64,000 nt of DNA from an uncultured Gammaproteobacteria bacterium. GTDB taxonomy: Bacteria > Patescibacteriota > Patescibacteriia > UBA1558 > GWA2-36-10. The notes beneath the pieces were generated by a model that worked only from the letters and a program-made list of their open reading frames with translations, was not told the origin of the DNA and did not search any database. The stretch is taken from the NCBI GenBank assembly GCA_964633905.1, contig CAZWIT010000001.1, forward strand, positions 141,861 to 205,860. The letters run 5' to 3'. The position numbers were made by a program, and so were the translations under genes. Positions 1 through 64,000 of this stretch are shown here, one piece after another. How positions within the stretch are numbered: the stretch's first letter is position 1; every line of letters starts with the position of its first letter.

Positions 1-87
1 ACTAAAATTAAATTTAATAATAGCATTATTAGCCTAGAACAGATAAAAGCCATTATTAAAAAGGCCGGCTACGATAGCAAGTAAGTT
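1..87 (+). CDS. 3' end of upstream CDS (C-terminal fragment, ...ISLEQIKAIIKKAGYDSK*), resembles end of a heavy-metal-associated (HMA) domain
   Basis: In-frame translation from position 1 to TAA at 85-87; HMA-like C-terminal pattern. Partial, weak. Confidence 0.3.
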
Positions 88-104
88 TGTGCTATAATTA
101 ATTA

Positions 105-1238
105 ATGGACTCCAAAGATAGTATTAAATTTAAATATTATTGGTTTTTGCTATTTTTATTAATAGTTTCAATATTTTTTTACTTTTATTTACAGCAAGAA
201 AATAGCCTTTTTTTAAAACGCGATTTAAGTTCTGGCTTTAATAAGCCTAGGTTAATAAGCAATACTCAAACAGAAAAGCTAGTAGAAACTCCGATAATCT
301 TAGAGCCTGAAAGTAAGACTTTAGATTTTTTGTTTTTTGGTGATATTATGCTAGATCGCAATGTTGGTACTAAAATTGCTAAAGATGGTTTAGATCCATT
401 ACTAGTTAATTTGGCGGGCGTAGATAAAAGTTTTTTTTCCGACTATGATTTAGTTTCAGCGAACCTTGAAGGCGCAGTAACTATTGCCGGAGCTCATTAC
501 GCGCCAGTGGCTGCTAATGATTTTGCTTTTAGTCCAGAAGTAGTAAGTGCTTTGCAAAATTATAATTTTAATTTTTTTAATATTGCCAATAACCATTTAA
601 CAGATCAAGGTCAAAAGGGTCTGCAAGAGACTAAAGATAATTTAACAGCCTTGGGTTTAAATTTTTCTGGTTGTCCAGATGCTCAAGTAGGGGAGTGTAG
701 TGCTAAAATTGTTGAAATCAATAATGCCAAAATAGCCATGCTAGGTTTTAGTATGGTTTATAACTCTTTTGATTTATTGGAAGTTAAAAAAATAATTAGT
801 GATTTTAAAAAACAAGCAGATTTAGTAATTGTTAATATTCATTGGGGAGTAGAATACGAACATCAATATAATACGACACAATCAGCAGTAGCTCATGATA
901 TTATTGATAGTGGTGCGGATCTGATTATTGGCCATCATCCTCATGTAGTGCAAGGCTTAGAAATTTATAATAATAAGCCGATTTTTTATTCTTTAGGAAA
1001 TTTTATTTTTGATCAATATTTTTCAGCTGCTACGCAACAAGGCTTAGCGCTAGGATTTAGCATTGACATACAAACTAAAAAAATTGCCATAAACTTATTT
1101 CTTTTATTGTCAAAGAGTTCCCAAGTACAATTAATGCCCAGTGATTTAAAAGATAAATTTTTGGCAGATTTTGTGACTTGGTCAAAATTAAGTCCAGAAC
1201 AAAACAAAGAAATATTAAGCGGTAAAATAAACTTATGA
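105..1238 (+). CDS. CapA-family (PGA_cap) metallophosphatase-like protein with N-terminal TM anchor
   Basis: ORF 377 aa; GHHPHVVQG...LGNFIFDQ motif typical of CapA/poly-gamma-glutamate capsule biosynthesis family. Confidence 0.6.
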   Translation: MDSKDSIKFKYYWFLLFLLIVSIFFYFYLQQENSLFLKRDLSSGFNKPRLISNTQTEKLVETPIILEPESKTLDFLFFGDIMLDRNVGTKIAKDGLDPLLVNLAGVDKSFFSDYDLVSANLEGAVTIAGAHYAPVAANDFAFSPEVVSALQNYNFNFFNIANNHLTDQGQKGLQETKDNLTALGLNFSGCPDAQVGECSAKIVEINNAKIAMLGFSMVYNSFDLLEVKKIISDFKKQADLVIVNIHWGVEYEHQYNTTQSAVAHDIIDSGADLIIGHHPHVVQGLEIYNNKPIFYSLGNFIFDQYFSAATQQGLALGFSIDIQTKKIAINLFLLLSKSSQVQLMPSDLKDKFLADFVTWSKLSPEQNKEILSGKINL

Positions 1239-1567
1239 AAAAATTTATTTTTTTGCTTGCCATTTTTGCTCTAGTTGGCTATTATGGTTTTCGTTTTTTT
1301 AATGACAACGGACTACTTGCCCAATTTAATAATAGTTTAAACACTTTTATGAATAATAAGCCGAAAATTGCCTGCATTGAAGATAGTGATTGTCATTTGA
1401 CTCGGCCAGATTGCAATCCTTGTACTTGCGGATATGCTGCTAATAAGGCTTGGCAACCATACTGCCCTTTTAAGCCCAATAAAAATATTTTTTGTGCTCC
1501 TTGTGAGAATTTTCCAGCAGCAGAAAATATCAAGTGTGTAAATACCGAGTGTAAAATCATTTATTAA
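1235..1567 (+). CDS. small secreted Cys-rich hypothetical protein
   Basis: 110 aa, N-terminal hydrophobic segment, 10 Cys; start overlaps stop of upstream gene (ATGA). Confidence 0.4.
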   Translation: MKKFIFLLAIFALVGYYGFRFFNDNGLLAQFNNSLNTFMNNKPKIACIEDSDCHLTRPDCNPCTCGYAANKAWQPYCPFKPNKNIFCAPCENFPAAENIKCVNTECKIIY

Positions 1568-1586
1568 TTTATTCTAAATAAAATAT

Positions 1587-3329
1587 ATGAAGTTATTATG
1601 GTCTTATGTTTCCCAACATAAAAAAGTGTTGGCCGGCTCTTTAGTACTGGCTAGCATTAATCAACTTTTTTCTTTACTTGACCCTCAAGTTTTTAGGTTA
1701 ATGATTGATAAGTATGCTACTAAAGCTGGAACTATTTCGGAAAGAGATTTTGTTGTTGGCATTGCCCTATTATTACTTGCTTATGTAGGCGTAGCTTTAG
1801 TTTCTCGGATTGCCAAAAATTTTCAAGATTTTTATATTAATGTCTTAACCCAAAAAGTAGGCGCTCAGATGTATGCTGATTCGTTGGCTCATTCCTTGTC
1901 TTTGCCTTATTTGAGTTTTGAAGATCAGCGTTCTGGTGAATTATTACAAAAATTAAATAAAGCTAGAAGCGATAGTCAAAATTTTATTAATAATTTTATT
2001 AATCAAATATTTTTATCTTTGATTGGCATTTTATTTGTATTGGTTTATGCTTTTGTGGTGCATTGGTTGATAGGTGTAGTTTATTTTTCCTTGATTCCAG
2101 TTTTAGGTTTTAGTACTTTTTATTTAAGCCGTAAGATTGGTAAGGCGCAAAAAGATATTGTGGCTCAGCAAGCCGATTTGATGGGTTCAACTACTGAGAC
2201 TTTGCGCAATGTGGAATTAGTAAAATCTTTAGGCTTAGAAACTCAGGAGATCAAACGTTTAAATCAAGTCAATGATGATATTTTGAAATTAGAGCTTAAA
2301 AAAGTAAAAATTATTCGCGCTTTTAGTTTTATTCAAGGTACAATTTTAAACGCTATGCGCGCTTTGCTTATTTTAGTAATGATGTGGTTAATTGGTCGGC
2401 AAGATATTACTTTAGGACAATTTTTTACTTTGTTTATCTATTCTTTTTTTATCTTTCAGCCTTTATCAAATTTTGGAGCAGTGGCTGCTCAGTATCAGGA
2501 AACCACAGCTAGTCTTGAACAATTAAATCAGATTTTACAACAAGAATCAGAATTAAAGCCAGTTAATCCTAAGGTAGTGGGAGCTTTACAAAATATAGTT
2601 TTTGATCAAGCTAGTTTTAAATATAATTCTGGTCAACAACATGCCGTTGATAATATTAGTTTAAAAATAAAAGCTGGTGATACGATTGCTTTTGTTGGTC
2701 CTTCGGGATCTGGTAAAACTACCTTAATAAAATTATTAGTTGGTCTATACAAACCAACGCAAGGGCAATTATTATTTAATAATACGGATGCCCAAATTAT
2801 TGATTTAGATGTTTTACGTCAGCGGATTGGTTTGGTTTCTCAGGATACTCAGCTTTTTGCCGGTACCATTAGAGATAATTTATTATTTGTAAATCCTAAA
2901 GCAAGTGATTTTGATTGTTTAGAAGTAATGAAGTTAGCTGCGGCTGAAAGTATTTTAGCACGTTCTGATAAGGGTTTGGATTCCAAAATTGGTGAAGGTG
3001 GTTTAAAATTATCAGGCGGTGAAAAACAAAGACTGGCTATTGCTCGAGCTTTGCTTAGAAAACCAGATTTGATTATTTTTGATGAGGCAACTTCTAGTCT
3101 TGATTCTTTGACAGAAAATGAGATTATAAATACTATTCGTGAGATTGAAAAGGCGCGCCCAGAAATAATTATGGTTATGGTGGCACATCGTTTATCAACA
3201 GTAGCGCACGCTAAAACTATTTACGTTTTAGAAAAAGGAAAGCTAATTGAACATGGTAATCATGAACAACTTTTGAAAAAGAAAGGTTTGTATGCGGCTT
3301 TATGGCGCCAGCAAGTTAATGTGCAGTAA
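1587..3329 (+). CDS. ABC transporter, fused permease/ATP-binding protein (exporter type)
   Basis: 580 aa; six-TM N-terminal half, Walker A GPSGSGKTT, signature LSGGEKQRLAIARA, Walker B IIFDEATS. Confidence 0.85.
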   Translation: MKLLWSYVSQHKKVLAGSLVLASINQLFSLLDPQVFRLMIDKYATKAGTISERDFVVGIALLLLAYVGVALVSRIAKNFQDFYINVLTQKVGAQMYADSLAHSLSLPYLSFEDQRSGELLQKLNKARSDSQNFINNFINQIFLSLIGILFVLVYAFVVHWLIGVVYFSLIPVLGFSTFYLSRKIGKAQKDIVAQQADLMGSTTETLRNVELVKSLGLETQEIKRLNQVNDDILKLELKKVKIIRAFSFIQGTILNAMRALLILVMMWLIGRQDITLGQFFTLFIYSFFIFQPLSNFGAVAAQYQETTASLEQLNQILQQESELKPVNPKVVGALQNIVFDQASFKYNSGQQHAVDNISLKIKAGDTIAFVGPSGSGKTTLIKLLVGLYKPTQGQLLFNNTDAQIIDLDVLRQRIGLVSQDTQLFAGTIRDNLLFVNPKASDFDCLEVMKLAAAESILARSDKGLDSKIGEGGLKLSGGEKQRLAIARALLRKPDLIIFDEATSSLDSLTENEIINTIREIEKARPEIIMVMVAHRLSTVAHAKTIYVLEKGKLIEHGNHEQLLKKKGLYAALWRQQVNVQ

Positions 3330-3496
3330 ATTTGACTTTTATTTAGAGCTTTGCTAAATTAAATATATGGCTAGAATAATGATTAATTTAAACAATAATA
3401 ATAACCGATTTTAAGACCGGCCAGATTTTATTTTATAAAAATATTTTAAAAAGCCGGTCAATAAAGATCGGTTTTTTAAAATATTTTTTTTGCTAT

Positions 3497-3571
3497 TCCG
3501 GGGTAGTTGAGTGGTACAACGCCGCGCTGTTAACGCGGATATCGCAGGTTCGATCCCTGCCCCCGGAGCCA
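3497..3571 (+). tRNA. tRNA-Asn (anticodon GTT)
   Basis: Cloverleaf read by eye: acceptor TCCGGGG/CCCCGGA, anticodon stem CCGCG/CGCGG with loop CTGTTAA, T-arm GCAGGTTCGATCCCTGC, 3' CCA encoded. Confidence 0.85.
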
Positions 3572-3573
3572 TT

Positions 3574-3606
3574 AAAAAAATACAAACGAAGGTTTGTATT
3601 TTTTTA
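3574..3606 (+). terminator. intrinsic terminator after tRNA-Asn
   Basis: aatacaaacGAAGgtttgtatt hairpin followed by T-run. Confidence 0.5.
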
Positions 3607-3696
3607 ATCTTGGCGGAGTGCGGAAAATTATTTTTCATTCCAAATTTTCTGCCGGAGCTAATTAATTATAAATAGTAGTTAAAGATAAAACATATC

Positions 3697-4737
3697 TTAA
3701 ATTGGCGATTTTTGTGATTGAGTAATAGCGTGTTTAATTGCCTCGTTAACTAATACCTCAGAATTATATTTGCCAGCATTTTGTTCTAACCAAGCTGCTA
3801 TGTTGCTGGCGACTAAACTAGAAAAACTTTTATCTTTTGAGTCGGCCGCAATTTTTGTTCTGCCCATTTCTCTTGGTGCCTCATGAATACCATTGTTCTG
3901 CATCCAGGTATTTAATATTTCTAAAATTCGGTTAGCATTATCTTTATTTTTAAAATGCACAACAATAGAATCATTATGCGCAAAAAATGCGCTAAAGCTT
4001 TCAGGGACTTTGACTTGAATAATGTCATCAGTTTCAAGTGATAATTGTCGGAGTTCTTGAGCTAGTTGGGGTAGATGTTGTATAAAAGAATATTCGCCAC
4101 TTGGTATGCTTACGTAGGCTTTGATATTTGTGCTTTCTTTTTTTGCTTCTTCTGGTCTTGTATTTATGCCAAACCAACCTGGGTTGCTATCCCATTTAAA
4201 TTCGCCGTCTTGGCTTAGCATTTGTTCTATATTAGCTCTAGTATTTCGGTACCATTCTACTTGTGTTTTATTATCTTCTAGTAAATCGGCGGCATTTTTG
4301 CCAGCTCCATCAGTACTGCTAATAAATTCGCTACGGCGAGTCAACATTTCATACAATACTACTTCTGCTTGAGCGGCTATATTAGTGTTATTTTGATTAT
4401 TTTCTAAAATTTTTTTTAATTTTTGTTTAGCCAAAATAACATTAGGAAGATCATCATAATTTTCCGTTTGTTCATTAGTATTAGCATCTTGGTTATCAAT
4501 AGCAGCAATATTTTGTCTAGCTGACTCTAAGTCAGCTTGGTCTTGGTTGGTCTGTTGCTGCTCTATTTCTGTCCAACTTTTTTCTCTTTCAGCTTTATAT
4601 TCATCAATTGTTTCATCAATGCGCATAGCTCGTCCAGTCATGTGCATTTCTTTTTTGAGGGCAGCTATTTCTTCAGGAGAAATATTTTGGTTAGCAGCTT
4701 CTGTATTTGCTGTTGCTTGTATTTTTTCAAAATCCAT
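3697..4737 (-). CDS. hypothetical protein (acidic, Q/N-rich N-terminal half)
   Basis: 346-aa ORF on minus strand, no recognisable domain by eye. Confidence 0.5.
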   Translation of the reverse strand: MDFEKIQATANTEAANQNISPEEIAALKKEMHMTGRAMRIDETIDEYKAEREKSWTEIEQQQTNQDQADLESARQNIAAIDNQDANTNEQTENYDDLPNVILAKQKLKKILENNQNNTNIAAQAEVVLYEMLTRRSEFISSTDGAGKNAADLLEDNKTQVEWYRNTRANIEQMLSQDGEFKWDSNPGWFGINTRPEEAKKESTNIKAYVSIPSGEYSFIQHLPQLAQELRQLSLETDDIIQVKVPESFSAFFAHNDSIVVHFKNKDNANRILEILNTWMQNNGIHEAPREMGRTKIAADSKDKSFSSLVASNIAAWLEQNAGKYNSEVLVNEAIKHAITQSQKSPI

Positions 4738-4887
4738 ATATAAAATTAATTTTTTAATAAAATAAAAATATTTATCTTATTATTGCCATTGTAATAAAAA
4801 TTACTAAAAAAGTAAACATTATCGTAGTTAATATTTATTCATAAATAAAATAATTGCTAAATATCTCTAAGTTGTTATAATAAACTA

Positions 4888-6126
4888 ATGAAAATAGCAA
4901 TTATTGGTGGTGGTGCAGCTGGTATGATGGCTGCGGCTACTATTAACGAAACTAATACTAAGATTGAAGTTTTTTTATTAGAAAAAAATGTTTCTTTAGG
5001 TAAAAAAGTAATTATCTCTGGCGGTGGGCGTTGTAATGTGACAACTGGTATTCAGGATATTAAAGTGGTTTTAACCAAATATCCGCGTGGTGCTAAATTT
5101 TTAAATTCCGCGATGTATAATTTTTCACCTAAAGCTGTTCAAGATTGGTTTACTGGTCACGGCGTGCCTTTAAAATGTGAAGCTGATGCTAGAGTATTTC
5201 CAGTTTCTAATAATGGTCAAGATATAGTAGCTGTTTTTGAAAAAATTTTTGCTAATAGTAATACTAAAGTTTTATTTAAACATTCAGTTCAGAAAATTGA
5301 ATATAAAAATCAACAATTTATTATTTATTGCCAAAATCAAAAAGTTTTAGTAGTTGATAAAGTTATTTTAACTTTAGGTGGGCAAGCTTATCGTCAGACC
5401 GGCTCTACCGGTGATGGTTACTTATTAGCAGAAAGATTAGGTCATAGTACTAGCGAGTTAGCTGCTAGTTTAAGTTCTTTGCTTACTAAAGAAAAATGGC
5501 CGGTTCAAGTGATGGGTTTGTCTTTTGCCAAAGCAAATTTTAAATTTAAGACTAATAAAAAACAGGAGTTTAGCGGACCTTTTGTTTTTACGCACTGGGG
5601 TTTAAGTGGGCCGGCGGTATTTGCTATGTCGGCATTGACGGCTTTTGAAAAAATTAGTCAAGAAAAACCACTAACTATATTTGTTGATATTATGCCAGAC
5701 TTAGCAGCTGAAAAAGTAGCAGTTCAAATTAAAAAATTTATGCAAGCTAATCCTAAAAAAACATTTAAATATGCTCTACAACCTTTGACTACTTTAGCTT
5801 TGGCTAATGTTATTTTAGAACAACTAAATATTTCTTTAGAAAAAAAGAATAGCGAACTTAGTAAGGCCGACTTAAATAAAACAGTAAATTTTTTAAAAAA
5901 CATACCTTTAACTATTGTAGGCAGAAGAGCTGGTGATGAGTTTGTAACAGCTGGTGGCATTAAATTAACAGAGGTAGATTCTAGTACTATGCAATCTAAA
6001 ATCTGCCCAAATTTATATTTTGCCGGAGAAATTTTAGATATTGATGGCTTTACGGGCGGTTTTAATTTGCAGGCAGCTTGGGCGACCGGACGACTAGCTG
6101 GCTTAAAAAGTAGTGCTATTAAATAA
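4888..6126 (+). CDS. NAD(FAD)-utilising flavoprotein, HI0933/BaiN family
   Basis: 412 aa; N-terminal GGGAAG dinucleotide fold, GGGRCNVT motif characteristic of HI0933-like proteins. Confidence 0.75.
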   Translation: MKIAIIGGGAAGMMAAATINETNTKIEVFLLEKNVSLGKKVIISGGGRCNVTTGIQDIKVVLTKYPRGAKFLNSAMYNFSPKAVQDWFTGHGVPLKCEADARVFPVSNNGQDIVAVFEKIFANSNTKVLFKHSVQKIEYKNQQFIIYCQNQKVLVVDKVILTLGGQAYRQTGSTGDGYLLAERLGHSTSELAASLSSLLTKEKWPVQVMGLSFAKANFKFKTNKKQEFSGPFVFTHWGLSGPAVFAMSALTAFEKISQEKPLTIFVDIMPDLAAEKVAVQIKKFMQANPKKTFKYALQPLTTLALANVILEQLNISLEKKNSELSKADLNKTVNFLKNIPLTIVGRRAGDEFVTAGGIKLTEVDSSTMQSKICPNLYFAGEILDIDGFTGGFNLQAAWATGRLAGLKSSAIK

Positions 6127-6154
6127 TTTATTATTTTTTAATTTTAATAAAGTT

Positions 6155-6685
6155 ATGAAAAAGGTAATTTTAGGTATTGGAATATCTGGTGCAGGTAAAA
6201 CAACTATATTAAAAGAATTTGCTCAAAAATATGATTATATTTATCTTTGCCCAGATGATATTAGGGAAGAAATATTGGGTAATGCTGCTGATCAGTCAAA
6301 AAATAAAGAAGTCTGGGCAGAAGCTAAACAAAGAATGAGTGATTATTTAGCTCAAGGTAAGACAGTTGTTTTTGATGCAACTTTTACCCAGGCTATTCAG
6401 CGTAAGGCCTTTATTGATTTTGCTAGAGAAAGTGGAGCAGATAAAATTCAAGGAATTTTGTTTGATACACCGCTTGATATTGCTATAGAGCGTAATGCAA
6501 AAAGAGAGCGTCAGGTTCCAGAATACGCTATTCAAAGAATGAATAATGATTTAAAAACGGCACAACCTAATATTAGTGAAGGACTGGATTCAATTTTTAC
6601 CCTTAACGAATATCAAGAATTAGTTGATGTTGATAGGGTAGAAAATAGAGAAGATTTTGAGCAAGGTTTTAAGAATATTCATTAA
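6155..6685 (+). CDS. P-loop kinase/ATPase (AAA_33/zeta-toxin-like fold)
   Basis: Walker A GISGAGKTT; start moved to internal ATG 6155 (MKKVILG...) because the track ORF start overlaps the upstream gene. Confidence 0.55.
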   Translation: MKKVILGIGISGAGKTTILKEFAQKYDYIYLCPDDIREEILGNAADQSKNKEVWAEAKQRMSDYLAQGKTVVFDATFTQAIQRKAFIDFARESGADKIQGILFDTPLDIAIERNAKRERQVPEYAIQRMNNDLKTAQPNISEGLDSIFTLNEYQELVDVDRVENREDFEQGFKNIH

Positions 6686-6792
6686 AGTTTATTTATTTCC
6701 AGATTTAAAATATTAGGGGCCTTATTATTTAATTATGCTTATTAGAGCTTAATGGCTTAACGTCTTGTCAAAAAGCCTTATTTCTGTTATTA

Positions 6793-8598
6793 TTGCTCCC
6801 TATGGAGATACGAAATATTGCAATTATTGCTCACGTTGATCATGGCAAAACAGCCTTGACTGACGCTATTTTAAAACAAACCGGCATGCTCACTGATGAA
6901 AGTGTGAGTATGGATTCAAATACCTTGGAAAAAGAACGTGGTATTACTATTTATTCTAAAAATGCTTCTGTTTTTTATAAAGATACCAAGATTAATATTG
7001 TTGATACTCCGGGTCACGCTGATTTTGGTTCAGAAGTAGAACGAGTTTTGCGTTCTATTGATAGCGTTTTACTAGTAGTAGATGCCCAAGAAGGGCCGAT
7101 GCCGCAAACTAGGTTTGTGCTTAAAAAATCTTTAGAGCTTGGTTTAAAGCCGATTGTAGTGATTAATAAAATTGATAAACCAGCAGCTAATCCAAATCTA
7201 ACTCATGAACAAGTTTTTGAGTTATTTATGGATTTGGGTGCTACTGACGAGCAATTAGATTTTACAGCGGTTTATGCTATTGGTAAGCTCGGTATTGCCA
7301 AGCGTTATTTAACGGATGAATCAGACAATATTAATCCTTTGCTTGATATTATCTTAGAAAAAGTGCCAGCCGCTAAAGCAGAATTAAATTTGCCAGTTCG
7401 TTTTCAAGCTTTTAATTTAGCTTACGATAATTTTTTAGGTAGACTGGCCATTGGTCGTATTTATGAAGGCACTTTGACTGATAAAGCTAATTTAGTTTTA
7501 AAGAAAATCAATGGTGAAAATAAAAGTGGGCGCTTAACCAAATTATTTACTTTTAATGGTTTGGAAAGAAAAGAAGTTTCAGAAGCTGGAGCTGGCGACA
7601 TTGTGATGGTAGCTGGTTTTCCTGATATTGATATTGGTGAAACTATCTGTCTTAATGCCGAACAAGAAGCAATGCCAGCTATTAATGTTGATGAACCGAC
7701 TATTTCTCTAGATTTTTTAGTAAATAGTTCTCCTTTTGCTGGACGCGAAGGTAAATTTGTTACTAGTAAACAATTAAAAGAGCGTTTAGAAAAAGAATTA
7801 GAAGTTAATGTTGGACTTAAAATTGATTTTTCTGGTGATACTTTTAAAGTTTATGGTCGCGGTGAATTACACGTCGCTATTTTGATTGAAACTATGCGCC
7901 GTGAAGGTTATGAGCTACAAGTTTCGCAACCACAGGTTATTATTGAAGAAAAAGACGGTAAAAAATTTGAACCATACGAAGAAGTAACTATTGATGTGCC
8001 AGAAGCACAGTCTGGTATTGTGATGGAAAAAATGGGTAAACGTAAAGGCATTGCTACTAGTATGAAAAGTGACAATAACCAGATGCGGGTAGTTTTTGAA
8101 ATGCCAACTAGAGGTTTGCTTGGTTACCGTGGAGAATTTATCATTGATACTCGTGGTGAAGGTATTTTATGTTCGCGGGTAATTGGTTATCGACTCTATG
8201 CTGGTGAAATCAAAAAACGCGATGTTGGCTCTATGGTGTCGATGGCTACTGGTAAGGCTTTGGGTTTTTCTTTGTATAATTTGCAAGATCGAGGTGTTTT
8301 GTATATTGGGCCAGGTGTTGAAGTTTATGAAGGCATGGTAATTGGCAATACTGCCAAAGGCGCCGATATGAATGTTAATCCAACCAAAGGTAAACAGCTT
8401 ACTAATATGAGAAGCAAAGCTTCTGATGAAGCGATTACTTTAGTGCCACCAAATATTTTGACTATTGAAAAAGGCTTAGAAATAATTGCTGAAGATGAAT
8501 ATTTGGAAGTTACTCCCAAAAGTGTGCGTTTACGTAAGCAAGCTTTAAGCGATAATGAAAGACGTAAAGTTAGTCGTAAAGCAGTTGAAACAGAATAA
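6793..8598 (+). CDS. typA: translational GTPase TypA/BipA
   Basis: 601 aa; G1 [20 protein letters not shown]; length and architecture of BipA. Confidence 0.9.
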
Positions 8599-8614
8599 TA
8601 AATTTTAAATTAAT

Positions 8615-8660
8615 TCAAGCCAGCTTAGTCGCATCTAGTGTGGCTAAGCTGGCTTTTTAT
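8615..8660 (+). terminator. intrinsic terminator after typA
   Basis: aagccagcttag...ctaagctggctt hairpin then TTTTTATT. Confidence 0.5.
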
Positions 8661-8734
8661 TGACAAAAACTTTAGTTTTTAGATAAAATAAAATTGCCTT
8701 TAGCTGTTTATTTATTTTTGACCAAGGAGGTCGA

Positions 8735-8878
8735 ATGATGGCGAGTAAGGCAACAAAAGAAAAAGATAGTCTGCCCACTTGGGCTATAGTAGTTATACTA
8801 GTTGGATTTATTTTGCTCTTTATTATTGGTGGCGATAATTTAGCCAATGTTTTGCGTAGATGGTTTAAATTTGCCTAA
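8735..8878 (+). CDS. small membrane protein (47 aa) with strong SD
   Basis: AAGGAGG 5 nt upstream of ATGATG; single TM helix; below the 60-aa cutoff of the ORF track. Confidence 0.4.
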   Translation: MMASKATKEKDSLPTWAIVVILVGFILLFIIGGDNLANVLRRWFKFA

Positions 8879-9001
8879 AAGATATTTTGTTGACTGCTTG
8901 ATGCCTATAGTATCGAGCAGTTTTTCAATTATGACAAATTTTGACTTTATGTTATAATAATCTTGTTTATTAACATATAATATATTTTATATTTTAAAAT
9001 T

Positions 9002-12000
9002 ATGATTAAAAAATTATTTTCTAAGGAGTATCTAAAAGGTACGGCTAAAAGAAAAGTAGTAGCAATAATTGCTATAATTATTTCTGTCGGACTGGTGCTA
9101 GCATCGGTTTTTTATTTTTCTGGCGGCTGGGATAGATTTAAAGTAAAATTTGGCAAACAGCCGAGTTTGTTTGATGGTTTTTCTAAATTGATTTTAAATG
9201 GGGCTAATGCTCAAGATAATTTTGATTTAGAAGCAGTGGGTGCTGATAGTCTAGGTATTGATGTTGATACCAGCTTTATTTTGACTAGTAAAGATGATGT
9301 TAGTACTGAAGATGTTGAGAAAATTATTAAGCTTAGCCCAGCAATAGCTTATGCTTTGGAAGAGAAGGATAAAAACAAATGGGAAATTAAGCCTAAAGAG
9401 CCGTTAAATCCTAATGACATTATTCGTATTTCTATGGCCACGGCTTATGTGGCTGAAGAAGGTAAAGAGCAGAGTCGTTATTATGATTGGGCTTTTCAGG
9501 TAAAAGATAGCTTTAAGATTTTAAATACTATTCCGCGTGATACAGGCGTGAGCGTGCCGGTAAATTCTGGTATTGAAATCACTTTTAGCCATGAAAATTT
9601 TTATGACTATGAAAAATATTTTAGTTTAGAGCCTAGTGTTGAAGGTAGATTTGAAAAACATGGTCGTACTTTAGTTTTTGTGCCTAAAGAGCCACTAGCT
9701 CTTAGTCAGATTTATCGCGTTACTCTTAAGCAGGGATTAGCCTTGTCCGATAGCCAGGAAGTGTTAGCAAGTGATTATACTTTTGCTTTTGAAACTATCC
9801 AAAAGAAATTTCAATTAAGATCAAGTGATCGTGATCCTTGGCTTTATTTGCACGAAAAATTACAGGATTTTGCTATCAATGAAGCGCCTTTATTGTTTTT
9901 ATCAGCTATGAATATTCCCCAAGATACTCTAGAAGTAAATGTTTATCCTTTAGCTGGACAGTCTGAATATATTGAAATTTTAGATAAACGTGATCAATAT
10001 CCCTGGTGGTCTTATTCTAAAGATAATCAATTGGTAGATTTACAAAATAAAAATAAATTAAATTCTTGGAAATTAAAAATTGAACAACAAAATAACAATC
10101 AATTTATTCATTTTCCTGAAGGCTTACCAAAAGGTTATTTTGTGGTAGAAATAAAAAATGGAGATATTAATGATCAGGCAATTTTACAGATTAGTAATGC
10201 TTCGGCTTACGTAAATGTTGCTAAAGATAAAACAGTAGTTTGGGTAGCAGATTTAGCTGCTAAAAAGCCAGCCAGCAATGCCCAAGTAGAGTTATTGGGA
10301 GATAGTCAAAAATATAATGGTGATGCGCAAGGAGTGGCTAGTTTTACTACACCTGGTCAACTAACTAAAGAAGCTTTTGATAAAAAAGATAATAAACGTT
10401 ATTACTTTAAGGCTAGCTTTGGCGATGAATCATTAATTATACCAGCCTCTTATCTTTCTCCTTATTATGGTTATTGGAGTAATGATATTCAAGCAAATTA
10501 TTGGCAGTATTTTTATACTGACAGGCCTTTATATCAGCCGACTGATACGATTAAATTTTGGGGCTTGCTTAAATTAAGAAATAAACAAGATAGTAGTAAT
10601 GATCAAATGAAAGTTGAGCTTTATAAAGCTGGCTATGTTGATTATTATTATCGTCCAGTAATGATTTCTGAGCAGAGTTTAAGTATAGATAGCGATGGTA
10701 TTTATAGTGGTCAAATAGATATTAAGGATTTACGTTCGGATTATTATTATTTACAAGTTAAAGTTGGCGAGCAAATAGTAGCCACTAAGTATTTACAAGT
10801 TAATCCTTATGAAAAACCAGCCTATAACTTGACTTTAACTCCAGAAAAAAAAGCTGCTTTTGCTGGTCAAGAAATTAAATTAACAGGCTTGGCTACTTAT
10901 TTTGAGGGAACGCCAGTACCAAATTTAGCTTTAGTTTTTAATACTGGTAGTGGCTCTCAAAAAGTTACAACTGATTCAGAGGGTAAGGTTAATTTAGTTT
11001 ATACGGAAAAATATAATGATTGTCAAAGTGAATATAGTTGTTGGCCAAGGAATGCTTGGTTAGAGTTAAGGCCAGAATCATCAGAACTGGCTGATATTTC
11101 AGCTAGTGCTAGCTTAACTTTTTATGGACCTAGTGTTTATGCTACTCAAAAAGTTACTTATTCAGACACTGCTAAAGGACGTTTAGAAATTAAAACTAAA
11201 AAAGTTGATTTAAATAAAGCAGAAACTCCTTATTGGTGGGGATATGATGATAAAGAAGCGCAGATTGCTCCTAATGTAAAAATAGAAGGCGAGGTTAAAC
11301 AAATTAATTATAAGCGCATAGAAACTGGCACAGCTTATGATTTTATTAATAAAGTTTCCCATAAAACTTACCGTTATGAGCGCAGTGAAAAAATAGTTGA
11401 TAATTTTGTCGGTATTAGCGATGGTAATGGTACTTATGTTTATGAACGTCAAGTCGAGCCAGAAACATCATATGAGATTAGTTTGAAATATTATGATAGT
11501 GAAGGCAGGTATGACGTCACGCGGTCTTATATGTATTATAGCGTTGGTAATAGAATATATAATTATAATGGATATAATTTTGATTATTATCATTTAAAAT
11601 TAGACAAAGAAGAATATTCTGTTAGCGATGAAGTAGTAGTTGATTTTTTGAAAAATGAAGAAAATCTACCAAGCAATGATAATAATTATTATTTGTATTT
11701 ACAGCATCAAAATGGTCTACGCGAATATGCTGTGACTCAAAATTCTAAATATGCCTTTTTCTTTACTAATGATGATATTCCCAATGTTAATTTGACTGGA
11801 GTTTATTTTAATGGCAGGGCTTTTATAAATACTTGGGGAGATTCAGTGCGCCTTAAAAAGGCCGATAAAACCATGAGTATTGATATTAAGACTGATAAAG
11901 AAAAATATCAGCCTGGTGAAGAAGTAAAATTAGATATTGTTACTAAAAATGCTAAAGGTGAGCCAGTGAGTGCAGCCGTTAATTTGAATTTAATTGACGA

Positions 12001-14419
12001 AGCATTTTATGCGGTAATGGACGACCAGGCTCATCCGATTGAATCAATTTATACTGATGTTGGCTCAGGCGTGATTTATACTAATTTTAGTCACCGTACT
12101 GCTTCTACTGATATGATGCGAGCTAATAGTATGGGTGCAGAAAAAGGTTGTTTCTTGTCAGGTACCGATATTTTGATGGCTGACGGTAGCTCAAAGAATA
12201 TCGAAGACGTGATCGTTGGTGATCAAGTTTTGACTTTAGCTGATCCGAGGGAGAGTAGGAAAACGGTCGGTACTGTCACTGAACTATATCGTCATACGGT
12301 TGGTAAATATTTGATTATTAATAATAAGCTAAAAGTAACTCCAGAGCATTTAATTTATACTAATTTTAGCTTTCGTCCAGCTTCTAGTTTAAAAATCGGT
12401 GACTGGTTGCTGACAGCTGATAATGAATTAATCTATATTAATTCTATAGAAACTAAAGACGAAATAGTGCCAGTTTATAATTTTAGAGTGGATCCGCAAC
12501 ATACTTTTTTTGCTAATGGATTTTTTGTTCATAATGAAAAAGGTGGTGGACCTAGAGAATTTTTTACCGATGCGGCCCTATTTCAAACAGTTAAAACCAG
12601 TAGTAATGGTGCAGTAAGCACTAGCTTTAAGTTGCCAGACAATATCACTTCTTGGCGGGTAACAGCTCAAGGCGTGAGTTCTAATATTGATGTTGGTTTA
12701 AATGTTTCTAAAATTCCAGTATCTTTGCCAGTTTTTGTGGATGTTACTATTGGTAAAGAATATTTAAGTGGTGATGAGCCAGTCGCTCGTTTGCGCTCTT
12801 TTGGTTCAGTTTTAAATAGTACTGATAGTTTGACTATGAGTTTATCAGCTCCTGATTTAGGCATTGAGACTCCGCAAACTAAAACTACGACTGCTTTTAA
12901 GTCCGAGTACTTTACTTTGCCTAGTTTAAGCGAGGGTAGCTACGACATTGTTTATTCTTTAGATTCAAGTAAGGGCAAAGACAGTGTTAAGTTACCATTA
13001 AAGGCTTTGAGCTCACTACTTACTGCCCAGTCTACTAATATTCAGGAGGCAACAGCCGATTTAGTAGTAGAAAATAAATCCAAGATACCATTGGCTGTTA
13101 ATTTTTCCGATCGAGAACGTAGCGCTGTCTTTAAAACTTTGGCTAAACTGACTTGGTCCGGTGGCGCTCGGATTGATCAGGGCTTAGCTAGAAAGATGAG
13201 TAGGCAGATATTAGAAGAAAAATTTGGCTGGCATAAATCTGATCCAGAATTTTCAGCTTTTAAATATCAAATGGCTAGCGGCGGTTTGACACTTTTGCCT
13301 TATAGTAGCGAAGATCTAGAATTATCAGCTCGAGTCGCAGCTTTGCATGTCAACGGTTTTGATAATATGGCTTTAACAAATTATTTTTTCAAAAAACTTG
13401 AAGATAAAAAAAGCACTCCCGAAGAAGTGACATTGGCCTTGTATGGCTTGTCAGCTATGGGTGAGCCAATTTTACCTAGACTTGAGGCTTGGGCAAAACG
13501 CGAAGATTTAAAACCAAAAGAACGTTTATATTTAGCTTTAGCTTATTATCAAGCTGGCTCTAGTGAAAAAGCGCGGGATATTTATTTTAATATTATGGAG
13601 CAATATGCCCAGGTTAAAGAGCCGCATGTTATTGTTAAAGTTAGTGATAACGAAGATGAGGTGTTAGAATTTACTACTTTAACAGCAGTGCTGGCAGCTT
13701 ATTTAAATGAAGCGCAGCAATATGGCATGATTGATTGGTTGCATTACTATCGACCTAATGATATTTTGTTATATTTAGAAGATTTAAATTATGCCATTGC
13801 TCACTTGCATAATCTAACGGACACTAACAGAAGTGTTAAATTTAGTGTTAACAATGAAGAAGTGACAGCTGAATTGAAGATGCCAAGCTTTTCTTATGCT
13901 TTTGAGTTAGCGGCGGGGCAGTCGTTAAAAGTTTTAAACGCTGATTCAGATATTATGTTGGCGACTAGTCAGCCAGTGCCGATTAGTCTTAGTGATATTA
14001 CTCCTGATGCTAGTCTGGTTTTAAAAAGAGAATATTTTGTAAATAATAAAAAAGTTAATACTTTTAAAGAAAATGATTTGATTGAAGTTAGATTATATAC
14101 TGATTTTAAAGAAGGCGCTTTAGATGGTTCTTATCAGATTACGGATGTGTTGCCAGCTGGCTTGTTGCCAATGAGCAGAGTCTATAATGGCTATAAGACT
14201 GAGGATTGTCATTATTATTACCCTTATTATTTAGAAGGACAAAAAGTAAAATTTATAGTTAGTAAAAATTGGAAGAAAAGTGTTTGCTCTGACTATATTA
14301 AATACTATGCTCGCGTCAAAACCAAAGGTAAATACAGGGCCGAGCCAGCTATTATACAATCAATGCTCAATAGTGATTATCTAAATTTTTCTAGTGAAGA
14401 TAAGGTGCAGATTGAATAA
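9002..14419 (+). CDS. giant (1805 aa) membrane-anchored extracellular multidomain protein; possibly alpha-2-macroglobulin/Ig-like-domain family, with embedded Hint/BIL domain
   Basis: Single uninterrupted ORF; N-terminal TM anchor; long beta-rich middle; helical C-terminal third; no CxEQ thioester motif, so the A2M assignment is tentative. Confidence 0.8.
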   Translation: MIKKLFSKEYLKGTAKRKVVAIIAIIISVGLVLASVFYFSGGWDRFKVKFGKQPSLFDGFSKLILNGANAQDNFDLEAVGADSLGIDVDTSFILTSKDDVSTEDVEKIIKLSPAIAYALEEKDKNKWEIKPKEPLNPNDIIRISMATAYVAEEGKEQSRYYDWAFQVKDSFKILNTIPRDTGVSVPVNSGIEITFSHENFYDYEKYFSLEPSVEGRFEKHGRTLVFVPKEPLALSQIYRVTLKQGLALSDSQEVLASDYTFAFETIQKKFQLRSSDRDPWLYLHEKLQDFAINEAPLLFLSAMNIPQDTLEVNVYPLAGQSEYIEILDKRDQYPWWSYSKDNQLVDLQNKNKLNSWKLKIEQQNNNQFIHFPEGLPKGYFVVEIKNGDINDQAILQISNASAYVNVAKDKTVVWVADLAAKKPASNAQVELLGDSQKYNGDAQGVASFTTPGQLTKEAFDKKDNKRYYFKASFGDESLIIPASYLSPYYGYWSNDIQANYWQYFYTDRPLYQPTDTIKFWGLLKLRNKQDSSNDQMKVELYKAGYVDYYYRPVMISEQSLSIDSDGIYSGQIDIKDLRSDYYYLQVKVGEQIVATKYLQVNPYEKPAYNLTLTPEKKAAFAGQEIKLTGLATYFEGTPVPNLALVFNTGSGSQKVTTDSEGKVNLVYTEKYNDCQSEYSCWPRNAWLELRPESSELADISASASLTFYGPSVYATQKVTYSDTAKGRLEIKTKKVDLNKAETPYWWGYDDKEAQIAPNVKIEGEVKQINYKRIETGTAYDFINKVSHKTYRYERSEKIVDNFVGISDGNGTYVYERQVEPETSYEISLKYYDSEGRYDVTRSYMYYSVGNRIYNYNGYNFDYYHLKLDKEEYSVSDEVVVDFLKNEENLPSNDNNYYLYLQHQNGLREYAVTQNSKYAFFFTNDDIPNVNLTGVYFNGRAFINTWGDSVRLKKADKTMSIDIKTDKEKYQPGEEVKLDIVTKNAKGEPVSAAVNLNLIDEAFYAVMDDQAHPIESIYTDVGSGVIYTNFSHRTASTDMMRANSMGAEKGCFLSGTDILMADGSSKNIEDVIVGDQVLTLADPRESRKTVGTVTELYRHTVGKYLIINNKLKVTPEHLIYTNFSFRPASSLKIGDWLLTADNELIYINSIETKDEIVPVYNFRVDPQHTFFANGFFVHNEKGGGPREFFTDAALFQTVKTSSNGAVSTSFKLPDNITSWRVTAQGVSSNIDVGLNVSKIPVSLPVFVDVTIGKEYLSGDEPVARLRSFGSVLNSTDSLTMSLSAPDLGIETPQTKTTTAFKSEYFTLPSLSEGSYDIVYSLDSSKGKDSVKLPLKALSSLLTAQSTNIQEATADLVVENKSKIPLAVNFSDRERSAVFKTLAKLTWSGGARIDQGLARKMSRQILEEKFGWHKSDPEFSAFKYQMASGGLTLLPYSSEDLELSARVAALHVNGFDNMALTNYFFKKLEDKKSTPEEVTLALYGLSAMGEPILPRLEAWAKREDLKPKERLYLALAYYQAGSSEKARDIYFNIMEQYAQVKEPHVIVKVSDNEDEVLEFTTLTAVLAAYLNEAQQYGMIDWLHYYRPNDILLYLEDLNYAIAHLHNLTDTNRSVKFSVNNEEVTAELKMPSFSYAFELAAGQSLKVLNADSDIMLATSQPVPISLSDITPDASLVLKREYFVNNKKVNTFKENDLIEVRLYTDFKEGALDGSYQITDVLPAGLLPMSRVYNGYKTEDCHYYYPYYLEGQKVKFIVSKNWKKSVCSDYIKYYARVKTKGKYRAEPAIIQSMLNSDYLNFSSEDKVQIE
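12149..12535 (+). other. Hint (intein-like / BIL) domain, about 129 aa, inside the giant CDS (C1050..N1178)
   Basis: Block A CFLSGTDILMADG, block B TPEH, block F/G VYNFRVDPQHTFFANGFFVHN; the residue after HN is Glu, not C/S/T. Confidence 0.7.
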
Positions 14420-15318
14420 TGAAGTTAGTAGTTAAAATAATAATCGTTTGTGTTATTTGTGGGGCACTAATAATTTTTAGTGCCTTTTGGCGTCGTGATT
14501 TTGATCAAGTTAACTTAGAGGATAATACAACTACTTTATTTTTAAGACCAATTGAATCACAGGCAATGTTTTATGATCCTATGAATTTTCAGCAGGCGAT
14601 ATTGTCAGCAGAAAATGTGCATTCTAAAAATAATATACAAGCGATTATGGTGCCACAGCATCTAGTAGCTTCTAGTTTAATGGCTCAAGCAATAAAGCAA
14701 GCGGCTGGCCGTGAGATTGAAACAGTCTTTATTATTGGACCTAATCATTTTAATGTTGGTACTGCGGATATTGCGACAGCTAGGGCAGTTTGGAAAACAG
14801 ACTTAGGTGATGTCGAAAGCGATACAAAATTGGTTAATAAATTTATCACAGATTTAAATTTACTCTCTGGACCGGAAATCTTTAGCAACGAGCATGCTGT
14901 TGGCGCTTTGGTGCCTTTTGTAAAATATTATCTACCGCAAGCCAGAATCGTGCCAATTGTTTTTCGTTCTTATGCTGATTTAGGCGATGTGGATCAAGTA
15001 GTAAATTGGTTAGCTGATAATTTACCCAAAAAAAGTTTAGTTATTTATTCTATTGATTTTTCCCATTATTTACCTAGGGAGCAAGCAGATGAAATGGATA
15101 AATTGACTAGAGAATATATTATCAATAATGATTTAGACCAGATCATAAAATTAGGCGATGATAATTTAGATTCACCAGCTAGTCTGGCTACGGCTTTATC
15201 TTTAGCGCAGAAAAAAAATTGGCACTTAGAAATTGTAGCCAATAAAAATTCGGATGATTTTACTAAAGTGAAGTCAAAACAAACTACTAGTTATTTTTTA
15301 ATTAATTTTTCGGATTAG
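14419..15318 (+). CDS. MEMO1 / AmmeMemoRadiSam-system protein B family (class III extradiol dioxygenase-like fold), with N-terminal TM
   Basis: 299 aa; GPNH and NEHAVGALVPF motifs; start codon overlaps stop of giant gene (TAATG). Confidence 0.5.
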   Translation: MKLVVKIIIVCVICGALIIFSAFWRRDFDQVNLEDNTTTLFLRPIESQAMFYDPMNFQQAILSAENVHSKNNIQAIMVPQHLVASSLMAQAIKQAAGREIETVFIIGPNHFNVGTADIATARAVWKTDLGDVESDTKLVNKFITDLNLLSGPEIFSNEHAVGALVPFVKYYLPQARIVPIVFRSYADLGDVDQVVNWLADNLPKKSLVIYSIDFSHYLPREQADEMDKLTREYIINNDLDQIIKLGDDNLDSPASLATALSLAQKKNWHLEIVANKNSDDFTKVKSKQTTSYFLINFSD

Positions 15319-15517
15319 TTTTTTTATTATTTTCACTATAAATAGCTCCAGTTGGGCAGAGTTCTTGTATATCTTTAGTTAAAATAGCATCAGGATTAAT
15401 TATTTGAATTTTGTTATTTTTAAATGCAAAGATATCAGGATAAAATTGCGCGCAAATACCGCAGGCAATACAGCTGCCGGTTTTTATTTTGATTGGTTGA
15501 TTTGCTTTTTCTGCCAT
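15302..15517 (-). CDS. 4Fe-4S ferredoxin
   Basis: 71 aa; CIACGICAQFYP cluster motif; 3' end overlaps convergent upstream gene. Confidence 0.7.
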   Translation of the reverse strand: MAEKANQPIKIKTGSCIACGICAQFYPDIFAFKNNKIQIINPDAILTKDIQELCPTGAIYSENNKKTNPKN

Positions 15518-15529
15518 TTTTCTAATTTT

Positions 15530-16981
15530 TTAGAGTTTACCTAAATCAAGAGTTTGAGTAAATTTTATTTCTTTTACAAAATCTGACATATGGCTAATTA
15601 AAATTATAGCGCCCTGATATTCATTAATGGCTTGGGCAATTACCGGTATGTGTCTAAAATTAATATGGTTAGTTGGCTCATCTAAAATTAATAAGCCTGG
15701 CTTCATGAGCACCAAGCGAGCAAAGGAAAGCAAGCCTTTTTGGCCTTCAGATAGATTAGAAATTTTGTGCCCCATGAGCTCACCAGTAATTAAAAAACCA
15801 GCAGCTACAGCTCGCATTTCTTGAATATCAATTTTATCAGTTAAAACAGATTGTAAAGAGTCAAAAACAGTTTGTTCATAATCCAAAGTGGCAAAGTCTT
15901 GGCTATAGTAGCCGATTTTAGTATTTTCTAAAATAATGGCACCTTCATTATGATTATCGACTAAAGAGCGTAGCAGGGTGCTTTTGCCAATGCCATTTGG
16001 TCCCGAAACAAGCAAGCGGTCTTTTTGTCTTAAAACAATTTCTACATCTTTTACTATTGGCTCGTGGTTTTTGATTATTTTTACAGCATTGATAGTAACG
16101 ATATTACCGACAATGCCTTGAGCAGGAATTGTAAATTCTCTAATGGTTTTATCTTCGCGTCTGACATCCACTTTATTTTCTTCTAGTTCTTCAATCTCTT
16201 CTTTTAATTTGCTAGCTAAGCGGCGCATTTTTCCACCTTTATTAGAGAAAAAATTTACTTTTTGTTTATTATCTTCAATTTCTTTTTCTAGTTGAGCGTT
16301 TTTCTTTCTTTCTCTTTCAATTCTTTCATTGATCTCATCAACTACGGAATAATAGTCGCCCACATAAGTCTCTATTTTTTTAGTAAAAACATCAAGGTAA
16401 ATTACGCCTTCAGTAAAACAATTTAAAAAGTCAGCGTCATGGGAAATGACAATGACAGTTTTATCATACATGACTAAAAAGGAAATTAAGTGATCAATAC
16501 CAGCTTTATCTAAATTGTTAGTGGGCTCATCTAGTAGTAAAATATCAGGATTTTGGATTAAAGCAAAAGCAAGTAGGATGCGAGCTTGTTGACCACCGGA
16601 TAATTCCGATAATTTTCTTTCTAAGGGAATATTTAAGTTAACAGCTTCTAATACTTTATTAATTTGACTTTTTAAATTACCAGGTACTTCCAAAAAAGCT
16701 TTAGCAAAGTAATCTTCAATATTCAAATCTAAGTCGTTTTTATCAATTACTTGAGCAGCGGTAGCAATAGTAGCGTTATTGGTAATAAAAACATTGCCTT
16801 TAGTTGGCTTGATGTCACCTTTGATTAATTTAAAAATAGTACTTTTGCCAGCGCCATTTTGACCCATTAAAGTTATTTTAGCACCAGTTCTGACACTAAA
16901 AGAAACATCGTCGAGTAATAATTTTTTCTCGGCGTATTCAAATTTTACATTACTAAAGCGCAAGATTACTTCTTCGGCCAT
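15530..16981 (-). CDS. ABC-F family ATPase (two tandem ABC domains, no TM)
   Basis: 483 aa; two Walker A (GQNGAGKST, GPNGIGKST) and two LSGGQ/LSEGQ signatures with charged linker. Confidence 0.85.
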   Translation of the reverse strand: MAEEVILRFSNVKFEYAEKKLLLDDVSFSVRTGAKITLMGQNGAGKSTIFKLIKGDIKPTKGNVFITNNATIATAAQVIDKNDLDLNIEDYFAKAFLEVPGNLKSQINKVLEAVNLNIPLERKLSELSGGQQARILLAFALIQNPDILLLDEPTNNLDKAGIDHLISFLVMYDKTVIVISHDADFLNCFTEGVIYLDVFTKKIETYVGDYYSVVDEINERIERERKKNAQLEKEIEDNKQKVNFFSNKGGKMRRLASKLKEEIEELEENKVDVRREDKTIREFTIPAQGIVGNIVTINAVKIIKNHEPIVKDVEIVLRQKDRLLVSGPNGIGKSTLLRSLVDNHNEGAIILENTKIGYYSQDFATLDYEQTVFDSLQSVLTDKIDIQEMRAVAAGFLITGELMGHKISNLSEGQKGLLSFARLVLMKPGLLILDEPTNHINFRHIPVIAQAINEYQGAIILISHMSDFVKEIKFTQTLDLGKL

Positions 16982-17144
16982 TTAAGTTAAATTAAACTAT
17001 AAAGAGAGTCAAGAAATTGACTCAAGATTGGTGCTTATCATCTCATAATTTTCCTAGATTGTCAACGTTTATAGACTAGTGTCTTATTTAATTTATTTTA
17101 AAAAATTGACTTTATAATTATCCAAATTATGTTATAATTTCTAT

Positions 17145-17318
17145 ATGAATAAAAGTGTGCGGATTATAAAAATAATATCTCTTATCCTATTAATATTGTT
17201 TGGCATTTTTTTATTTTTTTATGGAGGCTATGACGATAGCCCGGGCGCTCAATTATTAGGGCTAGTGCTGGCTGTAACAGCTTTTGTATTTTTATTAAAG
17301 AAAAAGAAAAATTCTTAG
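17145..17318 (+). CDS. small membrane protein (57 aa), speculative
   Basis: Intergenic ORF with two hydrophobic helices; no clear SD. Confidence 0.25.
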   Translation: MNKSVRIIKIISLILLILFGIFLFFYGGYDDSPGAQLLGLVLAVTAFVFLLKKKKNS

Positions 17319-17400
17319 TTATAATATTATTATTTTTTATTGACCGCAGGCTATAATTTGCTATAATTATAGTCCTTTTAGTATTAATTTTGTTAATCTT

Positions 17401-18681
17401 ATGAAAATAAAAAGTATTGAAGCGCTAGAGATTTTAGACTCACGTGGTAACCCGACTGTCGAAGCTAGTGTGATTTTAGAAGATGGTTCTGTGGGCAGAG
17501 CAGCGGTGCCATCTGGTGCTTCCACTGGTAGCTATGAAGCTGTCGAATTACGTGATAATGATCCCAAGCGTTATAATGGTTTAGGTGTTTTAAATACAGT
17601 TAAAAATATTGAAACTATTATTGCCCCAGCTTTAGTGGGTCTTGAAGCAGGTGAGCAAAACCAGATTGACCAAGTTATGATTGATTTAGATGCTACTGAT
17701 AATAAAGCTAAGCTTGGCGCTAATGCTATTTTAGCAGTATCTCTGGCTACTGCCCGTGCTCAAGCTGAGTCAGAAAAAAAACCACTCTATGAATATTTAA
17801 GTAAATTTAATCCTGATTTTGCTGGCGATTATTTTTTGCCTTTGCCTATGATGAATATTATGAATGGCGGTAAGCATGCTAATTGGGCAACTGATATTCA
17901 GGAATACATGATTTTACCAATTGGCGCTAAGAATATGACTGATGCTGTTAGGATGTGTGCAGAAGTATATTTTAACTTAAAGAAAATTTTAAAAGCCAAA
18001 GGCTATGAAATCAGCGTTGGTGATGAAGGTGGTTTTGCACCAGCTGTCAAATCAAACAGTGAACCATTTGAATTAATGTCAGAAGCTGTACAAATTGCAG
18101 GCTACACCTTAGGTACAGATATTATTTTTGGCATTGATGCAGCTGCTACTGAGTTTTACCAAAATGGTGTTTATGAACTTAAAAAAGAAGCTAAAAATTT
18201 AAATAGTGCCGAACTAGCTGATTTTTATTTAGAAATTATTAAAAAATACCCAATCAAAACCGTGGAAGATATTTTTAGTGAAGATGATTGGAATGGTTTT
18301 AAAGATTTTTTAAACAAAACTGAAAATAAGATCCAGATTGTTGGTGATGATTTGTATGTGACTAATATCAAACGCTTGCAGCAGGGCATAGACACTAAAG
18401 CTTCTAATTCAATTTTAATCAAATTAAATCAAATCGGCACACTTAGCGAAACTATTGAGGCTATACTTTTGGCTCGTAAAAATAACATGACAGCTGTTAT
18501 TTCCCATCGTAGTGGTGAAACTGAAGACGCTTTTATTGCCGATCTTGCAGTAGCTTTAGGTACTGGGCAAATAAAGACAGGCGCACCAGCGCGTAGTGAA
18601 CGTACAGTAAAATATAATCGTTTACTTAAGATAGAAAAAGAATTAGGCGCCAAAGCTATTTTAAAGAAATTTCCTTTTTAG
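17401..18681 (+). CDS. eno: enolase (phosphopyruvate hydratase)
   Basis: 426 aa; the whole sequence is colinear with enolase (SRGNPTVE..., SHRSGETED). Confidence 0.95.
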
Positions 18682-18682
18682 T

Positions 18683-20188
18683 ATGTCAAATAAAGTAGTT
18701 TTAGTGATTTGTGATGGCTTGGGTTATCGAGAAGCCAAAGAACACAATGCAGTGCTGGCAGCAGACACTCCTAATTTAGATAGTTTTAAAGCCAGTTTCC
18801 CTTTTGCCCTTTTGGCAGCCAGCGGTGAAGCTATTGGCTTGCCCGAAGGGCAGATGGGTACCTCCGAAGCCAATCATCTAGTAATTGGTTCAGGTCGGAT
18901 TATTTATCAAAATTTAGTTAAAATAAATCGGGCTGCTAAAAATAAAGAATTAGAAAGCAATTCAGCTATTTTGGAAGCTTTTGAGCATGTTAAAAAACAT
19001 AATAGCGCTTTACATATCAAAGGTATGGTGTCAGATGGCGGCGTCCATGGTCATATTGAGCATCTAAAAGCTTTAGTAGCAGCTGCTAAAGTGCATGGTG
19101 TTAGTAAAATATTTTTACATTTATTTACCGATGGTCGCGATGTAGCTCCGCAAAGTGCTAAAAATTATATTCAAGATTTAGAAAACTTTTTAGAAAACGC
19201 TGGTGTTGGTAAAATTGCTTCCTTGGGTGGCAGATATTGGGGTATGGATAGAGATAATAATACTGATAGAATTGAAAAACATTTTTTGGTCATGACTAGG
19301 GGTTCCGAGCAAAAATTTAAAAAGGCCTTAGATATTATCGAGCATAATTATCAGGCTGGTTTAAATGATGAATTTATTGAACCAGCTTCGATAGAGCTTG
19401 AGGAAGAAGGTGAGGGCTTAATTGCTGCTAACGATGCAGTAGTGTTTGCTAACTTTCGTTCTGATAGAGCCAGGCAGATTACTAAAAGGATCATTGATGA
19501 AAGAATTGATAATCTAAAATATGTAGCTATGACCAAATACGATGACGAATTAGATGTTCGCGTTGCTTTTGGTCCAGAAGAAATTAATAATTGTTTAGCG
19601 GAAGTTTTAGCTAAGCGCAATTTGAAACAACTAAAAGTTACCGAAACAGAAAAATTTACGCACCTGACTTTTTTCTTTAATGCGCAAAGATATGAGCCTT
19701 GGGAAAAAGAAGAGCGGATTATGATTGCCAGTAATAAAGATGTGAAAACTCATGATGAAAAACCAGTAATGAAAGCTAAAGAGATTGCTCAAGCTGTAGT
19801 GTCAGCTATTGAAAGTGATCAATATGATTTTATTGCGGTCAATCTTACTAATTGCGATATGGTGGGACATTCTGGCAATTTTCCAGCTATTGTCAAAGCA
19901 GTTGAGGCAGTGGATAGTGCCTTAGGTGAGATTGCGCAAAGTGCTTTAAAACAAGCTTATACTTTATTAATTACGGCTGATCATGGTAATGCTGAAGAAA
20001 CTTTTGATCCAAAAATAAACCAAGCCATCACTTCGCACACTCTCAATGCAGTACCGTTTTATTTGATTTCAAAAAAGTATGATAAAATAAAGCGTAGTCA
20101 AGGAAACTTGAGTGATGTAGCGCCGACTATTTTGAAATTAATGGATTTAGAAATTCCAGCGGAAATGACAGGTGAGTCATTTGTTTAA
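18683..20188 (+). CDS. gpmI: 2,3-bisphosphoglycerate-independent phosphoglycerate mutase
   Basis: 501 aa; iPGM N- and C-terminal motifs (VLVICDGLG, ADHGN). Confidence 0.9.
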   Translation: MSNKVVLVICDGLGYREAKEHNAVLAADTPNLDSFKASFPFALLAASGEAIGLPEGQMGTSEANHLVIGSGRIIYQNLVKINRAAKNKELESNSAILEAFEHVKKHNSALHIKGMVSDGGVHGHIEHLKALVAAAKVHGVSKIFLHLFTDGRDVAPQSAKNYIQDLENFLENAGVGKIASLGGRYWGMDRDNNTDRIEKHFLVMTRGSEQKFKKALDIIEHNYQAGLNDEFIEPASIELEEEGEGLIAANDAVVFANFRSDRARQITKRIIDERIDNLKYVAMTKYDDELDVRVAFGPEEINNCLAEVLAKRNLKQLKVTETEKFTHLTFFFNAQRYEPWEKEERIMIASNKDVKTHDEKPVMKAKEIAQAVVSAIESDQYDFIAVNLTNCDMVGHSGNFPAIVKAVEAVDSALGEIAQSALKQAYTLLITADHGNAEETFDPKINQAITSHTLNAVPFYLISKKYDKIKRSQGNLSDVAPTILKLMDLEIPAEMTGESFV

Positions 20189-20204
20189 AATTATTAGCAA
20201 ATAA

Positions 20205-20250
20205 AATAACCTCACTGGCATGTCGCATTTAGCACAAGTGAGGTTATACT
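20205..20250. terminator. bidirectional intrinsic terminator
   Basis: aacctcactgg...ccagtgaggtt hairpin between convergent genes. Confidence 0.5.
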
Positions 20251-20267
20251 ATTAGCTAGAAGCTTGC

Positions 20268-20453
20268 TTATTTCTTTTTTTGCTGATGATGTCGCCAGTC
20301 CAATGCAAGCATGGTTAGCAGATAGGCGCATGCTGGGCCCGTGCCATAAATATCTTTTATTATCCAGCCTAGGGCAGTGATAGCTGCCGCAATGAGAAAG
20401 CGGGTAGTTTCGCTCTTTAGGCCGTAAAACCAGTGAAAAAAACGACTGATCAT
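20268..20453 (-). CDS. small membrane protein (61 aa from internal ATG with AGGAG SD; 80 aa if from first ATG)
   Basis: Minus-strand ORF; SD AGGAGCAAGG precedes ATGATC; one TM helix; GC above local background. Confidence 0.35.
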   Translation of the reverse strand: MISRFFHWFYGLKSETTRFLIAAAITALGWIIKDIYGTGPACAYLLTMLALDWRHHQQKKK

Positions 20454-20546
20454 CCTTGCTCCTGTCGTTTGGGTTTGATGAACAAATTTAATTAATAACA
20501 TATTTTTCATTTTTTGTCAATCATAATATAAAAAATAAATATATAT

Positions 20547-21980
20547 ATGCATAAAAAACAAACCAAAATTATTGCAACTATTGGGATTAAACGCGATCCA
20601 GAATTTATTGAGGCCATGTATCGGGCTGGGACTGATGTGATGCGCTTAAATACTGCTCATCAAGATTTAAAAGGGTCTTTGGTAGTTATTAATAATATTA
20701 GGAAAGTTTCTGATCGGATTGCTATTTTGCTTGATACCAAAGGTCCAGAAGTAAGATTCACACAGCTTGCAGAAGATTTGTCTTTGCGCAAAGGGGATCT
20801 GCTCAAAATTTGCGGCACTGGTGATAATCTGCTTTCTACTAGGGATATGGTTTATGTTAATTATGCTAATTTTCATAAAGACATACCATTGCAGGCTGCT
20901 ATTTTTGTTGATGATGGTAAAATGGAACTCAAAGTAGAAAGAAAAAATAAGAATTATTTGCTTTGTCGGGTGACTAATGATGGTCTAATAAAATCAAATA
21001 AAAGCGTCAATGTTCCGGGAGTGCATTTAAATTTGCCAACCTTGAATAAAAAGGACAAAGAATTTATTAATTTTGCTATTAAACATAAAATTGATTTTAT
21101 TGCCCATTCTTTTGTGAGAAACAAAGAAGATATTATTACTATTCAGAAAATATTAGACGCTAAAAAAAGTAAAATAAAAATTATTGCCAAAATTGAAAAT
21201 CTCGAGGGAGTCGAACATATTGATGAAATTTTAGAGCATGCTCACGGTATTATGGTAGCTAGAGGCGACTTAGGCATTGAAATTGCGGCTGAAGAAATTC
21301 CGCTGATTCAAAAAGAAATTATTAGAAAATGTATTATTAGTCACAAGCCAGTAATTGTGGCTACGCAGATGCTACAATCCATGGTGCATAACCCGCGACC
21401 AACTCGAGCCGAAGTTTCTGATGTGGCTAATGCAGTGATTGATGGTGCAGATGCAGTCATGCTTTCTGAAGAAAGCGCTAGCGGCAATTATCCTTTGGCA
21501 GCAGTAGAAATCATGACTCGGATTGTCAGGCGTGTAGAGATTAGTAATGAAAAACATCATTTTAGTAATTTGCCGGAGATTAATACTAAAAATAAAGTAG
21601 CTCATTATTTGATTTCGTCAGCAGTACAGGCGACCAAAGAATTGGATATCAAAGAAATTATCATGACTTCTACTAGCGGTCATAGTGCTCAAGTAATGGC
21701 TTCGTATCGTGGTCGGACACCAGTTTATGTCAAATGTTTTGACAAAACTATTGCTAGACAATTAGCTTTGACTTATGGTATCAACGCTCACTATGTCAAA
21801 AAAGAGCAGGATCATCGTAAATTTATCACAGAATTGTTTAAATATTTAGTTAAAAAAGAAAAACTTGAACTCCAAGATCAGGTCATATTTTTGGCTCGCG
21901 ATATTGGTAAGGGCTCAGGCGCTACTTTTATGGAAATTTGCCAGGTAGCTGATTATGTTAAATTAAAATCAGGTAAATAA
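20547..21980 (+). CDS. pyk: pyruvate kinase
   Basis: 477 aa; PK barrel motifs (MVARGDLGIEI, TQMLQSM). Confidence 0.9.
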   Translation: MHKKQTKIIATIGIKRDPEFIEAMYRAGTDVMRLNTAHQDLKGSLVVINNIRKVSDRIAILLDTKGPEVRFTQLAEDLSLRKGDLLKICGTGDNLLSTRDMVYVNYANFHKDIPLQAAIFVDDGKMELKVERKNKNYLLCRVTNDGLIKSNKSVNVPGVHLNLPTLNKKDKEFINFAIKHKIDFIAHSFVRNKEDIITIQKILDAKKSKIKIIAKIENLEGVEHIDEILEHAHGIMVARGDLGIEIAAEEIPLIQKEIIRKCIISHKPVIVATQMLQSMVHNPRPTRAEVSDVANAVIDGADAVMLSEESASGNYPLAAVEIMTRIVRRVEISNEKHHFSNLPEINTKNKVAHYLISSAVQATKELDIKEIIMTSTSGHSAQVMASYRGRTPVYVKCFDKTIARQLALTYGINAHYVKKEQDHRKFITELFKYLVKKEKLELQDQVIFLARDIGKGSGATFMEICQVADYVKLKSGK

Positions 21981-22020
21981 TTTTATTCCCTCAAATTTTA
22001 AATTGTGCTATGATGAATTT

Positions 22021-23229
22021 ATGAAAAAATTTATTTTATTTATTTTTATTTTAAATATAATTTTGCCAATGCCAGTCTGGGCAGCTACTAGTCCAGCGCA
22101 AATTCAAGCAGGTAAATTTATAATTCAATCAGAAAGTTATGACCGCTTGTGGTATGTTGATCCGCAAGAACAGACTCGTTACCTACTTAAAGATGCTCAA
22201 GGCACTATGGATTTATTACGTCTTAAGGCTACTGGCATTAGTAACAAAGATTTAGCCAAAATTAAAACTACAGCCAAAGGCAGTTTTAATGCTAAATTAA
22301 CTAATCGTTTTAAGGGTAAATTTTTGTTAGCAGTCGAAAATCAAGGTCAAATTTGGTATATTGATCCAGCTTCTGGCATTCGTTATCACTTAAAAGATGG
22401 TCAAAGTGCTTATGATTTTTTTCTAAAAAGAGCCACTAAACTCAAAAATAAAGAATTAACTAAAATTCCAGTTACCAATAAACAAATAATTGCCAGCTAT
22501 ACTTTTGATCCTGTTACTTACGCTGTTTTTGAAGACGGTGAATATTTAGAAGGCAGTTATGCTGATGAGATTTTGCCAATTGCTTCTTTGTCCAAATTAA
22601 TGACAGCTTTGGTATTACTTGATCAAAAACCAGATTGGCAGAAAAAAATTACTATTACCAAAGCGCAGATAAATTATCCTAAAATATATGTTGGTAATGA
22701 CGCTACTTCAGAAGTAAATATTGCGGCTGGCCAGACTATTAGTTTTTATGACTTATGGGTGGCAATGTTGCTGGCATCTTCAAATCAATCAGCTGTAGCC
22801 TTAGCAGAATCCACTGGCATGACTAGAGGGGATTTTGTAAAATTGATGAATGTTAAAGCTAAAGAATTAGGTTTAAGTAAAACAATTTTTTATGATATTG
22901 CTGGACTTGATGAGGGCAATGTCTCAACTGCTAAAGAAATGGCTATGATTGCTAAAGCAGCTTTTGCTAAACCAGAAATAGTAGAAGCTACTGCTAAGGG
23001 ACAATATACCTTGCACATGATTAAAGAGGATGGTAGCACTACTACTTGCGAGGCAGTAAATCGTAATACTAGTTTGATGGCTTTTGGTCCGCAAGCTGCC
23101 AAAAGTGGCTTTTTAGTAGAAGCCCAACGCACTGCTGCTTTGCAAAAGGGTACAAAAATTATTACTGTTTTACATGCCAAAAGTATGGCTGAGCGCAATA
23201 AAGTTTTAGCTAAATATTTGGGTGAGTAG
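22021..23229 (+). CDS. D-alanyl-D-alanine carboxypeptidase (peptidase S11) with N-terminal tandem duplicated domain and signal peptide
   Basis: SxxK active-site motif (ASLSKLMT), SN motif; two about 100-aa N-terminal repeats; ATG at 22021 preferred over upstream TTG. Confidence 0.7.
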   Translation: MKKFILFIFILNIILPMPVWAATSPAQIQAGKFIIQSESYDRLWYVDPQEQTRYLLKDAQGTMDLLRLKATGISNKDLAKIKTTAKGSFNAKLTNRFKGKFLLAVENQGQIWYIDPASGIRYHLKDGQSAYDFFLKRATKLKNKELTKIPVTNKQIIASYTFDPVTYAVFEDGEYLEGSYADEILPIASLSKLMTALVLLDQKPDWQKKITITKAQINYPKIYVGNDATSEVNIAAGQTISFYDLWVAMLLASSNQSAVALAESTGMTRGDFVKLMNVKAKELGLSKTIFYDIAGLDEGNVSTAKEMAMIAKAAFAKPEIVEATAKGQYTLHMIKEDGSTTTCEAVNRNTSLMAFGPQAAKSGFLVEAQRTAALQKGTKIITVLHAKSMAERNKVLAKYLGE

Positions 23230-23305
23230 ATTTATTTTAAATTAAACTAGTAAGCATTTAGTTTGCTAATTAATTAATTATTTTATTATTAAGTACATAA
23301 AATAT

Positions 23306-23698
23306 ATGGCAAATAAAGTTATACACTTTGAGGTGCAGGCCGATGATGTAGCTCGCGCTAAAAAGTTTTATGAGCAAGCCTTTGGCTGGAAAGTAGAGCC
23401 ACTAATGACTAAAGAGCAGGGGGCTAATATGGATTATTGGGGTTTAGAAACTGGTCCTAAAAATGAACCGGGTATTTCCGGTGGCTTATATCAGCGTCCT
23501 CAAGCTAATGCTATTCACACTTTTGATTGCACAATTTTGGTAGAAGATATTGATAAATCGATAGCAGCAGTCAAAGCTAGTGGCGGGCAGATCACTAGAG
23601 ATAAAGAAGAGTTAAAGGGCGTGGGTTGGTTTGCTAGCGCTTTAGATACGGAGGGTAATAGATTTGCTATGATGCAGGCTACTGATTGGCAACCTTAA
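23306..23698 (+). CDS. VOC (glyoxalase/bleomycin-resistance fold) family protein
   Basis: 130 aa; typical VOC length and betaalphabetabetabeta motif pattern (VIHFEV..., FGW). Confidence 0.65.
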   Translation: MANKVIHFEVQADDVARAKKFYEQAFGWKVEPLMTKEQGANMDYWGLETGPKNEPGISGGLYQRPQANAIHTFDCTILVEDIDKSIAAVKASGGQITRDKEELKGVGWFASALDTEGNRFAMMQATDWQP

Positions 23699-23720
23699 AA
23701 TAAAAATTTAAATTTATAAA

Positions 23721-23750
23721 AAAGGACCGCGTCAAACGCGGTCTTTATAT
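23721..23750. terminator. bidirectional terminator
   Basis: ggaccgcgtcaaacgcggtc hairpin flanked by A/T runs between convergent genes. Confidence 0.5.
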
Positions 23751-23770
23751 TGGCAAAGTAAAGTTTAAGT

Positions 23771-24310
23771 CTAAACTCGACGTTCGGTTTTAAAAACCGG
23801 CTGGCCAACTTGGGGTAGCGGCAATTTCCAGGTCCAAAAAGTAGCATTGGTCAAAGAGCTTATGGTGTGGCGCAAATTAGGATCGCTGATATGCATTGAC
23901 TTAGGTATCAAAGTATCACCAATGCCAAAGAAAAATTCCGAGCGCATCATTTCATATACTTCTTCAACGGTCAGGTCAGGATGCTCAATAAAGAGCAGGC
24001 GGCCAGTATTTACTAGCGTGACTTCCAGGCAAGTGTCCTGGTGATTGTGAAATTCTTGTACTAAGCCAGCAGGCAATTCTGTAAACACAGCTTCAAATTG
24101 AGGATTGAGATGATTTTCGCCCAAACTAAATCTTTTGAAATAATAGCGGATTTCCATATTAGGTAGCTTTTTAGCTTGTTCGATTTGTTTAAGAGCGCTA
24201 CTGTCATCGGCAGTTAGGCGAATAAAACGATCGATTGATTCGATGGGGAGATTGTGATTGGTGATTGACCAGCCACTTGGTGGCTCGGTAAACAGGGTCG
24301 AATAGCCCAC
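23771..24310 (-). CDS. hypothetical protein
   Basis: 179-aa minus-strand ORF; no confident domain. Confidence 0.5.
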   Translation of the reverse strand: MGYSTLFTEPPSGWSITNHNLPIESIDRFIRLTADDSSALKQIEQAKKLPNMEIRYYFKRFSLGENHLNPQFEAVFTELPAGLVQEFHNHQDTCLEVTLVNTGRLLFIEHPDLTVEEVYEMMRSEFFFGIGDTLIPKSMHISDPNLRHTISSLTNATFWTWKLPLPQVGQPVFKTERRV

Positions 24311-24403
24311 TTTTGTCTCCTGGGTTAAGGGTGAAAGGTACGGACTTTAGTCCTTAAATTATAATAAATAAAGGCTATTGTCAATTATTGTTGTTTTTTA
24401 TCA

Positions 24404-24432
24404 TTGACAATTTATCTATTATATGCTATAAT
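24404..24432 (+). promoter_or_regulatory. consensus sigma70-type promoter TTGACA-N17-TATAAT
   Basis: TTGACA at 24404-24409, 17-nt spacer, TATAAT at 24427-24432. Confidence 0.5.
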
Positions 24433-24477
24433 AATAAGTATCAGTAGTGTTCTTCCCTCTAAACGAAGGAGCTAGTC

Positions 24478-24684
24478 ATGTCGCGTTTGACTTATGTCCT
24501 GACCGAGCCCTTGTGCCTGGTTTGCCGGACGGCGGCTCTGACCATCTACACACGCGAGGCCTACGCCCAGGAGATGGAGCGGTGTAGCTCGCTTGAGCGT
24601 CGCCGTTTCGAAGAGAGCATGGTCGGCGGCACCATCATTGGCCTGCTGGCCATCGCGGTCCATACCATCGTCAAGACTTTCTAG
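24478..24684 (+). CDS. small protein (68 aa) with C-terminal TM helix, GC-rich (about 58%)
   Basis: AAGGAG SD 7 nt upstream of ATG; own promoter and terminator; composition strongly deviates from flanks. Confidence 0.4.
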   Translation: MSRLTYVLTEPLCLVCRTAALTIYTREAYAQEMERCSSLERRRFEESMVGGTIIGLLAIAVHTIVKTF

Positions 24685-24714
24685 TTGCCCACGTGGCAAC
24701 AGAAGTCGCAAGTA

Positions 24715-24763
24715 AGCCCCGGGTTTTTCCGCAAGGAGATCCTGGGGCTGATTTTTTTATTTT
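24715..24763 (+). terminator. intrinsic terminator
   Basis: agccccgggtttttccgcaaggagatcctggggct hairpin followed by TTTTTTTATTTT. Confidence 0.6.
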
Positions 24764-24866
24764 AAAATTGCTTAGGCAAGTTGACAAATATTATTTTATC
24801 AGGCTAAATTAATTAGCTCTTTTCGTTTTAATTTGATCAATCAATTCCCCGCCAAAGGAGAAGCTT

Positions 24867-25157
24867 GTGCAACAAGCAGAAATCAAGAGTCTCTTAATTG
24901 AGTTAGCTCAAGATGACTGTTCTTTTGCGCGTCATCAAGAAGTTTCTCAGTTGTTTTATGCTGCTGCTCAGCGTCGGCCAGCACCTGACTCTACTACTGA
25001 TGATACTAGTATGTTATTTACAGCCATGCTCAATAAACTTTTGCGGATTGTGAATAAGAAACATTTGCCGGGCTTATTTCCGGTTTTTGCTATGTTGTGT
25101 GGCGATCGTTATGATTTTATTGGTTTTGCTGAAATTGACTGGGATTTGATGTCTTAG
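24867..25157 (+). CDS. hypothetical small protein (96 aa, GTG start)
   Basis: AAGGAGA SD before GTG; upstream TTGACA-N17-CTAAAT promoter (24781-24809); followed by terminator. Confidence 0.4.
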   Translation: MQQAEIKSLLIELAQDDCSFARHQEVSQLFYAAAQRRPAPDSTTDDTSMLFTAMLNKLLRIVNKKHLPGLFPVFAMLCGDRYDFIGFAEIDWDLMS

Positions 25158-25183
25158 TTTGATATTGATTGAATCAATTTTTG

Positions 25184-25215
25184 AACCGCTCTCTCGCAGG
25201 GCGGTTTTTATTTTG
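25184..25215 (+). terminator. intrinsic terminator
   Basis: aaccgctctctcgcagggcggtt hairpin plus T-run. Confidence 0.5.
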
Positions 25216-25305
25216 TGAATAAACAACCATTGACTTTGGGTGTAACTATAGTATACTTATATGTTTTAGGTCCAAGTTCTTCACATCAAACTTTAAGGGG
25301 GCTCA

Positions 25306-25938
25306 ATGAACGCTGCCTTTTTTGGAGTTTTAATGCTTCTTTTAATTGCGGTAGTATTTTACGTATGGGTTTCTAATATAAATTATAAAACTCGTAAAGA
25401 ACAAGATAGGCTGGAAGCACTTGATGCTATTGAGAGAGTAGAGACAGAGAGTCCTGAATATATATTGACTCATAAGCCAAGTCCTTATCAGATTGAAGTT
25501 ATTCTTAGTTCTAATCCAAATTACCACATTGAACAGATGGCTATTAAAGCAGCTTTGGCTAGCAGAAATATTATTTCTTTATCTTTAGTAGATAAGTATG
25601 CGCCACGGTATAGCGAGCAAGCAAGTCGTGCTCACTGGGATATTATATTTGCTAAAGCCAATACTATTGCTGAATGCGAGCAGTTACTTAGAGAACATAG
25701 GCATGATTGTAGTGATTGGTGTTTAGCTTGGAAAGCTAAACTTGAACAGAAAATTAAGCAAGCTAGACAGCTTGAGAAGAAAGTAGCTTTCTTGAATCAA
25801 GCGAGGGCAGCTGGTATAGAAGTGTGTTCTATTTGTGACACAGTAGATCCCACAAGATGCGATGATTGTAACTGTTGTATTTCAGGCAAAAGAGGTTGTT
25901 CGCATAGCTTTGGTGGGCTATGTGAGGACTGTAAATAG
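25306..25938 (+). CDS. membrane-anchored protein with C-terminal 8-Cys domain (paralog A)
   Basis: 210 aa; AAGGGGG SD; N-terminal TM; C-terminus CSICDTVDPTRCDDCNCCISGKRGCSHSFGGLCEDCK. Confidence 0.6.
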   Translation: MNAAFFGVLMLLLIAVVFYVWVSNINYKTRKEQDRLEALDAIERVETESPEYILTHKPSPYQIEVILSSNPNYHIEQMAIKAALASRNIISLSLVDKYAPRYSEQASRAHWDIIFAKANTIAECEQLLREHRHDCSDWCLAWKAKLEQKIKQARQLEKKVAFLNQARAAGIEVCSICDTVDPTRCDDCNCCISGKRGCSHSFGGLCEDCK

Positions 25939-25957
25939 ATGCTCCTATAAGTGTTTG

Positions 25958-26030
25958 AGCCTCACAGCTTTGTGTAAGCATTGTGGGGCTTTTTTATTTT
26001 AAAAAAAGCCCTACGATAGGTAGGGCTTAA
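25958..26030. terminator. back-to-back terminators between convergent paralogs
   Basis: gcctcaca...tgtggggcttttttatttt (plus strand) and aaaaaaagccctacgataggtagggctt (minus strand). Confidence 0.5.
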
Positions 26031-26070
26031 GATTTTTAGCTTATAATTTTGTTTACTAAATTTTATGAAA

Positions 26071-26769
26071 TTAATCATAATAAAGATAGTAACAACTATA
26101 ACATTCCCCATCATAATCAGAACAGTCGCCATTACCAGAAATACAAGTATGATCACTGCATTTACATCTTCTAGGTTCAATGGTCTTACATTTCCAACAA
26201 ACATCTTGTCCAGCGGCTTCAGCTTGTTCTAGTTGGGCTTGACGTATTGCATTGGCAGCTTGTCTTTCGCGCGCTTCAATAATTGGTAAAGCTCTAGCTT
26301 CCAATTTAGGCTTCCAAGTGTGCCACCATTTACCATGGCTAGATGTAGTATCATTATCCCAAACACTATTTTTCCTTAGAGTAACTTCACACTCTTCATC
26401 TGGGATTTTGCTCATTATTATATCCATGATAGCAAAGTAAGCGCGTTCCTTATCTATTGTGCTAATAAAATTAAACCTATCAAGTACAGATATAGTATAA
26501 ATGCTACCGCTTTTTAGTGCAGCGTCAATAGCCATTTGTCTGATTTTTGGATCATGATTTTCATTTAAAATATTTGCTATTTGTCCATAACCAGGATCAT
26601 GACTAAGGATATATTCAGGGGTTTGGCGCCTAGCTCTTTCTTCATCTCTGGCTTTTTGTTCAGCTTCGATTTTACGATATTCTGCATCTTTTTTTTCATT
26701 TTCTTCTAAATTTTGTATAAAAAATATACATAACAATACTACTATCAAAATGATTCCTAGGCCTATCAT
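26071..26769 (-). CDS. membrane-anchored protein with C-terminal 8-Cys domain (paralog B)
   Basis: 232 aa; AAAGGAGG SD; shares PEYIL(S/T)H, QMAI.AAL and the CxxCxT.xPxRCxxC...CISGxxxCS Cys pattern with paralog A. Confidence 0.6.
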   Translation of the reverse strand: MIGLGIILIVVLLCIFFIQNLEENEKKDAEYRKIEAEQKARDEERARRQTPEYILSHDPGYGQIANILNENHDPKIRQMAIDAALKSGSIYTISVLDRFNFISTIDKERAYFAIMDIIMSKIPDEECEVTLRKNSVWDNDTTSSHGKWWHTWKPKLEARALPIIEARERQAANAIRQAQLEQAEAAGQDVCWKCKTIEPRRCKCSDHTCISGNGDCSDYDGECYSCYYLYYD

Positions 26770-26825
26770 CTCATCCTCCTTTTGTGGGGTTTTTAGGTTG
26801 TCTAAGAACTAAGAGTGAACAATTT

Positions 26826-26854
26826 AATATATGCTAAAAAAGCTCAGGTGTCAA
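26826..26854 (-). promoter_or_regulatory. sigma70-like promoter for paralog B (TTGACA-N17-TATATT on minus strand)
   Basis: Read from reverse complement of 26826-26854. Confidence 0.4.
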
Positions 26855-26907
26855 TTGATATTATGGTTATTAATTTAAAAACCGCCTTAAGTTTGGCGGT
26901 TTTTATT

Positions 26908-27954
26908 TTATAAATTTTCTTGATAAAATTTAATACTGCGCTCAAAAGCTTTATTAACATTATTACTAATATTATGATTATCGCCAAGGTATTCGTAATA
27001 ATCAAGCGTTTTATTATTTTGTTCTAAAGCTTGTTTTAAGCTGCGCGATAATTCAACTGGCACACTGTCATCTTTAGTGCCGTGTTGTAATTCAATTTTA
27101 GCACTAATGTCAGTTAAATAATTATAAGGATCAAGTTGGCTCCAAAATTTAATATTTTTACTAGGCAGATCATTGGCTATGATAAGCGGACTACTGGTAG
27201 CGTTATGTAAAAAATCAATTTTGGCATTGTAGGTTTCAAACATATCTTGATAACTACCAACTACGCCAGCCCAGAGCGAAGCCGCTTTTATATCTTTGGA
27301 TATGACTAGTATTCGTAAACCAATTTCACCGCCATTAGAGTGGCCCCAGTAGCCCAGGCGTTCAGGATTGACATCTTTGTATTGTTTTAGATAATTAATA
27401 GCATAAAGAGTATCAACTACATATTTTTCTGAATAATGAGCCATTACTGCTTCGCCTTCAGATTTACCATGACCGCGTAAGTCAGGTTTAAAAGTAATAA
27501 AGCCAGCGCGAGCAAGTTTAGCTTGGTAAGTAGGATAATTACCAGTAGTAGAATATTCTTTAGGCGGGATGTAGCCGTGAATAAAAATAATAGCTGGCCA
27601 ACCACCCGCAGGCATTTGTGCTAGAGGCACAGTTAGGAGACCATATATTTTTAAACCTTCTGATAAATAAGAAACAATATATTGAGAGTAGTTTGTACCA
27701 TTATTTAACTTTTGTTCAATCACAAAATCTCCTCCTGGATAAGAGTCAGCGCGTAAATTAGCAATAGCCATAGGGTGATCAGTTTTATTATCAAGAATAG
27801 TCTTATTTTGATCACTTGTTAAATTACTGACAAACGATTTGATGAAATTGTCTGCTTGCTTGTTTGATTTTTTGTTTGTTAAATTAAGACTAATGATTAT
27901 TAGTAGCGCAGTTAGCATTAATAACAAACTTATATATAATTTATTTATTTTCAT
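26908..27954 (-). CDS. secreted alpha/beta-hydrolase (S9 peptidase / dienelactone-hydrolase-like)
   Basis: 348 aa; signal anchor; nucleophile elbow GHSNGG. Confidence 0.65.
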   Translation of the reverse strand: MKINKLYISLLLMLTALLIIISLNLTNKKSNKQADNFIKSFVSNLTSDQNKTILDNKTDHPMAIANLRADSYPGGDFVIEQKLNNGTNYSQYIVSYLSEGLKIYGLLTVPLAQMPAGGWPAIIFIHGYIPPKEYSTTGNYPTYQAKLARAGFITFKPDLRGHGKSEGEAVMAHYSEKYVVDTLYAINYLKQYKDVNPERLGYWGHSNGGEIGLRILVISKDIKAASLWAGVVGSYQDMFETYNAKIDFLHNATSSPLIIANDLPSKNIKFWSQLDPYNYLTDISAKIELQHGTKDDSVPVELSRSLKQALEQNNKTLDYYEYLGDNHNISNNVNKAFERSIKFYQENL

Positions 27955-28094
27955 ATTTTTATAAATTTAAATGCTTAGAGCTTTATTAATTTTAGTTTAG
28001 CATAATTTTAAGATTAGAAAAAATTTTTTTAATTGGTTTGACTTTTAAAGTTTAAAATAGGATAATAAAGACAGTTTTTGTCTAGAAAAGCATT

Positions 28095-28637
28095 ATGGAT
28101 AGCTCAAATTTAGTCATAGAATCACCAAATCTAGTAATTAAAGCTATTGGTCTTGATTATGCTCCTGATATTTTCAAAGAGTTTACTCCAGAGATTACAC
28201 GTTATATGTCCCCCAAGCCAGCGGAAAATATTGAAGAAACTAGAGCTTTTATCGAAAGTTCAATTAAATCTAATCAAGCTGGTACAGATTTTCAAGCTGT
28301 AATTATTAGTAAAGACACTAAAGAGTTTATCGGTCTTACTGGTTTGCATCATATTGACATTCCTCATCCTGAGTTTGGAGTTTGGGTCAAAAAGTCTGCT
28401 CATGGTCACGGCTATGGTAAAGAAGCGATTCTAGCTATGAAGACCTGGGCTGATCAAAATCTTGATTATGAATATTTAGTTTATCCAGTTGATAAAGCTA
28501 ATATTGCTAGTTGCCGTATTCCAGAAGCTATGGGCGGTAAAGTATTTAAAGAGCGCAATGATGTTGGGATGGGTGGCAATAAATTAAATATTGTGGAGTA
28601 TAGGGTGTATAAAAAAAGTTATAAGTTAAAAGTGTAA
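28095..28637 (+). CDS. GNAT family N-acetyltransferase
   Basis: 180 aa; acetyl-CoA binding motif region (HGHGYGKEA). Confidence 0.65.
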   Translation: MDSSNLVIESPNLVIKAIGLDYAPDIFKEFTPEITRYMSPKPAENIEETRAFIESSIKSNQAGTDFQAVIISKDTKEFIGLTGLHHIDIPHPEFGVWVKKSAHGHGYGKEAILAMKTWADQNLDYEYLVYPVDKANIASCRIPEAMGGKVFKERNDVGMGGNKLNIVEYRVYKKSYKLKV

Positions 28638-28655
28638 AGTTAAAAGAAATAAAAT

Positions 28656-30233
28656 ATGTCTGAAGAACAAAAAAGATTATTAGAAAAACAGCTTTGGAAG
28701 GTTGCTGATGTTTTACGTGGCAAAATGCATGCCGATGAATATAAAAACTATATTCTCGGTTTTATTTTTTATAAATATCTTTCTGAAAAATTAGAGCTTT
28801 TTGTAAACGATAAATTATTAGCTAGTGAAAAATTTATTTTTTCTGAGATTAAAGAAGATACTAAGCTTGGTAAAGAAAATCTCAGGCATATCGAAATTGC
28901 TTGTACTGATCAGCTAGGATTTTTTCTAAGACCAACGGAGCTTTTTTCTTATTTAGTTAAAAAGGGTAAAGGTGAGATTAAAGGCGAAGAATCTTTTATT
29001 TTGGAAGATCTTAAAAATGTTTTAAACGATATAGAAAAGACTTCGGATGGTACAGCTAGCGAGGATGATTTTAAGGGTTTATTTGATGATATGGACCTTA
29101 CTTCTTCTAAACTCGGTTCTCGTGAAAGTGATAAAAATGAAGTTGTAGTTGAGATACTCAGTTTACTCAGTGGTATCGATTTTAAACTTAAGGATTCAAA
29201 AAGCGATTTACTTGGCGATGCTTATGAATATTTGATCGGTGAATTTGCGGCTGGTGCTGGTAAAAAGGGTGGTGAATTTTATACACCTGCTCAAGTATCA
29301 CGCTTACTAGCTCAAATTGTTTCTGTAGATAAAAAACGTATCAAATCAGTCTATGATGCCGCTTGTGGTTCTGGTTCGCTTTTGTTGCGTCTAGGTGAGT
29401 TTACTGATGTAGTCAATTATTATGGGCAAGAGCTCAATCCAACTACTTATAACTTGGCTCGTATGAATATGATCTTGCATGGCGTGCACTTTGATCATTT
29501 TTCCATCCGCCAAGGTGATACACTCCGAGAGGATATGCACCCTGATTTGAAGGCTGAAGCTATAGTCGCTAATCCACCATTTGCTGCTCAATGGAAAGGA
29601 GATACGGATCCAGCTTTAGCGCATGATGATCGTTTTTCTCAATATGGTCGGTTAGCGCCAAAGAGCGCGGCTGATTATGCTTTTGTTACTCACATGCTTT
29701 ATCATCTGGCTGACAATGGTACTATGGCAATTGTCTTACCTCATGGTGCACTTTTCCGTTCTGGTGCTGAGGGACATATCCGTAAGTATATTATAGAAAA
29801 ACAAAATTATCTTGATGCGGTGATAGGATTGCCGGCCAATTTGTTTTATGGCACTTCTATTCCAGCTACTGTTTTAGTGTTTAAGAAATGCCGTCGTGAG
29901 GATGAAGATATTTTATTTATTGATGCTTCCAAAGAATTTGAAAAAGTAGGTAATCAAAATAATCTTAGTGACGAAAATATTGCCAAGATTTTTGATACTT
30001 ATAAAAATCGTAAAGAAATAGCCAAATATTCCCACAAAGCTTCTTTAGCTGAAATCAAGGAAAATGAATATAATCTCAATATTCCACGTTATGTAGATAC
30101 TTTTGAAGAAGAGGAATTGGTAGACATTGGTCAAGTTGCAAAAGATTTGAAAGATTTATCTAAGCAAGAAGTAGATTTGCAAAATAAAATAGCAGAATTT
30201 TGTGAAGAATTAAAAATAGATAAGCCTTTTTAG
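28656..30233 (+). CDS. hsdM: type I restriction-modification system, methyltransferase subunit
   Basis: 525 aa; HsdM N-terminal domain, motif I DAACGSGS, motif IV NPPF. Confidence 0.9.
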   Translation: MSEEQKRLLEKQLWKVADVLRGKMHADEYKNYILGFIFYKYLSEKLELFVNDKLLASEKFIFSEIKEDTKLGKENLRHIEIACTDQLGFFLRPTELFSYLVKKGKGEIKGEESFILEDLKNVLNDIEKTSDGTASEDDFKGLFDDMDLTSSKLGSRESDKNEVVVEILSLLSGIDFKLKDSKSDLLGDAYEYLIGEFAAGAGKKGGEFYTPAQVSRLLAQIVSVDKKRIKSVYDAACGSGSLLLRLGEFTDVVNYYGQELNPTTYNLARMNMILHGVHFDHFSIRQGDTLREDMHPDLKAEAIVANPPFAAQWKGDTDPALAHDDRFSQYGRLAPKSAADYAFVTHMLYHLADNGTMAIVLPHGALFRSGAEGHIRKYIIEKQNYLDAVIGLPANLFYGTSIPATVLVFKKCRREDEDILFIDASKEFEKVGNQNNLSDENIAKIFDTYKNRKEIAKYSHKASLAEIKENEYNLNIPRYVDTFEEEELVDIGQVAKDLKDLSKQEVDLQNKIAEFCEELKIDKPF

Positions 30234-30238
30234 CTACT

Positions 30239-30868
30239 ATGTCTTATATATTTTTGGATGAAAGTGGAGATTTAGGGTTTAAGCCGACGTCAAGCAAGTG
30301 GTTTATTTTTACTATTGTTTTGGCTAGCCACCACAAAAAGATAGAAAAAGTTATTAAAAATATTAGAAAGAGCTTAAAAAAGAAATATAAAATAAAAGAA
30401 TTACACGCTTATCATGCAGATCCGCTTACTAGGCATAGGATGCTAAAAAATTTAGCCGAGCTGGAAGATTTGAAAGTACTTTGTGTTATTTTGAATAAGA
30501 AAAAAGTTTATACTGATTTACAGAATCAAAAAAATTATTTATACAATTATACGGCTAATATTTTGTTAGATCGTTTGCATAATAAAAAATTAATTAAAAC
30601 AGATGAGCCAATAAATTTGTATATTGATAAAAAAGATACTAACAAATTTATTAGGAATAATTTTCAAAAATATTTAGAAGATAATCTTTTAAAAAGAGGT
30701 AATAGTGGTAAGATTGAAATAAAAATAAAAGCCTCGCATACAGAAAAGTGTTTGCAAGCAGTTGATTTTGTAAGCTGGGCTATTTTTAGAAAATACGAAA
30801 AAAACGATTATGAATATTATAATGATATCAAAGATAAGATTATAGAAGAAAATTTATTGTTTTCTTAA
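30239..30868 (+). CDS. DUF3800-family protein embedded in R-M operon
   Basis: 209 aa; N-terminus MSYIFLDESGDLGF characteristic of DUF3800. Confidence 0.55.
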   Translation: MSYIFLDESGDLGFKPTSSKWFIFTIVLASHHKKIEKVIKNIRKSLKKKYKIKELHAYHADPLTRHRMLKNLAELEDLKVLCVILNKKKVYTDLQNQKNYLYNYTANILLDRLHNKKLIKTDEPINLYIDKKDTNKFIRNNFQKYLEDNLLKRGNSGKIEIKIKASHTEKCLQAVDFVSWAIFRKYEKNDYEYYNDIKDKIIEENLLFS

Positions 30869-31045
30869 AAAGAAAACCCCCTGCTTTGACGAGACGCCTT
30901 ACGGTATCTCAACGCAGGAGGAATTACATCTATTTATAATATACATAAATTGTTTAATCTTGTCAACATAAGATTATAAGATTATAAATTTATAACTAAT
31001 ATAAGATAAAATTAATATATAGTCTGGGAATAATAGTGTTAAAAT

Positions 31046-32221
31046 ATGTTAAATAAGCATAATAAAATAAATATTAAAAACAACGTCCCCAAACTCCGTT
31101 TTCCGGGTTTTTCTGGTGAGTGGGGTGAGAAAAGATTAGGCGATTGTTTAGATTATGAACAACCAACAAATTATATTGTTCATAGTACAGAATATAATGA
31201 TTCTTATAAAACTCCCGTATTGACAGCTGGTAAAAGCTTCATTCTTGGCTACACAAATGAAGAGGATGATATTTTTGATAATTTACCAGTTATTATATTT
31301 GATGATTTTACAACTGCCTCTCAATTTGTTGATTTTCCATTTAAGGTTAAATCTTCAGCTATGAAAATTTTAAAACCAAAAGATAGATTGGACATTAGAT
31401 TTATTTTTGGTGCAATGAGTCAAATAAAATATAAAATTGGTGGTCATGGTCGACATTGGATTTCAAAATATTCAAATATAAAATTTTTTATACCAAATAA
31501 TAACAAAGAACAACAGAAAATCGCTGAATTTTTAGGGTCAATTGATGAATGGATAGAAAATCTAAAAAATCAAAAAAAATCTTTTGAAGCTTATAAAAAA
31601 GGCTTGATGCAAAAAATATTCTCACAAGAAATAAGATTTAAAGATGATAGCGGCAAGGATTTTCCGAAGTGGGAGGAAAAGAGGTTGGGAGATACAGGGG
31701 AAGTAATTACTGGCTCTACACCGCCAACAGCTAATAAAGAGTATTATAATGGTACTTTTCCATGGATAACACCTACGGATATAAATCATTCTAAAAATAT
31801 TTATTCGTCAGCAAAACTTTTGACGAAAAAGGGGTTAAGTGTAGCTCGTTTAATCCCTAAAAATAGTTTATTAGTCACCTGTATTGCGAGTATTGGTAAA
31901 AATGTAATTTTAAGATTAGATGGAAGTTGTAATCAGCAGATTAATGCTATTTATCCTAATAAAAATAATGACGTAGATTTTTTATATTATCTTGTAGAGA
32001 AGAATAAAAATATTTTAATAAGGTTCGCTGGTGCTGGTGGGATGCAAATGTTAAACAAGAAGGATTTTTCTAATTTAACTTTTAAAATTCCCACTATTGG
32101 TGAACAACAAAAAATTGCTGAATTTTTAGGCTCAGTTGATAATTTAATAGAGTCAAAAGAGAAACAGGTTAGTCAGGCTGAACAATGGAAAAAGGGGTTG
32201 ATGCAGAGATTGTTTGTATAA
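31046..32221 (+). CDS. hsdS: type I R-M specificity subunit
   Basis: 391 aa; two target-recognition domains each followed by conserved QQKIAEFLGS...L.. KKGLMQ repeat. Confidence 0.85.
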   Translation: MLNKHNKINIKNNVPKLRFPGFSGEWGEKRLGDCLDYEQPTNYIVHSTEYNDSYKTPVLTAGKSFILGYTNEEDDIFDNLPVIIFDDFTTASQFVDFPFKVKSSAMKILKPKDRLDIRFIFGAMSQIKYKIGGHGRHWISKYSNIKFFIPNNNKEQQKIAEFLGSIDEWIENLKNQKKSFEAYKKGLMQKIFSQEIRFKDDSGKDFPKWEEKRLGDTGEVITGSTPPTANKEYYNGTFPWITPTDINHSKNIYSSAKLLTKKGLSVARLIPKNSLLVTCIASIGKNVILRLDGSCNQQINAIYPNKNNDVDFLYYLVEKNKNILIRFAGAGGMQMLNKKDFSNLTFKIPTIGEQQKIAEFLGSVDNLIESKEKQVSQAEQWKKGLMQRLFV

Positions 32222-32227
32222 AAAATT

Positions 32228-33055
32228 ATGACAGAAGAAATTAGACAAAATGAAACTGGTATTTTATTTGATGGATCAAAATTTGAGATAACTCATGACA
32301 TCTTGCCTATTTTTTATTTTTTGAAAGGGATAGAAATCGAGATTGAAAATATTTTGGGGTTTGACAATAAATTAGAAAAATTGAGATCTGGTTATTTAGA
32401 AATTTTTAATTTTACTAAATTTCTTGCAGAAAAATTAAAAGAAAACAACATTAATTTTGAGTACAATTTGAATCACAATTTATTTTCGTTAATGGATGAG
32501 TTTCATTTTAATTCACCGGACAGATCACAGATGATATCTTTATTTGCTAGTTTAGAAGTATTATATTTTTTATATATTTCATATGAGCAAGAGACTAGTA
32601 ATGACGATATTTTAAGAAAAATAGCGATGAGTGAAAAAAAATTTTATAGTAGATTTATCAGGACTTTTCTTTTCACAGATCAAAATCAATATTACTTAGA
32701 AAATAAAGAAAGATTGAATAAGATAGACCCGATAAAGATAAGGAAATTAAGAAACTCATTAACACATTTTTTTTCTTTAGCACCAGGAGGATTATCTATA
32801 GCTCCGAGCAATGAGTATGAAAAAGCAAGGCGTTTAGAAAAAAAATTACAACAGGATAAAAAAGGTTATATAGTTTTTATTTCAACAAAAGATTTGTTTG
32901 AATTAATTAAATTTGCAAACATTTTAATGTTTAAAAAATGGAGCGATGATTTTTTGTTGTCTCCAAATGATTTTCGTAGAAAAATTCAGTATGTTATTAC
33001 TGTAGTTAGGGATAATGGTGCAGTTATTATAATGAATAAAGATTTAAAAATTTAG
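32228..33055 (+). CDS. hypothetical protein, possible HEPN/Abi-like (Rx4H motif RNSLTH) between hsdS and hsdR
   Basis: 275 aa; RKLRNSLTHF matches Rx4-6H HEPN signature; position typical of embedded defence genes. Confidence 0.4.
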   Translation: MTEEIRQNETGILFDGSKFEITHDILPIFYFLKGIEIEIENILGFDNKLEKLRSGYLEIFNFTKFLAEKLKENNINFEYNLNHNLFSLMDEFHFNSPDRSQMISLFASLEVLYFLYISYEQETSNDDILRKIAMSEKKFYSRFIRTFLFTDQNQYYLENKERLNKIDPIKIRKLRNSLTHFFSLAPGGLSIAPSNEYEKARRLEKKLQQDKKGYIVFISTKDLFELIKFANILMFKKWSDDFLLSPNDFRRKIQYVITVVRDNGAVIIMNKDLKI

Positions 33056-33058
33056 TTT

Positions 33059-35860
33059 ATGACACATCAATCAGAACAACAGCTAGAAAAAACATTAATC
33101 GAACAGCTTAAGCGCTTAGGCTTTGCTTCTATTATTTTAGTAGACGAAACTGATTTGATTAGAAATTTACATCAGCAATTAGAGAAATTTAATCAAACTA
33201 AATTTTCAGCTCAAGAGTTTATAAAAATTTTAAATCATATCAATAAAGGTGATCGTTTTTATAAGGCCAAAACTTTACGTGATAGATTTGCTTTGAAACG
33301 GGATGATGATAGTACTTTTTTTGTGCGATTTTTCAATATGGATTATTGGTGTAAAAATGAATATCAAGTTGCTCAACAAATTGTTCAGACTGGTCGCTAT
33401 AAAAATCGTTATGATGTAACTTTGCTAGTCAATGGCCTGCCTTTGGTGCAGGTTGAGCTCAAGCGTCGTGGTATGGAGCTCAAAGAGGCCTTTAATCAAA
33501 TTCAGCGTTATCACAAGCATTCCTTTGCGGGGACTTTTTTTGACTATATTCAGATATTTGTCATCTCTAACGGAGTCAATACAAAATATTTTGCCAACAA
33601 TCCCAAACAAACTTTTGAACAAACATTTTATTGGACCGATATCAATAATAGAAAAATCACCAAGTTAGATGAATTCGCGGAAGTATTTTTGGAAAAATGC
33701 GCAGTATCAGAAATGATTGCTGAATACATAGTATTGGCCGAAGCGACTAAAATTCCCATGGTACTGCGCCCATACCAGTATTATGCAGTCAAAGCTATAG
33801 CTGAGCAAGTGCGTAAATCTGATAGTAATAGCTATATTTGGCATACTACTGGCTCAGGCAAGACACTGACCTCATATAAAACCAGTCAAATATTATCGCG
33901 TATACCAGAAGTAAAAAAAGTACTTTTTGTAGTAGATAGAAAAGATTTGGATATTCAGACCACCAAAGAGTTTAATTCATTTTCCGAAGGATCTGTAGAT
34001 GGCACCAACAATACCAGAAGTTTAGTCAATCAACTCCAAGACAAAAATAGAAAATTGATTGTTACTACCATCCAAAAATTGGATATTGCTATTGGCCGAG
34101 AAATATATTTAAAGAAATTTGAGTATTTGGCTGACGAAAAAGTAGTGATTATTTTTGATGAATGTCATCGTAGTCAATTTGGTCAGACACATGCACGTAT
34201 TAAGGGATTTTTTAGAAAAGCACAGTTATTTGGTTTTACTGGCACACCTATTTTTGCCGATAATAATATTGGTGGGGTAACGACTATGGATGTTTTTGGT
34301 AAATGCCTACATAAGTATGTCATCACCAATGCTATCGCTGATAACAATGTTTTGGGATTTGCTGTTGAATATGTCGGTAAATACAAACAAAAAGATCTAG
34401 ATACTTTGGATGCTGATATTTTTGCCGATGCTATGGTAGAGGGTATTGATACCAAAGAAGTATTAGAAAGCGATGGTCGTTTGCATAAAATTACGGATTA
34501 TATTTTGGCTGATTGGAAGCGGAAAACTAAACAAGGTAAATTCAATGCTTTATTTGCGGTTTCATCTATTGAAGTTTTAAAAAAATATTATACTTTACTC
34601 AAAGCTAAGAAAGCAGATGATTTTTCTATTGCTACTATTTTTACCTATCAAGTAAATGAAAACGAAAGCTCGGATATGCTTGATGTCGATGTTTTTGCTG
34701 ATGAGGGAGCGGCTATCAATAAGCACTCCAGGGACTTTTTAGAGGAATGTATTAAAGACTATAATAAAAAATATCTGACTAATTTTTCTACTGATCGTTT
34801 TTATGATTATTATCGGGATTTACAAAAAAGGATAAAGAACAAAGAAGTTGATCTGACTTTGGTAGTGAATATGTTTTTGACTGGTTTTGACAGTCCTAGA
34901 TTAAATACACTCTACGTAGATAAAAATTTACGCTATCATGGACTTGTTCAGGCTTATTCCAGAACTAATAGGCTATTAAATTCGGATAAACCTCATGGCA
35001 ATATTGTTTCTTTTAGGAATTTAAAAGAAGCTACTGATAGGGCTTTAGCATTGTTTGGCGATGAAAATGCCAAAGAGGTAGTATTTAAGAAGCCGTACGA
35101 AGCACAGAAAAAAGAATTTGATGAAAAGCTATCGGAATTGCGAGATAAAGTGCCGACTGTTGCATCAGTGGACGATCTTCAAGGTGAAGAAAAAAAGGCG
35201 GAATTTGTTAAATCTTTCCGTGATTTATTACGTATTAAATCATCTTTGGAGACCTTTGCTGAATTTTCTTTTAAGGATCTCGGCATAACAGAGCAAGAAT
35301 TTTATGATTATCAGAGCAAATATTTGGATGTTTATGAGGATCGTAAAAATAATAATAGTGATGTTGAATCAATTTTAGATCAGATTGATTTTGAGATAGA
35401 TCTTACTGTACGAGATATTATTAATTTTGATTATATAATTCAACTTATTGCTGGTTTAAAAAATATTAGTTCAGCTGTAGTGCGCAAAAAGAAGACGGAT
35501 GAGATTTTGCAATTATTTGATAGAGATGCTCAAATGCGTAAAAAGAAAGATTTGATCCAGAAATTTATTGAAAAAAATTTACCAAAAATTAGTAAGTCAG
35601 ATGATGTGGAAAAAGCTTTTAGTGAATTTTGGACAAGTGAGCGTTCTGCTAGCTTGAAAAAGATCGCTCAAAAAGAAAAAATTCCTGTAGAGAAATTTGA
35701 ATATCTAATTGGAGAATATTTATATAGTCAGAAATTACCAAATGGACAGGATATTATTGATTTATTACCCGGAGGAATTCCTAGAATTAGAGATAGACAG
35801 GGGATTATCGACAGAATTAAGAGCGCTTTACAAAATATAGTTGATATATTTGAGTGGTAG
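33059..35860 (+). CDS. hsdR: type I restriction enzyme R subunit (SF2 helicase-nuclease)
   Basis: 933 aa; HsdR N-terminal nuclease, Walker A TGSGKT, DECH box (IFDECHRSQ). Confidence 0.9.
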   Translation: MTHQSEQQLEKTLIEQLKRLGFASIILVDETDLIRNLHQQLEKFNQTKFSAQEFIKILNHINKGDRFYKAKTLRDRFALKRDDDSTFFVRFFNMDYWCKNEYQVAQQIVQTGRYKNRYDVTLLVNGLPLVQVELKRRGMELKEAFNQIQRYHKHSFAGTFFDYIQIFVISNGVNTKYFANNPKQTFEQTFYWTDINNRKITKLDEFAEVFLEKCAVSEMIAEYIVLAEATKIPMVLRPYQYYAVKAIAEQVRKSDSNSYIWHTTGSGKTLTSYKTSQILSRIPEVKKVLFVVDRKDLDIQTTKEFNSFSEGSVDGTNNTRSLVNQLQDKNRKLIVTTIQKLDIAIGREIYLKKFEYLADEKVVIIFDECHRSQFGQTHARIKGFFRKAQLFGFTGTPIFADNNIGGVTTMDVFGKCLHKYVITNAIADNNVLGFAVEYVGKYKQKDLDTLDADIFADAMVEGIDTKEVLESDGRLHKITDYILADWKRKTKQGKFNALFAVSSIEVLKKYYTLLKAKKADDFSIATIFTYQVNENESSDMLDVDVFADEGAAINKHSRDFLEECIKDYNKKYLTNFSTDRFYDYYRDLQKRIKNKEVDLTLVVNMFLTGFDSPRLNTLYVDKNLRYHGLVQAYSRTNRLLNSDKPHGNIVSFRNLKEATDRALALFGDENAKEVVFKKPYEAQKKEFDEKLSELRDKVPTVASVDDLQGEEKKAEFVKSFRDLLRIKSSLETFAEFSFKDLGITEQEFYDYQSKYLDVYEDRKNNNSDVESILDQIDFEIDLTVRDIINFDYIIQLIAGLKNISSAVVRKKKTDEILQLFDRDAQMRKKKDLIQKFIEKNLPKISKSDDVEKAFSEFWTSERSASLKKIAQKEKIPVEKFEYLIGEYLYSQKLPNGQDIIDLLPGGIPRIRDRQGIIDRIKSALQNIVDIFEW

Positions 35861-36428
35861 ATTAAAATATAATATTATGAATAAACTTTGGAGTATACCA
35901 TTAATATCACTTTTTTTCTACTTGGTGACCACAATCACTCAATATGGCTTTAATTCCTATTTTAATATTCCGCCTAGTTTTATTGAAGTTTCTCTTAGGT
36001 ATAATATAGTCTATTTTTATAGACTATTTAATACAGGCATATATCTCGCCGGTATAATGAAATGGTGGATTTGGGTAGTTATTGTTTTTTCAATACTTAT
36101 AGTAGTATTTTTGTATAATTTTAGTTCCTTGCTTTCTAAATTTTTGAGATATATTTTTGTATTTATTTTATTAATTATCGTAATAATATCCTATAATTTT
36201 GGTATAGAATTAGCAAAAAATACTAGTGAATTTTATATAGTACCTTCAAGCTGTATTTCCGGAAATGAAAATAATTTGTATATAGCCCCAATATTTTATG
36301 ATAAACACATAATATTTATTTCTATTGATAAAAGTACGAATAGAATAAAGGAAGGTTTAGTTATTAAAGATATTTCAGATTTAAATTGTCCAATAGAATA
36401 TCATAAGATTGAGAAAATAATAAAATAA
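35841..36428 (+). CDS. hypothetical polytopic membrane protein
   Basis: 195 aa; several hydrophobic helices; overlaps hsdR 3' end. Confidence 0.45.
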   Translation: MIYLSGRLKYNIMNKLWSIPLISLFFYLVTTITQYGFNSYFNIPPSFIEVSLRYNIVYFYRLFNTGIYLAGIMKWWIWVVIVFSILIVVFLYNFSSLLSKFLRYIFVFILLIIVIISYNFGIELAKNTSEFYIVPSSCISGNENNLYIAPIFYDKHIIFISIDKSTNRIKEGLVIKDISDLNCPIEYHKIEKIIK

Positions 36429-36434
36429 AATCCC

Positions 36435-36605
36435 ATGCCTTCAAAAATCAACGCCCCCTGGCATCTTAAAAATAAAATGCCTAAAAATCCCACACTTGAT
36501 CAAAGAATAGAGTGGCATTTAGCTCATGCTAAAAATTGTCAGTGCCGGCCCTTGGGTGGTAAAATTTTAGAAGAAATAAAGAAAAGAGGAATAAAATATC
36601 AATAA
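36435..36605 (+). CDS. small ORF (56 aa), speculative
   Basis: ATG just after upstream stop; no SD; contains HLAHAKNCQC. Confidence 0.2.
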   Translation: MPSKINAPWHLKNKMPKNPTLDQRIEWHLAHAKNCQCRPLGGKILEEIKKRGIKYQ

Positions 36606-36615
36606 AAGAATTATA

Positions 36616-36700
36616 TTTGTCATTCCGATCCGCCAGTTGGCGGATTCGAAATCTTCAATTAGTCAAAGTGATTTGTAGATCCTGAACTAAATTCAGGATG
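36616..36700 (+). other. twin perfect hairpins (tccgccaGTtggcgga; atcctgaaCTAAAttcaggat) flanked by TGTCAT(T/C)C inverted ends
   Basis: Direct reading; followed by T-rich run 36720-36740. Confidence 0.3.
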
Positions 36701-36824
36701 ACAGTTTGAAGTTCATTTTGGGGCTTTGTTTTTTTCAATATTATTTATTGACAAATTATTATTCCTATGGCATAAGTAATTTACTGGAATAAATAAAGCC
36801 CCACTTTTCAAGGAGGAGGGTCTA

Positions 36825-37166
36825 ATGAGTCATCTTTCCGATGACGATCTTAGGGACTTGCTTGGTATGAGTCCTAAACCTAAAAAGGAAAGGCTATTTG
36901 ACCTGGGGCGCTGCACTTGTGGCGGTAGGGTTAGTAGCCAGGGTATTTGTTATCGTTGTCAGACTGATCATAGCGCGGCTATGAAAATTCAGGCTCAAAA
37001 GTCTTGCAAACAGATCAAGTCACAACTGTCGGCAGAAGAATTTCGAGCTAAGCTAGCTTGTTTGCGTGGCACTAGCTGCCACAGCTGTTTTCATGGACAG
37101 CTTGATGAACATGGTAATTGCGATTTTTGTGAATATCGTTATACGGATTATCACAACATTATCTAG
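36825..37166 (+). CDS. Cys-rich small protein (113 aa, several CxxC pairs)
   Basis: AAGGAGGAGGG SD; TTGACA at 36748; terminator downstream; GC about 45%. Confidence 0.5.
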   Translation: MSHLSDDDLRDLLGMSPKPKKERLFDLGRCTCGGRVSSQGICYRCQTDHSAAMKIQAQKSCKQIKSQLSAEEFRAKLACLRGTSCHSCFHGQLDEHGNCDFCEYRYTDYHNII

Positions 37167-37191
37167 GATCTTATCACTTAATAGGATTTTC

Positions 37192-37232
37192 CAGTCCGAG
37201 CCAGATACTAAAGTTCTGGCTCTCTTTTTTAT
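37192..37232 (+). terminator. intrinsic terminator
   Basis: gagccagatactaaagttctggctc hairpin then TCTTTTTTATTT. Confidence 0.5.
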
Positions 37233-37290
37233 TTAAAATATGTTAGAATATAGCTAAGAATTAGTTTTTATAAAATATAAAAATAATCTT

Positions 37291-37656
37291 ATGGCAAACA
37301 ACAAGTTTAAAATTTTATTAAACACTATTTTTTGGGGCGTGTTACTTTGGCTGATTGGCTATATTTTAGGGTTTATTTTCTTTGCCTTTGTCCCCCAAGA
37401 GCAAATTGGCTGGTACGTCATGCCATTTGGTATTTTGATTACTCTTTGGGTACTATGGAAAAAGATCAAAAGAGATTCTTTTACTTGTTACATTGGCTTG
37501 GGTGTGATCTGGACAATACTAGCAGTTTTGTTAGATTATTTGTTTTTAGTAAAAATGTTAAAAGCAACAGATTATTATAAGCTAGATGTTTATATTTATT
37601 ATGTTGTCACTTTTATTTTGCCAATTTTATTTGGCTGGAGAAAATTTAAAAAATAA
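37291..37656 (+). CDS. small membrane protein (4 TM)
   Basis: 121-aa hydrophobic ORF. Confidence 0.5.
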   Translation: MANNKFKILLNTIFWGVLLWLIGYILGFIFFAFVPQEQIGWYVMPFGILITLWVLWKKIKRDSFTCYIGLGVIWTILAVLLDYLFLVKMLKATDYYKLDVYIYYVVTFILPILFGWRKFKK

Positions 37657-37659
37657 ATT

Positions 37660-38367
37660 ATGAAAAAGAACATTATTTTATTAGCTATTATTTTATTTTT
37701 GTTTTTGGCTTTGGTTTATTATTTATTTTTTATCCAACAAAAAAAGCAAGCGCCATTAATAACTAATAATAGTCAAACGGTGGAAGTGGTGGAGGGTATT
37801 AAGACCACTTTTAATTGTCCTGACGGCAAGAGTATCGAAGCTGAATTTGTCAATCAAGGCGATAGTTATGTGAATTTAGTTTTGAGTGATGGAAGAGCAA
37901 TGAAACTGGCTCGGGCTGTTTCGGCTGATGGCGCGCGCTATGCTAATCAAGATGAGAGCTTTGTTTTTTGGAACAAAGGAGACAATGCTTTTATTCTAGA
38001 AAATGATAGTAATAGTTATGCGGATTGTTTGGATAGCAAAAGCCAAGTTAATTTGGCTAATCCAGCTAGTGTCTATTGCCAAAGTCAAGGCGGCCGTTTA
38101 GTAATTATGAATAAGCCAGATAATAGCCAATATAGCTTGTGTTATTTTGATGATAACCGCGCTTGTGAAGAGTGGGCAATGCTTAGGGGGATTTGTCCAA
38201 TTGGCGGTGTTAAAACAACCGGTTATGACACTGAAGCACAAAAATTTTGTGCTTGGTCAGGTGGGTCCACTTTAGCAGTAGAAGCTGCAATTTGTACTTT
38301 TAAAAATGGCTCCACTTGTTTAGCTGAAGATTTTTATAATGGTAAGTGTCCGGTGCAGTCAGAATAA
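37660..38367 (+). CDS. MliC-like lysozyme-inhibitor domain fused to DUF333 domain, secreted
   Basis: N-terminal signal; C..G...SADGARY...W.KG motif (MliC) then NPASVYC...GG (DUF333). Confidence 0.6.
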   Translation: MKKNIILLAIILFLFLALVYYLFFIQQKKQAPLITNNSQTVEVVEGIKTTFNCPDGKSIEAEFVNQGDSYVNLVLSDGRAMKLARAVSADGARYANQDESFVFWNKGDNAFILENDSNSYADCLDSKSQVNLANPASVYCQSQGGRLVIMNKPDNSQYSLCYFDDNRACEEWAMLRGICPIGGVKTTGYDTEAQKFCAWSGGSTLAVEAAICTFKNGSTCLAEDFYNGKCPVQSE

Positions 38368-38393
38368 TTAAATAAAAAAAGGGGTTCTTTGTC

Positions 38394-38897
38394 TTGAATC
38401 CCAAATATAAATTGGATTATTCCTCAAAATTTATTATGCTAAAAGAAGAATTACAAAGAATGTTATTGGAGTTTATTGATGAAATAAGAAATGAAAAATG
38501 GTTTGGTAAGGAAAGGGAATTAGTAAGTAGATTTACATTTTCTAAACTAGTAAAAAATATAGACTGTTGTGCGGAGTTGTATGATACTAGACAAATTGGT
38601 ATAGAAGTTAGAGTTGAGCAAGTTGTTGATGGCAAAAAAGAAGTATGTAAAGATATGGTTATCTGGAAAGAGCCAAATCAAAACGCTTGGACAGAGAATA
38701 ATGTGCCGTATTGTATTATTGAATGGAAACACAGGCATAAAATTCCTTATCAATATGATATAGATTGGCTAAAAGAATATACTAAAAAGAACCATAGTTG
38801 TTTTGGTATAGCTTTAAATGTTGAAAATGAAAAAGAATATTCACTTAAAGCCTGCCTAATTGAAAATGGTGAGGTAGTAGATAATAATTGGATTTAA
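38394..38897 (+). CDS. hypothetical protein
   Basis: 167-aa ORF. Confidence 0.45.
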   Translation: MNPKYKLDYSSKFIMLKEELQRMLLEFIDEIRNEKWFGKERELVSRFTFSKLVKNIDCCAELYDTRQIGIEVRVEQVVDGKKEVCKDMVIWKEPNQNAWTENNVPYCIIEWKHRHKIPYQYDIDWLKEYTKKNHSCFGIALNVENEKEYSLKACLIENGEVVDNNWI

Positions 38898-39994
38898 AAT
38901 ATTTTCTAAAAAATAAATATATGAATTTAAGAAAATTTTATTTAGGGCGAGCCATTGGTTTTATTGTTGTTGTATTGTTAGCTTTAATTTATTTTGTTTT
39001 TTTTAAATCTAAACCAATTGCAATAACGCCAACTAATAATTCATCTGATATGGATGTTAAAAATATTTCTTACACTATTAATAATGAGACTTTTAGTATT
39101 ACTTTTGATCTCCAAGATGGCAAGGCAGAATCACCAATACCAGAGTCTGCTAGTAAAAATATTTTAACTATGTTTGGTGAACCAACTTTTGGTGATGTTG
39201 ACGCTGATGGTGATCAAGATGCGGCTGTGCTTTTGGTAAATGAAACTGGTGGCAGCGGCTTATTTTATTACGCTGCTTTAGCTATCAAAAATAGTGATGG
39301 TAGTTATCAAGCAACAAATTCTTTGTTATTAGGCGATCGGATTGCGCCGCAAACAGTAGAAATCAGAGATGGTCAAATAATTTATAATTATGCTGATCGC
39401 AAGCCAGATGAGTCAATGACAGCTCAGCCTTCGATTGGGCAGAGTTTGTATGTGCAGTACAACAAAGATTCTAAGCAGATTAGTATTAAGCCTAGTGAAG
39501 CGGTTTTTTGTACTATGGAAGCCAAGGAGTGTCCCGATGGGTCTTGGGTTGGTCGCAGTGGTCCAAATTGTGAGTTTGCCCCTTGCCCTAGTGCAATCGG
39601 TGGGAAAATTACTGTTGGTAAAAGTTTAGATTTGAGTAGTCAAAATTTAAATGAATTACCAAAATACGTAGTTAATCAAATTGATTTAGAAAGTCTTGAT
39701 ATATCTAATAATAATTTGAGTGGTGCTTTACCTGCTGAAATCAGACAATTAAAAAATTTAAAAGTTTTGAATATTAGTCATAATCAATTTACTGGCTTGC
39801 CAGCCGAAGTTGGTCAGCTCAATAATTTAGAGGTTTTAGATTTATCTTATAATAAATTAACAGGCTTGCCTTATGAGCTAGGTAATCTAACTAAGTTAAA
39901 AACTCTGATTTTGATAGGCAATAATTATTCGGAAGTTGATTTAAAAATTATTAAAGACAAATTAAATCAGTCAGTGCAGATAGTAGAAAATTAA
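38888..39994 (+). CDS. leucine-rich-repeat protein with N-terminal TM anchor
   Basis: Five LxxLxLxxNxL repeats in C-terminal 130 aa. Confidence 0.7.
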   Translation: MDLKYFLKNKYMNLRKFYLGRAIGFIVVVLLALIYFVFFKSKPIAITPTNNSSDMDVKNISYTINNETFSITFDLQDGKAESPIPESASKNILTMFGEPTFGDVDADGDQDAAVLLVNETGGSGLFYYAALAIKNSDGSYQATNSLLLGDRIAPQTVEIRDGQIIYNYADRKPDESMTAQPSIGQSLYVQYNKDSKQISIKPSEAVFCTMEAKECPDGSWVGRSGPNCEFAPCPSAIGGKITVGKSLDLSSQNLNELPKYVVNQIDLESLDISNNNLSGALPAEIRQLKNLKVLNISHNQFTGLPAEVGQLNNLEVLDLSYNKLTGLPYELGNLTKLKTLILIGNNYSEVDLKIIKDKLNQSVQIVEN

Positions 39995-40129
39995 CAATTA
40001 TTGTATTACTAAAATATTTTTTAGAGATTAATTACTTTGAGCTTTGATTCTTTAGCTAATTGTTTATGTTTAGAGTTTTTTAAATTAAAATAAAAAATAT
40101 TAACAGTTTAATAATTATTAAGTAAAAAT

Positions 40130-40645
40130 ATGTATATATTAAAAAATAAAAAAGGTAATAATATTTTAGTAATATTAATTATTATAGCTTTATTAATCTT
40201 ATTTGTTTTGGGCTTTTATTTTTTTAGTAAAAATAAATCCGTTGATTTAGTGGCTAATAATCAGATTGCAACTAATATTAATTTTAAAACAAAAGATTTG
40301 GAACCGGGTTTGATTTTAGATCAAAAATCTTCAACTACTGCCGTTTATATTGATTATAGTCAAGAATTATATGAAGCATCAAAAAATAAGCGCAGAGTTT
40401 TATTTTTCTTTGCCAACTGGTGTCCAACTTGTCAAGCGGCTAATGCCGATTTTAATAATAATTTATCGCAATTACCATCGGATGTAGTTTTGTTAAAAAC
40501 TAATTATGACACAGAAAGCGTTCTTAAAGAAAAGTATACTATTACTTATCAACATACTTTTGTTCAGGTTGACGAGCAGGGTAATGAGATTAAAAAATGG
40601 AATGGCGGCGCTAGTCAAGAGCTTGTTCAGAATATTTTACCTTAA
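40130..40645 (+). CDS. membrane-anchored thioredoxin-like protein
   Basis: WCPTC active site. Confidence 0.65.
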   Translation: MYILKNKKGNNILVILIIIALLILFVLGFYFFSKNKSVDLVANNQIATNINFKTKDLEPGLILDQKSSTTAVYIDYSQELYEASKNKRRVLFFFANWCPTCQAANADFNNNLSQLPSDVVLLKTNYDTESVLKEKYTITYQHTFVQVDEQGNEIKKWNGGASQELVQNILP

Positions 40646-40650
40646 ATTTT

Positions 40651-42330
40651 ATGATCATTTTAATATTATTTGCCTTTTTAGGAGGCTTAGTTACTATTTT
40701 ATCTCCTTGCATTTTACCGATTCTGCCAATTATTTTGGCTGGATCTTTAACAGGTGGTAAGCGTAAACCTTATGGTATTATTTTAGGTTTTGTTTTTAGT
40801 TTTACTTTTTTTACTTTATTTTTATCTAGTTTGGTAAAACTATTTAATATTTCCGCTGATAATTTACGCTACTTGTCTATTGTGATTTTAATAATTTTTG
40901 CTTTAACATTATTAATACCTCAAATTCAATTATTTTTAGAAAAAATAATTAGTCGTTTTTCTTCGTTGTTAGGGAGTAGTAGTAAGCGGCAGGGTTTTAG
41001 TGGCGGTTTACTAATTGGTTTTAGTTTGGGTTTATTGTGGACGCCTTGTGTTGGTCCGATTTTAGCATCAGTAATAACTCTGGCTTTAACTGGTTCGGTT
41101 AGTGGTGGAGCATTTTTAATTACTTTAGCTTATTCTTTAGGTACGGCCTTACCGATGTTAGCGATTATGTACGGCGGTCGGAATTTACTTAATAAAGCGC
41201 CTGGTTTATTAAAAAATAGTGTAGCTATCCAAAAAGTTTTTGCTGTTATTATGATCATTACGGCAGTTTTGATTTATTTTAATCTTGATCGTAAATTCCA
41301 AGTTTATATTTTAGAAAAATTTCCCAGCTATGGTACTGGTCTTACTAGTTTAGAAAATAATAATTTAATTAAAAAACAATTAAATAAGCTTATGGCTAAT
41401 TCAGAAGATAGCCTAATTGGCAAAACAGCGCCAGCTTTGCAAGTTGGTGGTGTTTGGCTTAACTCACCAGCTTTGAATTTAGAGCAGCTTAAAGGGCATG
41501 TAGTTTTATTAGATTTTATGACTTATTCTTGTATCAATTGTATTCGGACCTTTCCGTACTTGGAGGCTTGGCATCAGGCTTATCAAGCTGATGGTTTGGT
41601 AATTATTGGCATTCATTCGCCGGAATTTGAGTTTGAAAAAAATCCTGACAATGTTAGGCAAGCTTTGAGTGATTTTGGTTTAAGTTTCCCAGTGATGCAA
41701 GATAATGATTTTAAAACTTGGCAAGCTTATAGTAATCAATATTGGCCTCATACTTTTTTGATAAATTATCAAGGACAAATAGTTTATGATCATATTGGTG
41801 AAGGTGCTTATGATGCTACTGAAGCCAAAATTCAAGACTTATTAAAAGAGCGTCAACTAGCCTTAGGTTTGTCTCAGGATTTAGATAAAGATGTTAGTAA
41901 AAATGTTGTAGTTGATACTAAAGGCTTGATTCAAAGTCCAGAAATATATTTTGGTTCTCGTCGTAATAGTCTTTTGGCTAACGGTAAACAGGGTTTTTCT
42001 GGTCAACAAACTTTGCTTAAGCCAGCTAAAATTAAAATTAATAATTTATATTTAGTTGGCACTTGGGATATCCAAAGTGAATATGCTCAAAACGTTGAAA
42101 AAGAGGCAAGTATTATTTTTAAATATAATGCTAGGCAGATTTTTATGGTTGCTGGAGCTGAAGGTGAGATTAGTGTGCGGATAAAGCAAGATGGTCAAGA
42201 TTTAGGAGTTATTAAAATTAATGAAGAAAAATTATATAATTTAGTAGATAATAATAAAGCGGGTGAGCATACTATTGAATTGATCCCAGAAAGTAGTGGT
42301 TTACAAATATTTACCTTTACTTTTGGTTAA
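40651..42330 (+). CDS. CcdA/DsbD-like membrane domain fused to TlpA/ResA-like thioredoxin domain
   Basis: 559 aa; N-terminal polytopic domain with conserved Cys pair, periplasmic CxxC (YSCINC). Confidence 0.7.
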   Translation: MIILILFAFLGGLVTILSPCILPILPIILAGSLTGGKRKPYGIILGFVFSFTFFTLFLSSLVKLFNISADNLRYLSIVILIIFALTLLIPQIQLFLEKIISRFSSLLGSSSKRQGFSGGLLIGFSLGLLWTPCVGPILASVITLALTGSVSGGAFLITLAYSLGTALPMLAIMYGGRNLLNKAPGLLKNSVAIQKVFAVIMIITAVLIYFNLDRKFQVYILEKFPSYGTGLTSLENNNLIKKQLNKLMANSEDSLIGKTAPALQVGGVWLNSPALNLEQLKGHVVLLDFMTYSCINCIRTFPYLEAWHQAYQADGLVIIGIHSPEFEFEKNPDNVRQALSDFGLSFPVMQDNDFKTWQAYSNQYWPHTFLINYQGQIVYDHIGEGAYDATEAKIQDLLKERQLALGLSQDLDKDVSKNVVVDTKGLIQSPEIYFGSRRNSLLANGKQGFSGQQTLLKPAKIKINNLYLVGTWDIQSEYAQNVEKEASIIFKYNARQIFMVAGAEGEISVRIKQDGQDLGVIKINEEKLYNLVDNNKAGEHTIELIPESSGLQIFTFTFG

Positions 42331-42419
42331 TTTATACTATTGACAAAAATATAAAAAAATAGTAATCTAGCTTGTTTTTGCTGCCAGATTTGGTCATTAG
42401 CCAGGGGAGGAGTGGCATT

Positions 42420-42650
42420 ATGTTCTCTCGTAGCCTAGAAGGCAAGACTGCTATTTTGTTAAGCGATATGACTACAATCAGTGGCGAAGTATTAGAAGAA
42501 GATTCACCTTTGATTTTAAGTGGTAATTATCAGATTTGTATTGATAAAAAAACTAGAAAAGCTTTTCTTCGTTTGGGCGCACGTCCCTTGTCAGCAACTC
42601 TAGATTCACAAGATATTTTGATTCATCAAAATGATTTGGAAATATTATAG
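42420..42650 (+). CDS. small hypothetical protein (76 aa)
   Basis: GGGGAGGAG SD 7 nt upstream of internal ATG; TTGACA at 42340; terminator follows. Confidence 0.45.
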   Translation: MFSRSLEGKTAILLSDMTTISGEVLEEDSPLILSGNYQICIDKKTRKAFLRLGARPLSATLDSQDILIHQNDLEIL

Positions 42651-42653
42651 ACT

Positions 42654-42700
42654 AGCAGTCTTTTGTAAAGACGCTCCTTGCGAGCGTCTTTTTCATTTTT
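42654..42700 (+). terminator. intrinsic terminator
   Basis: aagacgctccttgcgagcgtctt hairpin then TTTTCATTTTTTT. Confidence 0.5.
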
Positions 42701-42754
42701 TTAGTCAAAAAAGCTTTACAAAGAAAAAAAACTTTTGTATCATTAAGTGAGTTA

Positions 42755-44161
42755 ATGCTTATAATGAAATCGAAAAAAAATAAAGTAAAAAATGTTTTAC
42801 CTCAAACTATAAAAATTTCTTCGCTAGTTACAAGTAATGGTTTTAGGATTGGCTTTGGCAAAAATAAAAAATACGGTGTTAAATATCAGTCAAAAATATT
42901 TTCAAGTTTGAGTCCAGCTCAAGCTAAAATATTGGCTGATAATTTTGTTTATGCGCGTACACGCCAATTGACTTTTAGATTGGATAGTGGTTTGGCTTAT
43001 GATTTTTCTAAGCCACTAATGGCTGCTTTTACTGACTATGGTATTAATACTGATTTAGGTAAAATTGCTGATTTAAATAAGCTAAGCACTAAAGCTTTGC
43101 TAGCTGATTTTAAAAAGGCTAAGATTAGCTTTAATTTAGCTAAAAAATCAGCTTATTTGGCTCCGCTAAAAAGAAGTCAGTCTAATCAATTTATTTTGGC
43201 TATGTCTTTTGGTAAAGATAGTCTATTATCCTATGGTCTAGCTCGAGAATTGGGTCTAAATTTGCATTTGGTTTTTGTTAAAGAAATGGAAAATTTAAAT
43301 AGTGAAGAGGCTAGGCACAAAAATCAAATTATCAAAGAATTTACTAAACAAGAAAAATTAAAGCTTGATTATTTGTATGATAATGCTGACGAGATTTTTT
43401 TGGCTAAAGAATTAAGCAAAGATATTCACGAGTTTGATAATACTAATGGTATGCTGGCTTTTATGTTGGAGCTTTTGCCCTTGGCTTATTATCATCGGGC
43501 TAAATATGTAATTTTGGGCAATGAAGCTAATTTTATGGATAGCTTTATCAATCACGATGGTCATCGGGCTTATCCTTCCTTTGATCAATCTATTGTTTAC
43601 GCTAAAAAACACAATCAACATTTAGCCAGATTAACTAAAAATAATTTGCAGTCTGTCAGCTTAGTAGAACCGATTTATAATTTGGCAGAAATGCATCTTT
43701 TGTATCATTGTTATCCTGATCTATTAAAATTTGTTATGTCCTGTTCACCGGAAAAGCCCAATAGTGAACGTTGGTGTTATGATTGTCCAATGTGTGCTAA
43801 GGCCTTTTTGTATTCTTGGGCAGTAGGGGGTGATCCTAAACTGATAAAATTTAGTAAAGATTTTTTTGCTCAAGAATATCAAGGACTTTATCCTTTATTT
43901 GCTAAAAAAATTACTCGTGCTTATGAAAAACCCAAAGCAGTGCGTGATGAGCAATTACTGGCTTTTCTACTGGCTTATCAAAACGGCGCCCAAGGCTATT
44001 TGATTGATTTATTTGTACGTGATTATTTGTCAGAAGCTAAAAAAAGAGCCAAATCATTACGCGCTAAATTTTTTGGTATTCATCCTAGCACAACTATTCC
44101 TACAGAATTTAAAACTAAGTTATTAAATATTTACAAGCAAGAACTTAAAGGACTCTTATGA
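42755..44161 (+). CDS. PP-loop-like ATPase superfamily protein (SFGKDS variant of SGGxDS; C-terminal CxxCxxC), divergent
   Basis: 468 aa; motif MSFGKDSLLS; CYDCPMCAKAF near C-terminus as in QueC-like enzymes. Tentative. Confidence 0.4.
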   Translation: MLIMKSKKNKVKNVLPQTIKISSLVTSNGFRIGFGKNKKYGVKYQSKIFSSLSPAQAKILADNFVYARTRQLTFRLDSGLAYDFSKPLMAAFTDYGINTDLGKIADLNKLSTKALLADFKKAKISFNLAKKSAYLAPLKRSQSNQFILAMSFGKDSLLSYGLARELGLNLHLVFVKEMENLNSEEARHKNQIIKEFTKQEKLKLDYLYDNADEIFLAKELSKDIHEFDNTNGMLAFMLELLPLAYYHRAKYVILGNEANFMDSFINHDGHRAYPSFDQSIVYAKKHNQHLARLTKNNLQSVSLVEPIYNLAEMHLLYHCYPDLLKFVMSCSPEKPNSERWCYDCPMCAKAFLYSWAVGGDPKLIKFSKDFFAQEYQGLYPLFAKKITRAYEKPKAVRDEQLLAFLLAYQNGAQGYLIDLFVRDYLSEAKKRAKSLRAKFFGIHPSTTIPTEFKTKLLNIYKQELKGLL

Positions 44162-46578
44162 AAAACGGAAATGATTTTAGCAATAAGACTATCTTATTGG
44201 TTAATACTGGCTCGCTTAAAAAAAGATTTATTTTACAACGCCTAAAAAAATTAGGTTTAAAAATCGTTTGTTTAAACAGTGAAAAAAACTGGGCACAGGC
44301 CTATGTTGATCATTGGATTATTGCTGATAATACCAATTATCGCGAAGCTATTGCTGCTGTTAAAGATTTTATCAACTCTAATCCCGAAGTGCATATCGAC
44401 GGTGTTTTGACTTTTTGGGAAGACGATGTGTTGCTTACAGCTAAGATTGTTGATAAATTCAATTTTATTGGCACGCCCTATGGTATTGCCAAGCGGATTA
44501 GAAATAAATTTGCTTTTCGTGATTTTTGTCAAAACAATGGCTTACCTTCACCCAAACACGCTTTACTCAAGAGTTTGAGTGACGTTCAAAATTTGCCGGC
44601 AGATTTTACTTTTCCTTTGGTGATTAAACCAGCCTATGGTGCTTTGAGTGCTTATGTTATTAAAGTAGATAATAAAGAGGAATTAATTGATACCTATAAT
44701 TATGTTCGTAAAAATATTTCCGTAAAAATTGAAAGTGCCTTAACTGAAGGTTTGGATATTTTTGTAGAAGAATATATTGCTGGTGATGAAGTGGATGTGG
44801 ATATTGTTTTGCAAAACGGTAAGATTAAATTTCATTCTATTACCGATAATCATCAAACTAAAGAGCCTTTTTTTGTGGAAACTGGTGATTCTTTGCCATC
44901 TAGTCTTTCTACTAAAATTCAAGCTGATTTGCTGGCTTTAGCTGAGGAAACTTTAGAAAAATTAGGTGTGCAAAATGGCATTATTCATTTTGAGGCTAAA
45001 TCTACCAAAAATGGGCCAGTGCCGATTGAGGTTAATTTGCGTATGGGTGGTGATCAGGTGCATTCTTTTATCAAGACAGCTTGGGGGGTTGATTTAGTCG
45101 AGTGTGCTGTGCGCATTGCCTTAGGTGATCATTTGCCCAAGATTGAGCGTCCAGAAATACCAAAAAAATATATTACCGGTATTTACTTTTTATCTGATCA
45201 TTCTGGTGTTTTGTCAAAACTTGATATTGATCATGATATTTATAAAAAAGAATATCTAGAAGAAATTTATTTTTTCAAAAAAATTGGCGATGCTATTTTG
45301 GTGCCGCCCGAAGGTTATGAATTTTTAGGTTGGATTACGGTTTCTGGTTTTAGTATGCCGGATGCGCAAGAAAATTTAAGAGATGCTCTAAAGCATATTA
45401 ACTATGAGGTAGCTAAATTTGCCCCTGAGTCATCGATTGGTAAAACTTCTCGTAAAAATAGTTTTTCGCACGCCGCTTTGAATACTAGCTTGTTGATCCA
45501 TAGTGCTAAAATTGAAAAAATTAGGGTCTTAAAAAAAGAAGATCAGCGTAATTTACATGTTGGCATTGCCTGCAATATTTACGAAGGTGGCAGTAGCGTC
45601 GAACAGGATTTAATGTCGGTTGGTCGTAATATTGAAAAAACTTTAAAAGATCGTGGTTATCGGGTTACGTTTTTTAATTTTAATGAAATCGAAAAAGCTT
45701 TTAATGATTTAAAACATAGCGATGTTGATATTGTTTTTAATGTTTGTGAACGTATCAACGATTCTAGTTTATTAGAACCGCACGCGGCTGCTTTACTAGA
45801 TATTTTAGGTGTTCCTTATACTGGCTCTAATCCGCTGACTTTAGGTCTTTGTATTGATAAAATCAGAGTTAAAAAATTACTAGCTCATCATAATATTCCG
45901 ACTCCGCGTTGGGATTATGCCTATACTTTAGATGATGATATTGATGAAAGCTTAAAGTATCCTTTGATTGTCAAGCCAGCTAACACGGATAATTCTATTG
46001 GTATTGGCAATGATTCGGTGGTTACTAATCGGGAAGAGCTAAATCGTCAGCTTAAAAAAATTATTGATGATATTGGCAGTCCCGCTTTAATCGAAGAATT
46101 TATTGACGGTGATGAATATGATGTTTCTATTGTTGGCAGTGAAGAAGATGATTTGAAGGTTTTGCCATTATCACGTTCAGTTTTTAAAGATATGAAAGAA
46201 GGTAATTGGCATATTTATACTCATGAAATGAAATTCGGACCCAAACACGTTGAAGATTATGGTGTGGTAGTGCAAGCTCCGCCAAAAAATATTAGTAAGA
46301 AATTAGAAACTTTGATGACCGAAATTGCCTTGGATACTTATAATATTTTAGATTGTCATGATTATGGTCGAGTAGAGATTAGGGTTGATAAAGATGATAA
46401 TCCTTATGTTTTGGAACTTAATCCAAATCCATCTATTAATATTGGTGATTGCGTGCCAGACATGGCTGGCCTTACTGGTCTTGATTACGGTGATTTTTTG
46501 GAGAGCATTATTAGTATGGCTATTAGCCGTTATCGTAATCGTCCGCCTTACAATCATCTCAAAACTAATTCGATGTAA
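44158..46578 (+). CDS. fusion protein with two ATP-grasp ligase modules (L-amino-acid-ligase-like plus D-Ala-D-Ala-ligase-like)
   Basis: 806 aa; two copies of the ATP-grasp central/C-terminal motifs (VIKPAYGALS...E.N.R; IVKPANTDNSIGI...ELNPNP). Confidence 0.7.
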   Translation: MKNGNDFSNKTILLVNTGSLKKRFILQRLKKLGLKIVCLNSEKNWAQAYVDHWIIADNTNYREAIAAVKDFINSNPEVHIDGVLTFWEDDVLLTAKIVDKFNFIGTPYGIAKRIRNKFAFRDFCQNNGLPSPKHALLKSLSDVQNLPADFTFPLVIKPAYGALSAYVIKVDNKEELIDTYNYVRKNISVKIESALTEGLDIFVEEYIAGDEVDVDIVLQNGKIKFHSITDNHQTKEPFFVETGDSLPSSLSTKIQADLLALAEETLEKLGVQNGIIHFEAKSTKNGPVPIEVNLRMGGDQVHSFIKTAWGVDLVECAVRIALGDHLPKIERPEIPKKYITGIYFLSDHSGVLSKLDIDHDIYKKEYLEEIYFFKKIGDAILVPPEGYEFLGWITVSGFSMPDAQENLRDALKHINYEVAKFAPESSIGKTSRKNSFSHAALNTSLLIHSAKIEKIRVLKKEDQRNLHVGIACNIYEGGSSVEQDLMSVGRNIEKTLKDRGYRVTFFNFNEIEKAFNDLKHSDVDIVFNVCERINDSSLLEPHAAALLDILGVPYTGSNPLTLGLCIDKIRVKKLLAHHNIPTPRWDYAYTLDDDIDESLKYPLIVKPANTDNSIGIGNDSVVTNREELNRQLKKIIDDIGSPALIEEFIDGDEYDVSIVGSEEDDLKVLPLSRSVFKDMKEGNWHIYTHEMKFGPKHVEDYGVVVQAPPKNISKKLETLMTEIALDTYNILDCHDYGRVEIRVDKDDNPYVLELNPNPSINIGDCVPDMAGLTGLDYGDFLESIISMAISRYRNRPPYNHLKTNSM

Positions 46579-46583
46579 AATTT

Positions 46584-47921
46584 GTGATTACTAAAAATAG
46601 AGAATATCGAGTTGGCATTATGGCTAGCGGCATTGACGCTTTGTTTTTGGCTGACCATAATTTATCTAAAGATATAAAGCTTTTTTATTTAGTGCCTTAT
46701 GATATGTCTGAAGAGATTTGGGCGCGTCAATTTTTGCCTTTAAAAAACATTATTTTTTACCGTTTAAAAAATAAAAAAATATCAATGACCATGATTGACT
46801 TTGAAGGTATGGTTCATAATTCGGATATTGCCAGTCTGCTTAAGCAAAATAAAGTAGATTATCTACTAGTTGATCACGGCGTTGATAAGAGTTTGTATTT
46901 GTGGGCAAAAAAGCACAAAGTTAAATTAATTGCCACTGATTTTAAGTTAAGTGAAAAATTAGAGCATAAAATTTATTTTGATCAGTTTTTGAGTAAATAT
47001 AATTTACCAAAACCGGCTAGTCAGGTTATTAGCCCAGCTTCTCAGCTAGAGCTAAAAGGAAAATTAGTTTTACAGGATCCAGTTTCTTGTGGTGGCGACG
47101 GTACTTATTTTGTTGAAAATACCAGTGATATTAAAAAGTTATTGCTCAAGAAAAAAATCAAAGCCAGCCAAAAATATTTATTGCGTCAGTTTATCAAAGG
47201 TGAGACTTATGGTATTACGATTTTTATTACTCCTAGCCAGATTGCCTTGTCGGCTTTGCGAGTGCAGTGTTATGATGGTCTTAGTGATTTGGGGCAAAAG
47301 ATTTTTGCTGGCATTGAGTGGTTGCCGAGCAGATTATTTAAAACAAAATTACAAGCTAATCTTAATTCAGTTTTTTTAAGACTAGCTAAAGCTTTGGAGC
47401 AAAACAGTTTTTTTGGCTATGCTAATATTGATTTTATCGTTGATGATAAGAACCAAATTTATATTATCGAGTGTAATCCGCGTTTTGCCGCCTCTACTAC
47501 GCAGTTATTAAAATTTACTGAAACTATTGGCCATATTAAGACTGATAAAATTTTTGTGGAAGATTTTATCTTCAAGCCAAAAAATTCTAAGCAAAAGATT
47601 TCTTATTTCCCTCAATCTAATTTTCGTGGGTCTTTACTTTATATCCAGACAGCTTTAGATGTAAAAAAGTTTTTGGTTAAAAAAGAATATCCAGGTGGCG
47701 TTTATCGTTTGCAAAATAATAAAATAAAATTTATTACACCAGATGTAAGGCAGATTGGTTTAAAAGCCAAAGAATTTATTTTTTATTCTGATACTAGAAA
47801 GGGCGAATACCACGAGGCTAATACAGTTTTAGCATCGGTAGTTTCTAATTTTTCTTTATATAATAGCAAAGGTCAAGCTAATTCAGCTGCAAAAATTATT
47901 TTAAAGTATTTTAAGTATTAA
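46584..47921 (+). CDS. ATP-grasp domain protein
   Basis: 445 aa; IIECNPRFAAS motif typical of ATP-grasp C-terminal lobe. Confidence 0.55.
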   Translation: MITKNREYRVGIMASGIDALFLADHNLSKDIKLFYLVPYDMSEEIWARQFLPLKNIIFYRLKNKKISMTMIDFEGMVHNSDIASLLKQNKVDYLLVDHGVDKSLYLWAKKHKVKLIATDFKLSEKLEHKIYFDQFLSKYNLPKPASQVISPASQLELKGKLVLQDPVSCGGDGTYFVENTSDIKKLLLKKKIKASQKYLLRQFIKGETYGITIFITPSQIALSALRVQCYDGLSDLGQKIFAGIEWLPSRLFKTKLQANLNSVFLRLAKALEQNSFFGYANIDFIVDDKNQIYIIECNPRFAASTTQLLKFTETIGHIKTDKIFVEDFIFKPKNSKQKISYFPQSNFRGSLLYIQTALDVKKFLVKKEYPGGVYRLQNNKIKFITPDVRQIGLKAKEFIFYSDTRKGEYHEANTVLASVVSNFSLYNSKGQANSAAKIILKYFKY

Positions 47922-47931
47922 ATATTTTTTA

Positions 47932-49248
47932 ATGTCAAAAATTTCTGAAGCGCAAGCCAAAAAATTAGTTAATAAGTTTTTAAAAGAACGCACTCGGCAT
48001 CTACAGGGCGATTTAGCTAATGTCTTAGAAGATAATTTGCCAAAAAGAAAAGCTATTTTAGCTTTAGCTAAAAAACATCCTACTCCTTTTTACGCTTTTG
48101 ATAATAAGGCAGCCAGTAAGGCTATTCAAGAATTTAAAACAATTTTTACTAAAGTAATACCAAATTTAGAAATATATTATGCTGTCAAATCTAATCCTTG
48201 TTCTTATTTATTAGATATAGTAGTAAAAAATGGTTTAGGCCTTGATGTTTCTTCTGGTCGGGAGTTAAAACTGGCTTTAGAAGCAAAAGCTAAAAAAATG
48301 GTTTTTTCAGGACCAGGTAAAACTGAGTCAGAATTAAAATTAGCTCTTGCTAATACTGATAAGCTTATTATTCATTTAGATAGTTTTGGTGAGTTAAAGC
48401 GTTTGGGAGAATTACTAACTAATAGTAAAAAGACCATTAGAGCCGGTGTGCGTGTTTATACTAAATACCATGATGCTTGGACTAAGTTTGGTATTTCCCT
48501 GACAGAATTGCCAGAGTTTTTTAAATTAGCCAAAAAATATCCAAAGCTAGATTTAAGGGGTATTCAATGTCACATGAGTTGGAATCAAGGCCTTGAACCT
48601 TATGAAAAAATGTTGGCAGAAATTGCCAAAGCTATAAAAAATCTGTCTCCAGAGCAAAGACAGCAAATAAAATTTATTGATTTTGGGGGAGGCTACGAAG
48701 CTCATCGTTATGAAGGGCAGTTTCCTTGGGCGACAGCTCAGGGTGAAGTTTTAAAAACGGCAGCTGATTACTTTGGTAAGGATATTAATTTTAAAACTAG
48801 ATATTATTTAAATCAGGCGCCAAAATTATCAGTTTATGCTCAAGGCATAGCCCAAGCTATTAAAAAATATTTAGAGCCTTTAGTTGCTTGCCAGTATTTT
48901 TGTGAGCCAGGCAGAATTATTTCTTATCAAGCCATGCATTTGATTTTGGGAGTGGTTGATGTCAAAAAGCCAGGCATGGTTATTTTAGATGGTGGTAATA
49001 ATATGTTGGGTTATGAATTATTTGAAGAATACTATTATCCAACAATTAATTTAAGTCAGCCAGACAAAAAAGAAATTGCTTGCCGTTTATTTGGTTCTTT
49101 ATGTACGCCTTATGATTTATTTGGTTATTATTGTTATGCCAAGTCTATCAAAGAGGGTGATGTTATTATGATTCCTAATCAAGGTGCTTATACTTTTACT
49201 TTAGCGCAAAGTTTTATTAAAGGCATTCCACCGGTTTATCGTTTTTAA
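47932..49248 (+). CDS. PLP-dependent decarboxylase, Orn/DAP/Arg (fold III, alanine-racemase-like) family
   Basis: 438 aa; PLP-lysine motif YYAVKSN, GGG...E.GR motifs. Confidence 0.75.
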   Translation: MSKISEAQAKKLVNKFLKERTRHLQGDLANVLEDNLPKRKAILALAKKHPTPFYAFDNKAASKAIQEFKTIFTKVIPNLEIYYAVKSNPCSYLLDIVVKNGLGLDVSSGRELKLALEAKAKKMVFSGPGKTESELKLALANTDKLIIHLDSFGELKRLGELLTNSKKTIRAGVRVYTKYHDAWTKFGISLTELPEFFKLAKKYPKLDLRGIQCHMSWNQGLEPYEKMLAEIAKAIKNLSPEQRQQIKFIDFGGGYEAHRYEGQFPWATAQGEVLKTAADYFGKDINFKTRYYLNQAPKLSVYAQGIAQAIKKYLEPLVACQYFCEPGRIISYQAMHLILGVVDVKKPGMVILDGGNNMLGYELFEEYYYPTINLSQPDKKEIACRLFGSLCTPYDLFGYYCYAKSIKEGDVIMIPNQGAYTFTLAQSFIKGIPPVYRF

Positions 49249-49334
49249 TTAATTTTGCTTGCACCGTAAAATAAGTTGTGTAGTAATATTTTACGGTGTG
49301 GATAACTTAGGCTTGACCAAGCTAATAGATGTGA

Positions 49335-49547
49335 TATCATATATATGAAGACTAAGAGTCGAAATTGATTTGATAGGAAAAGTATGATCGTTGGCGAACG
49401 ATTTTCTGCAGCTTAAAGTTTAAGCAATAGAAATTCGTTCACCACGTTATCTCTTTTCCCCAATCAAACATATTTCTAAGACACTTAGTCTTCTTCCTTT
49501 TATATAAGTTTATTAAAAATCGCCACAATGGCGATTTTTTATTTTAG
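49335..49547 (+). ncRNA. candidate rod-shaped small RNA (long imperfect hairpin) ending in a bidirectional terminator
   Basis: TTGACC-N16-TATCAT at 49303-49330; 5' gaagactaagagtcgaaattgatttgatagg pairs imperfectly with 3' ccaatcaaac...cttagtcttc; terminator aaaaatcgccacaatggcgatttttt. Confidence 0.25.
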
Positions 49548-49835
49548 TTTAACAATTAAAACTCCTTGCCCGCCTTGGGCATATTTACCAGGGCTAATAT
49601 TTTTAACTAAAGGGTGATGTTTTAAATAATCAGTCAGTAGAGGCTTAATTATTGGTCCATGAGCAGAGTGTAAGCCTTGGCCAACGATAAAAGAAATTGT
49701 TTTTAGATTTTGCTCTAAACATTCAGTTATAAAATCTTCGCTTAGTTCTATAATTTGATCAGCACTTAAAGGGCCGCGATTATGAAAATCAAAGCTAGCT
49801 TGGGCTAAGTTTAAATGTTGGTATTTATTGGCCAT
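49539..49835 (-). CDS. Smr-domain protein
   Basis: 98 aa; FDFHNRG...FIVGQGLHS pattern of Smr (MutS2 C-terminal-like) domains. Confidence 0.6.
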   Translation of the reverse strand: MANKYQHLNLAQASFDFHNRGPLSADQIIELSEDFITECLEQNLKTISFIVGQGLHSAHGPIIKPLLTDYLKHHPLVKNISPGKYAQGGQGVLIVKLK

Positions 49836-49906
49836 ACATTGATCATAGCACTATCTTAAAAATAAAAAAATATTGTTATTATTGGTATGTTTGTTATAAT
49901 ATTGAT

Positions 49907-50416
49907 ATGAAAAAGAAATTGGTAATAGTTAATGATTCTTTTCAGAAAAACTACCGTTATTATTTGACTGAAAGTCCAGGTAAAAATTTTCAGGCAGATT
50001 TTAAACCAGAATTAACTCCTAAAGAAATGTTAGCTTTAGGTATTTTTGGTGGTAAATATTTAACTGATTGTCAAAAGGAGTTTCCTAAAAGCTGGTTTGT
50101 CAAAGCAAAATTAGCTAGTGATAAAAAAGACCCGCAGTTAAATTATTTTAAAGTAAATGCCAGCCAGTCTTTAGCTGAATGGCGTAAAAAAGGTTGGATC
50201 TACTCAGAGGATCCGCGCGGATGGTTTCAGTGGTATTGTCGTTATTATATGGGCAGGAGAATTCCAGGTGAAGATCAAAGGCAAATTAAGCGTTGGTTAA
50301 ATGTGCGCCGACATCTTTATCAAATCATTAGACATTGTAAAGCTGGCGATATTAAGTGTCGTCCCAGACAAAGACAAGCTTTGTTGCACTGGGCTTATGA
50401 CACTAGAAAACTCTAA
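49907..50416 (+). CDS. hypothetical protein (basic, W/R-rich C-terminal half)
   Basis: 169-aa ORF. Confidence 0.45.
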   Translation: MKKKLVIVNDSFQKNYRYYLTESPGKNFQADFKPELTPKEMLALGIFGGKYLTDCQKEFPKSWFVKAKLASDKKDPQLNYFKVNASQSLAEWRKKGWIYSEDPRGWFQWYCRYYMGRRIPGEDQRQIKRWLNVRRHLYQIIRHCKAGDIKCRPRQRQALLHWAYDTRKL

Positions 50417-50521
50417 AAATAAATAAGAAGTTTGTTTTTTAATAATAGCTTGCTTGACCAGTGGCTATTTTTTGTTAAACTTATTTTAGTGTTCTTTTCC
50501 TTATTCAAGGAGGTCTGCAAC

Positions 50522-50635
50522 ATGAGGCGTTTGCGATTGGTTTGGGAGTGGATCTGGGGACTTAGTTTATTATTGCTTATTGTTCTAGTTGTTTTGTCAG
50601 TTTATGTGCCTTGGTGGCAGATTTTTAAGCATTGA
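50522..50635 (+). CDS. small membrane peptide (37 aa)
   Basis: AAGGAGG 7 nt upstream of ATG 50522; single TM. Confidence 0.35.
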   Translation: MRRLRLVWEWIWGLSLLLLIVLVVLSVYVPWWQIFKH

Positions 50636-50730
50636 TCCCAAGAGTCATAGAACTTTTGGGATTTTTTATTCTTGTCTAAAACTTTAAAATTTGCTAAAAT
50701 ATTCCTGCTTTTATTATTAAAATATAGTTT

Positions 50731-52032
50731 ATGACCCGAAAATTAAAGTCATTTATTTTTTTTCTTTTAGAAATAGCGATTTTATCTATTATTTTACATT
50801 ATACGCGTGAGCAATTAATACATAGTCATAATCATGAAGTTTCCGTTTTTTTACCAATGTTGATTGATATTGCCTTTTTGGCTTTATTTGCTTCTTTTGG
50901 TGGTCGTTTGGCCAGCATGCTGCACATTGCTCCTATGGCTGGCAAAATTATTATGGGCATTGTAGCTGGGCCAGCTATTATTGGTGTTATTGATCCTTAT
51001 GCTGAAGGTGTAGAATTAGCGCGCTTGGCTGGTGTTTTGTTTATTTTATTTGAAGCTGGTTTGCATTTTGACATGGCCTTACTTAAGAAAAATATTGTAT
51101 TGGCTACTTTAGTTGCTTGCGTGGGCGTATTAATACCTTTAGTTAGTTTTACAATATTGGGTTATTATGTAATGCACTTAGCTTTGATTCCTAGTATATT
51201 TTTAGGGGGAGTTTTTACTGCTACTTCGGTTGGTTTATCAGTTGAGGCTTTAAAACGAGCTGGTAAATTAGAAACTAATGTTGGCAATATTATTGTTGGC
51301 GCAGCTGTCTTGGATGATATTTTGGGTGTGGTAATATTAACAGTCTTGGCTAAGTTAGCGGCTACTGGCGAAGCGGCTAGCAGTCCTTTTGGTTTAAATC
51401 CTTTTGCGTGGTTGACTATAGCTGTTATTGTTTTTATGGCCGCAACTTATATGTTATGGAGCTGGGGGTTAGCTCATAAAATTGCTACTTATTTAAATAA
51501 TAATTATACACACAATAGCACCGGCATTTTTACTAGATTCTTTTTTGCTATGCTTATGATTGGTGCAGCACTAGCTGCTATGATTGGTTTAGAACCGGTT
51601 TTAGGAGCTTTTGGCATTGGCGTTGTTTTATCTAAAGTAGATAATGAAATTAAGCATGAAGCTTGGGCAAAGTTAGAAGGTTATATGCATATTTTTGTGG
51701 GTGCATTTTTGGTTAGTATTGGCACGATGTTGCCTCGCAGTTCTTTGGTGGAATTAAAAGTTTGGTTATGGGCTTTATTATTCACTGCACTTGCTTTTGT
51801 AGGAAAATATTTAACTAAATATTTTATTAAAGATAAGGAAGAAGGTTTATTAGTTGGCTTGGCAATGACAATTCGAGGTGAAGTCGGCTTAGTATTCGTA
51901 GCAGTAGCTTTAGCAAGTCGTGCTTTGTCGGACACCTTGGCTTCCTCAGCTTTACTAGCAGTAATACTAGTTACAGTGGTAGGGGCAATTTTATTTGAAA
52001 AGGCTGTGCAGACTAAAAAAGTTTCAGCTTAG
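50731..52032 (+). CDS. cation:proton antiporter (CPA/Kef-type membrane domain)
   Basis: 433 aa; about 12 TM; Na+/H+ exchanger family pattern. Confidence 0.7.
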   Translation: MTRKLKSFIFFLLEIAILSIILHYTREQLIHSHNHEVSVFLPMLIDIAFLALFASFGGRLASMLHIAPMAGKIIMGIVAGPAIIGVIDPYAEGVELARLAGVLFILFEAGLHFDMALLKKNIVLATLVACVGVLIPLVSFTILGYYVMHLALIPSIFLGGVFTATSVGLSVEALKRAGKLETNVGNIIVGAAVLDDILGVVILTVLAKLAATGEAASSPFGLNPFAWLTIAVIVFMAATYMLWSWGLAHKIATYLNNNYTHNSTGIFTRFFFAMLMIGAALAAMIGLEPVLGAFGIGVVLSKVDNEIKHEAWAKLEGYMHIFVGAFLVSIGTMLPRSSLVELKVWLWALLFTALAFVGKYLTKYFIKDKEEGLLVGLAMTIRGEVGLVFVAVALASRALSDTLASSALLAVILVTVVGAILFEKAVQTKKVSA

Positions 52033-52135
52033 TTATATTTTAAAAACCAGTCATTTTAAGGTGATTGGTTTTTTATTTAGCTCAAAAATATGCTATACTA
52101 AAAAATAATAAGCTAATTATTAATTTTATTAAAAT

Positions 52136-52873
52136 ATGCTTTTAGATAATAAAATAGCAATTGTGACAGGCGCTGCTGCTGGGATTGGCTTGGCAATTGC
52201 CGAAAAGTTTTTAAGCGAAGGAGCCAAGGTGGTTTTATCAGATATTAATGAAAATAAAGAAATTATTGCTAAATATCCAGAGCAAGCCATTTTTGTTAAG
52301 TGTGATGTTTCTCAGTCTGCAGAAGTAGACGCTTTACTAGCTGAGGCGCTTAAAAAATTTGGTCGTTTGGATATTATGGTCAACAACGCTGGTATTGCCA
52401 CTGCTGGCACGGCTAGTGATACTAGTGATGAAATTTGGCACAAGACTATTGAGGTTAATTTATCTGGTGTTTTTTATGGTGTGCGCGCAGCCGCTAAAAC
52501 AATGTTAGCTCAAAAGAGTGCTGGTGTTATTATTAATACTACTTCAATTGCAGGTTCAGTTGGTTTTGCCGGCTCTTTAGCTTATTGCAGTTCTAAGGGC
52601 GGTATTACTCAACTTACTAGAGCAGCGGCAGTTGATTTAGCACCAGCTGGTATTAGGGTCAATGCCATTGCTCCAGGCGTGATTGATACTAATATGACTA
52701 AATCATATTTAGCTGATCCAGGCTTTCAACAATTAGTAAGCAGCATGACGCCACTAGGTCATGTAGGCAAAGCAGTTGATATTGCTAATGCCGCTTTATA
52801 TTTAGCTAGTGATTTATCCAGCTATGTCACTGGTCAGATTTTGCATGTTGATGGTGGTTGGACAACTAAATAA
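52136..52873 (+). CDS. SDR-family oxidoreductase (FabG-like)
   Basis: TGAAAGIG cofactor motif; catalytic YxxxK (YCSSK). Confidence 0.85.
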   Translation: MLLDNKIAIVTGAAAGIGLAIAEKFLSEGAKVVLSDINENKEIIAKYPEQAIFVKCDVSQSAEVDALLAEALKKFGRLDIMVNNAGIATAGTASDTSDEIWHKTIEVNLSGVFYGVRAAAKTMLAQKSAGVIINTTSIAGSVGFAGSLAYCSSKGGITQLTRAAAVDLAPAGIRVNAIAPGVIDTNMTKSYLADPGFQQLVSSMTPLGHVGKAVDIANAALYLASDLSSYVTGQILHVDGGWTTK

Positions 52874-52905
52874 TTTTAAAATAATTTATAATTAATTATA
52901 AAATT

Positions 52906-53370
52906 ATGAAAAAAATATCATTATTTATTAGTATCTTTATATTTACTAGTTTTTTGACTGGGCCTGTTTATGCAGAAACCAGCTTTAAAGACAAATGGCA
53001 AGATATACAATGGTTAAGCTTTAAAAAAGCCACTACTACCCAATCTGTTAATCTAAGTTGTGTGCAAACAGCCGTTGGTGTAAGGGAAAAAGCTATTTTA
53101 GATAGTTATGAAGTTATATCTAGTGGCATTAAAAATGCTCTTAGTATTCGTCAGACAGAACTTTTAGCTGCTTGGGGTATTAGTAATGATAAAGAAAGAC
53201 GGACAGCTAGAAAAGTCGCTTGGGATAAGTTTAATAAGCAGGTTAAAGATTTGCGTAAAAATTATAAAAATTCGGTTAATGCTGTTTGGAAAAAATATAA
53301 TGCTGATACTAAAAGTTGTAGCGTAAATACTCAAGGCGTTGAATCTTCAAGTAGCGATTTATCTTTATAA
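52906..53370 (+). CDS. secreted hypothetical protein
   Basis: Signal peptide; 154 aa. Confidence 0.5.
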   Translation: MKKISLFISIFIFTSFLTGPVYAETSFKDKWQDIQWLSFKKATTTQSVNLSCVQTAVGVREKAILDSYEVISSGIKNALSIRQTELLAAWGISNDKERRTARKVAWDKFNKQVKDLRKNYKNSVNAVWKKYNADTKSCSVNTQGVESSSSDLSL

Positions 53371-53449
53371 AATAACCAAATAGCTCAGCTAATTGGCTGA
53401 GCTATTTAAATATGCTAAAATTATAATATAAATTTTTAAGTATAAAAAT

Positions 53450-54115
53450 ATGTCAAATTTTGAAACAGCTAGCTCTACTCAAAATCAAGAATTTGGAGCT
53501 GATGTCTTATTAGACCAGTATGCGGAATTACTGGCTGGTAGAGAAGAAAAAGATATTGAGGACAAGGCAACTTTAGCAGAGTTATCAAGGCTTAAGGCTG
53601 CTATACTTTTGGCTCAATCAACGGCTAAAAAAATTGACAAAGAATTAAGTTGGGCCGGAACCAGGGCCAAGGAGGGCATTGCTTTAACACAAGAATCAGT
53701 AAAAGCTACAAAAGTAGATGATGTTAAATTAGCTTGGGAAAAATCTGATCCAGATGCTAACATTAACGCCATGATGGATCATTTAGAGAATCGAGAGCGA
53801 GCAAGACAAAGAGAAATGAATGATGTTCGTATAAAAATTAATTCAATTTTTCGCGAGATTACAGAAACAAGGCGTAAGATTTTAGAAGAGATTTTGCCAT
53901 ACTGTAAAAATGAATATAAACTGGGCATTGAAAATAGCTTGTCTAGATTAATGGATGAAATAGTTCAGCTTAATGAAGATTTAAACCATGACTCATGGGA
54001 AAGTAGTTTTGGCATAGAACAAGCTCAAGAATATGCTCAAGAATTTGGAGTCTTAAGCAGCCAAATGAAGACTTTGTATGAAGACAGTTTGGATGATTTA
54101 ACAGATTTAGACTAA
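53450..54115 (+). CDS. hypothetical acidic coiled-coil protein
   Basis: 221-aa ORF. Confidence 0.5.
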   Translation: MSNFETASSTQNQEFGADVLLDQYAELLAGREEKDIEDKATLAELSRLKAAILLAQSTAKKIDKELSWAGTRAKEGIALTQESVKATKVDDVKLAWEKSDPDANINAMMDHLENRERARQREMNDVRIKINSIFREITETRRKILEEILPYCKNEYKLGIENSLSRLMDEIVQLNEDLNHDSWESSFGIEQAQEYAQEFGVLSSQMKTLYEDSLDDLTDLD

Positions 54116-54164
54116 AGTAAGCCCCGTACTTGTTACGGGGTTTTTGTTATTAAGATTTAATATA

Positions 54165-54193
54165 TTGACATTTTATCATTTTTTTGTTATAGT
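54165..54193 (+). promoter_or_regulatory. consensus promoter TTGACA-N17-TATAGT driving element R1
   Basis: TTGACA 54165-54170, TATAGT 54188-54193. Confidence 0.5.
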
Positions 54194-54199
54194 CCTATA

Positions 54200-54550
54200 T
54201 CAGTACATTAAATCGGAGGGCTCCCTATGGGACCATGGAATAAAGGGCAGCCTTCTGCTCAATATGTCCTGGCTCTAATGAGCCCTCCTGCAAGCGCGGC
54301 CTAGAGAAGCATATCGCTTTTCGGCCGCAAGAGGCGACGCATCGTCGCCTGTGGCACTCTGCCACCGCTTCTTCGGTAAGCGAGAGACTGAAGCGTATAG
54401 CACCCCGTAGGAGAAGTTCCTGGTGAGGATTACCAGGACTGACCGCGTGCGGTGAGGTAGCCAACGATAAGGGCCGAAGGTGGGGACATGACTAAGGTTG
54501 AAGTAAGGACTAACACTTACTAGACTAAAAGTTTCTCCCCACTTTTTTAT
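54200..54550 (+). ncRNA. unclassified GC-rich structured RNA R1 (about 350 nt)
   Basis: At least 7 perfect hairpins (for example GGCGACGcatCGTCGCC, GTGGCActcTGCCAC, CCTGGTgaggattACCAGG); long-range GGAGGGCTC/GAGCCCTCC pairing; promoter plus terminal GGGGA...TCCCC-TTTTTT; GC far above flanks. Confidence 0.45.
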
Positions 54551-54575
54551 TTTGTTTAAAAATATGGTAAAATAT

Positions 54576-54598
54576 ACCCATAAAAATTTTTTATGGGT
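54576..54598 (+). promoter_or_regulatory. perfect 11-bp inverted repeat ACCCATAAAAA-t-TTTTTATGGGT spanning the hydB start codon
   Basis: Direct reading; ATG 54593 lies in the 3' arm. Confidence 0.35.
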
Positions 54599-55567
54599 AT
54601 TGATATTATTAATCAATTAAAAAGTGCTAATTTGTTGGGTAGAGGTGGAGCAGCCTTTCCTACTTGGCAAAAATGGGAATTGGTTAAAAATTTTAAATCT
54701 GATAAAAAATACATTGTAGCCAATGGTTCTGAGGGTGAACCTGGTACTTTGAAAGATGGCTATATTTTAGCTAACTATCCAGAACAATTAATTACTGGTA
54801 TCAAGATTGCTTTAGAAACAATTGATCATTCAGAAGCCTTTATTTTTTTGAATAAACAATATTTTCGCCAACATAAAGAACGTTTAACTAAATTAATTGG
54901 AAAATTACCAATTACTATTTTTGAAGAGCAGGGCGGCTATTTGTCTGGCGAAGAAACTATGATTTGCCAGGAAATTGAAAAGTCATTATTAAGGCCAAGG
55001 CAAAAACCACCTTTTACTGCTCAAGTTGGAATTTGGGGAAAGCCGACTTTAATTAATAATATTGAAACTTTTTACTATGTAGCTAAAATTGCAACTGCTG
55101 AGTACAAGCAAACTAGATTTTATTCTATTTCTGGTGATATTCCTTATGCTGGTGTTTATGAATTTCCACTTGCTTGGGATATAAACAAAGTGTTACTGGA
55201 AAGTAATAATTGGCCGCAAGGAGATTTTTTTGTTAGTGTTGGCGGTGGTGCTAGCGGTGAGATTTTGCTGGCGCATGAATTGCATCGACCTACGCCTGGC
55301 GGTGGAGTGATTGTGGTTTATGATAAAAAACACACTGATCCTTATCAGCTTTTAGTAAAGTGGGCTGATTTTTTTATTGCGGAAAATTGTGATAAATGTA
55401 CGCCTTGTCGGGAGGGTATTTATCGTTTGCGTGAAATGTTTAAAACACGCAATCTTGATAAAAAAACTATGGCTGAGTTGATTTTTATTTTAGAAAATAC
55501 TAGTTTTTGCCCTTTGGGTAAGATGGCGGCTTTGCCTTTTAAAACTTTAGTTAGTAAATTATTATGA
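54593..55567 (+). CDS. hydB: [FeFe]-hydrogenase-associated flavoprotein subunit (NuoF/HydB-like, NADH- and FMN-binding, 4Fe-4S)
   Basis: 324 aa; GRGGAAFPT, CDKCTPCREG motifs of NuoF family; translationally coupled to hydA. Confidence 0.75.
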   Translation: MGIDIINQLKSANLLGRGGAAFPTWQKWELVKNFKSDKKYIVANGSEGEPGTLKDGYILANYPEQLITGIKIALETIDHSEAFIFLNKQYFRQHKERLTKLIGKLPITIFEEQGGYLSGEETMICQEIEKSLLRPRQKPPFTAQVGIWGKPTLINNIETFYYVAKIATAEYKQTRFYSISGDIPYAGVYEFPLAWDINKVLLESNNWPQGDFFVSVGGGASGEILLAHELHRPTPGGGVIVVYDKKHTDPYQLLVKWADFFIAENCDKCTPCREGIYRLREMFKTRNLDKKTMAELIFILENTSFCPLGKMAALPFKTLVSKLL

Positions 55568-57282
55568 CTAGTTTTCATATAAAAATTAATGGTAAAGATT
55601 GCCTAGCTCAAGAAGGGCAAACAATTTTAGCAGTAGCAAAAATAAATAATATTAATATTCCAACTCTTTGCTATCATCCAGATATCAAGGTTCAAGCTAG
55701 CTGTCGTTTATGTGTGGTGGAGATCAAAGGCAAAAACGGTATGTTTACTGCTTGTTCTACCCAAATAGCAGACGGCATGGAAATTCAAACAGATACACCG
55801 TCTATTAGACTAGCACGTTTAAATAATTTACAACTTATTTTTTCTGAACATTGCGAAGAATGTAATGATTGTATTTTAAAACAAAAATGTTTAATCAAGA
55901 GTTTAGCTAAAGAATACCGGGTGCCAATTACTAAATTTCCCGATCGTAAAAAAGGTTTTCCAGTGCACCAATTTGGGCCAGCTCTACAATTTGATAGCTC
56001 TAAATGTGTTGATTGTGGTTTATGCGTTGATATGTGTAATCAACAAGTCGGATTTTTGGAATACAAAAAAAGAGGGGATTTTTGGGAAGTATGTCCGTCT
56101 GACAAAAAAGATAAAGATTGCATTTATTGTGGACAGTGCTTAACGCATTGCCCAGTTGGTGCTTTTGAAGCAATTGGCGAGTTTGAAGACGTAGATTTGC
56201 CCTTACGTGATAAAACTAAGACAGTTGTTTTTCAATTTGCGCCTTCAATTCGAGCAGCTATTGGTGAAGAATTTGATTTGCCATATGGTTCAGTGGTTAC
56301 TGGGCAGTTAGTAGCCGCTATTAAACAATTAGGCATAAAGCATGTTTTTGATGTTAGTGTTGGCGCTGATGTGACTACTATGGAAGAAGCTGAAGAGTTA
56401 GTTGAGCGGATTAAAACCGGTGGGAAACTGCCAATGTTTACTGCCTGTTGCCCTTCTTGGGTAAAATACATGGAATTTTTTGAACCTAAATTAGTACCGT
56501 ATTTAACAACAGTGCGTTCACCACAAATTATTATGGGTGGTCTGATCAAAACTTATTGGGCGCAAAAACAAGGTATTAATCCAAAAAATATTACTGTTGT
56601 TTCAGTTATGCCTTGTGTGGCCAAAAAATACGAAATTGAAAGACCAGAATTTAAAATTAAAGGTATCAAGCCAGTTGATTATGTAATGACAACTAGAGAA
56701 TTGGCTTGGTTATTTAAGAAAAATAACATTGATTTAAAAGATATTAAGCCAGCAGAGCTTGATCCAGCTTTGGGTATTCCAACTGGGGCCGGTGTGATTT
56801 ATGGTGCTTCTGGCGGCGTGATGGAATCAGCTTTGCGTACTGCTTATTTTAAATTAACTGGAGAAAGATTGGCTAATGTTGAATTTAAAGCAGTGCGCGG
56901 CTTAGAAGGTTTTAAAGAGGCAGAGGTAAAAATTGGCGAGCGAACAATTAAAGTGGCAGTTGTTAACCAAATGTCCAATGGCAAAAAGATTTTAGAAGAG
57001 CTAGCTAAAGATCCTCATAAATATGATTATATTGAAGTAATGTCTTGTCCGGGTGGTTGTATTGGTGGAGGCGGGCAACCAGTGCCAGTAAATGCTGAAA
57101 TTAGAAAAAAACGGGCGCAGGCTTTGTATGATATTGATGCTAGTAAAGATATTCGTCGCGCTGAAGATAGTGTGATTGTCAAGACCTTGTATCAAGAATT
57201 TTTAGCTGATCATAAAAATGTTCACCAGATAGCTCACACTAAATACAGTCCTAAGAAAAAAGAGGTTTACCCCGTCAAATAA
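55564..57282 (+). CDS. hydA: [FeFe] hydrogenase catalytic subunit with N-terminal 2Fe-2S and 4Fe-4S domains
   Basis: 572 aa; H-cluster motifs TACCPSW, MPCVAKKYE, EVMSCPGGCIGGGGQP. Confidence 0.9.
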   Translation: MTSFHIKINGKDCLAQEGQTILAVAKINNINIPTLCYHPDIKVQASCRLCVVEIKGKNGMFTACSTQIADGMEIQTDTPSIRLARLNNLQLIFSEHCEECNDCILKQKCLIKSLAKEYRVPITKFPDRKKGFPVHQFGPALQFDSSKCVDCGLCVDMCNQQVGFLEYKKRGDFWEVCPSDKKDKDCIYCGQCLTHCPVGAFEAIGEFEDVDLPLRDKTKTVVFQFAPSIRAAIGEEFDLPYGSVVTGQLVAAIKQLGIKHVFDVSVGADVTTMEEAEELVERIKTGGKLPMFTACCPSWVKYMEFFEPKLVPYLTTVRSPQIIMGGLIKTYWAQKQGINPKNITVVSVMPCVAKKYEIERPEFKIKGIKPVDYVMTTRELAWLFKKNNIDLKDIKPAELDPALGIPTGAGVIYGASGGVMESALRTAYFKLTGERLANVEFKAVRGLEGFKEAEVKIGERTIKVAVVNQMSNGKKILEELAKDPHKYDYIEVMSCPGGCIGGGGQPVPVNAEIRKKRAQALYDIDASKDIRRAEDSVIVKTLYQEFLADHKNVHQIAHTKYSPKKKEVYPVK

Positions 57283-57299
57283 AAATTAATAAATTTTTT

Positions 57300-57815
57300 A
57301 TGGATAATATTAGAGCCATAGCTGTAGATAAAGTTAAAACTAATTCTTTAGCTACTTGGGTTTCGATTTTAGGCATTGCTTTAGTGGCGCCACTTTTTCC
57401 TTTGCAACAAGTAACTGGGCCAATTATTAATGCCTTGTTATTTATTGCTGTAGTTATGTTGGGTTTAAAACAAAGCTTACCAATTTGTTTTATACCAAGC
57501 GTGATGGCATTACTAGCAGGCTTATTATTGCCGGTAATGATACCGATTGTGCCTTTTATAATGCTGTCGAATGTTGTTTTAGTAGTAAGTTTTTCTTATT
57601 TTTATCAGAAAAATTTTTGGCTAGGTATTGCTATAGCAAGCGCTGTTAAATTTATTTTTATTTGGAGCACTACTTCGGCCATTGCTAATTTATTTATAAA
57701 AACACCGGCGATTGTAAATAAAGTAGCGCAATTGATGAGCTGGCCACAGTTATTTAGTGCTTTACTAGGAGGCTTGCTTGCTTATGCTTTTTTAAAGTTT
57801 ATTAAACGCATTTAA
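57300..57815 (+). CDS. hypothetical polytopic membrane protein
   Basis: 171 aa, 5-6 TM. Confidence 0.5.
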   Translation: MDNIRAIAVDKVKTNSLATWVSILGIALVAPLFPLQQVTGPIINALLFIAVVMLGLKQSLPICFIPSVMALLAGLLLPVMIPIVPFIMLSNVVLVVSFSYFYQKNFWLGIAIASAVKFIFIWSTTSAIANLFIKTPAIVNKVAQLMSWPQLFSALLGGLLAYAFLKFIKRI

Positions 57816-57929
57816 TTTTGATATTTTATTATTTTTTTAAATAGCCTTTACAAAAGGCTATTTTGTTGTTTATAATTATTCTTTATTGTTATTTCCCAGT
57901 TTGAGTTGGACCCTTACAAGGAGGTTGTG

Positions 57930-58253
57930 ATGGATACTAGGCGCAGGACTGATTTTTTTCATGTTTGCCATCTTATGTTACCCGGTCAGGGCTTGCGTTT
58001 GTATTTTTATCGTGATGCTATTGATGGCATTTGTATTTTGTTTAATGATTTGAACAGGCAGTGCTTAGTTGATGAAGATACTCAGCAAAGATTATCGCGC
58101 TTAGTGGAAGCGCGTAACTGGTCGTCAGCTGGTGACCAGATTGTCGACATTTGGCCTTTGCCGAATGATTATATGTTTAATGCTAAATGGTTAGCTGATC
58201 GGATCGGTAAATTTTTGATAGCAGTTGATATTTTGATAAAAACACCTTCTTAA
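57930..58253 (+). CDS. small hypothetical protein (107 aa)
   Basis: AAGGAGG SD before ATG 57930 (the track ORF starts at an upstream TTG); TATAAT at 57871; terminator 58282-58316. Confidence 0.45.
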   Translation: MDTRRRTDFFHVCHLMLPGQGLRLYFYRDAIDGICILFNDLNRQCLVDEDTQQRLSRLVEARNWSSAGDQIVDIWPLPNDYMFNAKWLADRIGKFLIAVDILIKTPS

Positions 58254-58281
58254 AATCGTGAGATAACTCAAACATTTTTTA

Positions 58282-58316
58282 ACCTTCAAGGTCATTCGGC
58301 TTTGAAGGTTGTTTTA
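58282..58316 (+). terminator. intrinsic terminator
   Basis: aaccttcaaggtcattcggctttgaaggtt then GTTTTAT. Confidence 0.5.
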
Positions 58317-58368
58317 TATAAAAAAACCGCTTAATTGGTCACTGCTTGGGCAGGGTAAATTAAGCGGA

Positions 58369-58572
58369 TCAGGGAGCATGTTTTTTTAAAAAAATAGTAA
58401 TAGCAAGTTTTTGTTCATTTTGTGAAAGGATTTCGTATTCGCCTAAAGGTAAGTAGTCAATAACTAACTCAACTTGACCGTTTTGTTCTAGCTGTTGAAG
58501 AATATGGCGAATTACATTGGGGTGAAAATGTAGTTTTTCAAGGGCTTGAGCCAAGGCGTCAACATTACTCAT
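58369..58572 (-). CDS. small hypothetical protein (67 aa)
   Basis: AGGAGCAAGAAG SD; minus-strand promoter TTGACC-N17-TTAAAT upstream; terminator downstream at about 58322-58362. Confidence 0.45.
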   Translation of the reverse strand: MSNVDALAQALEKLHFHPNVIRHILQQLEQNGQVELVIDYLPLGEYEILSQNEQKLAITIFLKKHAP

Positions 58573-58654
58573 CTTCTTGCTCCTATGCTTAGTGAAAAAG
58601 TACTAATGACCATCATAATTTAATCAGGATTTTTTTACTTGGTCAAATTTTTTT

Positions 58655-59085
58655 CAAAAAGAAAAAGCCTCACCAATGGTAAGGCTTTCCGGGCTGGCTT
58701 ATACCTGTGTGGGACCATGTTGTCATAGTCCACAAAAAATTACACAAGTTGGGGAGCCCGTTCTGCGCTAGCGCGTCTGTACCCCGTAGGACGCTCTAGT
58801 TCTGAGGTCTGACCTCAGAAGTGGTGGAGGTTGCCAGGATAAGTCCTGTGTAAGCTGCAGTTTGCAGGTAGCGTTCAACGCTTGTGGCGGAACGACCAGT
58901 CCCTACGAACCAGCGGCTGCTAGCCAAGTTAACTCGAGGCCTTCGAGTCACTTGAGATACCTTTGTTTTGGGTATCCGCAATGTCCAGGTTAGCGCTAAC
59001 CTGAATATCGCAACAAGCAGTTGTCCACAGAGCTTATTAAGCCCCAGCAACCCCCGTCTATTCGATGAACTTTTACGATTTTGTA
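58655..59085. ncRNA. unclassified GC-rich structured RNA R2 (about 400 nt), homologous to R1; strand unresolved
   Basis: Shares TGGGACCATG, ACCCCGTAGGA, GTGGTGGAGG/GGTGAGG and GCCA..GATAAG with R1 in plus orientation; the intervening hairpin covaries. Yet promoter TTGACA-N18-TAGAAT and terminator are on the minus strand. Confidence 0.4.
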
Positions 59086-59192
59086 TTCTAGCATATAATA
59101 AAAAATTTGTCAAGGGTATGGTTATGAGTTTATTTTTAGGCTTGAAATATATAGTTTTTTTAGGTATCATTAAATCATGATTTTTTAATTTT

Positions 59193-60482
59193 ATGGAAAA
59201 AGTTTTAATAACAGATTTAGCAAAAAATATTGGTAAAGAAGTGACTATCCAGGCTTGGGTAGCCAATTTTCGTTCTTCTGGTAAAATTGCTTTTTGGCTC
59301 TTACGTGATGGTTCTGGTTTTGTCCAGGCAATTTTAAATAGTGAGACTCTTGATTCTAAGAAGTGGGAAAGAGTAAAGGATGTTACTTTAGAAACTTCAG
59401 TAGCTATTAGCGGTAAGGTTAGTAAGCATCCTAAAAAAGAAGAATACGAAATTCAAGTCAGTGATTTTGATTTTATTTCGATTGCTCAGGAATATCCGAT
59501 TGCCAAAAAAGATCACGGCATAGATTTTTTAATGGATAATAGACACTTGTGGTTAAGATCTAGTCGGCAGTGGGCTATTCAAAGGGTACGTAATACTTTG
59601 ATTAAAGCCAATTATGATTTTATGGCGGCTAATAATTTTATCAAAATTGATTCGCCAATTTTGACACCTAATGCTTGCGAAGGCACAACCGAACTTTTTG
59701 CTATCAAGTATTTTGATGAAACTGCTTATTTATCGCAAAGTGGTCAATTATATTTAGAAGCAGCTATTTTTGCGCATGGCAGAGTATTTGATTTTGGTCC
59801 TGTTTTTCGAGCGGAAAAATCCAAGACCAGACGTCATTTGACTGAATTTTGGATGATGGATGCAGAAATGGCTTTTACTGACTTATCGCAAAATTTAAAG
59901 ATACAAGAAGAGTTGATCCGTTTTATGGTCAAAGCGGTTTTAGAAAACAATAAAATAGAACTAGCTCTTTTAGAAAGAGATACTAAGATGCTAGAAAATA
60001 TTACTAAACCATTTCACCGTATTACGCACGCTGAAGCTGTTAAAAAATTACAGGCCTTAGGTAGTGATATTAAAGCTGGCGAAGACTTAGGGGCTGACGA
60101 TGAAACAATTTTAACTAAAGAATTTGATAATCCTTTATTTGTGACCAACTATCCGGCTGAGATTAAGGCTTTTTATATGAAACGTAATGCCCAAGATGAT
60201 AGTTTAGCCGAATGTGCTGATTTACTAGCTCCTGAGGGCTACGGTGAGATTATTGGTGGTTCGCAAAGAGAAGACGATTATGAAACTTTGCTGCAGCGTA
60301 TTAAAGAGCATAAATTGCCAGTCAAAGAGTTTGAATGGTATTTAGATTTACGAAAATATGGTTCAGTTCCTCACGGCGGTTTTGGCTTTGGTTTAGAGCG
60401 TATTGTAGCTTGGGTTTGCGGACTTGATCATGTTCGAGAAACTATTCCTTTTCCACGGACGATCTATCGTTTAAGGCCTTAA
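59193..60482 (+). CDS. asnS: asparaginyl-tRNA synthetase
   Basis: 429 aa; class IIb motifs FRAEKSKTRRHLTEFWMMDAE, GGSQRE, GFGFGLERIVAWV. Confidence 0.85.
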   Translation: MEKVLITDLAKNIGKEVTIQAWVANFRSSGKIAFWLLRDGSGFVQAILNSETLDSKKWERVKDVTLETSVAISGKVSKHPKKEEYEIQVSDFDFISIAQEYPIAKKDHGIDFLMDNRHLWLRSSRQWAIQRVRNTLIKANYDFMAANNFIKIDSPILTPNACEGTTELFAIKYFDETAYLSQSGQLYLEAAIFAHGRVFDFGPVFRAEKSKTRRHLTEFWMMDAEMAFTDLSQNLKIQEELIRFMVKAVLENNKIELALLERDTKMLENITKPFHRITHAEAVKKLQALGSDIKAGEDLGADDETILTKEFDNPLFVTNYPAEIKAFYMKRNAQDDSLAECADLLAPEGYGEIIGGSQREDDYETLLQRIKEHKLPVKEFEWYLDLRKYGSVPHGGFGFGLERIVAWVCGLDHVRETIPFPRTIYRLRP

Positions 60483-60495
60483 GTTTGGCCTTGTT

Positions 60496-60571
60496 GCCAC
60501 CCTAGCTCAGTTGGTAGAGCAACGGTATCGTAAACCGTGGGTCGTCGGTTCAATTCCGACGGGTGGCTCCA
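60496..60571 (+). tRNA. tRNA-Thr (anticodon CGT)
   Basis: Acceptor GCCACCC/GGGTGGC, D-arm AGCTCAGTTGGTAGAGC, anticodon loop ATCGTAA, T-arm GTCGGTTCAATTCCGAC, CCA encoded. Confidence 0.85.
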
Positions 60572-60585
60572 TTATTTAATAAATT

Positions 60586-60882
60586 ATGACTTACGAGAAA
60601 TTTTTACAAACACCAGAGACTAAAGACGCAATAGAAAGTAAGTTTTTGATCTGGCAAGATTTGATAAAAGATGCAGATGTTAGCGAGGAAACTAAACAAG
60701 AATTTATTGAAGCTTTACTTAAAATCAAAAATTGGCCAGAGTCTTATAGTAATTTAGAAGATGCAATTTATGGCATAGTTGGTTATTTGATCAATGTTTA
60801 TAAAAAAGATCCTAATCAGGCAGAAGCCAAAGCTTTGTTTGAAAATATTAGAGATGATCTTTGGCCTTTGGTTAGGGGCTAG
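60586..60882 (+). CDS. hypothetical protein
   Basis: 98-aa ORF. Confidence 0.45.
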   Translation: MTYEKFLQTPETKDAIESKFLIWQDLIKDADVSEETKQEFIEALLKIKNWPESYSNLEDAIYGIVGYLINVYKKDPNQAEAKALFENIRDDLWPLVRG

Positions 60883-60915
60883 CCTAAGTTTTAATTTTAG
60901 CTATATAATATAAAT

Positions 60916-62328
60916 ATGAATAGAATAAAAACAATCGAAACTGCAAATAAAGTTGGGGAAACAGTTTTACTCAAAGGTTGGGTAAATGTTCGTCGCAATA
61001 TGGGCAAGATCGCTTTTTTGGATTTACGTGATCGCTGGGGAATTGTGCAAGTGGTGGCAGTGCCAGCGGAACTTGATGAAGCTTCGCAAGCAATCTTAAA
61101 AGATATTAGGCCAGAATTTGTTTTAGCAATTACTGGATTGGTGCAAGCACGGGGAGCTAAACAAATTAATGTTGAAATGCCAACTGGTAAAGTAGAGATT
61201 TTAGCTAAACAAATCCAGATTTTAGCTACAGCTGAAACTCCACCATTTGAAATTGATAACGAAGAGCGACAAGCTAATGAAGAATTACGTTTAAAATATC
61301 GCTATTTAGATTTGCGCCATGAACGTATGACCAAAAATATAGTAATGCGTGATAAAGTAATGGCTTACTTAGGAAATTACCTTAGACAGCATGATTTTGT
61401 GTCAGTACAAACTCCAATATTATCCAAATCAACTCCTGAAGGAGCACGTGATTATTTAGTACCATCGCGCTTGCATCCAGGTAAATTTTTTGCTTTACCA
61501 CAAGCTCCACAACAATATAAACAGCTTTTAATGGTGGCTGGTATTGATCGTTATTTCCAAATTGCGCCTTGTTTTCGTGATGAAGATGCGCGTGCTGATC
61601 GAAGTCCGGGAGAATTTTATCAACTTGATATGGAAATGTCTTTTATTAAACAAGAAGATATTTTGGATTTAGTTGAGGATATGATGACTAAAATGGTACA
61701 AGAGCTTTTTCCGGAAAAGCATTTTACCCAAACTCCTTGGCCTCGTTTAAATTATGAAGAAGTGATGAAAAAATATAATTCTGATAAACCAGATTTACGT
61801 AAAGACAAAAATGATCCTAATGAACTTGCTTTTGCTTGGGTAATTAATTTTCCTTTATTTATGCCTCAAACTGACGAGGATAGATTTGTAGGGGCTGGTG
61901 ATACTTGGGGGCCAGCTCATAATATGTTTACTGCTCCTAAAGAAGAAGACATTGCTTTACTTGATACAGATCCAGGCAAAGTAAGATCTTATCAACACGA
62001 TATGGTTTTAAACGGTTTTGAAGTTGGCGGTGGGGCAGTGCGCATTCATGATATGAAGATTCAGGAAAAAGTTTGGGATTTGATTGGTTTTAAACCAGAA
62101 CAAAAAGAACAATTTAAGCATTATTTTGAAGCTTTTAAATATGGCGTACCGCCACACGGCGGAATTGCTCCTGGTTTAGATCGTTTACTAATGGTGCTGT
62201 TAAAAGAAAAAAATTTAAGAGAGGTAACAGCTTTTCCACTTACTTCTGATGGACGTGATCCAATGATGGAGTCTCCTTCAGAAGTTTCTAAAGATCAATT
62301 AGCAGAATTAAAGATAAAAACTACATAA
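60916..62328 (+). CDS. aspS: aspartyl-tRNA synthetase, short form lacking the bacterial GAD insertion
   Basis: 470 aa; QIAPCFRDEDARADRSPGEFYQLDME motif 2, GGGAVRIHD, GIAPGLDRLLM motif 3. Confidence 0.85.
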   Translation: MNRIKTIETANKVGETVLLKGWVNVRRNMGKIAFLDLRDRWGIVQVVAVPAELDEASQAILKDIRPEFVLAITGLVQARGAKQINVEMPTGKVEILAKQIQILATAETPPFEIDNEERQANEELRLKYRYLDLRHERMTKNIVMRDKVMAYLGNYLRQHDFVSVQTPILSKSTPEGARDYLVPSRLHPGKFFALPQAPQQYKQLLMVAGIDRYFQIAPCFRDEDARADRSPGEFYQLDMEMSFIKQEDILDLVEDMMTKMVQELFPEKHFTQTPWPRLNYEEVMKKYNSDKPDLRKDKNDPNELAFAWVINFPLFMPQTDEDRFVGAGDTWGPAHNMFTAPKEEDIALLDTDPGKVRSYQHDMVLNGFEVGGGAVRIHDMKIQEKVWDLIGFKPEQKEQFKHYFEAFKYGVPPHGGIAPGLDRLLMVLLKEKNLREVTAFPLTSDGRDPMMESPSEVSKDQLAELKIKTT

Positions 62329-62339
62329 TTTTTCACTGT

Positions 62340-62475
62340 ACTTACATATATTGGCATCGTGCCTGACTTGTTTTGTTGGTGTCTAACGGGCTCATAACCC
62401 TTGACCCTCCAAGGATGTGGCAAGCAGGCCGATGGAGCCCCATGCATGGCACATGGGGCTTCTTTATTTCATATA
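62340..62475 (+). other. GC-rich hairpin cluster R3 downstream of aspS (GGGCTC...GAGCCC long-range pair plus terminator-like gagccccatgcatggcacatggggcttc-TTTATTT)
   Basis: Direct reading. Confidence 0.3.
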
Positions 62476-62504
62476 TTGACATAATAGTGTATTTCTGATA
62501 TAAA
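62476..62504 (+). promoter_or_regulatory. consensus promoter TTGACA-N17-TATAAA
   Basis: TTGACA 62476-62481, TATAAA 62499-62504; leader contains perfect hairpin aacaacaaacaTGCtgtttgttgtt. Confidence 0.5.
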
Positions 62505-62621
62505 AATATATTGTTCTTCACAATTTTTTACCAACAACAAACATGCTGTTTGTTGTTAAACCTGGACAAGTTGAGAAAGGGTGGTGTTCTCGTGTTGTTT
62601 GAAGAAAACAAAAGGTTTGCA

Positions 62622-62984
62622 ATGTCCGACTTTATTGTGGTGCTTGTGATTATTGGTATTTTGGCAGCTATTGCTATTCCGCATCAAATTGCTAAACAAA
62701 ATCGTGAAAAAGTAGAATATAATATTAATTATTTGCAGATCAAGATAAACGATTATTATCGGGATAAGGGAATGTATCCGTATTCTGTTATTGAAATGGT
62801 TAGGTATGGTTATTTGGATAAAAAAGGTTTTGAAAACCCATATAGTAATACTTGGCAGCAGCCAATCGATGGCCAAGCTGTAAGTATTGGCCAAATTGGT
62901 TATGAATTTCTTGATAGCAATGATATCAAATATCGTATTACGACTCGTATTGGTAATGACTTGATTACTAGGATTGGTAAATAA
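62622..62984 (+). CDS. type IV pilin-like (pseudopilin-like) protein with atypical prepilin leader
   Basis: N-terminal helix FIVVLVIIGILAAIAIP matches pilin alpha1-N; the Gly(-1) is replaced (KRFAMSD versus canonical KGFTLIE); an alternative GTG start at 62592 is possible. Confidence 0.5.
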   Translation: MSDFIVVLVIIGILAAIAIPHQIAKQNREKVEYNINYLQIKINDYYRDKGMYPYSVIEMVRYGYLDKKGFENPYSNTWQQPIDGQAVSIGQIGYEFLDSNDIKYRITTRIGNDLITRIGK

Positions 62985-63056
62985 ATTTTAATGACTCGTC
63001 GAAAAGCCCAATGGGGTAATGGCGGGTCATTTTTTTTGACAGGTTTTTATATAGTA

Positions 63057-63085
63057 TTGACAGTTTTATTATTTTAGTTTATAAT
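63057..63085 (+). promoter_or_regulatory. perfect consensus promoter TTGACA-N17-TATAAT
   Basis: TTGACA 63057-63062, TATAAT 63080-63085. Confidence 0.55.
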
Positions 63086-63091
63086 AGCAAT

Positions 63092-63309
63092 TAATATTTG
63101 TTCTATAAGCTTGTCCCTTTGGCAGGTAGAATTGGACCTCCACCTGTCTAGGGGCGAGGCTGACTGCGGGCATTCGTAACATTATGCTCAAGGTCAGCTG
63201 AAGGCCGTACGCAAGAGAATAGGGTTGTGGCTCTCTCCTCCCAACCCAATCTCCGCACCAAAGCTTACGGTTCTTCGGGAGCTCTCGCCAAGAGAGCTCT
63301 TTTTATTTG
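63092..63309 (+). ncRNA. candidate small RNA R4 (about 215 nt), GC-rich, 5'/3' ends pair (rod-like), intrinsic terminator
   Basis: CTTTGG...AGAATTGG pairs with CCAATCT...CCAAAG; internal GCTGAC...GTCAGC hairpin; terminator gagctctcgccaagagagctc-TTTTTATTT. Confidence 0.4.
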
Positions 63310-63354
63310 GAAAAAAATTACTAAAATGCTATAATAGCAGTAGCTTTTTTGTTT

Positions 63355-64000
63355 ATGCAACATATTTCTTTAGAAAAATTTGAGGGTCCTTTGGACTTAT
63401 TATTGCAGTTAATAGAAAAAGATAAACTCAATATTACCGAGATATCTTTAGCTAAAATTACTGATCAATATTTAGACTATATTCATGACAAAGTTATTGC
63501 TTCTGAAGAAATGGCTGACTTTTTATTGATTGCTGCCAAGCTTATCTATTTAAAATCAAAATATCTTTTACCTAATGTAGTTGTCAACGAAGAAGAAGAT
63601 GGTTTATCATTGGCTAAGCAATTAAAGATTTATCGACAATATTATGAGGCTAGTAAGTTGATTAATAAAATGTGGTTAGATAAAAGTCGTTTAGCTTACC
63701 AACGTAATGTAGATTTAAAAGCTTACTTAGAGTTTGGTTTTTTACCGCCTAAAAATCTTAAATTAGAGCACTTGGGCGTTTATTTTCAGGCAGTCTTAGC
63801 TAGGATAGAAACTATTGTTAATCTACCCAAAGTGGTCATGGCTCGAGCTATTTCCATTGGTGAAAAAATTAAGCAAATTAAAGATTTAATTAATCAAAAA
63901 CAAGAACTGCTTTTTAGTCATTTACGTTCATCAAATAATAAAACGGAAGTAATTGTAAATTTTTTAGCTATTCTAGAATTAGTAAAACAAAAAGAAATTA
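63355..64000 (+). CDS. scpA: segregation and condensation protein A (partial, continues past window end)
   Basis: N-terminus FEGPLDLLLQLIEKDKLNITEISLAKITDQYL is the ScpA signature; TTGGAA-N17-TATAAT upstream. Confidence 0.75.
   Translation, partial: MQHISLEKFEGPLDLLLQLIEKDKLNITEISLAKITDQYLDYIHDKVIASEEMADFLLIAAKLIYLKSKYLLPNVVVNEEEDGLSLAKQLKIYRQYYEASKLINKMWLDKSRLAYQRNVDLKAYLEFGFLPPKNLKLEHLGVYFQAVLARIETIVNLPKVVMARAISIGEKIKQIKDLINQKQELLFSHLRSSNNKTEVIVNFLAILELVKQKEI

Follow-up and report, generated by a model that had tools for sequence, protein, structure and literature searches.

A putative surface module of a thioester-less, Hint-containing alpha-2-macroglobulin and a MEMO-like membrane protein in Patescibacteria

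We found that two plus-strand ORFs in the window, which denotes here the whole stretch of 64,000 nucleotides analyzed, encode a membrane-anchored, Hint-containing alpha-2-macroglobulin (A2M) without a thioester (9002..14419; 1,805 amino acids) and a membrane-anchored MEMO-like protein of the LigB superfamily (14419..15318; 299 amino acids). The Hint domain is placed exactly at the A2M bait region, and this is the most unusual feature of the gene. With moderate confidence, we propose that the two proteins constitute a two-gene surface module, in which a trap or sensor A2M with a self-processing Hint domain is coupled to a MEMO partner. In the literature, we found neither a report of a bacterial intein-like (BIL) or Hint domain inside a macroglobulin nor a description of this type of A2M-MEMO operon.

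Domain architecture and locus of the macroglobulin

The product of the first ORF is a member of the A2M family, and we regard this identity as firm. Its Pfam domains follow the canonical A2M order (Big_5, bMG3, MG2, A2M_BRD, A2M, and bMG10), and a family profile searched against PDB matched Escherichia coli A2M (ECAM/YfhM; 1e-17), Salmonella A2M (2e-13), and human A2M (3e-11), as well as TEP1 and C5. Besides, an AlphaFold model of the C-terminal half (residues 860 to 1805; pLDDT 87.5, pTM 0.69) consisted of MG domains, then a helical TED and then MG10, and Foldseek against PDB returned ECAM (5a42; 2.6e-33) as the best match, the other best matches being Salmonella A2M (4u48), CD109, A2ML1, and C3/C5 (E values from 1e-33 to 1e-23). 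The A2M-like architecture proposed in a first-pass annotation was thus borne out by domain order, profile search, and predicted fold, and a search for the A2M_N, MG, and TED folds that it had suggested gave A2M and complement proteins as the best matches.

In the giant protein, MIKKLFSKEYLKGTAKRK and an 18-residue Lys/Arg-rich cytoplasmic tail lie ahead of a hydrophobic stretch at about residues 19 to 41 (9056..9124), which reads as a signal-anchor or transmembrane helix and agrees with the N-terminal anchor annotated earlier; by the positive-inside rule, we infer an N-in, C-out topology. The remaining domains, all on the plus strand, start with N-terminal Ig-like and macroglobulin domains (9512..10660; Big_5 at residues 171 to 265, bMG3 at 398 to 454, and MG2 at 503 to 553), and profile positions 500 to 670 match MG domains of TEP1 and C4. 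The bait-region domain A2M_BRD (residues 864 to 1004; 11591..12013; E 1.1e-11) is modeled as a beta domain, and profile positions 850 to 1020 match C5 residues 456 to 628. The A2M domain PF00207 (residues 1192 to 1258; 12575..12775), the MG domain after the bait, carries a PDNITSWR motif and aligns with human A2M residues 722 to 803. It is followed by a helical TED-like region (residues 1371 to 1602 or so; 13112..13807) and the C-terminal bMG10 (residues 1674 to 1789; 14021..14368), with profile positions 1504 to 1797 matching ECAM residues 1305 to 1609. The helical C-terminal region that had been likened to a TED is indeed the TED-like part of the A2M model.

The CxEQ thioester motif, also noted as missing in the first-pass annotation, was found nowhere in the 1,805-residue protein and at the TED position in none of 108 relatives (P0001 to P0108), indicating that its absence is real and clade-wide. 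GARIDQ occupies the GCxEQ position in the window A2M, and in the family alignment of the TED-like region R1390 is invariant and Q1393 nearly so. The giant protein has five cysteines in total (positions 674, 680, 1050, 1736, and 1762); since Cys-1050 is Cys1 of the Hint domain, four lie outside the Hint, rather than the five counted previously.

A promoter-like site (ATGACA, a 16-nt spacer, and TG-TATAAT; 8931..8958, plus strand) lies 44 nt 5' of the A2M start and agrees with the consensus at 11 of 12 positions, a match to consensus only and no proof of function. It is preceded by a terminator-like hairpin (8892-8922), and the typA terminator (8617-8655) lies upstream of it; the local neighbors are typA, a small ORF, the MEMO-like gene, a ferredoxin ORF, and an ABC-F gene. 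The stop codon of the A2M gene overlaps the start codon of the MEMO-like gene, as had been annotated: the junction reads ATT GAA TAA TG AAG, with the TAATG (14417..14421, plus strand) composed of a TAA (14417-14419) and an ATG (14419-14421) that share one base, and AAGGTG is located about 14 nt 5' of this ATG.

The Hint domain in the bait linker

The Hint domain, of the type A BIL kind, spans residues 1050 to 1178 (129 amino acids; 12149..12535, plus strand) between A2M_BRD and PF00207 on the Pfam map, which matches the earlier split of the protein into residues 1 to 1049 and 1179 to 1805. On its N-terminal side, a linker of residues 1005 to 1049 (12014..12148), located at the bait-region position and ending in GAEKG, is predicted to be disordered from residue 1024 to 1047. 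The linker on the C-terminal side, EKGGGPREFFTDA (residues 1179 to 1191; 12536..12574), repeats the EKGG motif of the N-terminal one and has pLDDT values below 50 at residues 1180 to 1182. These two flanking linkers are the sole long disordered segments of the model, and the profile positions directly after the Hint align with human A2M residues 722 to 803. The bait position of the window A2M is a disordered Gly-rich linker with a conserved motif, into which the Hint domain is inserted; in Clostridial relatives without a Hint, the equivalent region varies in length and sequence. The placement of the Hint in the bait region had been left unexplored in the first-pass annotation.

The window Hint starts with Cys-1050, has TPEH as block B, ends in VHN (Asn-1178) followed by Glu-1179, and contains no homing endonuclease. 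Cys1 and the His-Asn end were present in all 78 cleanly parsed Hint copies, block B has conserved T and H residues, and all copies are about 129 residues long. Of the 78 parsed copies, about 68 had Glu, Asp, or Gln at +1, about 5 had Ser or Thr, and none had Cys (raw +1 counts among all 81 phmmer matches, which include 3 mis-parsed ones: E 30, D 26, Q 13, A 4, S 4, T 2, G 1, and K 1). The best PDB match was the BIL domain 2lwy, and the best Pfam Hint model was PT-HINT (PF07591; E 4e-9). Judged by its sequence, the domain has the features of a type A BIL, namely, Cys1, TxxH, a terminal His-Asn, and no +1 nucleophile. BILs are known to lack a +1 nucleophile, and those of type A end in His-Asn and are able to splice, although products of cleavage predominate (PMC4031507, PMC7664689). 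A classical class 1 intein would have Cys, Ser, or Thr at +1 as the acceptor of the N-extein and usually a homing endonuclease or a recent trace of one, and the Glu at +1, the length of 129 residues, and the lack of an endonuclease insert do not fit this; a PADLOC homing-endonuclease match spans the first 38 Hint residues only, which are a splicing block.

A total of 376 clusters (50% identity) matched at an E value of ≤1e-30, and the best 150 of these were mostly proteins of about 1,800 residues matched end to end. Across copies, Hint identity tracks extein identity (Pearson 0.81), conservation is higher in the Hint than in the host protein, and the GC content of the Hint-coding DNA is ordinary. 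Together with the large family size, these results imply that the Hint has been retained and vertically inherited. This large Hint-A2M family is apparently restricted to Patescibacteria. In the Patescibacterial part of a crude neighbor-joining tree, proteins with and without a Hint were intermingled, and hence the A2M evidently works without a Hint. An intein-like element that is simply tolerated would show this pattern as well.

The MEMO-like partner and its conserved pairing

The 299-residue protein is a membrane-anchored MEMO-like protein, and its family identity is firm. It scored 76 bits against Pfam Memo (PF01875; cut-off, 27) and 109 bits against TIGR04336 (cut-off, 26), and its model (pLDDT 95) found the human MEMO1 structures 7kq8, 7l5c, and 3bcz as the best PDB matches (TM about 0.7), with a TM of 0.72 to both iron-bound and copper-bound MEMO1. 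MEMO1 itself has no agreed molecular function. The membrane anchor of the earlier annotation corresponds to a helix at residues 2 to 26 in the model, and in at least one homologue a lipoprotein box (LSGC) is clearly recognizable. That annotation had called the protein MEMO1/AmmeMemoRadiSam-B-like; the MEMO fold and family stood, whereas AmmeMemoRadiSam turned out to be only a family resemblance; no partner genes of that system were found among the conserved neighbors or, by a crude motif test, in the window. The family-invariant residues (H81, P108-N109-H110, H159, D213-F214-S215-H216, D227, and D251) include a His/His/Asp set. In MEMO1, the metal ligands are H49, H81, and C244 (PMC11081632). 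H110 of the MEMO-like protein aligns with MEMO1 H81, while MEMO1 H49 aligns with position 80, beside the invariant H81; at position 80, where the usual PHH motif has its first His, the window protein has Gln and most relatives have His. D251 is probably the counterpart of MEMO1 C244, a region before which the profile alignment ended.

Conservation of the gene pair, which the first-pass annotation had suggested examining, was evident in both directions: a MEMO gene lay directly downstream of the A2M gene in 54 of 74 informative loci of representative genomes (and was absent from the other 20), and in the reverse test the MEMO gene was immediately preceded by an A2M gene in 60 of 66 metagenome loci. 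Paired loci came from Patescibacteria, Clostridia, and Chloroflexota, and carriers of the operon include Peptococcia, Tepidanaerobacter, and Dehalococcoidia. The two genes overlap by 4 nt both in the complete 4.5-Mb genome of Dehalobacter sp. DCM and on a Gracilibacter contig, and the median A2M-MEMO intergenic gap in relatives is −6 nt. The convergent ferredoxin ORF (15302..15517, minus strand; single-cluster, Fer4_13, E 1.7e-5), which the earlier annotation had made part of the arrangement, does overlap the 3' end of the MEMO-like gene by 17 nt, but a ferredoxin was adjacent in 0 of 80 related loci; the overlap is real but incidental.

Apart from the MEMO-like gene downstream, the only conserved neighbors, each in some loci, were an ECF sigma factor gene upstream, which overlaps the A2M start in about one-fourth of relatives, and a CapA-family gene. 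The CapA-family (PGA_cap) domain is often fused to the MEMO-like protein or encoded beside the MEMO gene in relatives, and the CapA-family gene of the window (105..1238, plus strand; 7.8 kb upstream of the A2M gene) is a possible third partner of the system. The conserved neighbors included no transglycosylase or PBP gene (pbpC included), none of the mag (yfaSTAQP-type) operon partners MagA, MagB, MagC, MagE, and MagF, and, across 160 loci, no radical SAM or AMMECR1-like gene. A crude motif test of the 64-kb window likewise gave no CxxxCxxC in stop-to-stop frames of >150 residues and no RGCIG-type motif.

Proposed function and relation to known systems

In the model that we propose, the two genes would be translationally coupled and apparently transcribed from their own promoter-like site, and the N-terminal anchor of the A2M would keep it at the outer face of the cytoplasmic membrane. 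Because it has the full A2M domain array but no thioester, as MagD does, the A2M most likely works noncovalently, trapping or sensing foreign proteases and lytic enzymes through a conformational change; the thioester-less Pseudomonas A2M MagD traps protease noncovalently, and its stability needs a membrane-anchored operon partner (PMC5764988). The conserved catalytic residues and published BIL behavior suggest that, after export and folding, Cys-1050 would form a thioester with Gly-1049 and Asn-1178 would cyclize, upon which the precursor would undergo self-processing at the bait position. The main product would be two noncovalently held chains, an anchored N-fragment and a C-fragment (about 118 and about 70 kDa, respectively), and a minor product would be a spliced chain with the junction GAEKG-EKGGG, resembling the linker of Hint-less relatives. 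A self-cleaving bait fits poorly with a trap that should fire only when a protease attacks; the effect of autoprocessing could be to arm the molecule or to discharge it. The MEMO-like protein would be extracytoplasmic, with a MEMO fold and conserved His/His/Asp residues at the putative metal site, and it is most likely complexed with the A2M, since the two are produced in step. The near-obligate synteny, the gene overlap, and the MEMO-CapA fusions suggest that it could act as a stabilizing or anchoring subunit, as MagB for MagD, or alternatively as an envelope-acting enzyme together with the CapA-family protein.

A bolder reading, which we consider unlikely, is that the Hint was recruited as a self-cleaving bait and represents a new kind of macroglobulin reactive center. 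The acyl shift at Cys-1050 would create a thioester at Gly-1049 on the membrane-anchored half in a family without CxEQ, and an incoming amine or thiol, for instance a cell-wall amine or a Lys on a trapped enzyme, might attack it, so that the target would become covalently linked, as Hedgehog is linked to cholesterol. Alternatively, a chemical cue might resolve the thioester and cause a conformational change without a protease. The Ala-Glu-Lys-Gly-Gly motif, which flanks the Hint on either side, is reminiscent of a peptidoglycan stem peptide plus glycine bridge and might serve as a decoy for glycyl-glycine endopeptidases. In relatives with an overlapping ECF sigma gene and a longer cytoplasmic tail, the macroglobulin might be the sensor domain of an anti-sigma factor, an arrangement that, if true, couples envelope attack to transcription.

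There is some chance, though a limited one, that the Hint is a degenerate mini-intein that lost its endonuclease, is tolerated in a loop, self-splices by the BIL aminolysis route, and is irrelevant to the A2M, in which case the A2M-MEMO operon would be the only real finding. Of relatives that are fairly close to one another, some carry it and others lack it, at one exactly conserved site, the spliced junction would be much like the AE[KG]GGGG linker of Hint-less relatives, and type A BILs can splice without a +1 nucleophile (PMC4031507). However, about 92% of copies lack that nucleophile, and this counts against a mini-intein because a single mutation can make a BIL an efficient splicer (PMC7664689). 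Besides, all catalytic residues are kept, conservation exceeds that of the host protein, and the copies fall into several hundred 50%-identity clusters, whereas a useless Hint should decay because its imprecise deletion in a disordered, variable surface loop should be harmless. To our knowledge, classical inteins occupy conserved sites of cytoplasmic information-processing proteins, not of exported proteins.

We also doubt strongly that the main role of the giant protein is that of an adhesin or of a surface protein for host attachment in an episymbiotic Patescibacterium, with the A2M fold as a scaffold and trapping irrelevant. Giant surface proteins of Patescibacteria, A2M homologues included, have been discussed in host interaction (PMC9793634), and the N-terminal Big_5 Ig-like domain and the missing thioester are consistent with such a role; against it, the full A2M architecture is conserved, TED-like region and MG10 included, and the operon is shared with Clostridia, Peptococcia (Dehalobacter sp. 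DCM), Tepidanaerobacter, and Dehalococcoidia, none a known epibiont. Although PT-HINT is the best Pfam model and several relatives are named "polymorphic toxin-type HINT domain-containing protein" at NCBI, a polymorphic toxin whose Hint releases a C-terminal toxin is highly improbable. That reading is already contradicted by domain content: no toxin domain is present, the region after the Hint is an ordinary A2M C-terminal half (PF00207, TED-like, and bMG10) that is conserved in Hint-less relatives and not polymorphic, and the downstream gene is the conserved MEMO-like gene rather than a variable immunity gene. Hardly credible at all is that the 299-residue protein is subunit B of a cytoplasmic AmmeMemoRadiSam system lying next to the A2M by coincidence, as the TIGR04336 score (109 bits versus 26) and the name "AmmeMemoRadiSam system protein B" of many relatives would have it; the N-terminal anchor, the LSGC box of at least one homologue, the A2M linkage that is near-obligate both ways, the conserved neighbors without a radical SAM or AMMECR1-like gene, and the window without either partner motif in the crude test all argue otherwise.

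The trap or sensor A2M that we favor resembles type II A2Ms (P. aeruginosa MagD and E. coli YfaS) in being large, multi-MG, devoid of CxEQ, and associated with the cytoplasmic membrane, and it is like MagD in being co-expressed with partners, one of them membrane-anchored, which in the case of MagD is needed for stability (PMC5764988). MagD is processed in vivo to a smaller form (PMC5764988). In contrast to MagD of the magABCDEF operon, no mag genes are found here and the partner has a MEMO fold, the protein has its own N-terminal anchor instead of a cleaved signal peptide, and a Hint sits at the bait position; it occurs in Patescibacteria, Clostridia, and Chloroflexota, whereas the hosts of type II A2Ms are Gram-negatives. 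Type I A2Ms (ECAM/YfhM and Salmonella A2M) are the best PDB structure and sequence matches, with the same domain order, and are likewise anchored at the membrane and paired with an envelope-related partner gene. ECAM, however, is a lipoprotein with a CxEQ thioester, covalent protease capture, and a PBP1c partner (pbpC), whereas the protein described here has no thioester and no pbpC and carries a Hint in its bait.

The internal cut after the MG6/bait-region domain, yielding two chains, would recall the beta/alpha junction of furin-processed C3, C4, and C5, an equivalence of cut sites that rests on profile alignment and general knowledge. Unlike furin processing, the Hint cut would be autocatalytic and would proceed via a thioester at the new C terminus, so the likeness appears to be analogy and not homology of the processing step. 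The Hint itself resembles the type A BIL of Clostridium thermocellum, BIL4 (PDB 2lwy), in its Cys1, TxxH, His-Asn, and lack of a +1 nucleophile, and also in mini-intein size, absence of an endonuclease, and an exported host protein; it differs in having one fixed internal location within a conserved multidomain host, namely, the bait linker, and in being co-inherited with that host. The MEMO-like protein shares the fold of MEMO1 and AmmeMemoRadiSam protein B (PF01875, LigB superfamily), and the metal-site region of MEMO1 has its counterpart in the GPNH, EH, and DFSH motifs. In contrast to AmmeMemoRadiSam protein B, no radical SAM or AMMECR1 partners were found for it. Unlike MEMO1, it is predicted to be extracytoplasmic, and it is membrane-anchored, linked to an A2M, and sometimes fused to a CapA-family domain, and an invariant Asp has apparently replaced the Cys ligand.

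A macroglobulin-family protein without a thioester

The ORF at 9002..14419 (+) encodes an 1805-aa protein, to which the first-pass annotation had attributed an N-terminal membrane anchor and an α-2-macroglobulin (A2M)-like architecture; both attributions are borne out. The sequence opens with a Lys/Arg-rich 18-residue tail followed by a hydrophobic helix, and Pfam domains occur in order as Big_5 (residues 171-265), bMG3 (398-454), MG2 (503-553), A2M_BRD (864-1004), a Hint domain (~1050-1178; best model, PT-HINT), A2M (PF00207; 1192-1258), and bMG10 (1674-1789). A 43-member family profile matched E. coli ECAM/YfhM (1e-17), Salmonella A2M (2e-13), human A2M (3e-11), TEP1 (2e-9), and complement C5 (~1e-7) in the PDB. 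The structural check for A2M folds was run for residues 860-1805, and the AlphaFold model of this part (mean pLDDT, 87.5; pTM, 0.69) retrieved A2M and complement proteins as its best PDB matches: native ECAM (the best, E 2.6e-33), Salmonella A2M, and activated ECAM, with CD109, A2ML1, frog and human A2M, and C3/C4/C5 also among the top matches.

The helical region previously likened to a thioester domain (TED) or α-toroid corresponds to a TED-like domain at residues ~1371-1602, and the protein does lack the CxEQ thioester motif, as had been stated. At the TED position the sequence is GARIDQ; an Arg there never varies across the family, and a Gln hardly does. CxEQ is missing from this position in all 108 of the closest relatives and was found only in distant ones (proteins P0109-P0120), which also match the Pfam TED model. 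Thus, the window A2M is a genuine A2M-family protein of a clade without the thioester. The count of five Cys residues outside the Hint domain requires correction, as the whole protein has five, including the first Hint residue, leaving four outside.

Dockerin type I domains were found in Hint-less Clostridial relatives (P0065, P0066, P0069, P0070, P0072, and P0077; e.g., in Acetivibrio cellulolyticus), which would place such A2Ms on a cellulosome scaffold. Neither of the loci closest in the tree to the dockerin-bearing proteins (L051 and L064) has a downstream MEMO gene.

The Hint domain and its position in the predicted bait linker

Alignment placed the Hint insertion at an identical site in every Hint-bearing relative, with ...GAE[K/G]G(G) preceding the domain, C...VHN marking its two ends, and (x)[E/D/Q]KGG(G)xRExFxDAxLF following it; Hint-less relatives have an uninterrupted linker, AE[K/G]GGGG..RxDFxDTAxF. 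Judging from alignments and the model, the Hint-bearing linker occupies the predicted bait position, that is, the protease-sensitive linker of A2Ms, because it lies between A2M_BRD and PF00207, and because the profile, immediately past the linker, aligns to human A2M residues 722-803, the human bait region being at about residues 690-728. Likewise, positions just before the linker align to C5 residues 456-628, upstream of the β/α processing site; model confidence is low chiefly in the Hint flanks (1024-1047 and 1180-1182); and in Clostridial relatives the linker shows the wide variation in length and sequence typical of baits.

Cys1 and the C-terminal His-Asn were each present in 78/78 cleanly parsed Hint copies (81 phmmer hits in all, three of them mis-parsed). 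The domain is ~129 aa long in all copies, Gly stands at -1 in nearly all, and block B (TPEH) is conserved. Raw counts at +1 across the 81 hits, the three mis-parsed ones included, were E 30, D 26, Q 13, A 4, S 4, T 2, G 1, and K 1, and never Cys. The best PDB match was 2lwy, a domain of the bacterial intein-like (BIL) kind from Clostridium thermocellum (6e-9 with the single sequence and 2e-19 with the profile). Type A BILs, which have His-Asn at the C terminus and no +1 nucleophile, are capable of splicing by aminolysis but yield mostly N- and C-terminal cleavage products (PMC4031507, PMC7664689). Because these published defining features, the missing +1 nucleophile and the His-Asn end, are seen in the window Hint domain, its sequence identifies it as a type A BIL. 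A classical intein does not fit, and a homing endonuclease is absent.

An (A)EKGG motif stands on both sides of the window Hint domain, as GAEKG before its Cys (12134-12148; residues 1045-1049) and EKGGG after its His-Asn (12536-12550; residues 1179-1183). In relaxed form (E-x-G before and [E/D/Q/S/A]-K-G after), these flanks recur in 62 of the 78 copies. About half of the Hint-less relatives have a single E.GG or GGG run in the linker, and many show one AE[K/G]GGGG. The Ala-Glu-Lys-(Gly)n string resembles a peptidoglycan stem peptide with its glycine bridge, although this likeness in sequence may be coincidence.

In pairwise comparisons, Hint identity correlated with host-protein identity (Pearson 0.81), and the domain was steadily more conserved than its host, at 43-44% identity where the exteins share 29-33%. 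This codivergence, together with the ordinary GC content of the Hint-coding DNA, argues against recent horizontal acquisition. An exhaustive search with residues 990-1260 gave 376 clusters (50% identity) at E<=1e-30, and therefore the Hint-bearing A2M family is large; the best 150 of the 376 are mostly ~1800-aa proteins matched end to end near residues 1000-1300.

Among the 80 representative-genome loci, Hint-bearing A2Ms came from Falkow-, Peregrini-, Morani-, Collier-, Kerfeld-, Uhr-, Doudna-, Sacchari-, and Peribacteria, and the domain was absent from all Clostridial and Chloroflexota relatives. A few Hint-bearing metagenome-assembled genomes (MAGs) are labeled Gammaproteobacteria or Pseudomonadales, labels that are probably wrong because their A2Ms cluster with the Patescibacterial ones. 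Loci L006, L007, L008, L009, L013, and L025 are titled "uncultured Gammaproteobacteria" or "uncultured Pseudomonadales," and their A2Ms group with Collierbacteria and other Patescibacteria. In a crude neighbor-joining tree, some Hint-less Patescibacterial proteins were interspersed among Hint-bearing ones, which implies losses of the domain or repeated gains at a single site. Other proteins of the representative library (P0250, P0254, P0255, P0257, P0275, P0316, P0333, P0349, P0354, P0365, and P0367) carry 2-12 tandem Hint copies, 36-44% identical to the window domain and reminiscent of published multi-BIL (polyubiquitin-like) precursors; the A2M Hint domain is therefore part of a wider BIL pool.

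The MEMO-like partner and the gene neighborhood

The stop/start overlap reported earlier is found in the DNA (...ATTGAATAATGAAG), where the TAA of the A2M gene and the ATG of the MEMO-like gene (14419..15318, +; 299 aa) share one base; an AAGGTG lies ~14 nt 5' of this ATG. We confirmed that the pairing, for which a synteny check had been proposed, is kept in relatives. In 54 of 74 representative-genome loci for which >=900 nt of downstream sequence was available, the A2M gene is immediately followed by a same-strand MEMO-like gene (median gap, -6 nt), and an A2M gene lies directly upstream of the MEMO-like gene in 60 of 66 metagenome loci with >=600 nt of upstream sequence. This order is shared by Patescibacteria with the Hint domain and by Clostridia, Peptococcia, Tepidanaerobacter, and Dehalococcoidia without it, and a 4-nt overlap of the two genes occurs in the complete Dehalobacter sp. 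DCM genome and in a Gracilibacter-type contig.

The membrane-anchored MEMO1-like character assigned to the partner also stands. It matches Pfam Memo at 76 bits (cutoff 27) and TIGR04336 at 109 bits (cutoff 26), and its model (pLDDT 95) has a predicted helix (residues 2-26) that a short disordered tether joins to a globular domain whose best PDB matches are iron- and copper-bound human MEMO1 (E ~1e-14; TM 0.72), followed by LigB-type extradiol dioxygenases. Support for an extracytoplasmic location comes from a homologue in which a clear lipoprotein box (LSGC) replaces the helix. Invariant in 46 relatives are H81, P108-N109-H110, H159, D213-F214-S215-H216, D227, and D251. The metal ligands of MEMO1 (H49, H81, and C244) are counterparts of the LigB His/His/Glu triad (PMC11081632). 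H110 aligns with MEMO1 H81, and position 80/81 falls at or beside MEMO1 H49; D251 probably replaces C244, the alignment of the family profile with MEMO1 having ended at residue 204, short of C244 (residues 39-219 of the MEMO1 sequence used were confirmed). No radical SAM or AMMECR1-like gene was found among the conserved neighbors or, by a crude motif test, in the window. "AmmeMemoRadiSam system protein B," the name automatically given to the partners of Hint-bearing A2Ms, is therefore misleading for this subfamily and is a mis-annotation corrected here; the AmmeMemoRadiSam reading was rejected.

Further partners recur in relatives. At least 13 loci (L008, L009, L012, L014, L017, L022, L025, L026, L076, L078, L083, L085, and L153) encode a MEMO-like protein with a fused C-terminal PGA_cap (CapA-family) domain, and in ~12 others a separate PGA_cap gene immediately follows the MEMO-like gene; in the window, a PGA_cap gene (105-1238) lies 7.8 kb upstream of the A2M gene. 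A gene for an ECF-type sigma-70 factor overlaps the A2M start in ~22/80 genome and 14/80 metagenome loci. The factor consists of Sigma70_r2 and r4_2, occurs in both Patescibacteria and Clostridia, and is encoded ~600 nt 5' of the A2M start (L010, L011, L013, L015, L016, L018, L020, L024, L028, L031, L032, L035, L038, L039, L042, L058, L060, L073, L075, and L079; also L082:2346-2897). In sigma-linked A2Ms, a cytoplasmic extension of 60 to 110 aa precedes the transmembrane helix, an arrangement that would suit an anti-sigma factor, so that the cassette looks like sigma/anti-sigma (A2M)/MEMO. As Pfam matched no family, and no anti-sigma domain, in the longer N-terminal tails, this reading of them is without domain support. 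The window A2M has neither the sigma factor gene nor the extension.

The window is AT-rich throughout (GC ~33%), and this low GC content together with the nearest relatives suggests a Patescibacterium as its source. The A2M/MEMO-like unit looks self-contained: a strong terminator (8617-8655) follows typA, a 47-aa membrane-protein ORF (8735-8878, +) with its own hairpin comes next, ahead of the A2M gene, a good promoter-like site (8931-8958) stands 44 nt 5' of the A2M start, and the genes downstream are convergent. The small ORF, missing from the default list because it is <60 aa, follows a strong AAGGAGG ribosome-binding site, encodes a single predicted transmembrane helix, and is flanked by a promoter-like site and a terminator-like hairpin of its own; Pfam gave no match for it. 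As previously noted, a convergent gene for a 71-aa single-cluster ferredoxin (15302..15517, -; Fer4_13) overlaps the 3' end of the MEMO-like gene, by 17 nt. Because none of 80 related loci has an adjacent ferredoxin, we attribute the overlap to local chance in a compact genome, and the ferredoxin is ruled out as a component of the system. It begins 12 nt past the stop of an ABC-F ATPase gene (ribosome-protection-like, EttA/Uup type; the two span 15302-16981, -), and from this gap and the shared strand it appears to belong downstream of that gene, on the strand opposite the A2M unit; the two are probably cotranscribed, an unusual pairing. Ordinary housekeeping content is encoded at 17401-23229 (+), where a lower-glycolysis run (enolase, cofactor-independent phosphoglycerate mutase, and pyruvate kinase) precedes a gene for an S11-family D-Ala-D-Ala carboxypeptidase. 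PADLOC gave no defense-system match for any of the three proteins searched.

Proposed mechanism and comparison with known macroglobulins

We regard it as firm that the A2M gene is translationally coupled to that of an extracytoplasmic MEMO-fold protein keeping putative metal-site residues, and the sequence is equally firm in predicting an A2M that has a membrane anchor, lacks the thioester, and bears in its predicted bait linker a type A BIL with the catalytic residues intact. The thioester-less MagD is a noncovalent trap that depends on a membrane-anchored operon partner (PMC5764988), and by analogy the window A2M may be a noncovalent conformational trap or sensor. The BIL would process the A2M precursor at the bait position after export, yielding mainly two chains and, as a minor product, a spliced chain, and the MEMO-like protein would form a complex with the A2M or act with it, and with the CapA-family protein, on the envelope. 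The main difficulty is that a trap ought not to fire itself; autoprocessing may be conditional, or it may mature the protein much as furin does C3, C4, and C5. In the main rival explanation, the Hint domain is a tolerated relic of an intein and does no more than splice itself out; the keeping of all catalytic residues, in a disordered loop where sloppy deletion should do no harm, makes this less likely. The reading of Hint-bearing A2Ms as polymorphic toxins was rejected, which corrects the systematic mis-annotation of these proteins as "polymorphic toxin-type HINT domain-containing protein."

The identities proposed here are assigned with high confidence. A BIL fixed at the trigger loop of a conformational trap would be a strong candidate for a domesticated Hint domain and a candidate natural case of Hint chemistry outside the cell. 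A fixed partner outside the cell gives MEMO/AmmeMemoRadiSam-B proteins, still of unsettled molecular function, a concrete experimental handle, and the sigma-linked relatives suggest a protease-sensing route that is testable in cultivable Clostridia.

A2M homologues have been noted among the giant surface proteins of Patescibacteria (PMC9793634). Our literature search, which covered sources other than subscription journals, found no macroglobulin linked with a Hint/BIL or intein-like domain or with a Memo-family partner or operon, and no relevant link with ECF sigma or anti-sigma factors. What is new is thus a third operonic context for bacterial A2Ms and a lineage-specific, Hint-occupied putative bait; the arrangement is widespread, and its pairing with an extracytoplasmic, probable metalloprotein of MEMO fold is almost invariable. 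The two bacterial A2M types described so far are both from Gram-negatives (PMC5764988): type I (ECAM/YfhM and Salmonella A2M) has the thioester and is linked to pbpC, and type II (MagD/YfaS) is without it and lies in the mag operon. Unlike either, the A2M type described here belongs to bacteria without an outer membrane, carries its own transmembrane anchor, and has a MEMO-fold partner.

Follow-up and report, generated by a model that had tools for sequence, protein, structure and literature searches.

A Hint domain in the bait region of an A2M-family protein of CPR bacteria, and its possible role as a self-cleaving bait

What does a domain that processes its own flanks do, when it sits inside the very loop that triggers a molecular trap? 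Alpha-2-macroglobulins (A2M) and complement proteins work as traps under tension, which are fired when a protease cuts their bait, and Hint domains are single-turnover devices, which cut or re-join their own flanks via a thioester. Both are encoded by one gene in the window, i.e., the whole analysed stretch of 64,000 nucleotides, to which all coordinates below refer (all features lie on the + strand). An earlier note, made from the sequence alone, had proposed that positions 12149-12535 encode a Hint domain of the bacterial intein-like (BIL) kind, with intein blocks A, B, F and G, and that this domain resides in a surface protein.

The domain assignment is borne out from several directions. 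Translation of 12149..12535 gives, in frame, the 129-aa segment CFLSGTDILMADG ... VTPEH ... VYNFRVDPQHTFFANGFFVHN, which extends from Cys1050 to Asn1178. The profile search that the note had called for, when confined to these 129 residues, returns Pfam PT-HINT (PF07591) with E 2.8e-11 and 44.3 bits, above the cut-off of 27.7, and NCBIfam intein_Cterm with 22.8 bits (cut-off 15.6). The best sequence match in PDB by phmmer is 2LWY, a 'bacterial intein-like domain', with E 2.5e-10 over the whole length. The AlphaFold model of the domain has a pLDDT of 87-97 throughout, and its top Foldseek matches are again BIL domains (6Y75, E 1.6e-10, TM 0.79-0.82; 2LWY, TM 0.84, rmsd 1.9 Å); the gp41-1 intein is also matched, with TM 0.84. 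Block A provides Cys1050 (TGT, 12149..12151), the conserved nucleophile that, by the chemistry of the family (PMC4031507), would perform the N-S acyl shift at Gly1049-Cys1050. Block B contains Thr-Pro-Glu-His (aa 1113-1116, 12338..12349), where T-x-x-H is kept in the alignment, and blocks F and G (VYNFRVDPQHTFFANGFFVHN, 12473..12535) align with the C-terminus of 2LWY and end in VHN (aa 1176-1178), with His1177-Asn1178 as the predicted site of Asn cyclisation.

The generality of this pattern follows from 103 A2M-hosted homologues (89 clusters) and 80 species genomes, 78 of which have a complete junction and could be used for the +1 count. Cys1 is present in 89/89 clusters and 80/80 genomes, T-x-x-H in 89/89 clusters, and the terminal His-Asn in 89/89 clusters and at every complete junction inspected. 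The length is exactly 129 aa in 88/89 homologues, in agreement with the earlier statement that there is no homing-endonuclease insert. Gly precedes Cys1, i.e., occupies position -1, in 88/89 clusters. After the domain, the C-extein starts with Glu1179-Lys1180-Gly-Gly-Gly (12536..12550), so that Glu, rather than Cys, Ser or Thr, indeed follows His-Asn, and such a non-nucleophile at +1 is the family norm: the residue is Asp in 41 clusters, Glu in 25, Gln in 13, Ala in four, Thr in three, and Gly, Ser and Asn in one each. Ser is found at +1 in 4/78 genomes and Thr in two close relatives; taken together, Asp, Glu, Gln or Ala occurs in about 95% of the members and Ser or Thr in about 5%. The orthologues do not have a conserved Ser, Thr or Cys at +1, a pattern that the note had associated with a sequence error. 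Next to the variable +1 residue there is a nearly invariant lysine, at +2 in 72/89 clusters and at +3 in 15/89 (87/89 together); in alignment A2 the Lys at +2 is the invariant column K321, and the Hint-less relatives have no Lys at the matching position. In tandem-Hint proteins, which are unrelated as hosts and belong to the same Hint clade, Lys occurs at +1 in 136/207 domains and within +3 in 169/207.

With a Hint fold, Cys1, T-x-x-H, a terminal His-Asn and no Cys, Ser or Thr at +1, the domain has all the sequence and fold features of an A-type BIL, in the definition given by PMC4031507 after Amitai 2003 and Dassa 2004. A canonical class 1 intein is ruled out by the Glu at +1 and by the non-nucleophiles in about 95% of the homologues, and the one class 1 feature that is found is an in-frame insert at a conserved host site for which insert-free homologues exist. 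A B-type BIL is ruled out by the presence of block G with its invariant His-Asn. A Hedgehog/Hog domain is also rejected: G|CF is present (88/89), but the domain has only 129 aa, ends in His-Asn and lacks an extra C-terminal region.

Could the +1 residue simply be wrong? A frameshift or assembly error that hides a Ser, Thr or Cys at +1, or an inactive structural insert, has only the unusual +1 residue in its favour, and we regard it as barely credible. The ORF is intact, the identical protein occurs in independent assemblies, which excludes a sequencing error, and the same junction recurs in more than 160 homologues. A relative (L007) that is ~95-97% identical over the region has the identical junction VHN|EKGGGPREFF. 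The GC content and GC3 of the Hint match the rest of the host gene. A dead domain is contradicted by the retention of all catalytic residues and by a dN/dS of 0.03 (0.029, at dS 0.93, in the comparison with L007); purifying selection on the Hint is strong.

The host gene occupies 9002..14419, where the reading frame is unbroken, encodes 1805 aa and includes the Hint region in frame. From the ORF, Pfam and a family profile, the product is an A2M-family protein, type II-like and without thioester. Its Pfam domains are Big_5, bMG3, MG2, A2M_BRD, A2M and bMG10. The bait-region domain (aa 864-1004, 11591..12013; PF07703, E 1.1e-11) is modelled as beta-strands with pLDDT 85-96; the A2M (MG) domain after the bait (aa 1192-1258, 12575..12775; PF00207, E 7.7e-9) includes the motif LPDNITSWR, which is invariant in the host family alignment; and a C-terminal, bMG10-like macroglobulin domain (aa 1674-1789, 14021..14368; PF17973) has an E of 9.6e-4, under the cut-off. 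A profile built on the Hint-less relatives of the host matches E. coli ECAM over almost its full length (E 1.7e-86), with an alignment that runs on to the C-terminus of ECAM, and it also matches Salmonella A2M (6e-81), TEP1, human A2M, CD109 and C3/C4/C5. Foldseek finds A2M, A2ML1 and C5 as well. The protein has the parts by which the A2M superfamily is defined, namely an MG chain, a bait-region domain, a TED-like helical domain and a C-terminal MG domain. At its other end is a single N-terminal hydrophobic helix (aa 19-39, VVAIIAIIISVGLVLASVFYF, 9056..9118), preceded by Lys/Arg and coinciding with the top Kyte-Doolittle window of the protein (3.02). This helix is probably a signal anchor and the remainder of the protein probably extracellular. 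The description as a membrane-anchored surface protein stands as far as the anchoring is concerned, while the generic identity must be replaced by that of an A2M without thioester, which has a Hint in its bait region; because of this identity, the functional reading of the Hint changes as well.

The TED-like domain contains only a degenerate thioester site, WSGGARIDQ (aa 1385-1393, 13154..13180), where the Cys is replaced and just [D/E]-Q is retained. The site, W-x-x-G-x-R-x-[D/E]-Q, lines up with the CxEQ of distant thioester-bearing A2Ms, and CxEQ has zero occurrences in the alignment of Hint-bearing members and near relatives. Without CxEQ in the TED the host is not a type I A2M, and it belongs with type II as PMC5764988 uses the term. 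The locus has no mag-like genes of the six-gene mag-type operon; the neighbours are TypA/BipA upstream and, downstream, a gene for a Memo / AmmeMemoRadiSam-B-like protein with an N-terminal hydrophobic helix (14419..15318; PF01875, E 3.7e-21; TIGR04336, E 2.2e-31), the start of which overlaps the stop of the host gene. The Memo-like gene is immediately 3' of the host gene in 5/5 inspected loci, with or without Hint, and in 44/80 genome loci. Since it also follows Hint-less relatives, a toxin-immunity reading is rejected, and a polymorphic toxin with pretoxin HINT is ruled out because conserved A2M domains, and no variable toxin domain, make up the C-terminal part. The name under which NCBI lists the protein, 'polymorphic toxin-type HINT domain-containing protein', fits the domain only and not the host protein.

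Where in the A2M fold does the Hint reside? The bait loop (aa 1000-1049, 11999..12148) is modelled with pLDDT 50-77, and below 50 at model residues 178-187; it includes a variable low-confidence stretch (aa 1037-1046) and ends with the conserved G-A-E-K-G, where Gly1049 is residue -1. From the low pLDDT, both flanks of the Hint are probably flexible. The Hint splits a motif that in Hint-less relatives reads GAEKGG|[E/D]GGG, and is thus a clean insertion at the C-terminal end of the bait. A 9-bp perfect direct repeat, GAAAAAGGT (Glu-Lys-Gly), has its upstream copy abutting the Hint (12140..12148) and its second copy at 12536-12544. The insertion point aligns with ...RFGG|DGDELKR956 of ECAM, 7 aa past the disordered bait Arg923-Leu942, and the ECAM segment that holds the aligned site is untethered by bait cleavage, an untethering which activates ECAM (PMC4498604). 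In the alignment, the length of the bait loop varies freely among relatives, yet the Hint is retained.

The descent of the Hint can be compared with that of its host. In a tree of 273 related Hints, which like the others used here is by neighbour-joining only, the 103 A2M-hosted ones all group in a single clade, and this clade is recovered with at most four intruders in 5/8 bootstrap replicates. Distances between Hints and between hosts are correlated (Mantel r 0.59, reached by 0/999 permutations), and the rate of divergence of the Hint is 0.67 times that of the host. The arrangement with the Hint in the bait occurs in at least 80 species-level CPR genomes from several labelled CPR lineages and classes, and at least two Hint-less proteins (P0049 and P0053) are nested within the Hint-bearing clade. 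As far as these sequence comparisons go, the Hint co-diverges with its host and is domesticated. It is near certain that the domain is a catalytically complete A-type BIL / PT-HINT, which is fixed and vertically inherited at the C-terminal end of the bait region of an A2M without thioester, in a Patescibacteria (CPR) bacterium.

To see what such a domain would do to its host, consider the steps that the family chemistry predicts. After export and extracellular folding, Cys1050 would attack the carbonyl of Gly1049, and the N-S acyl shift would convert the Gly-Cys bond to a thioester. Cyclisation of Asn1178, aided by His1177, would sever the Hint from Glu1179. The lack of a nucleophile at +1 precludes a branched intermediate; each junction would be processed independently of the other, and the 14.5-kDa Hint would leave the bait loop. 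If the thioester is mostly hydrolysed, the result is a membrane-anchored N-terminal fragment ...AEKG and a C-terminal fragment EKGGGPREFF..., although part of the population, or in the rival view most of it, might alternatively be re-joined by amine attack on the thioester. Self-excision of the Hint after export is most likely, and our tentative proposal, the chance of which we place just short of even, is that it proceeds mainly by cleavage and leaves a two-chain protein, the fragments of which would be held together non-covalently. The Cys residues of the host are 674/680 and 1736/1762, and no pair of them is able to link bait-cut fragments. The proposal agrees with the tested A-type BILs, where N- and C-cleavage products predominate (PMC4031507, PMC7664689), and with the type II A2M MagD, the two bait-cleaved fragments of which remain associated (PMC5764988). 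The excision would be a built-in, protease-independent counterpart of bait cleavage, and it probably sets the conformational state of the macroglobulin. Of the earlier suggestion that the C-terminal third is released or rearranged, the MagD fragments that stay together make release unlikely and rearrangement more plausible. The view that BILs cleave and do not ligate is too simple, as A-type BILs, with their His-Asn end, can also splice by amine attack (PMC4031507).

Several observations fit a self-cleaved bait poorly. A constitutive cut would spend the trap ahead of any contact with a protease, and this is difficult to square with the classical role of A2M. The flanks keep the ancestral motif, so that exact removal of the Hint would restore it. 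The nested Hint-less proteins imply that an uninterrupted chain is viable, which agrees with ligation no less than with cleavage. If the thioester is simply hydrolysed, there is no evident function for the near-invariant Lys at +2/+3. A purely selfish splicing element, too, would be expected to conserve its catalytic residues.

This last point leads to a passenger mini-intein, which splices without a +1 nucleophile and has no function for the host, and which we consider rather unlikely. The alpha-amino group of the freed Glu1179 would attack the thioester, by the A-type BIL mechanism, and give the continuous bait ...GAEKG-EKGGGPREFF..., the mature protein would be an ordinary type II A2M, and the Hint would be its long-lived passenger. 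The amine attack is documented for A-type BILs (PMC4031507), and a single mutation makes BILs efficient splicers (PMC7664689), a finding to be seen beside the Thr at +1 in the two close relatives. It is also favoured by an insertion that interrupts a conserved motif with the ancestral Glu or Asp retained at +1, by nested Hint-less members that resemble precise deletions between the flanking EKG(G) repeats, and by the need of a functional trap for an intact bait. The tested A-type BILs mainly cleave, however, and a passenger without homing endonuclease, located in a length-tolerant loop, should often decay or vanish, but is instead found intact, with 129 aa, in several CPR classes.

The conserved lysine suggests another type of ligation, in which the epsilon-amino group of Lys1180 (+2) attacks the Gly1049 thioester, a branched Gly-Lys isopeptide joins the two halves, and Asn cyclisation frees the Hint. 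The evidence for it is purely correlative, namely the lysines of the A2M-hosted Hints, missing in the Hint-less relatives, and those of the tandem-Hint proteins. In addition, the N-extein ends in Gly-Gly, as in ubiquitin-like donors, and the best Foldseek match, BUBL BIL2, forms an isopeptide from a Lys epsilon-NH2 to a C-terminus (PMC8616854). Against these stand the identity to BUBL BIL2 of just 26-28%, and the possibility that the Lys tunes Asn cyclisation or serves the bait after cleavage, and we judge such re-ligation decidedly improbable. Still less probable, to the point of being very doubtful, is the capture of an outside nucleophile, such as a Lys of a docked protease or an envelope amine, which would resolve the Gly1049-Cys1050 thioester and tie the target covalently to the anchored N-terminal fragment, functionally in place of the lost CxEQ thioester. 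The family lacks CxEQ, the disordered part of the bait that varies most would lie 3-12 residues from the thioester, and there are precedents in the cholesterol of Hedgehog (PMC7664689) and in the substrate lysines of BUBL BIL2 (PMC8616854). On the other hand, the Hint-less sister proteins cope without any thioester, and the conserved His-Asn and Lys +2 would be superfluous for the mechanism. The wider idea, that a Gly-thioester made by the Hint in the bait replaces CxEQ, whether captured by Lys +2 in re-ligation or by docked-protease or envelope amines, we hold to be unlikely; if true, it would be a second, independent invention of thioester-based covalent capture within the A2M superfamily.

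The Hint-in-bait arrangement, conserved across many of the ultra-small CPR bacteria, points to a trap whose trigger is cut or re-joined by the protein itself. With a Hint fixed precisely in this loop, two well-studied mechanisms are combined, and our literature search for a Hint inside an A2M bait found no paper that describes such an architecture. If it cleaves, the macroglobulin would fire by itself or under certain conditions, in a natural analogue of C3a/C5a removal; ligation through Lys would instead extend isopeptide-forming BIL chemistry to bacteria. Large A2M-like surface proteins of CPR have been interpreted as a defence against host proteases (PMC8080830, PMC9793634), and either outcome bears on this presumed role. 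A compact extracellular self-processing module of 129 aa may also be used in protein engineering.

Among known systems, the domain resembles most the A-type BIL C. thermocellum BIL4 (2LWY), with which it shares the fold at 31% identity, Cys1, the block B His, a VYNF...HT...VHN C-terminus, the mini size, the missing +1 nucleophile and an extracytoplasmic host. Known BIL and PT-HINT domains belong to secreted proteins of variable kind or precede the toxin tips of CdiA/Rhs-type polymorphic toxins (PMC4725963), whereas the present one is in a macroglobulin bait, is inherited vertically with its host over many CPR lineages and is followed by a conserved Lys at +2. The top structural match, Tetrahymena thermophila BUBL1 BIL2 (6Y75 / 6TMM), likewise has a donor Gly right before Cys1 and no +1 nucleophile, and is reported to resolve its thioester with a lysine amine (PMC8616854); it differs in being eukaryotic and cytoplasmic, with ubiquitin-like flanks, and in the A2M Hint the isopeptide is only putative.

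The host protein shares with the type II A2M MagD of P. aeruginosa the architecture of MG, bait-region, TED-like and C-terminal MG domains, the absence of CxEQ and the membrane association, but it has a Memo-like partner in place of a magABCDEF operon, a monoderm-like CPR host, an N-terminal helix anchor and a Hint in the bait. The type I proteins E. coli ECAM (YfhM) and Salmonella A2M are homologous over nearly the full length, and the Hint site aligns in the segment that cleavage untethers; ECAM differs by its CLEQ thioester, its pbpC neighbour, the lack of a Hint and the requirement for an external protease as trigger. A final likeness, by positional analogy only, is to the anaphylatoxin (ANA) domain of C3/C4/C5, which has an unrelated fold and is removed by convertases, not by itself. 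The family profile alignment begins at C5 residue 765 and C4 alpha-chain residue 95, which we take, in UniProt numbering, to be a few residues past the C5a and C4a scissile bonds, and there, as in the CPR protein, an extra globular domain is placed at the equivalent point of the A2M fold, where in the complement proteins its removal activates.

The 129 residues from Cys1050 to Asn1178, which the earlier note took for a Hint domain of the bacterial intein-like (BIL) type, are the translation of positions 12149-12535 (+) and lie in frame within the intact 1805-residue ORF at 9002..14419. The landmarks of the domain are Cys1050, the TPEH motif at residues 1113-1116 and the terminal His-Asn at 1177-1178, which is followed by Glu1179. 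When the 129 residues alone are submitted to the profile comparison that the note had proposed, they match Pfam PT-HINT with an E value of 2.8e-11 and 44.3 bits (cut-off 27.7), Pfam Hom_end_hint with an E value of 2.6e-8 and NCBIfam intein_Cterm with 22.8 bits (cut-off 15.6). In a phmmer search of the PDB they align end to end with 2LWY, a 'bacterial intein-like domain' (E 2.5e-10), and the Tetrahymena BUBL BIL2 domain and RecA mini-inteins rank below it. An AlphaFold model of residues 860-1300, calculated with 38 homologues as input, has a mean pLDDT of 85.7, with values of 87-97 in the Hint. The top Foldseek matches of this model are BIL domains, such as 6Y75 (E 1.6e-10, TM 0.79-0.82), and 2LWY superimposes on it with TM 0.84, an rmsd of 1.9 A and 31% identity. 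Lower matches fall on the flanks of the Hint, and these are A2M, A2ML1, C5, CD109 and ECAM, the type I alpha-2-macroglobulin (A2M) YfhM of E. coli.

The Hint retains Cys1 and the block B Thr and His for the N-S acyl shift, together with the His-Asn pair for Asn cyclisation, and it lacks the +1 nucleophile by which a branched intermediate is formed. It also lacks a homing-endonuclease insert, just as the first reading of the sequence had it. Judged by sequence and predicted fold, which agree in every feature considered, the domain is of the A-type BIL / PT-HINT kind. A canonical intein is rejected on account of the +1 residue, a B-type BIL because block G is present, a Hedgehog-type Hint because the last residues are His-Asn and a sterol region is lacking, and a polymorphic toxin because there is neither a toxin tip nor an immunity gene. 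Neither a second Hint nor a second A2M was found elsewhere in the window.

The host had been described as a surface protein. Its identity, an A2M, was thereby missed, while the view that its bulk lies outside the cell probably holds: residues 19-39 are the only strongly hydrophobic segment, and the predicted topology is that of an N-terminally anchored, otherwise extracellular protein. Its Pfam domains are Big_5, bMG3, MG2, A2M_BRD (residues 864-1004, E 1.1e-11) and A2M (residues 1192-1258, E 7.7e-9), with a weak match to bMG10. A profile built from Hint-less relatives of the host (alignment A1) matches ECAM with an E value of 1.7e-86 and the Salmonella A2M with 6e-81, in both cases over nearly the full length, and it also finds TEP1, human A2M, CD109 and C3/C4/C5. 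The CxEQ thioester motif is absent from every family member checked. Where distant relatives with a thioester have CxEQ, the family has W-x-x-G-x-R-x-[D/E]-Q in the same alignment column, and the window protein has WSGGARIDQ (residues 1385-1393). Since the motif is lacking and its column degenerate, the host belongs, by sequence, to the bacterial A2Ms without a thioester that PMC5764988 calls 'type II'.

To locate the Hint within its host, about 20 Hint-less relatives were aligned, and against these the Hint is a clean insertion, with its site placed to within a few residues in the Gly-rich loops. Hint-less proteins read ...SH(x6-10)GGAEKGG^[E/D]GGGxR.DF.D... and Hint-bearing proteins ...GGAEKGG^C-Hint-HN^EKGGGPREFFTD..., where ^ marks a junction. 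The acidic +1 residue is thus ancestral to the site, because the Hint-less relatives have [E/D] there. Six Hint-less relatives (P0065, P0066, P0069, P0070, P0072 and P0077) come from Clostridia, e.g., Acetivibrio cellulolyticus, and carry a dockerin type I domain, by which these A2M-like proteins are probably attached to cellulosomes. In all six the bait loop is longer, and the AEKGG motif is missing from it.

In the alignment of profile and ECAM, the Hint site corresponds to ...R-F-G-G^D-G-D-E-L-K-R-G-G... of ECAM. The disordered bait of cleaved ECAM spans Arg923-Leu942 (PMC4498604), and when the numbering is set by equating this stretch with RYGADIYDIYGQVIEGQGRL, Arg956 falls in ELKR. Arg956 is reported to touch the C-terminal MG domain once ECAM is cleaved, and firing has been proposed to occur through untethering of a segment after the bait (PMC4498604). 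From this alignment and this numbering, the Hint is placed approximately 7 residues C-terminal of the protease-sensitive stretch, within the segment that is untethered in ECAM. The profile alignment starts at residue 729 of human A2M, which we take to be just past the bait (690-728), and at residue 765 of C5 and residue 95 of the C4 alpha-chain, presumably a few residues past the C5a and C4a scissile bonds (all in UniProt numbering). Because these starts adjoin such landmarks, the Hint is, as far as alignment can place it, in the position that the bait and the anaphylatoxin domain occupy. The pLDDT of the model is 50-77 over residues 1000-1049, before the Hint, with values below 50 at 1037-1046, and has a mean of 54 over the ten residues after it, which fits a folded domain hung in a flexible loop.

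A search with the full protein returned 49 clusters (90% identity) with a Hint at the same site, at identities from 74% to 30% and lengths of 1766-1944 residues, apart from one truncated member of 1293; named members are labelled Magasanikbacteria, Parcubacteria and the like. With the Hint by itself as query, an exhaustive phmmer search gave 9074 representatives at E<=1e-3, and 103 of the Hints in the proteins retrieved are hosted by A2M. A genome scan with one genome per species gave 295 matching stretches, and each of the best 80 contains the Hint. The labels among these 80 include Magasanik-, Uhr-, Falkow-, Doudna-, Peregrini-, Peri- and Gracilibacteria, a lineage spread that rests on taxon labels which for many MAGs are unreliable; some, such as 'uncultured Gammaproteobacteria' and 'Nanoarchaeia', have the appearance of placeholders or of wrongly binned genomes.

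At the junctions, residue -1 is Gly in 88 of 89 clusters and 77 of the best 80 of the 295 genome loci, residue 1 is Cys in 89/89 and 80/80, respectively, and the terminal His-Asn is present in all 89 clusters and in all 78 complete junctions of the genome loci. The Hint is 129 residues long in 88/89 clusters and in most genome loci, with a few of 128-131. A conserved Ser, Thr or Cys at +1 of the orthologues, which the earlier note had named as evidence against its proposal, is not seen: the position is dominated by Asp, Glu, Gln and Ala (D41, E25, Q13, A4, T3, G1, S1 and N1 in the 89 clusters), and Ser occurs there in 4 of the 78 complete genome junctions. The junction of the window protein is the family norm and recurs at L007, a relative's locus that is ~95-97% identical over the region. 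A frameshift or sequencing error that masks a +1 nucleophile is rejected, because the ORF is intact and the junction is repeated in many homologues. The closest relatives, P0002 and P0003 (74% identical), have a 4-residue insert, HN^T(T/A)GAEKGG, by which +1 becomes Thr, and from their sequences these two could be canonical splicing inteins. The insert duplicates the entire GAEKGG motif.

A lysine shortly after the terminal Asn, on which the earlier note was silent, is present almost everywhere. It occurs at +2 in 72 and at +3 in 15 of 89 A2M-hosted Hints (87/89 in all), and in 207 non-A2M Hints of the same clade it is at +1 in 136 and within +3 in 169. In the window protein it lies in Glu1179-Lys1180-Gly1181 (12536-12544); in alignment A2 the column of Lys321 is invariant, and the Hint-less relatives lack a Lys there. 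The nearest non-A2M relatives (P0124, P0127, P0128, P0130, P0132 and P0134) carry 2-11 tandem Hints joined by very short linkers, HN^K-G-G^C; some tandem-Hint proteins also contain PKD, laminin-G, MopE or Tim44-like domains. To judge from these sequences, a lysine just after the Asn is a mark of this Hint clade whatever the host. Its conservation is accounted for best by a model of amine attack, or else by some part that it plays in cleavage of the C-terminus.

The history of the insertion was followed in neighbour-joining, distance-based trees with little resampling. With the Hint taken out, the host tree unites 81 of 83 Hint-bearing proteins in a single clade, and nested in this clade are the Hint-less P0049, P0053 and P0083. 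At P0049 (AEKGGGGGGP) and P0053 (DYGGKGGGGA) the sequence across the site resembles what a deletion between the EKG(G) repeats on either side of a Hint would leave. In the window, both Hint junctions are immediately flanked by a copy of a perfect 9-bp direct repeat, GAAAAAGGT (Glu-Lys-Gly), at 12140-12148 and 12536-12544; recombination between the copies would remove the Hint precisely, with which the junctions of P0049 and P0053 are consistent. When 273 related Hint domains are placed in one tree, the 103 that are hosted by A2M group together in a clade of their own, the support for which is moderate, since 5 of 8 bootstrap replicates keep it with <=4 intruders. Hint and host distances are correlated (Mantel r 0.59, with 0 of 999 permutations as high), the divergence rate of the Hint is 0.67 times that of the host, and dN/dS against L007 is 0.029 for the Hint (dS 0.93), 0.031 upstream and 0.056 downstream. 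A recent horizontal insert is rejected on this correlation and on GC and GC3, which are the same in the Hint segment as in the remainder of the host gene. Together, the trees, the nested losses, the Mantel correlation and the dN/dS values point to one ancient capture, followed by mostly vertical descent with occasional precise loss under strong purifying selection.

The Hint most likely removes itself from the bait after export, and the fate of the flanks is then to be considered. A-type BILs form an N-terminal thioester, and their C-terminus is cleaved through Asn cyclisation; the products are mainly those of cleavage, but the amine that is set free can in turn react with the thioester, so that the flanks are ligated (PMC4031507, PMC7664689). 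We tentatively favour an outcome dominated by cleavage, in which a two-chain macroglobulin, its chains still associated, would carry an internal stand-in for bait cleavage. This reading has in its favour that A-type BILs lean towards cleavage in experiments and that an intact Hint has long been kept in a loop whose length is otherwise free to change. It also agrees with MagD, the type II A2M of P. aeruginosa, whose two bait-cleaved fragments remain together (PMC5764988), and the same observation makes release of the C-terminal third, as had been suggested, unlikely. The Cys positions of the host include no pair that could bridge the N- and C-terminal fragments. Peptide re-ligation, by which the Hint would behave as a passenger, appears rather unlikely; what speaks for it is that the ancestral flanks are preserved, that Hint-less revertants are viable and that a trap should require an intact bait. 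In BUBL BIL2 the thioester is resolved by the epsilon-amine of a lysine (PMC8616854), and re-ligation through a Lys-mediated isopeptide bond would be improbable here; capture of an outside amine we regard as more improbable still. The catalytic Cys of an exported Hint needs a reduced state, for which extracytoplasmic thiol reduction could be relevant. A DsbD-type membrane domain fused to redoxin and thioredoxin-like domains is encoded at 40651-42330 (+), and upstream of the locus there is another DsbD_TM gene (L001, 1-872).

Sequences of the A2M-Hint family have been public since at least the 2015 genomes of the Patescibacteria (CPR), e.g., KKQ28136.1 / A0A0G0JJ95, and some members bear the NCBI name 'polymorphic toxin-type HINT domain-containing protein'. 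Literature searches combining alpha-2-macroglobulin with Hint, and bacterial intein-like with macroglobulin, found nothing that links Hint or BIL domains with A2M, and the CPR papers in which A2M-like proteins are discussed as a defence against proteases mention neither Hint nor intein. The kind of domain being known and no such link having been found, we rate the case as a known self-processing module in a new position, which is conserved and mechanistically suggestive.

Elsewhere in the window, a type I restriction-modification system is encoded at 28656-35860 (+), with HsdM at 28656-30233 and HsdR at 33059-35860. The other genes examined look like ordinary chromosome, and include enolase, iPGM and pyruvate kinase (17401-21980), PGA_cap (105-1238), a double ATP-grasp ligase (44158-46578) and 2 tRNAs; overall GC is 33.9%. 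Directly 3' of the A2M gene lies a Memo / AmmeMemoRadiSam-B-like gene (14419-15318, +; PF01875 E 3.7e-21, TIGR04336 E 2.2e-31), the product of which has its own N-terminal hydrophobic helix and is membrane-anchored. The same gene is found in relatives' loci (L002 15635-16543, L004 10928-11791, L005 9224-10093 and L006 10932-11846), so placed and often overlapping in 5/5 loci, Hint-bearing and Hint-less, and in a tblastn comparison it follows the A2M gene in 44 of the best 80 of the 295 genome loci. Known bacterial A2Ms differ from the host in gene context, as neither pbpC nor mag genes surround it, and the pair of A2M and Memo-like genes would seem to make up a third type of A2M gene module in bacteria, different from those with pbpC and magABCDEF.

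Follow-up and report, generated by a model that had tools for sequence, protein, structure and literature searches.

The 64-kb stretch of DNA analyzed here, referred to as the window, contains a GC-rich microgene whose best-supported interpretation is a genuine, previously unannotated small membrane-protein gene, representing a new lineage-restricted family and no new kind of system. The interval 24404-24758 is a self-contained expression cassette around a 68-aa open reading frame (ORF). The reading favored here, held with moderate confidence and on the strength of sequence comparison, is that of an autonomous cassette with a promoter of predicted maximal strength, in which selection has made the mRNA G+C-rich and compact in its fold. 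At this site, gene calling produced an "intergenic" gap of 556 nt, and the ORF was uncalled in both assemblies. The cassette is 100% identical, base for base, across two independent Logan assemblies of the same organism, which indicates that the feature is real and not an assembly artifact. Its elements and the open frame opposite it are as follows.

24379 to 24403, no strand assigned: conserved A/T-rich block upstream of the -35 element, holding TTGTCAAT
24404 to 24432, plus strand: sigma-70 promoter TTGACA-N17-(TG)n-TATAAT with an extended -10 element, a 12/12 match
24449 to 24457, plus strand: pyrimidine-rich leader motif GTTCTTCCC, invariant in all six loci with a 5' untranslated region (UTR)
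24466 to 24471, plus strand: Shine-Dalgarno (SD) sequence AAGGAG, 6 nt 5' of the ATG
24478 to 24684, plus strand: ORF of 68 codons with a 68-aa product (MSRLTYVLTEPLCLVCRTAALTIYTREAYAQEMERCSSLERRRFEESMVGGTIIGLLAIAVHTIVKTF) and the stop codon UAG at 24682-24684
24472 to 24711, minus strand: open frame of 79 aa, codon-for-codon antiparallel to the ORF, a composition artifact outside the functional unit
24678 to 24705, plus strand: two-tier hairpin with the last sense codon and the UAG stop in its outer stem, folded in six loci
24715 to 24758, plus strand: intrinsic terminator recognized by folding, with a long G+C-rich stem (24715-24749) containing an internal loop, then GAUUUUUUU

The G+C content is 0.60 in the ORF and 0.58 from the ATG to the terminator, versus 0.339 in the window. 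The first-pass annotation had described a micro-gene of about 58% GC, a value that holds for the ATG-to-terminator segment; taken literally, the interval 24404-24770 has a value of 0.51 because the AT-rich promoter and leader are included. The GC content at third codon positions (GC3) of the ORF is 0.79, versus 0.243 ± 0.045 (maximum, 0.425) in the 45 large ORFs of the window, a deviation of approximately 12 standard deviations. The first and second codon positions and the amino acid content are likewise GC-shifted, with an Arg/Lys ratio of 7.5 versus 0.43 in the host. A codon usage comparison, which the first-pass annotation had proposed, reveals that the usage of the microgene is the inverse of that of its host, with a host-usage adaptation index of 0.275 versus 0.664 ± 0.028. 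The region from 23.3 to 25.2 kb is mildly GC-enriched.

The predicted signals for expression are strong and conserved. Only two perfect TTGACA-N17-TATAAT promoters occur in the window, versus 0.08 expected, and each of the six homologous loci with upstream DNA has a 12/12 promoter equally far from the ATG. Transcription probably starts near 24439-24440, and the predicted transcript of about 320 nt comprises a 39-nt leader, the 207-nt ORF, and a 73-nt 3' UTR. Farther upstream, GGCTATTGTCAATTATTG...TTATTTACTA is conserved in the window and in loci L001, L002, and L007 and is partly conserved in L004 and L005. The A/T-rich block may act as an UP-like element for the microgene promoter; TTGTCAAT read on the minus strand is also the predicted -35 element of the divergent promoter of a 179-aa gene. 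AGGAG of the SD sequence, the ATG, and the TAG stop are invariant in the seven DNA copies. The leader motif GTTCTTCCC occurs once in the window. Its UUCUUC can pair weakly with GAAGGA of the SD sequence, and an anti-SD role was rejected since this pairing gives a local hairpin of just -6 to -11 kcal/mol with a z-score near 0.

At the 3' end, the stop-codon hairpin has one architecture built from four differing sequences (UUGCC.., CUCAGGC.., CAGUC.., and UUGCCAAGG..). The terminator ends in a run of seven U residues at 24752-24758. The 3' UTR of the window folds at -37 kcal/mol with a z-score of -4.9, and the 3' hairpins across loci have z-scores of -4.9 to -7.9. The 3' UTR comes in several unrelated sequence versions, all of which give a stop-codon hairpin followed by a terminator. 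Compensatory changes were found in the terminator pairs, with five of the nine pairs of helix 12 altered on both sides. A simple pattern scan overlooked the terminator because of the internal loop in its stem. The promoter, the AAGGAG SD sequence, and the strong terminator were all found where the first-pass annotation had placed them. Read-through of the UAG promoted by the hairpin was considered and rejected by eye, because the in-frame sequence 3' of the stop is not conserved between 3' UTR types.

Protein searches retrieved seven homologues (P0001 to P0007), all from metagenome or SRA assemblies, with amino acid identities of 46% to 81%; six are 68 aa long, and one is 71 aa long. DNA was recovered for six copies, namely L001, L002, L004, L005 (identical to L006), L007 (identical within the ORF to L008 and L009), and L010. 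An exhaustive HMMER scan of 1.84 billion representative proteins yielded two clusters only. No relative was found in 185,579 GTDB genomes or in IMG/VR, and no blastn match was found in plasmids (PLSDB) or phages (INPHARED); among the collections searched, no GC-rich genome, plasmid, or phage carries a homologue. A further candidate from the metagenome scan, L003, was discarded as spurious, being an unrelated GC-rich membrane protein that has RRRFEESM in common. Pfam, NCBIfam, PHROGs, and PADLOC had no match for the 68-aa peptide or for the neighboring products of 179, 96, 93, 125, 133, and 175 aa. A PDB profile search with the peptide returned noise only, and Rfam 15 gave nothing at gathering score on the window and noise alone, at E values up to 10, on 24300-24900.

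Comparisons among the copies point to translation of the ORF. Substitutions at codon positions 1, 2, and 3 number 9, 8, and 24 between the window and one relative (L001 or L002) and 10, 11, and 22 between the window and the other. Over all pairs, the synonymous fraction is 0.41 in the annotated frame, the highest of the six frames, versus 0.09 to 0.32 in the other five. Replacements in the annotated frame are also the most conservative, and this frame is free of stops across six sequences. The dN/dS ratios (NG86) range from 0.20 to 0.62. The only indels are +12 and -3 nt, corresponding to a four-codon insertion and a one-codon deletion, both in L004. Of the eight family members, seven have an ORF of 68 codons and one has an ORF of 71, and in some pairs the similarity drops off directly after the stop codon. 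By these comparative measures, the ORF is protein-coding and under protein-level purifying selection. The codon-position pattern, in-frame indels, dN/dS below 1, and conserved start and stop all indicate coding, and the small membrane-protein gene suggested in the first-pass annotation is supported. The same annotation had regarded the opposite-strand ORF as an artifact of high GC, and this was confirmed. The 79-aa minus-strand frame is open because TTA, CTA, and TCA are never used in the ORF. Its synonymous fraction is 0.17, and most substitutions fall at its first codon position, which is the most variable, so it was rejected as an overlapping gene.

The protein has three parts, with a moderately hydrophobic helix at residues 1-25, a charged, Arg-rich segment at residues 26-48, and a C-terminal TM helix at residues 49-68 (GGTIIGLLAIAVHTIVKTF), which is predicted to anchor it in the membrane. 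The coordinates and hydropathy agree with the C-terminal TM helix of the first-pass annotation. The C-terminal ~20 residues are strongly hydrophobic, with a Kyte-Doolittle 15-residue maximum of 2.15. Within the TM segment (residues about 49-67), LLAIAVHTIV is nearly invariant. The Arg-rich middle is the most variable part of the protein, and the N-terminal helix is fully hydrophobic in P0005 only. An AF2 model based on the eight-sequence alignment places helices at residues 3-23, 26-35, and 39-67 with low confidence (pLDDT, 65). A lipoprotein or signal peptide was rejected by eye, as there is no lipobox, and a zinc-binding CxxC was rejected since Cys is not conserved in P0004, P0005, and P0007. 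The role of the protein would most likely be that of a membrane-acting effector or modulator, and a toxin-like role is possible.

The compositional anomaly is a conserved property of the family. All seven copies have a GC content of 0.58 to 0.64 and a GC3 of 0.75 to 0.88, in contigs of 31% to 43% GC, and the neighboring genes have a GC3 of 0.26 to 0.43, so that the microgene alone is GC-rich. At third positions, the copies contain 0% to 3% A and 12% to 22% T, versus 30% A and 46% T in the host. The dS of the microgene is 0.2 to 0.9 between copies, and it has diverged about as far as its neighbors; in matched genome pairs, its dS is the lower one, at 0.68, 0.90, and 0.54 versus 0.95, 1.23, and 0.87 for the adjacent 96-aa gene. 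Four-fold sites differ at 40% to 48% between the window and its relatives, and the changes are nearly all C/T, G/T, and C/G. Synonymous sites are restricted to G, C, and U and exclude A, despite the A/T bias of the host. The depletion of A is not accounted for by recent unselected transfer, because neutral GC-to-AT decay should raise A and T together. In contrast, a requirement for base pairing would account for the tolerance of U and exclusion of A: a G-C pair survives a C-to-U change as G-U but is lost upon a G-to-A change; many G-C/G-U alternations are present in the predicted helices. The first-pass annotation had named a horizontally acquired small membrane toxin or regulator as a candidate. 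Recent horizontal acquisition does not in itself account for the high GC, given the syntenic block that the gene forms with its neighbors, the dS of 0.2 to 0.9, the GC3 maintained near 0.8, and the lack of GC-rich relatives among the collections searched.

Folding analyses agree with selection on the mRNA. Permutation of synonymous codons weakens folding of the coding region in all seven copies (z-scores, -1.4 to -3.0; individual p values, 0.0025 to 0.08), compared with a mean z-score of -0.25 (standard deviation, 1.06) in 34 host gene segments; the seven z-scores are not independent, as the sequences are few and related. Minimum free energy folds pair approximately 65% of the coding nucleotides and have energies of -0.40 to -0.45 kcal/mol per nt, and the z-score of the transcript fold is -2.9. 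The RNAalifold consensus is 90.9% paired with a small covariation term (-0.77 kcal/mol). In this consensus, 16 pairs are changed on both sides, versus 6.4 ± 1.8 in shuffled and 3 to 5 in slid controls, a count taken as supporting only because the sample is small and the pairs were counted on the alignment that yielded the structure, which is circular. The RNA is thus also under selection beyond coding constraint. The first-pass annotation had offered, as one candidate, a structured RNA that happens to carry an ORF. Its RNA-level part is partly borne out, as selection for structure is seen at synonymous sites and in the 3' UTR; the ORF is not incidental, however, and the coding signal contradicts the candidate as it was worded.

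Taken together, the transcript may have evolved into an mRNA that is abundant, compact in its fold, and probably long-lived. The SD-AUG region has a probability of being unpaired of 0.31 to 0.64, which is not below that of synonymous permutations; being no more occluded than expected by chance, it would leave ribosomes able to load. Elongation would then proceed through a stable structure written in the rarest codons of the host, and this may serve to prolong the life of the transcript, to control elongation, or both. Such a cassette would yield, at a steady rate, a small membrane protein of an accessory gene islet. Since rare codons work against high output, an abundant protein and throttled translation are indistinguishable as outcomes. 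Part of the composition could date from an ancient transfer out of a GC-rich donor, with partial amelioration since then (Arg/Lys ratio, 7.5 versus 0.43 in the host).

The accessory nature of the locus is evident from its context. In the window, L001, L002, L007, and the contig of P0003, an orphan gene of about 180 aa is oriented divergently to the cassette; this gene is truncated in L007 and cut by the contig end in L001. Orphan genes of 93 aa and/or 96 aa lie downstream in L002, L005, and L007, each with its own TTGACAAATATT promoter. In the window, only the 96-aa gene is found downstream, and there is no 93-aa gene. L004 and L005 have other neighbors. The three small genes of L007 are followed by an S66 peptidase gene. 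In L013, the 179-aa gene directly adjoins an S66-peptidase-like gene, which was recognized by eye because its N terminus resembles that of the S66 peptidase of L007, and the microgene and the 93-aa and 96-aa genes are missing. Since they are missing between the same flanking genes, these three genes form an accessory islet.

The alternative that survives best, although it is unlikely, is a type I toxin-antitoxin-like locus, in which a membrane toxin would be made from a structured, stable mRNA checked by an antisense RNA, perhaps one overlapping the 3' end as in txpA/RatA and bsrG/SR4. The small hydrophobic product, the strongly promoted, highly structured, and self-contained cassette, and its place in an islet absent from some relatives are all consistent with such a locus. 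Weak minus-strand promoter-like sites also occur 3' of the terminator, with TTGTCA-17-TAAAAT (10/12) in the window and 9/12 matches in L002 and L010. However, no minus-strand promoter is conserved in position, strength, or quality across loci; these sites are by-products of the near-palindromic TTGACAA -35 element of the next gene, and AT-rich DNA frequently contains matches of this kind (4.6 expected per 2 kb). No complementarity of at least 12 nt to any plausible RNA gene elsewhere in the window was found, and the trans matches within the window are chance ones inside coding genes or terminators. A hok-like 5'-3' occlusion of the SD, for which RNAalifold pairs ACGA..GG with CC.UCGU near the 3' end of the ORF, was rejected, as the pairs are invariant and the accessibility test lends no support to sequestration. 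An inert mRNA of the hok or aapA1 type is therefore unsupported, since the SD and AUG are not specially sequestered and there is no conserved antisense promoter. In addition, the microgene is present in a single copy in the window. Type I toxins are usually shorter than 60 aa; here, the protein is 68 to 71 aa, which exceeds almost all of them, a TM helix is present but is C-terminal, and no known toxin family was matched. With no conserved antisense promoter and no special occlusion of its start site, the microgene fails the defining type I toxin-antitoxin tests that could be run.

It is also rather improbable that the ~320-nt transcript is a dual-function RNA, abundant and structured, whose main role is regulatory or that of a scaffold and which codes for the peptide as well. 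Its outward anatomy, with a consensus promoter, a GC-rich body, and a terminator, is that of the ORF-less GC-rich RNA candidates of this genome, one of which is driven by the only other perfect promoter of the window. The constraint on synonymous sites would fit as well, and CTGCTGGCCATCG is invariant in six of the seven copies, synonymous positions included, with one synonymous change in L010. On the other hand, no target or seed region was identified, Rfam gave no match, and the unrelated 3' UTR versions speak against conserved pairing within the 3' UTR; the signal for structure is of moderate strength and could be accounted for by mRNA stability alone. It is likewise rather improbable that the A-free G/C/U synonymous sites are kept because an abundant, structured, and nuclease-resistant riboregulator or scaffold RNA has its own job and doubles as the messenger of a membrane peptide; if this is true, an uncultivated AT-rich lineage would have supplied a new family of dual-function RNAs. 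Yet more speculatively, the codon usage might suit a GC-rich partner organism instead of the carrier genome.

An unselected compositional relic, in which a gene from a GC-rich donor has not yet been ameliorated and neither composition nor structure is under selection, is very unlikely. It would explain the GC shift at first and second codon positions and in the amino acids, including the Arg/Lys ratio of 7.5 versus 0.43, and the slight GC enrichment of 23.3-25.2 kb and the accessory islet are compatible with it. However, no homologue in a GC-rich context was found among the 1.84 billion representative proteins, GTDB, IMG/VR, plasmids, or phages, and every copy lies behind the same AT-rich promoter in contigs of 31% to 43% GC. 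Furthermore, the third positions retain 0% to 3% A and 12% to 22% T after dS of up to 0.9 and changes at 40% to 48% of four-fold sites, and the native codon order folds better than its permutations. A purely noncoding structured RNA with an ORF open by chance is effectively excluded: high GC keeps frames open, including the antisense frame (an estimated ~13% chance per frame at this composition), and the transcript folds well (z-score, -2.9), but the period-3 substitutions, the highest synonymous fraction in the ORF frame, the in-frame indels, and the conserved SD-ATG spacing and stop position all contradict it. The toxin-antitoxin, dual-function, and unselected foreign-origin explanations thus rank below the main reading of a membrane-protein gene with a selected, folded mRNA.

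The microgene has implications for annotation. Gene finders trained on host codon usage skip it, which means that protein catalogues undercount families of this kind; where an AT-rich genome has GC-rich "intergenic" islands, these deserve a check for coding in addition to RNA structure. It is a clean natural case of sustained synonymous-site selection, with a GC3 of 0.8 versus 0.24, exclusion of A, and dS of up to 0.9, and it may be used for testing how the structure of an mRNA, its stability, and its rare codons trade off against one another in a bacterium with a small genome. A new family in a poorly known lineage would be added if the peptide proved to be a toxin or the RNA a regulator.

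Several known systems resemble the microgene in part. Like the type I toxin mRNAs (hok/Sok, aapA1/IsoA1, txpA/RatA, and bsrG/SR4), it combines a small hydrophobic membrane peptide with an autonomous folded mRNA, strong transcription (predicted here from the promoter sequence), a stabilizing 3' structure, and an accessory locus. It differs from them in having no conserved antisense RNA gene among the loci compared, no special sequestration of the SD and AUG, and a 68-aa product whose TM helix is C-terminal instead of N-terminal and which has no toxin-family similarity. The lpp mRNA of Escherichia coli, about 322 nt long, has a strong promoter and many hairpins, is unusually stable, and encodes a 78-aa envelope protein. 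The predicted transcript of the microgene would have nearly the same size and layout, and it would share with lpp a very strong promoter, a high degree of folding, and a small product associated with the envelope; however, lpp uses host-preferred codons, whereas the microgene uses the rarest of its host, and the microgene has no homology to lpp and no lipobox or signal peptide. The dual-function small RNAs SgrS/SgrT, RNAIII/delta-haemolysin (hld), SR1/SR1P, and AzuCR/AzuC are likewise structured, abundant transcripts of a few hundred nucleotides that encode a small, often membrane-associated peptide, but the microgene ORF fills most of its transcript, with no pairing target or seed identified. 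In AT-rich genomes, GC-rich intergenic islands have turned out to hold structured RNAs as well as unannotated small ORFs, the latter being listed explicitly among the outputs of the GC-IGR approach (Stav et al. 2019, PMC6429828). The microgene shares with those small ORFs a long GC-rich "intergenic" region in an AT-rich genome and an unannotated ORF with a ribosome-binding site and a terminator. It differs in that the GC excess lies in the ORF itself (GC3, 0.79) and not in a neighboring RNA element, in that this excess is conserved across diverged homologues, and in that the evidence for structure lies inside the coding region. The microgene therefore belongs with the small ORFs of GC-rich islands, among which it stands out by a conserved and selected compositional anomaly in the ORF itself.

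The microgene region, which carries the 68-codon ORF for a small membrane protein, shows a presence/absence polymorphism (L013 282-423 versus L007 173-1500). In L013, a related locus without the microgene, the orphan 179-aa gene directly adjoins an S66-peptidase-like gene, whereas in L007, which has a microgene homologue, these two genes are separated by the microgene and the orphan 93-aa and 96-aa genes, each with its own promoter. Mild GC enrichment extends across the entire 2-kb neighbourhood of the microgene (window 23306-25157), and the flanking genes there rank highest in GC3 of the window ORFs, with 0.425 in the 179-aa gene (the maximum among 45 large window ORFs), 0.34 in the glyoxalase-family gene and 0.32 in the 96-aa gene. 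In addition, two of the loci with microgene homologues (L002 1505-1550 and L010 297-355) carry a short insertion after the microgene terminator and before the next promoter, of the form GTCATTCC...hairpin...CTAGCTAG. The other loci are without this insertion, which may be a miniature repeat element.

The cassette, from promoter to terminator, is 100% identical in two independent Logan assemblies of the same genome as the window (L011 2445-3000 and L012 2445-3000), and no gene was called at it in either. Since the gene caller skipped the cassette in both assemblies, the count of microgene homologues in protein databases, seven besides the window copy, is a lower bound.

Two convergent paralogous genes are located near the microgene, with products sharing 34% identity (E 9e-31).

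Convergent paralogous genes near the microgene
25306-25938, plus strand, paralogue with a Cys-rich product
26071-26769, minus strand, paralogue with a Cys-rich product

Both products combine a TM anchor at the N-terminus with a C-terminus rich in Cys (CxxC...CxxC...C), and no Pfam family was assigned to either. The 125-aa gene that follows the microgene in locus L005 is likewise Cys-rich.

Elsewhere in the window, GC-rich stretches with promoters were identified.

GC-rich stretches with promoters in the window
54165-54550, plus strand, island of ~350 nt, GC up to 0.60, promoter and 3' U-run
58660-59113, minus strand, RNA candidate of ~420 nt, promoter and terminator
63057-63305, plus strand, ORF-less RNA candidate of ~210 nt, perfect promoter and clean terminator

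The 54.2-kb island is preceded by TTGACA-N17-TATAGT (54165-54193) and has near its 3' end GUGGGGA...UCCCCAC followed by the U-run. Inspection by eye revealed no credible ORF, and an Rfam search that allowed E up to 1 was likewise negative; the island is a candidate structured RNA of no known family. The 58660-59113 candidate has the promoter TTGACA-17-TAGAAT with a TG (59113 to 59085) and a terminator with a 13-bp stem (58690 to 58662). Rfam, searched at E up to 1, gave no match for it, and ARAGORN detected no tmRNA. Its plus strand has the short motif ACCCCGTAGGA in common with the 54.2-kb island; pairwise alignment detected no overall similarity between the two.

The perfect TTGACA-N17-TATAAT of the ORF-less RNA (63057-63085) is the only such promoter in the window besides that of the microgene, and a clean terminator (63278-63305) closes the transcription unit. 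The RNA has a predicted fold of -86.9 kcal/mol (z -5.5) and no Rfam match at the gathering score. It could represent either a diverged RNA of the 6S or SRP type or one that is new.
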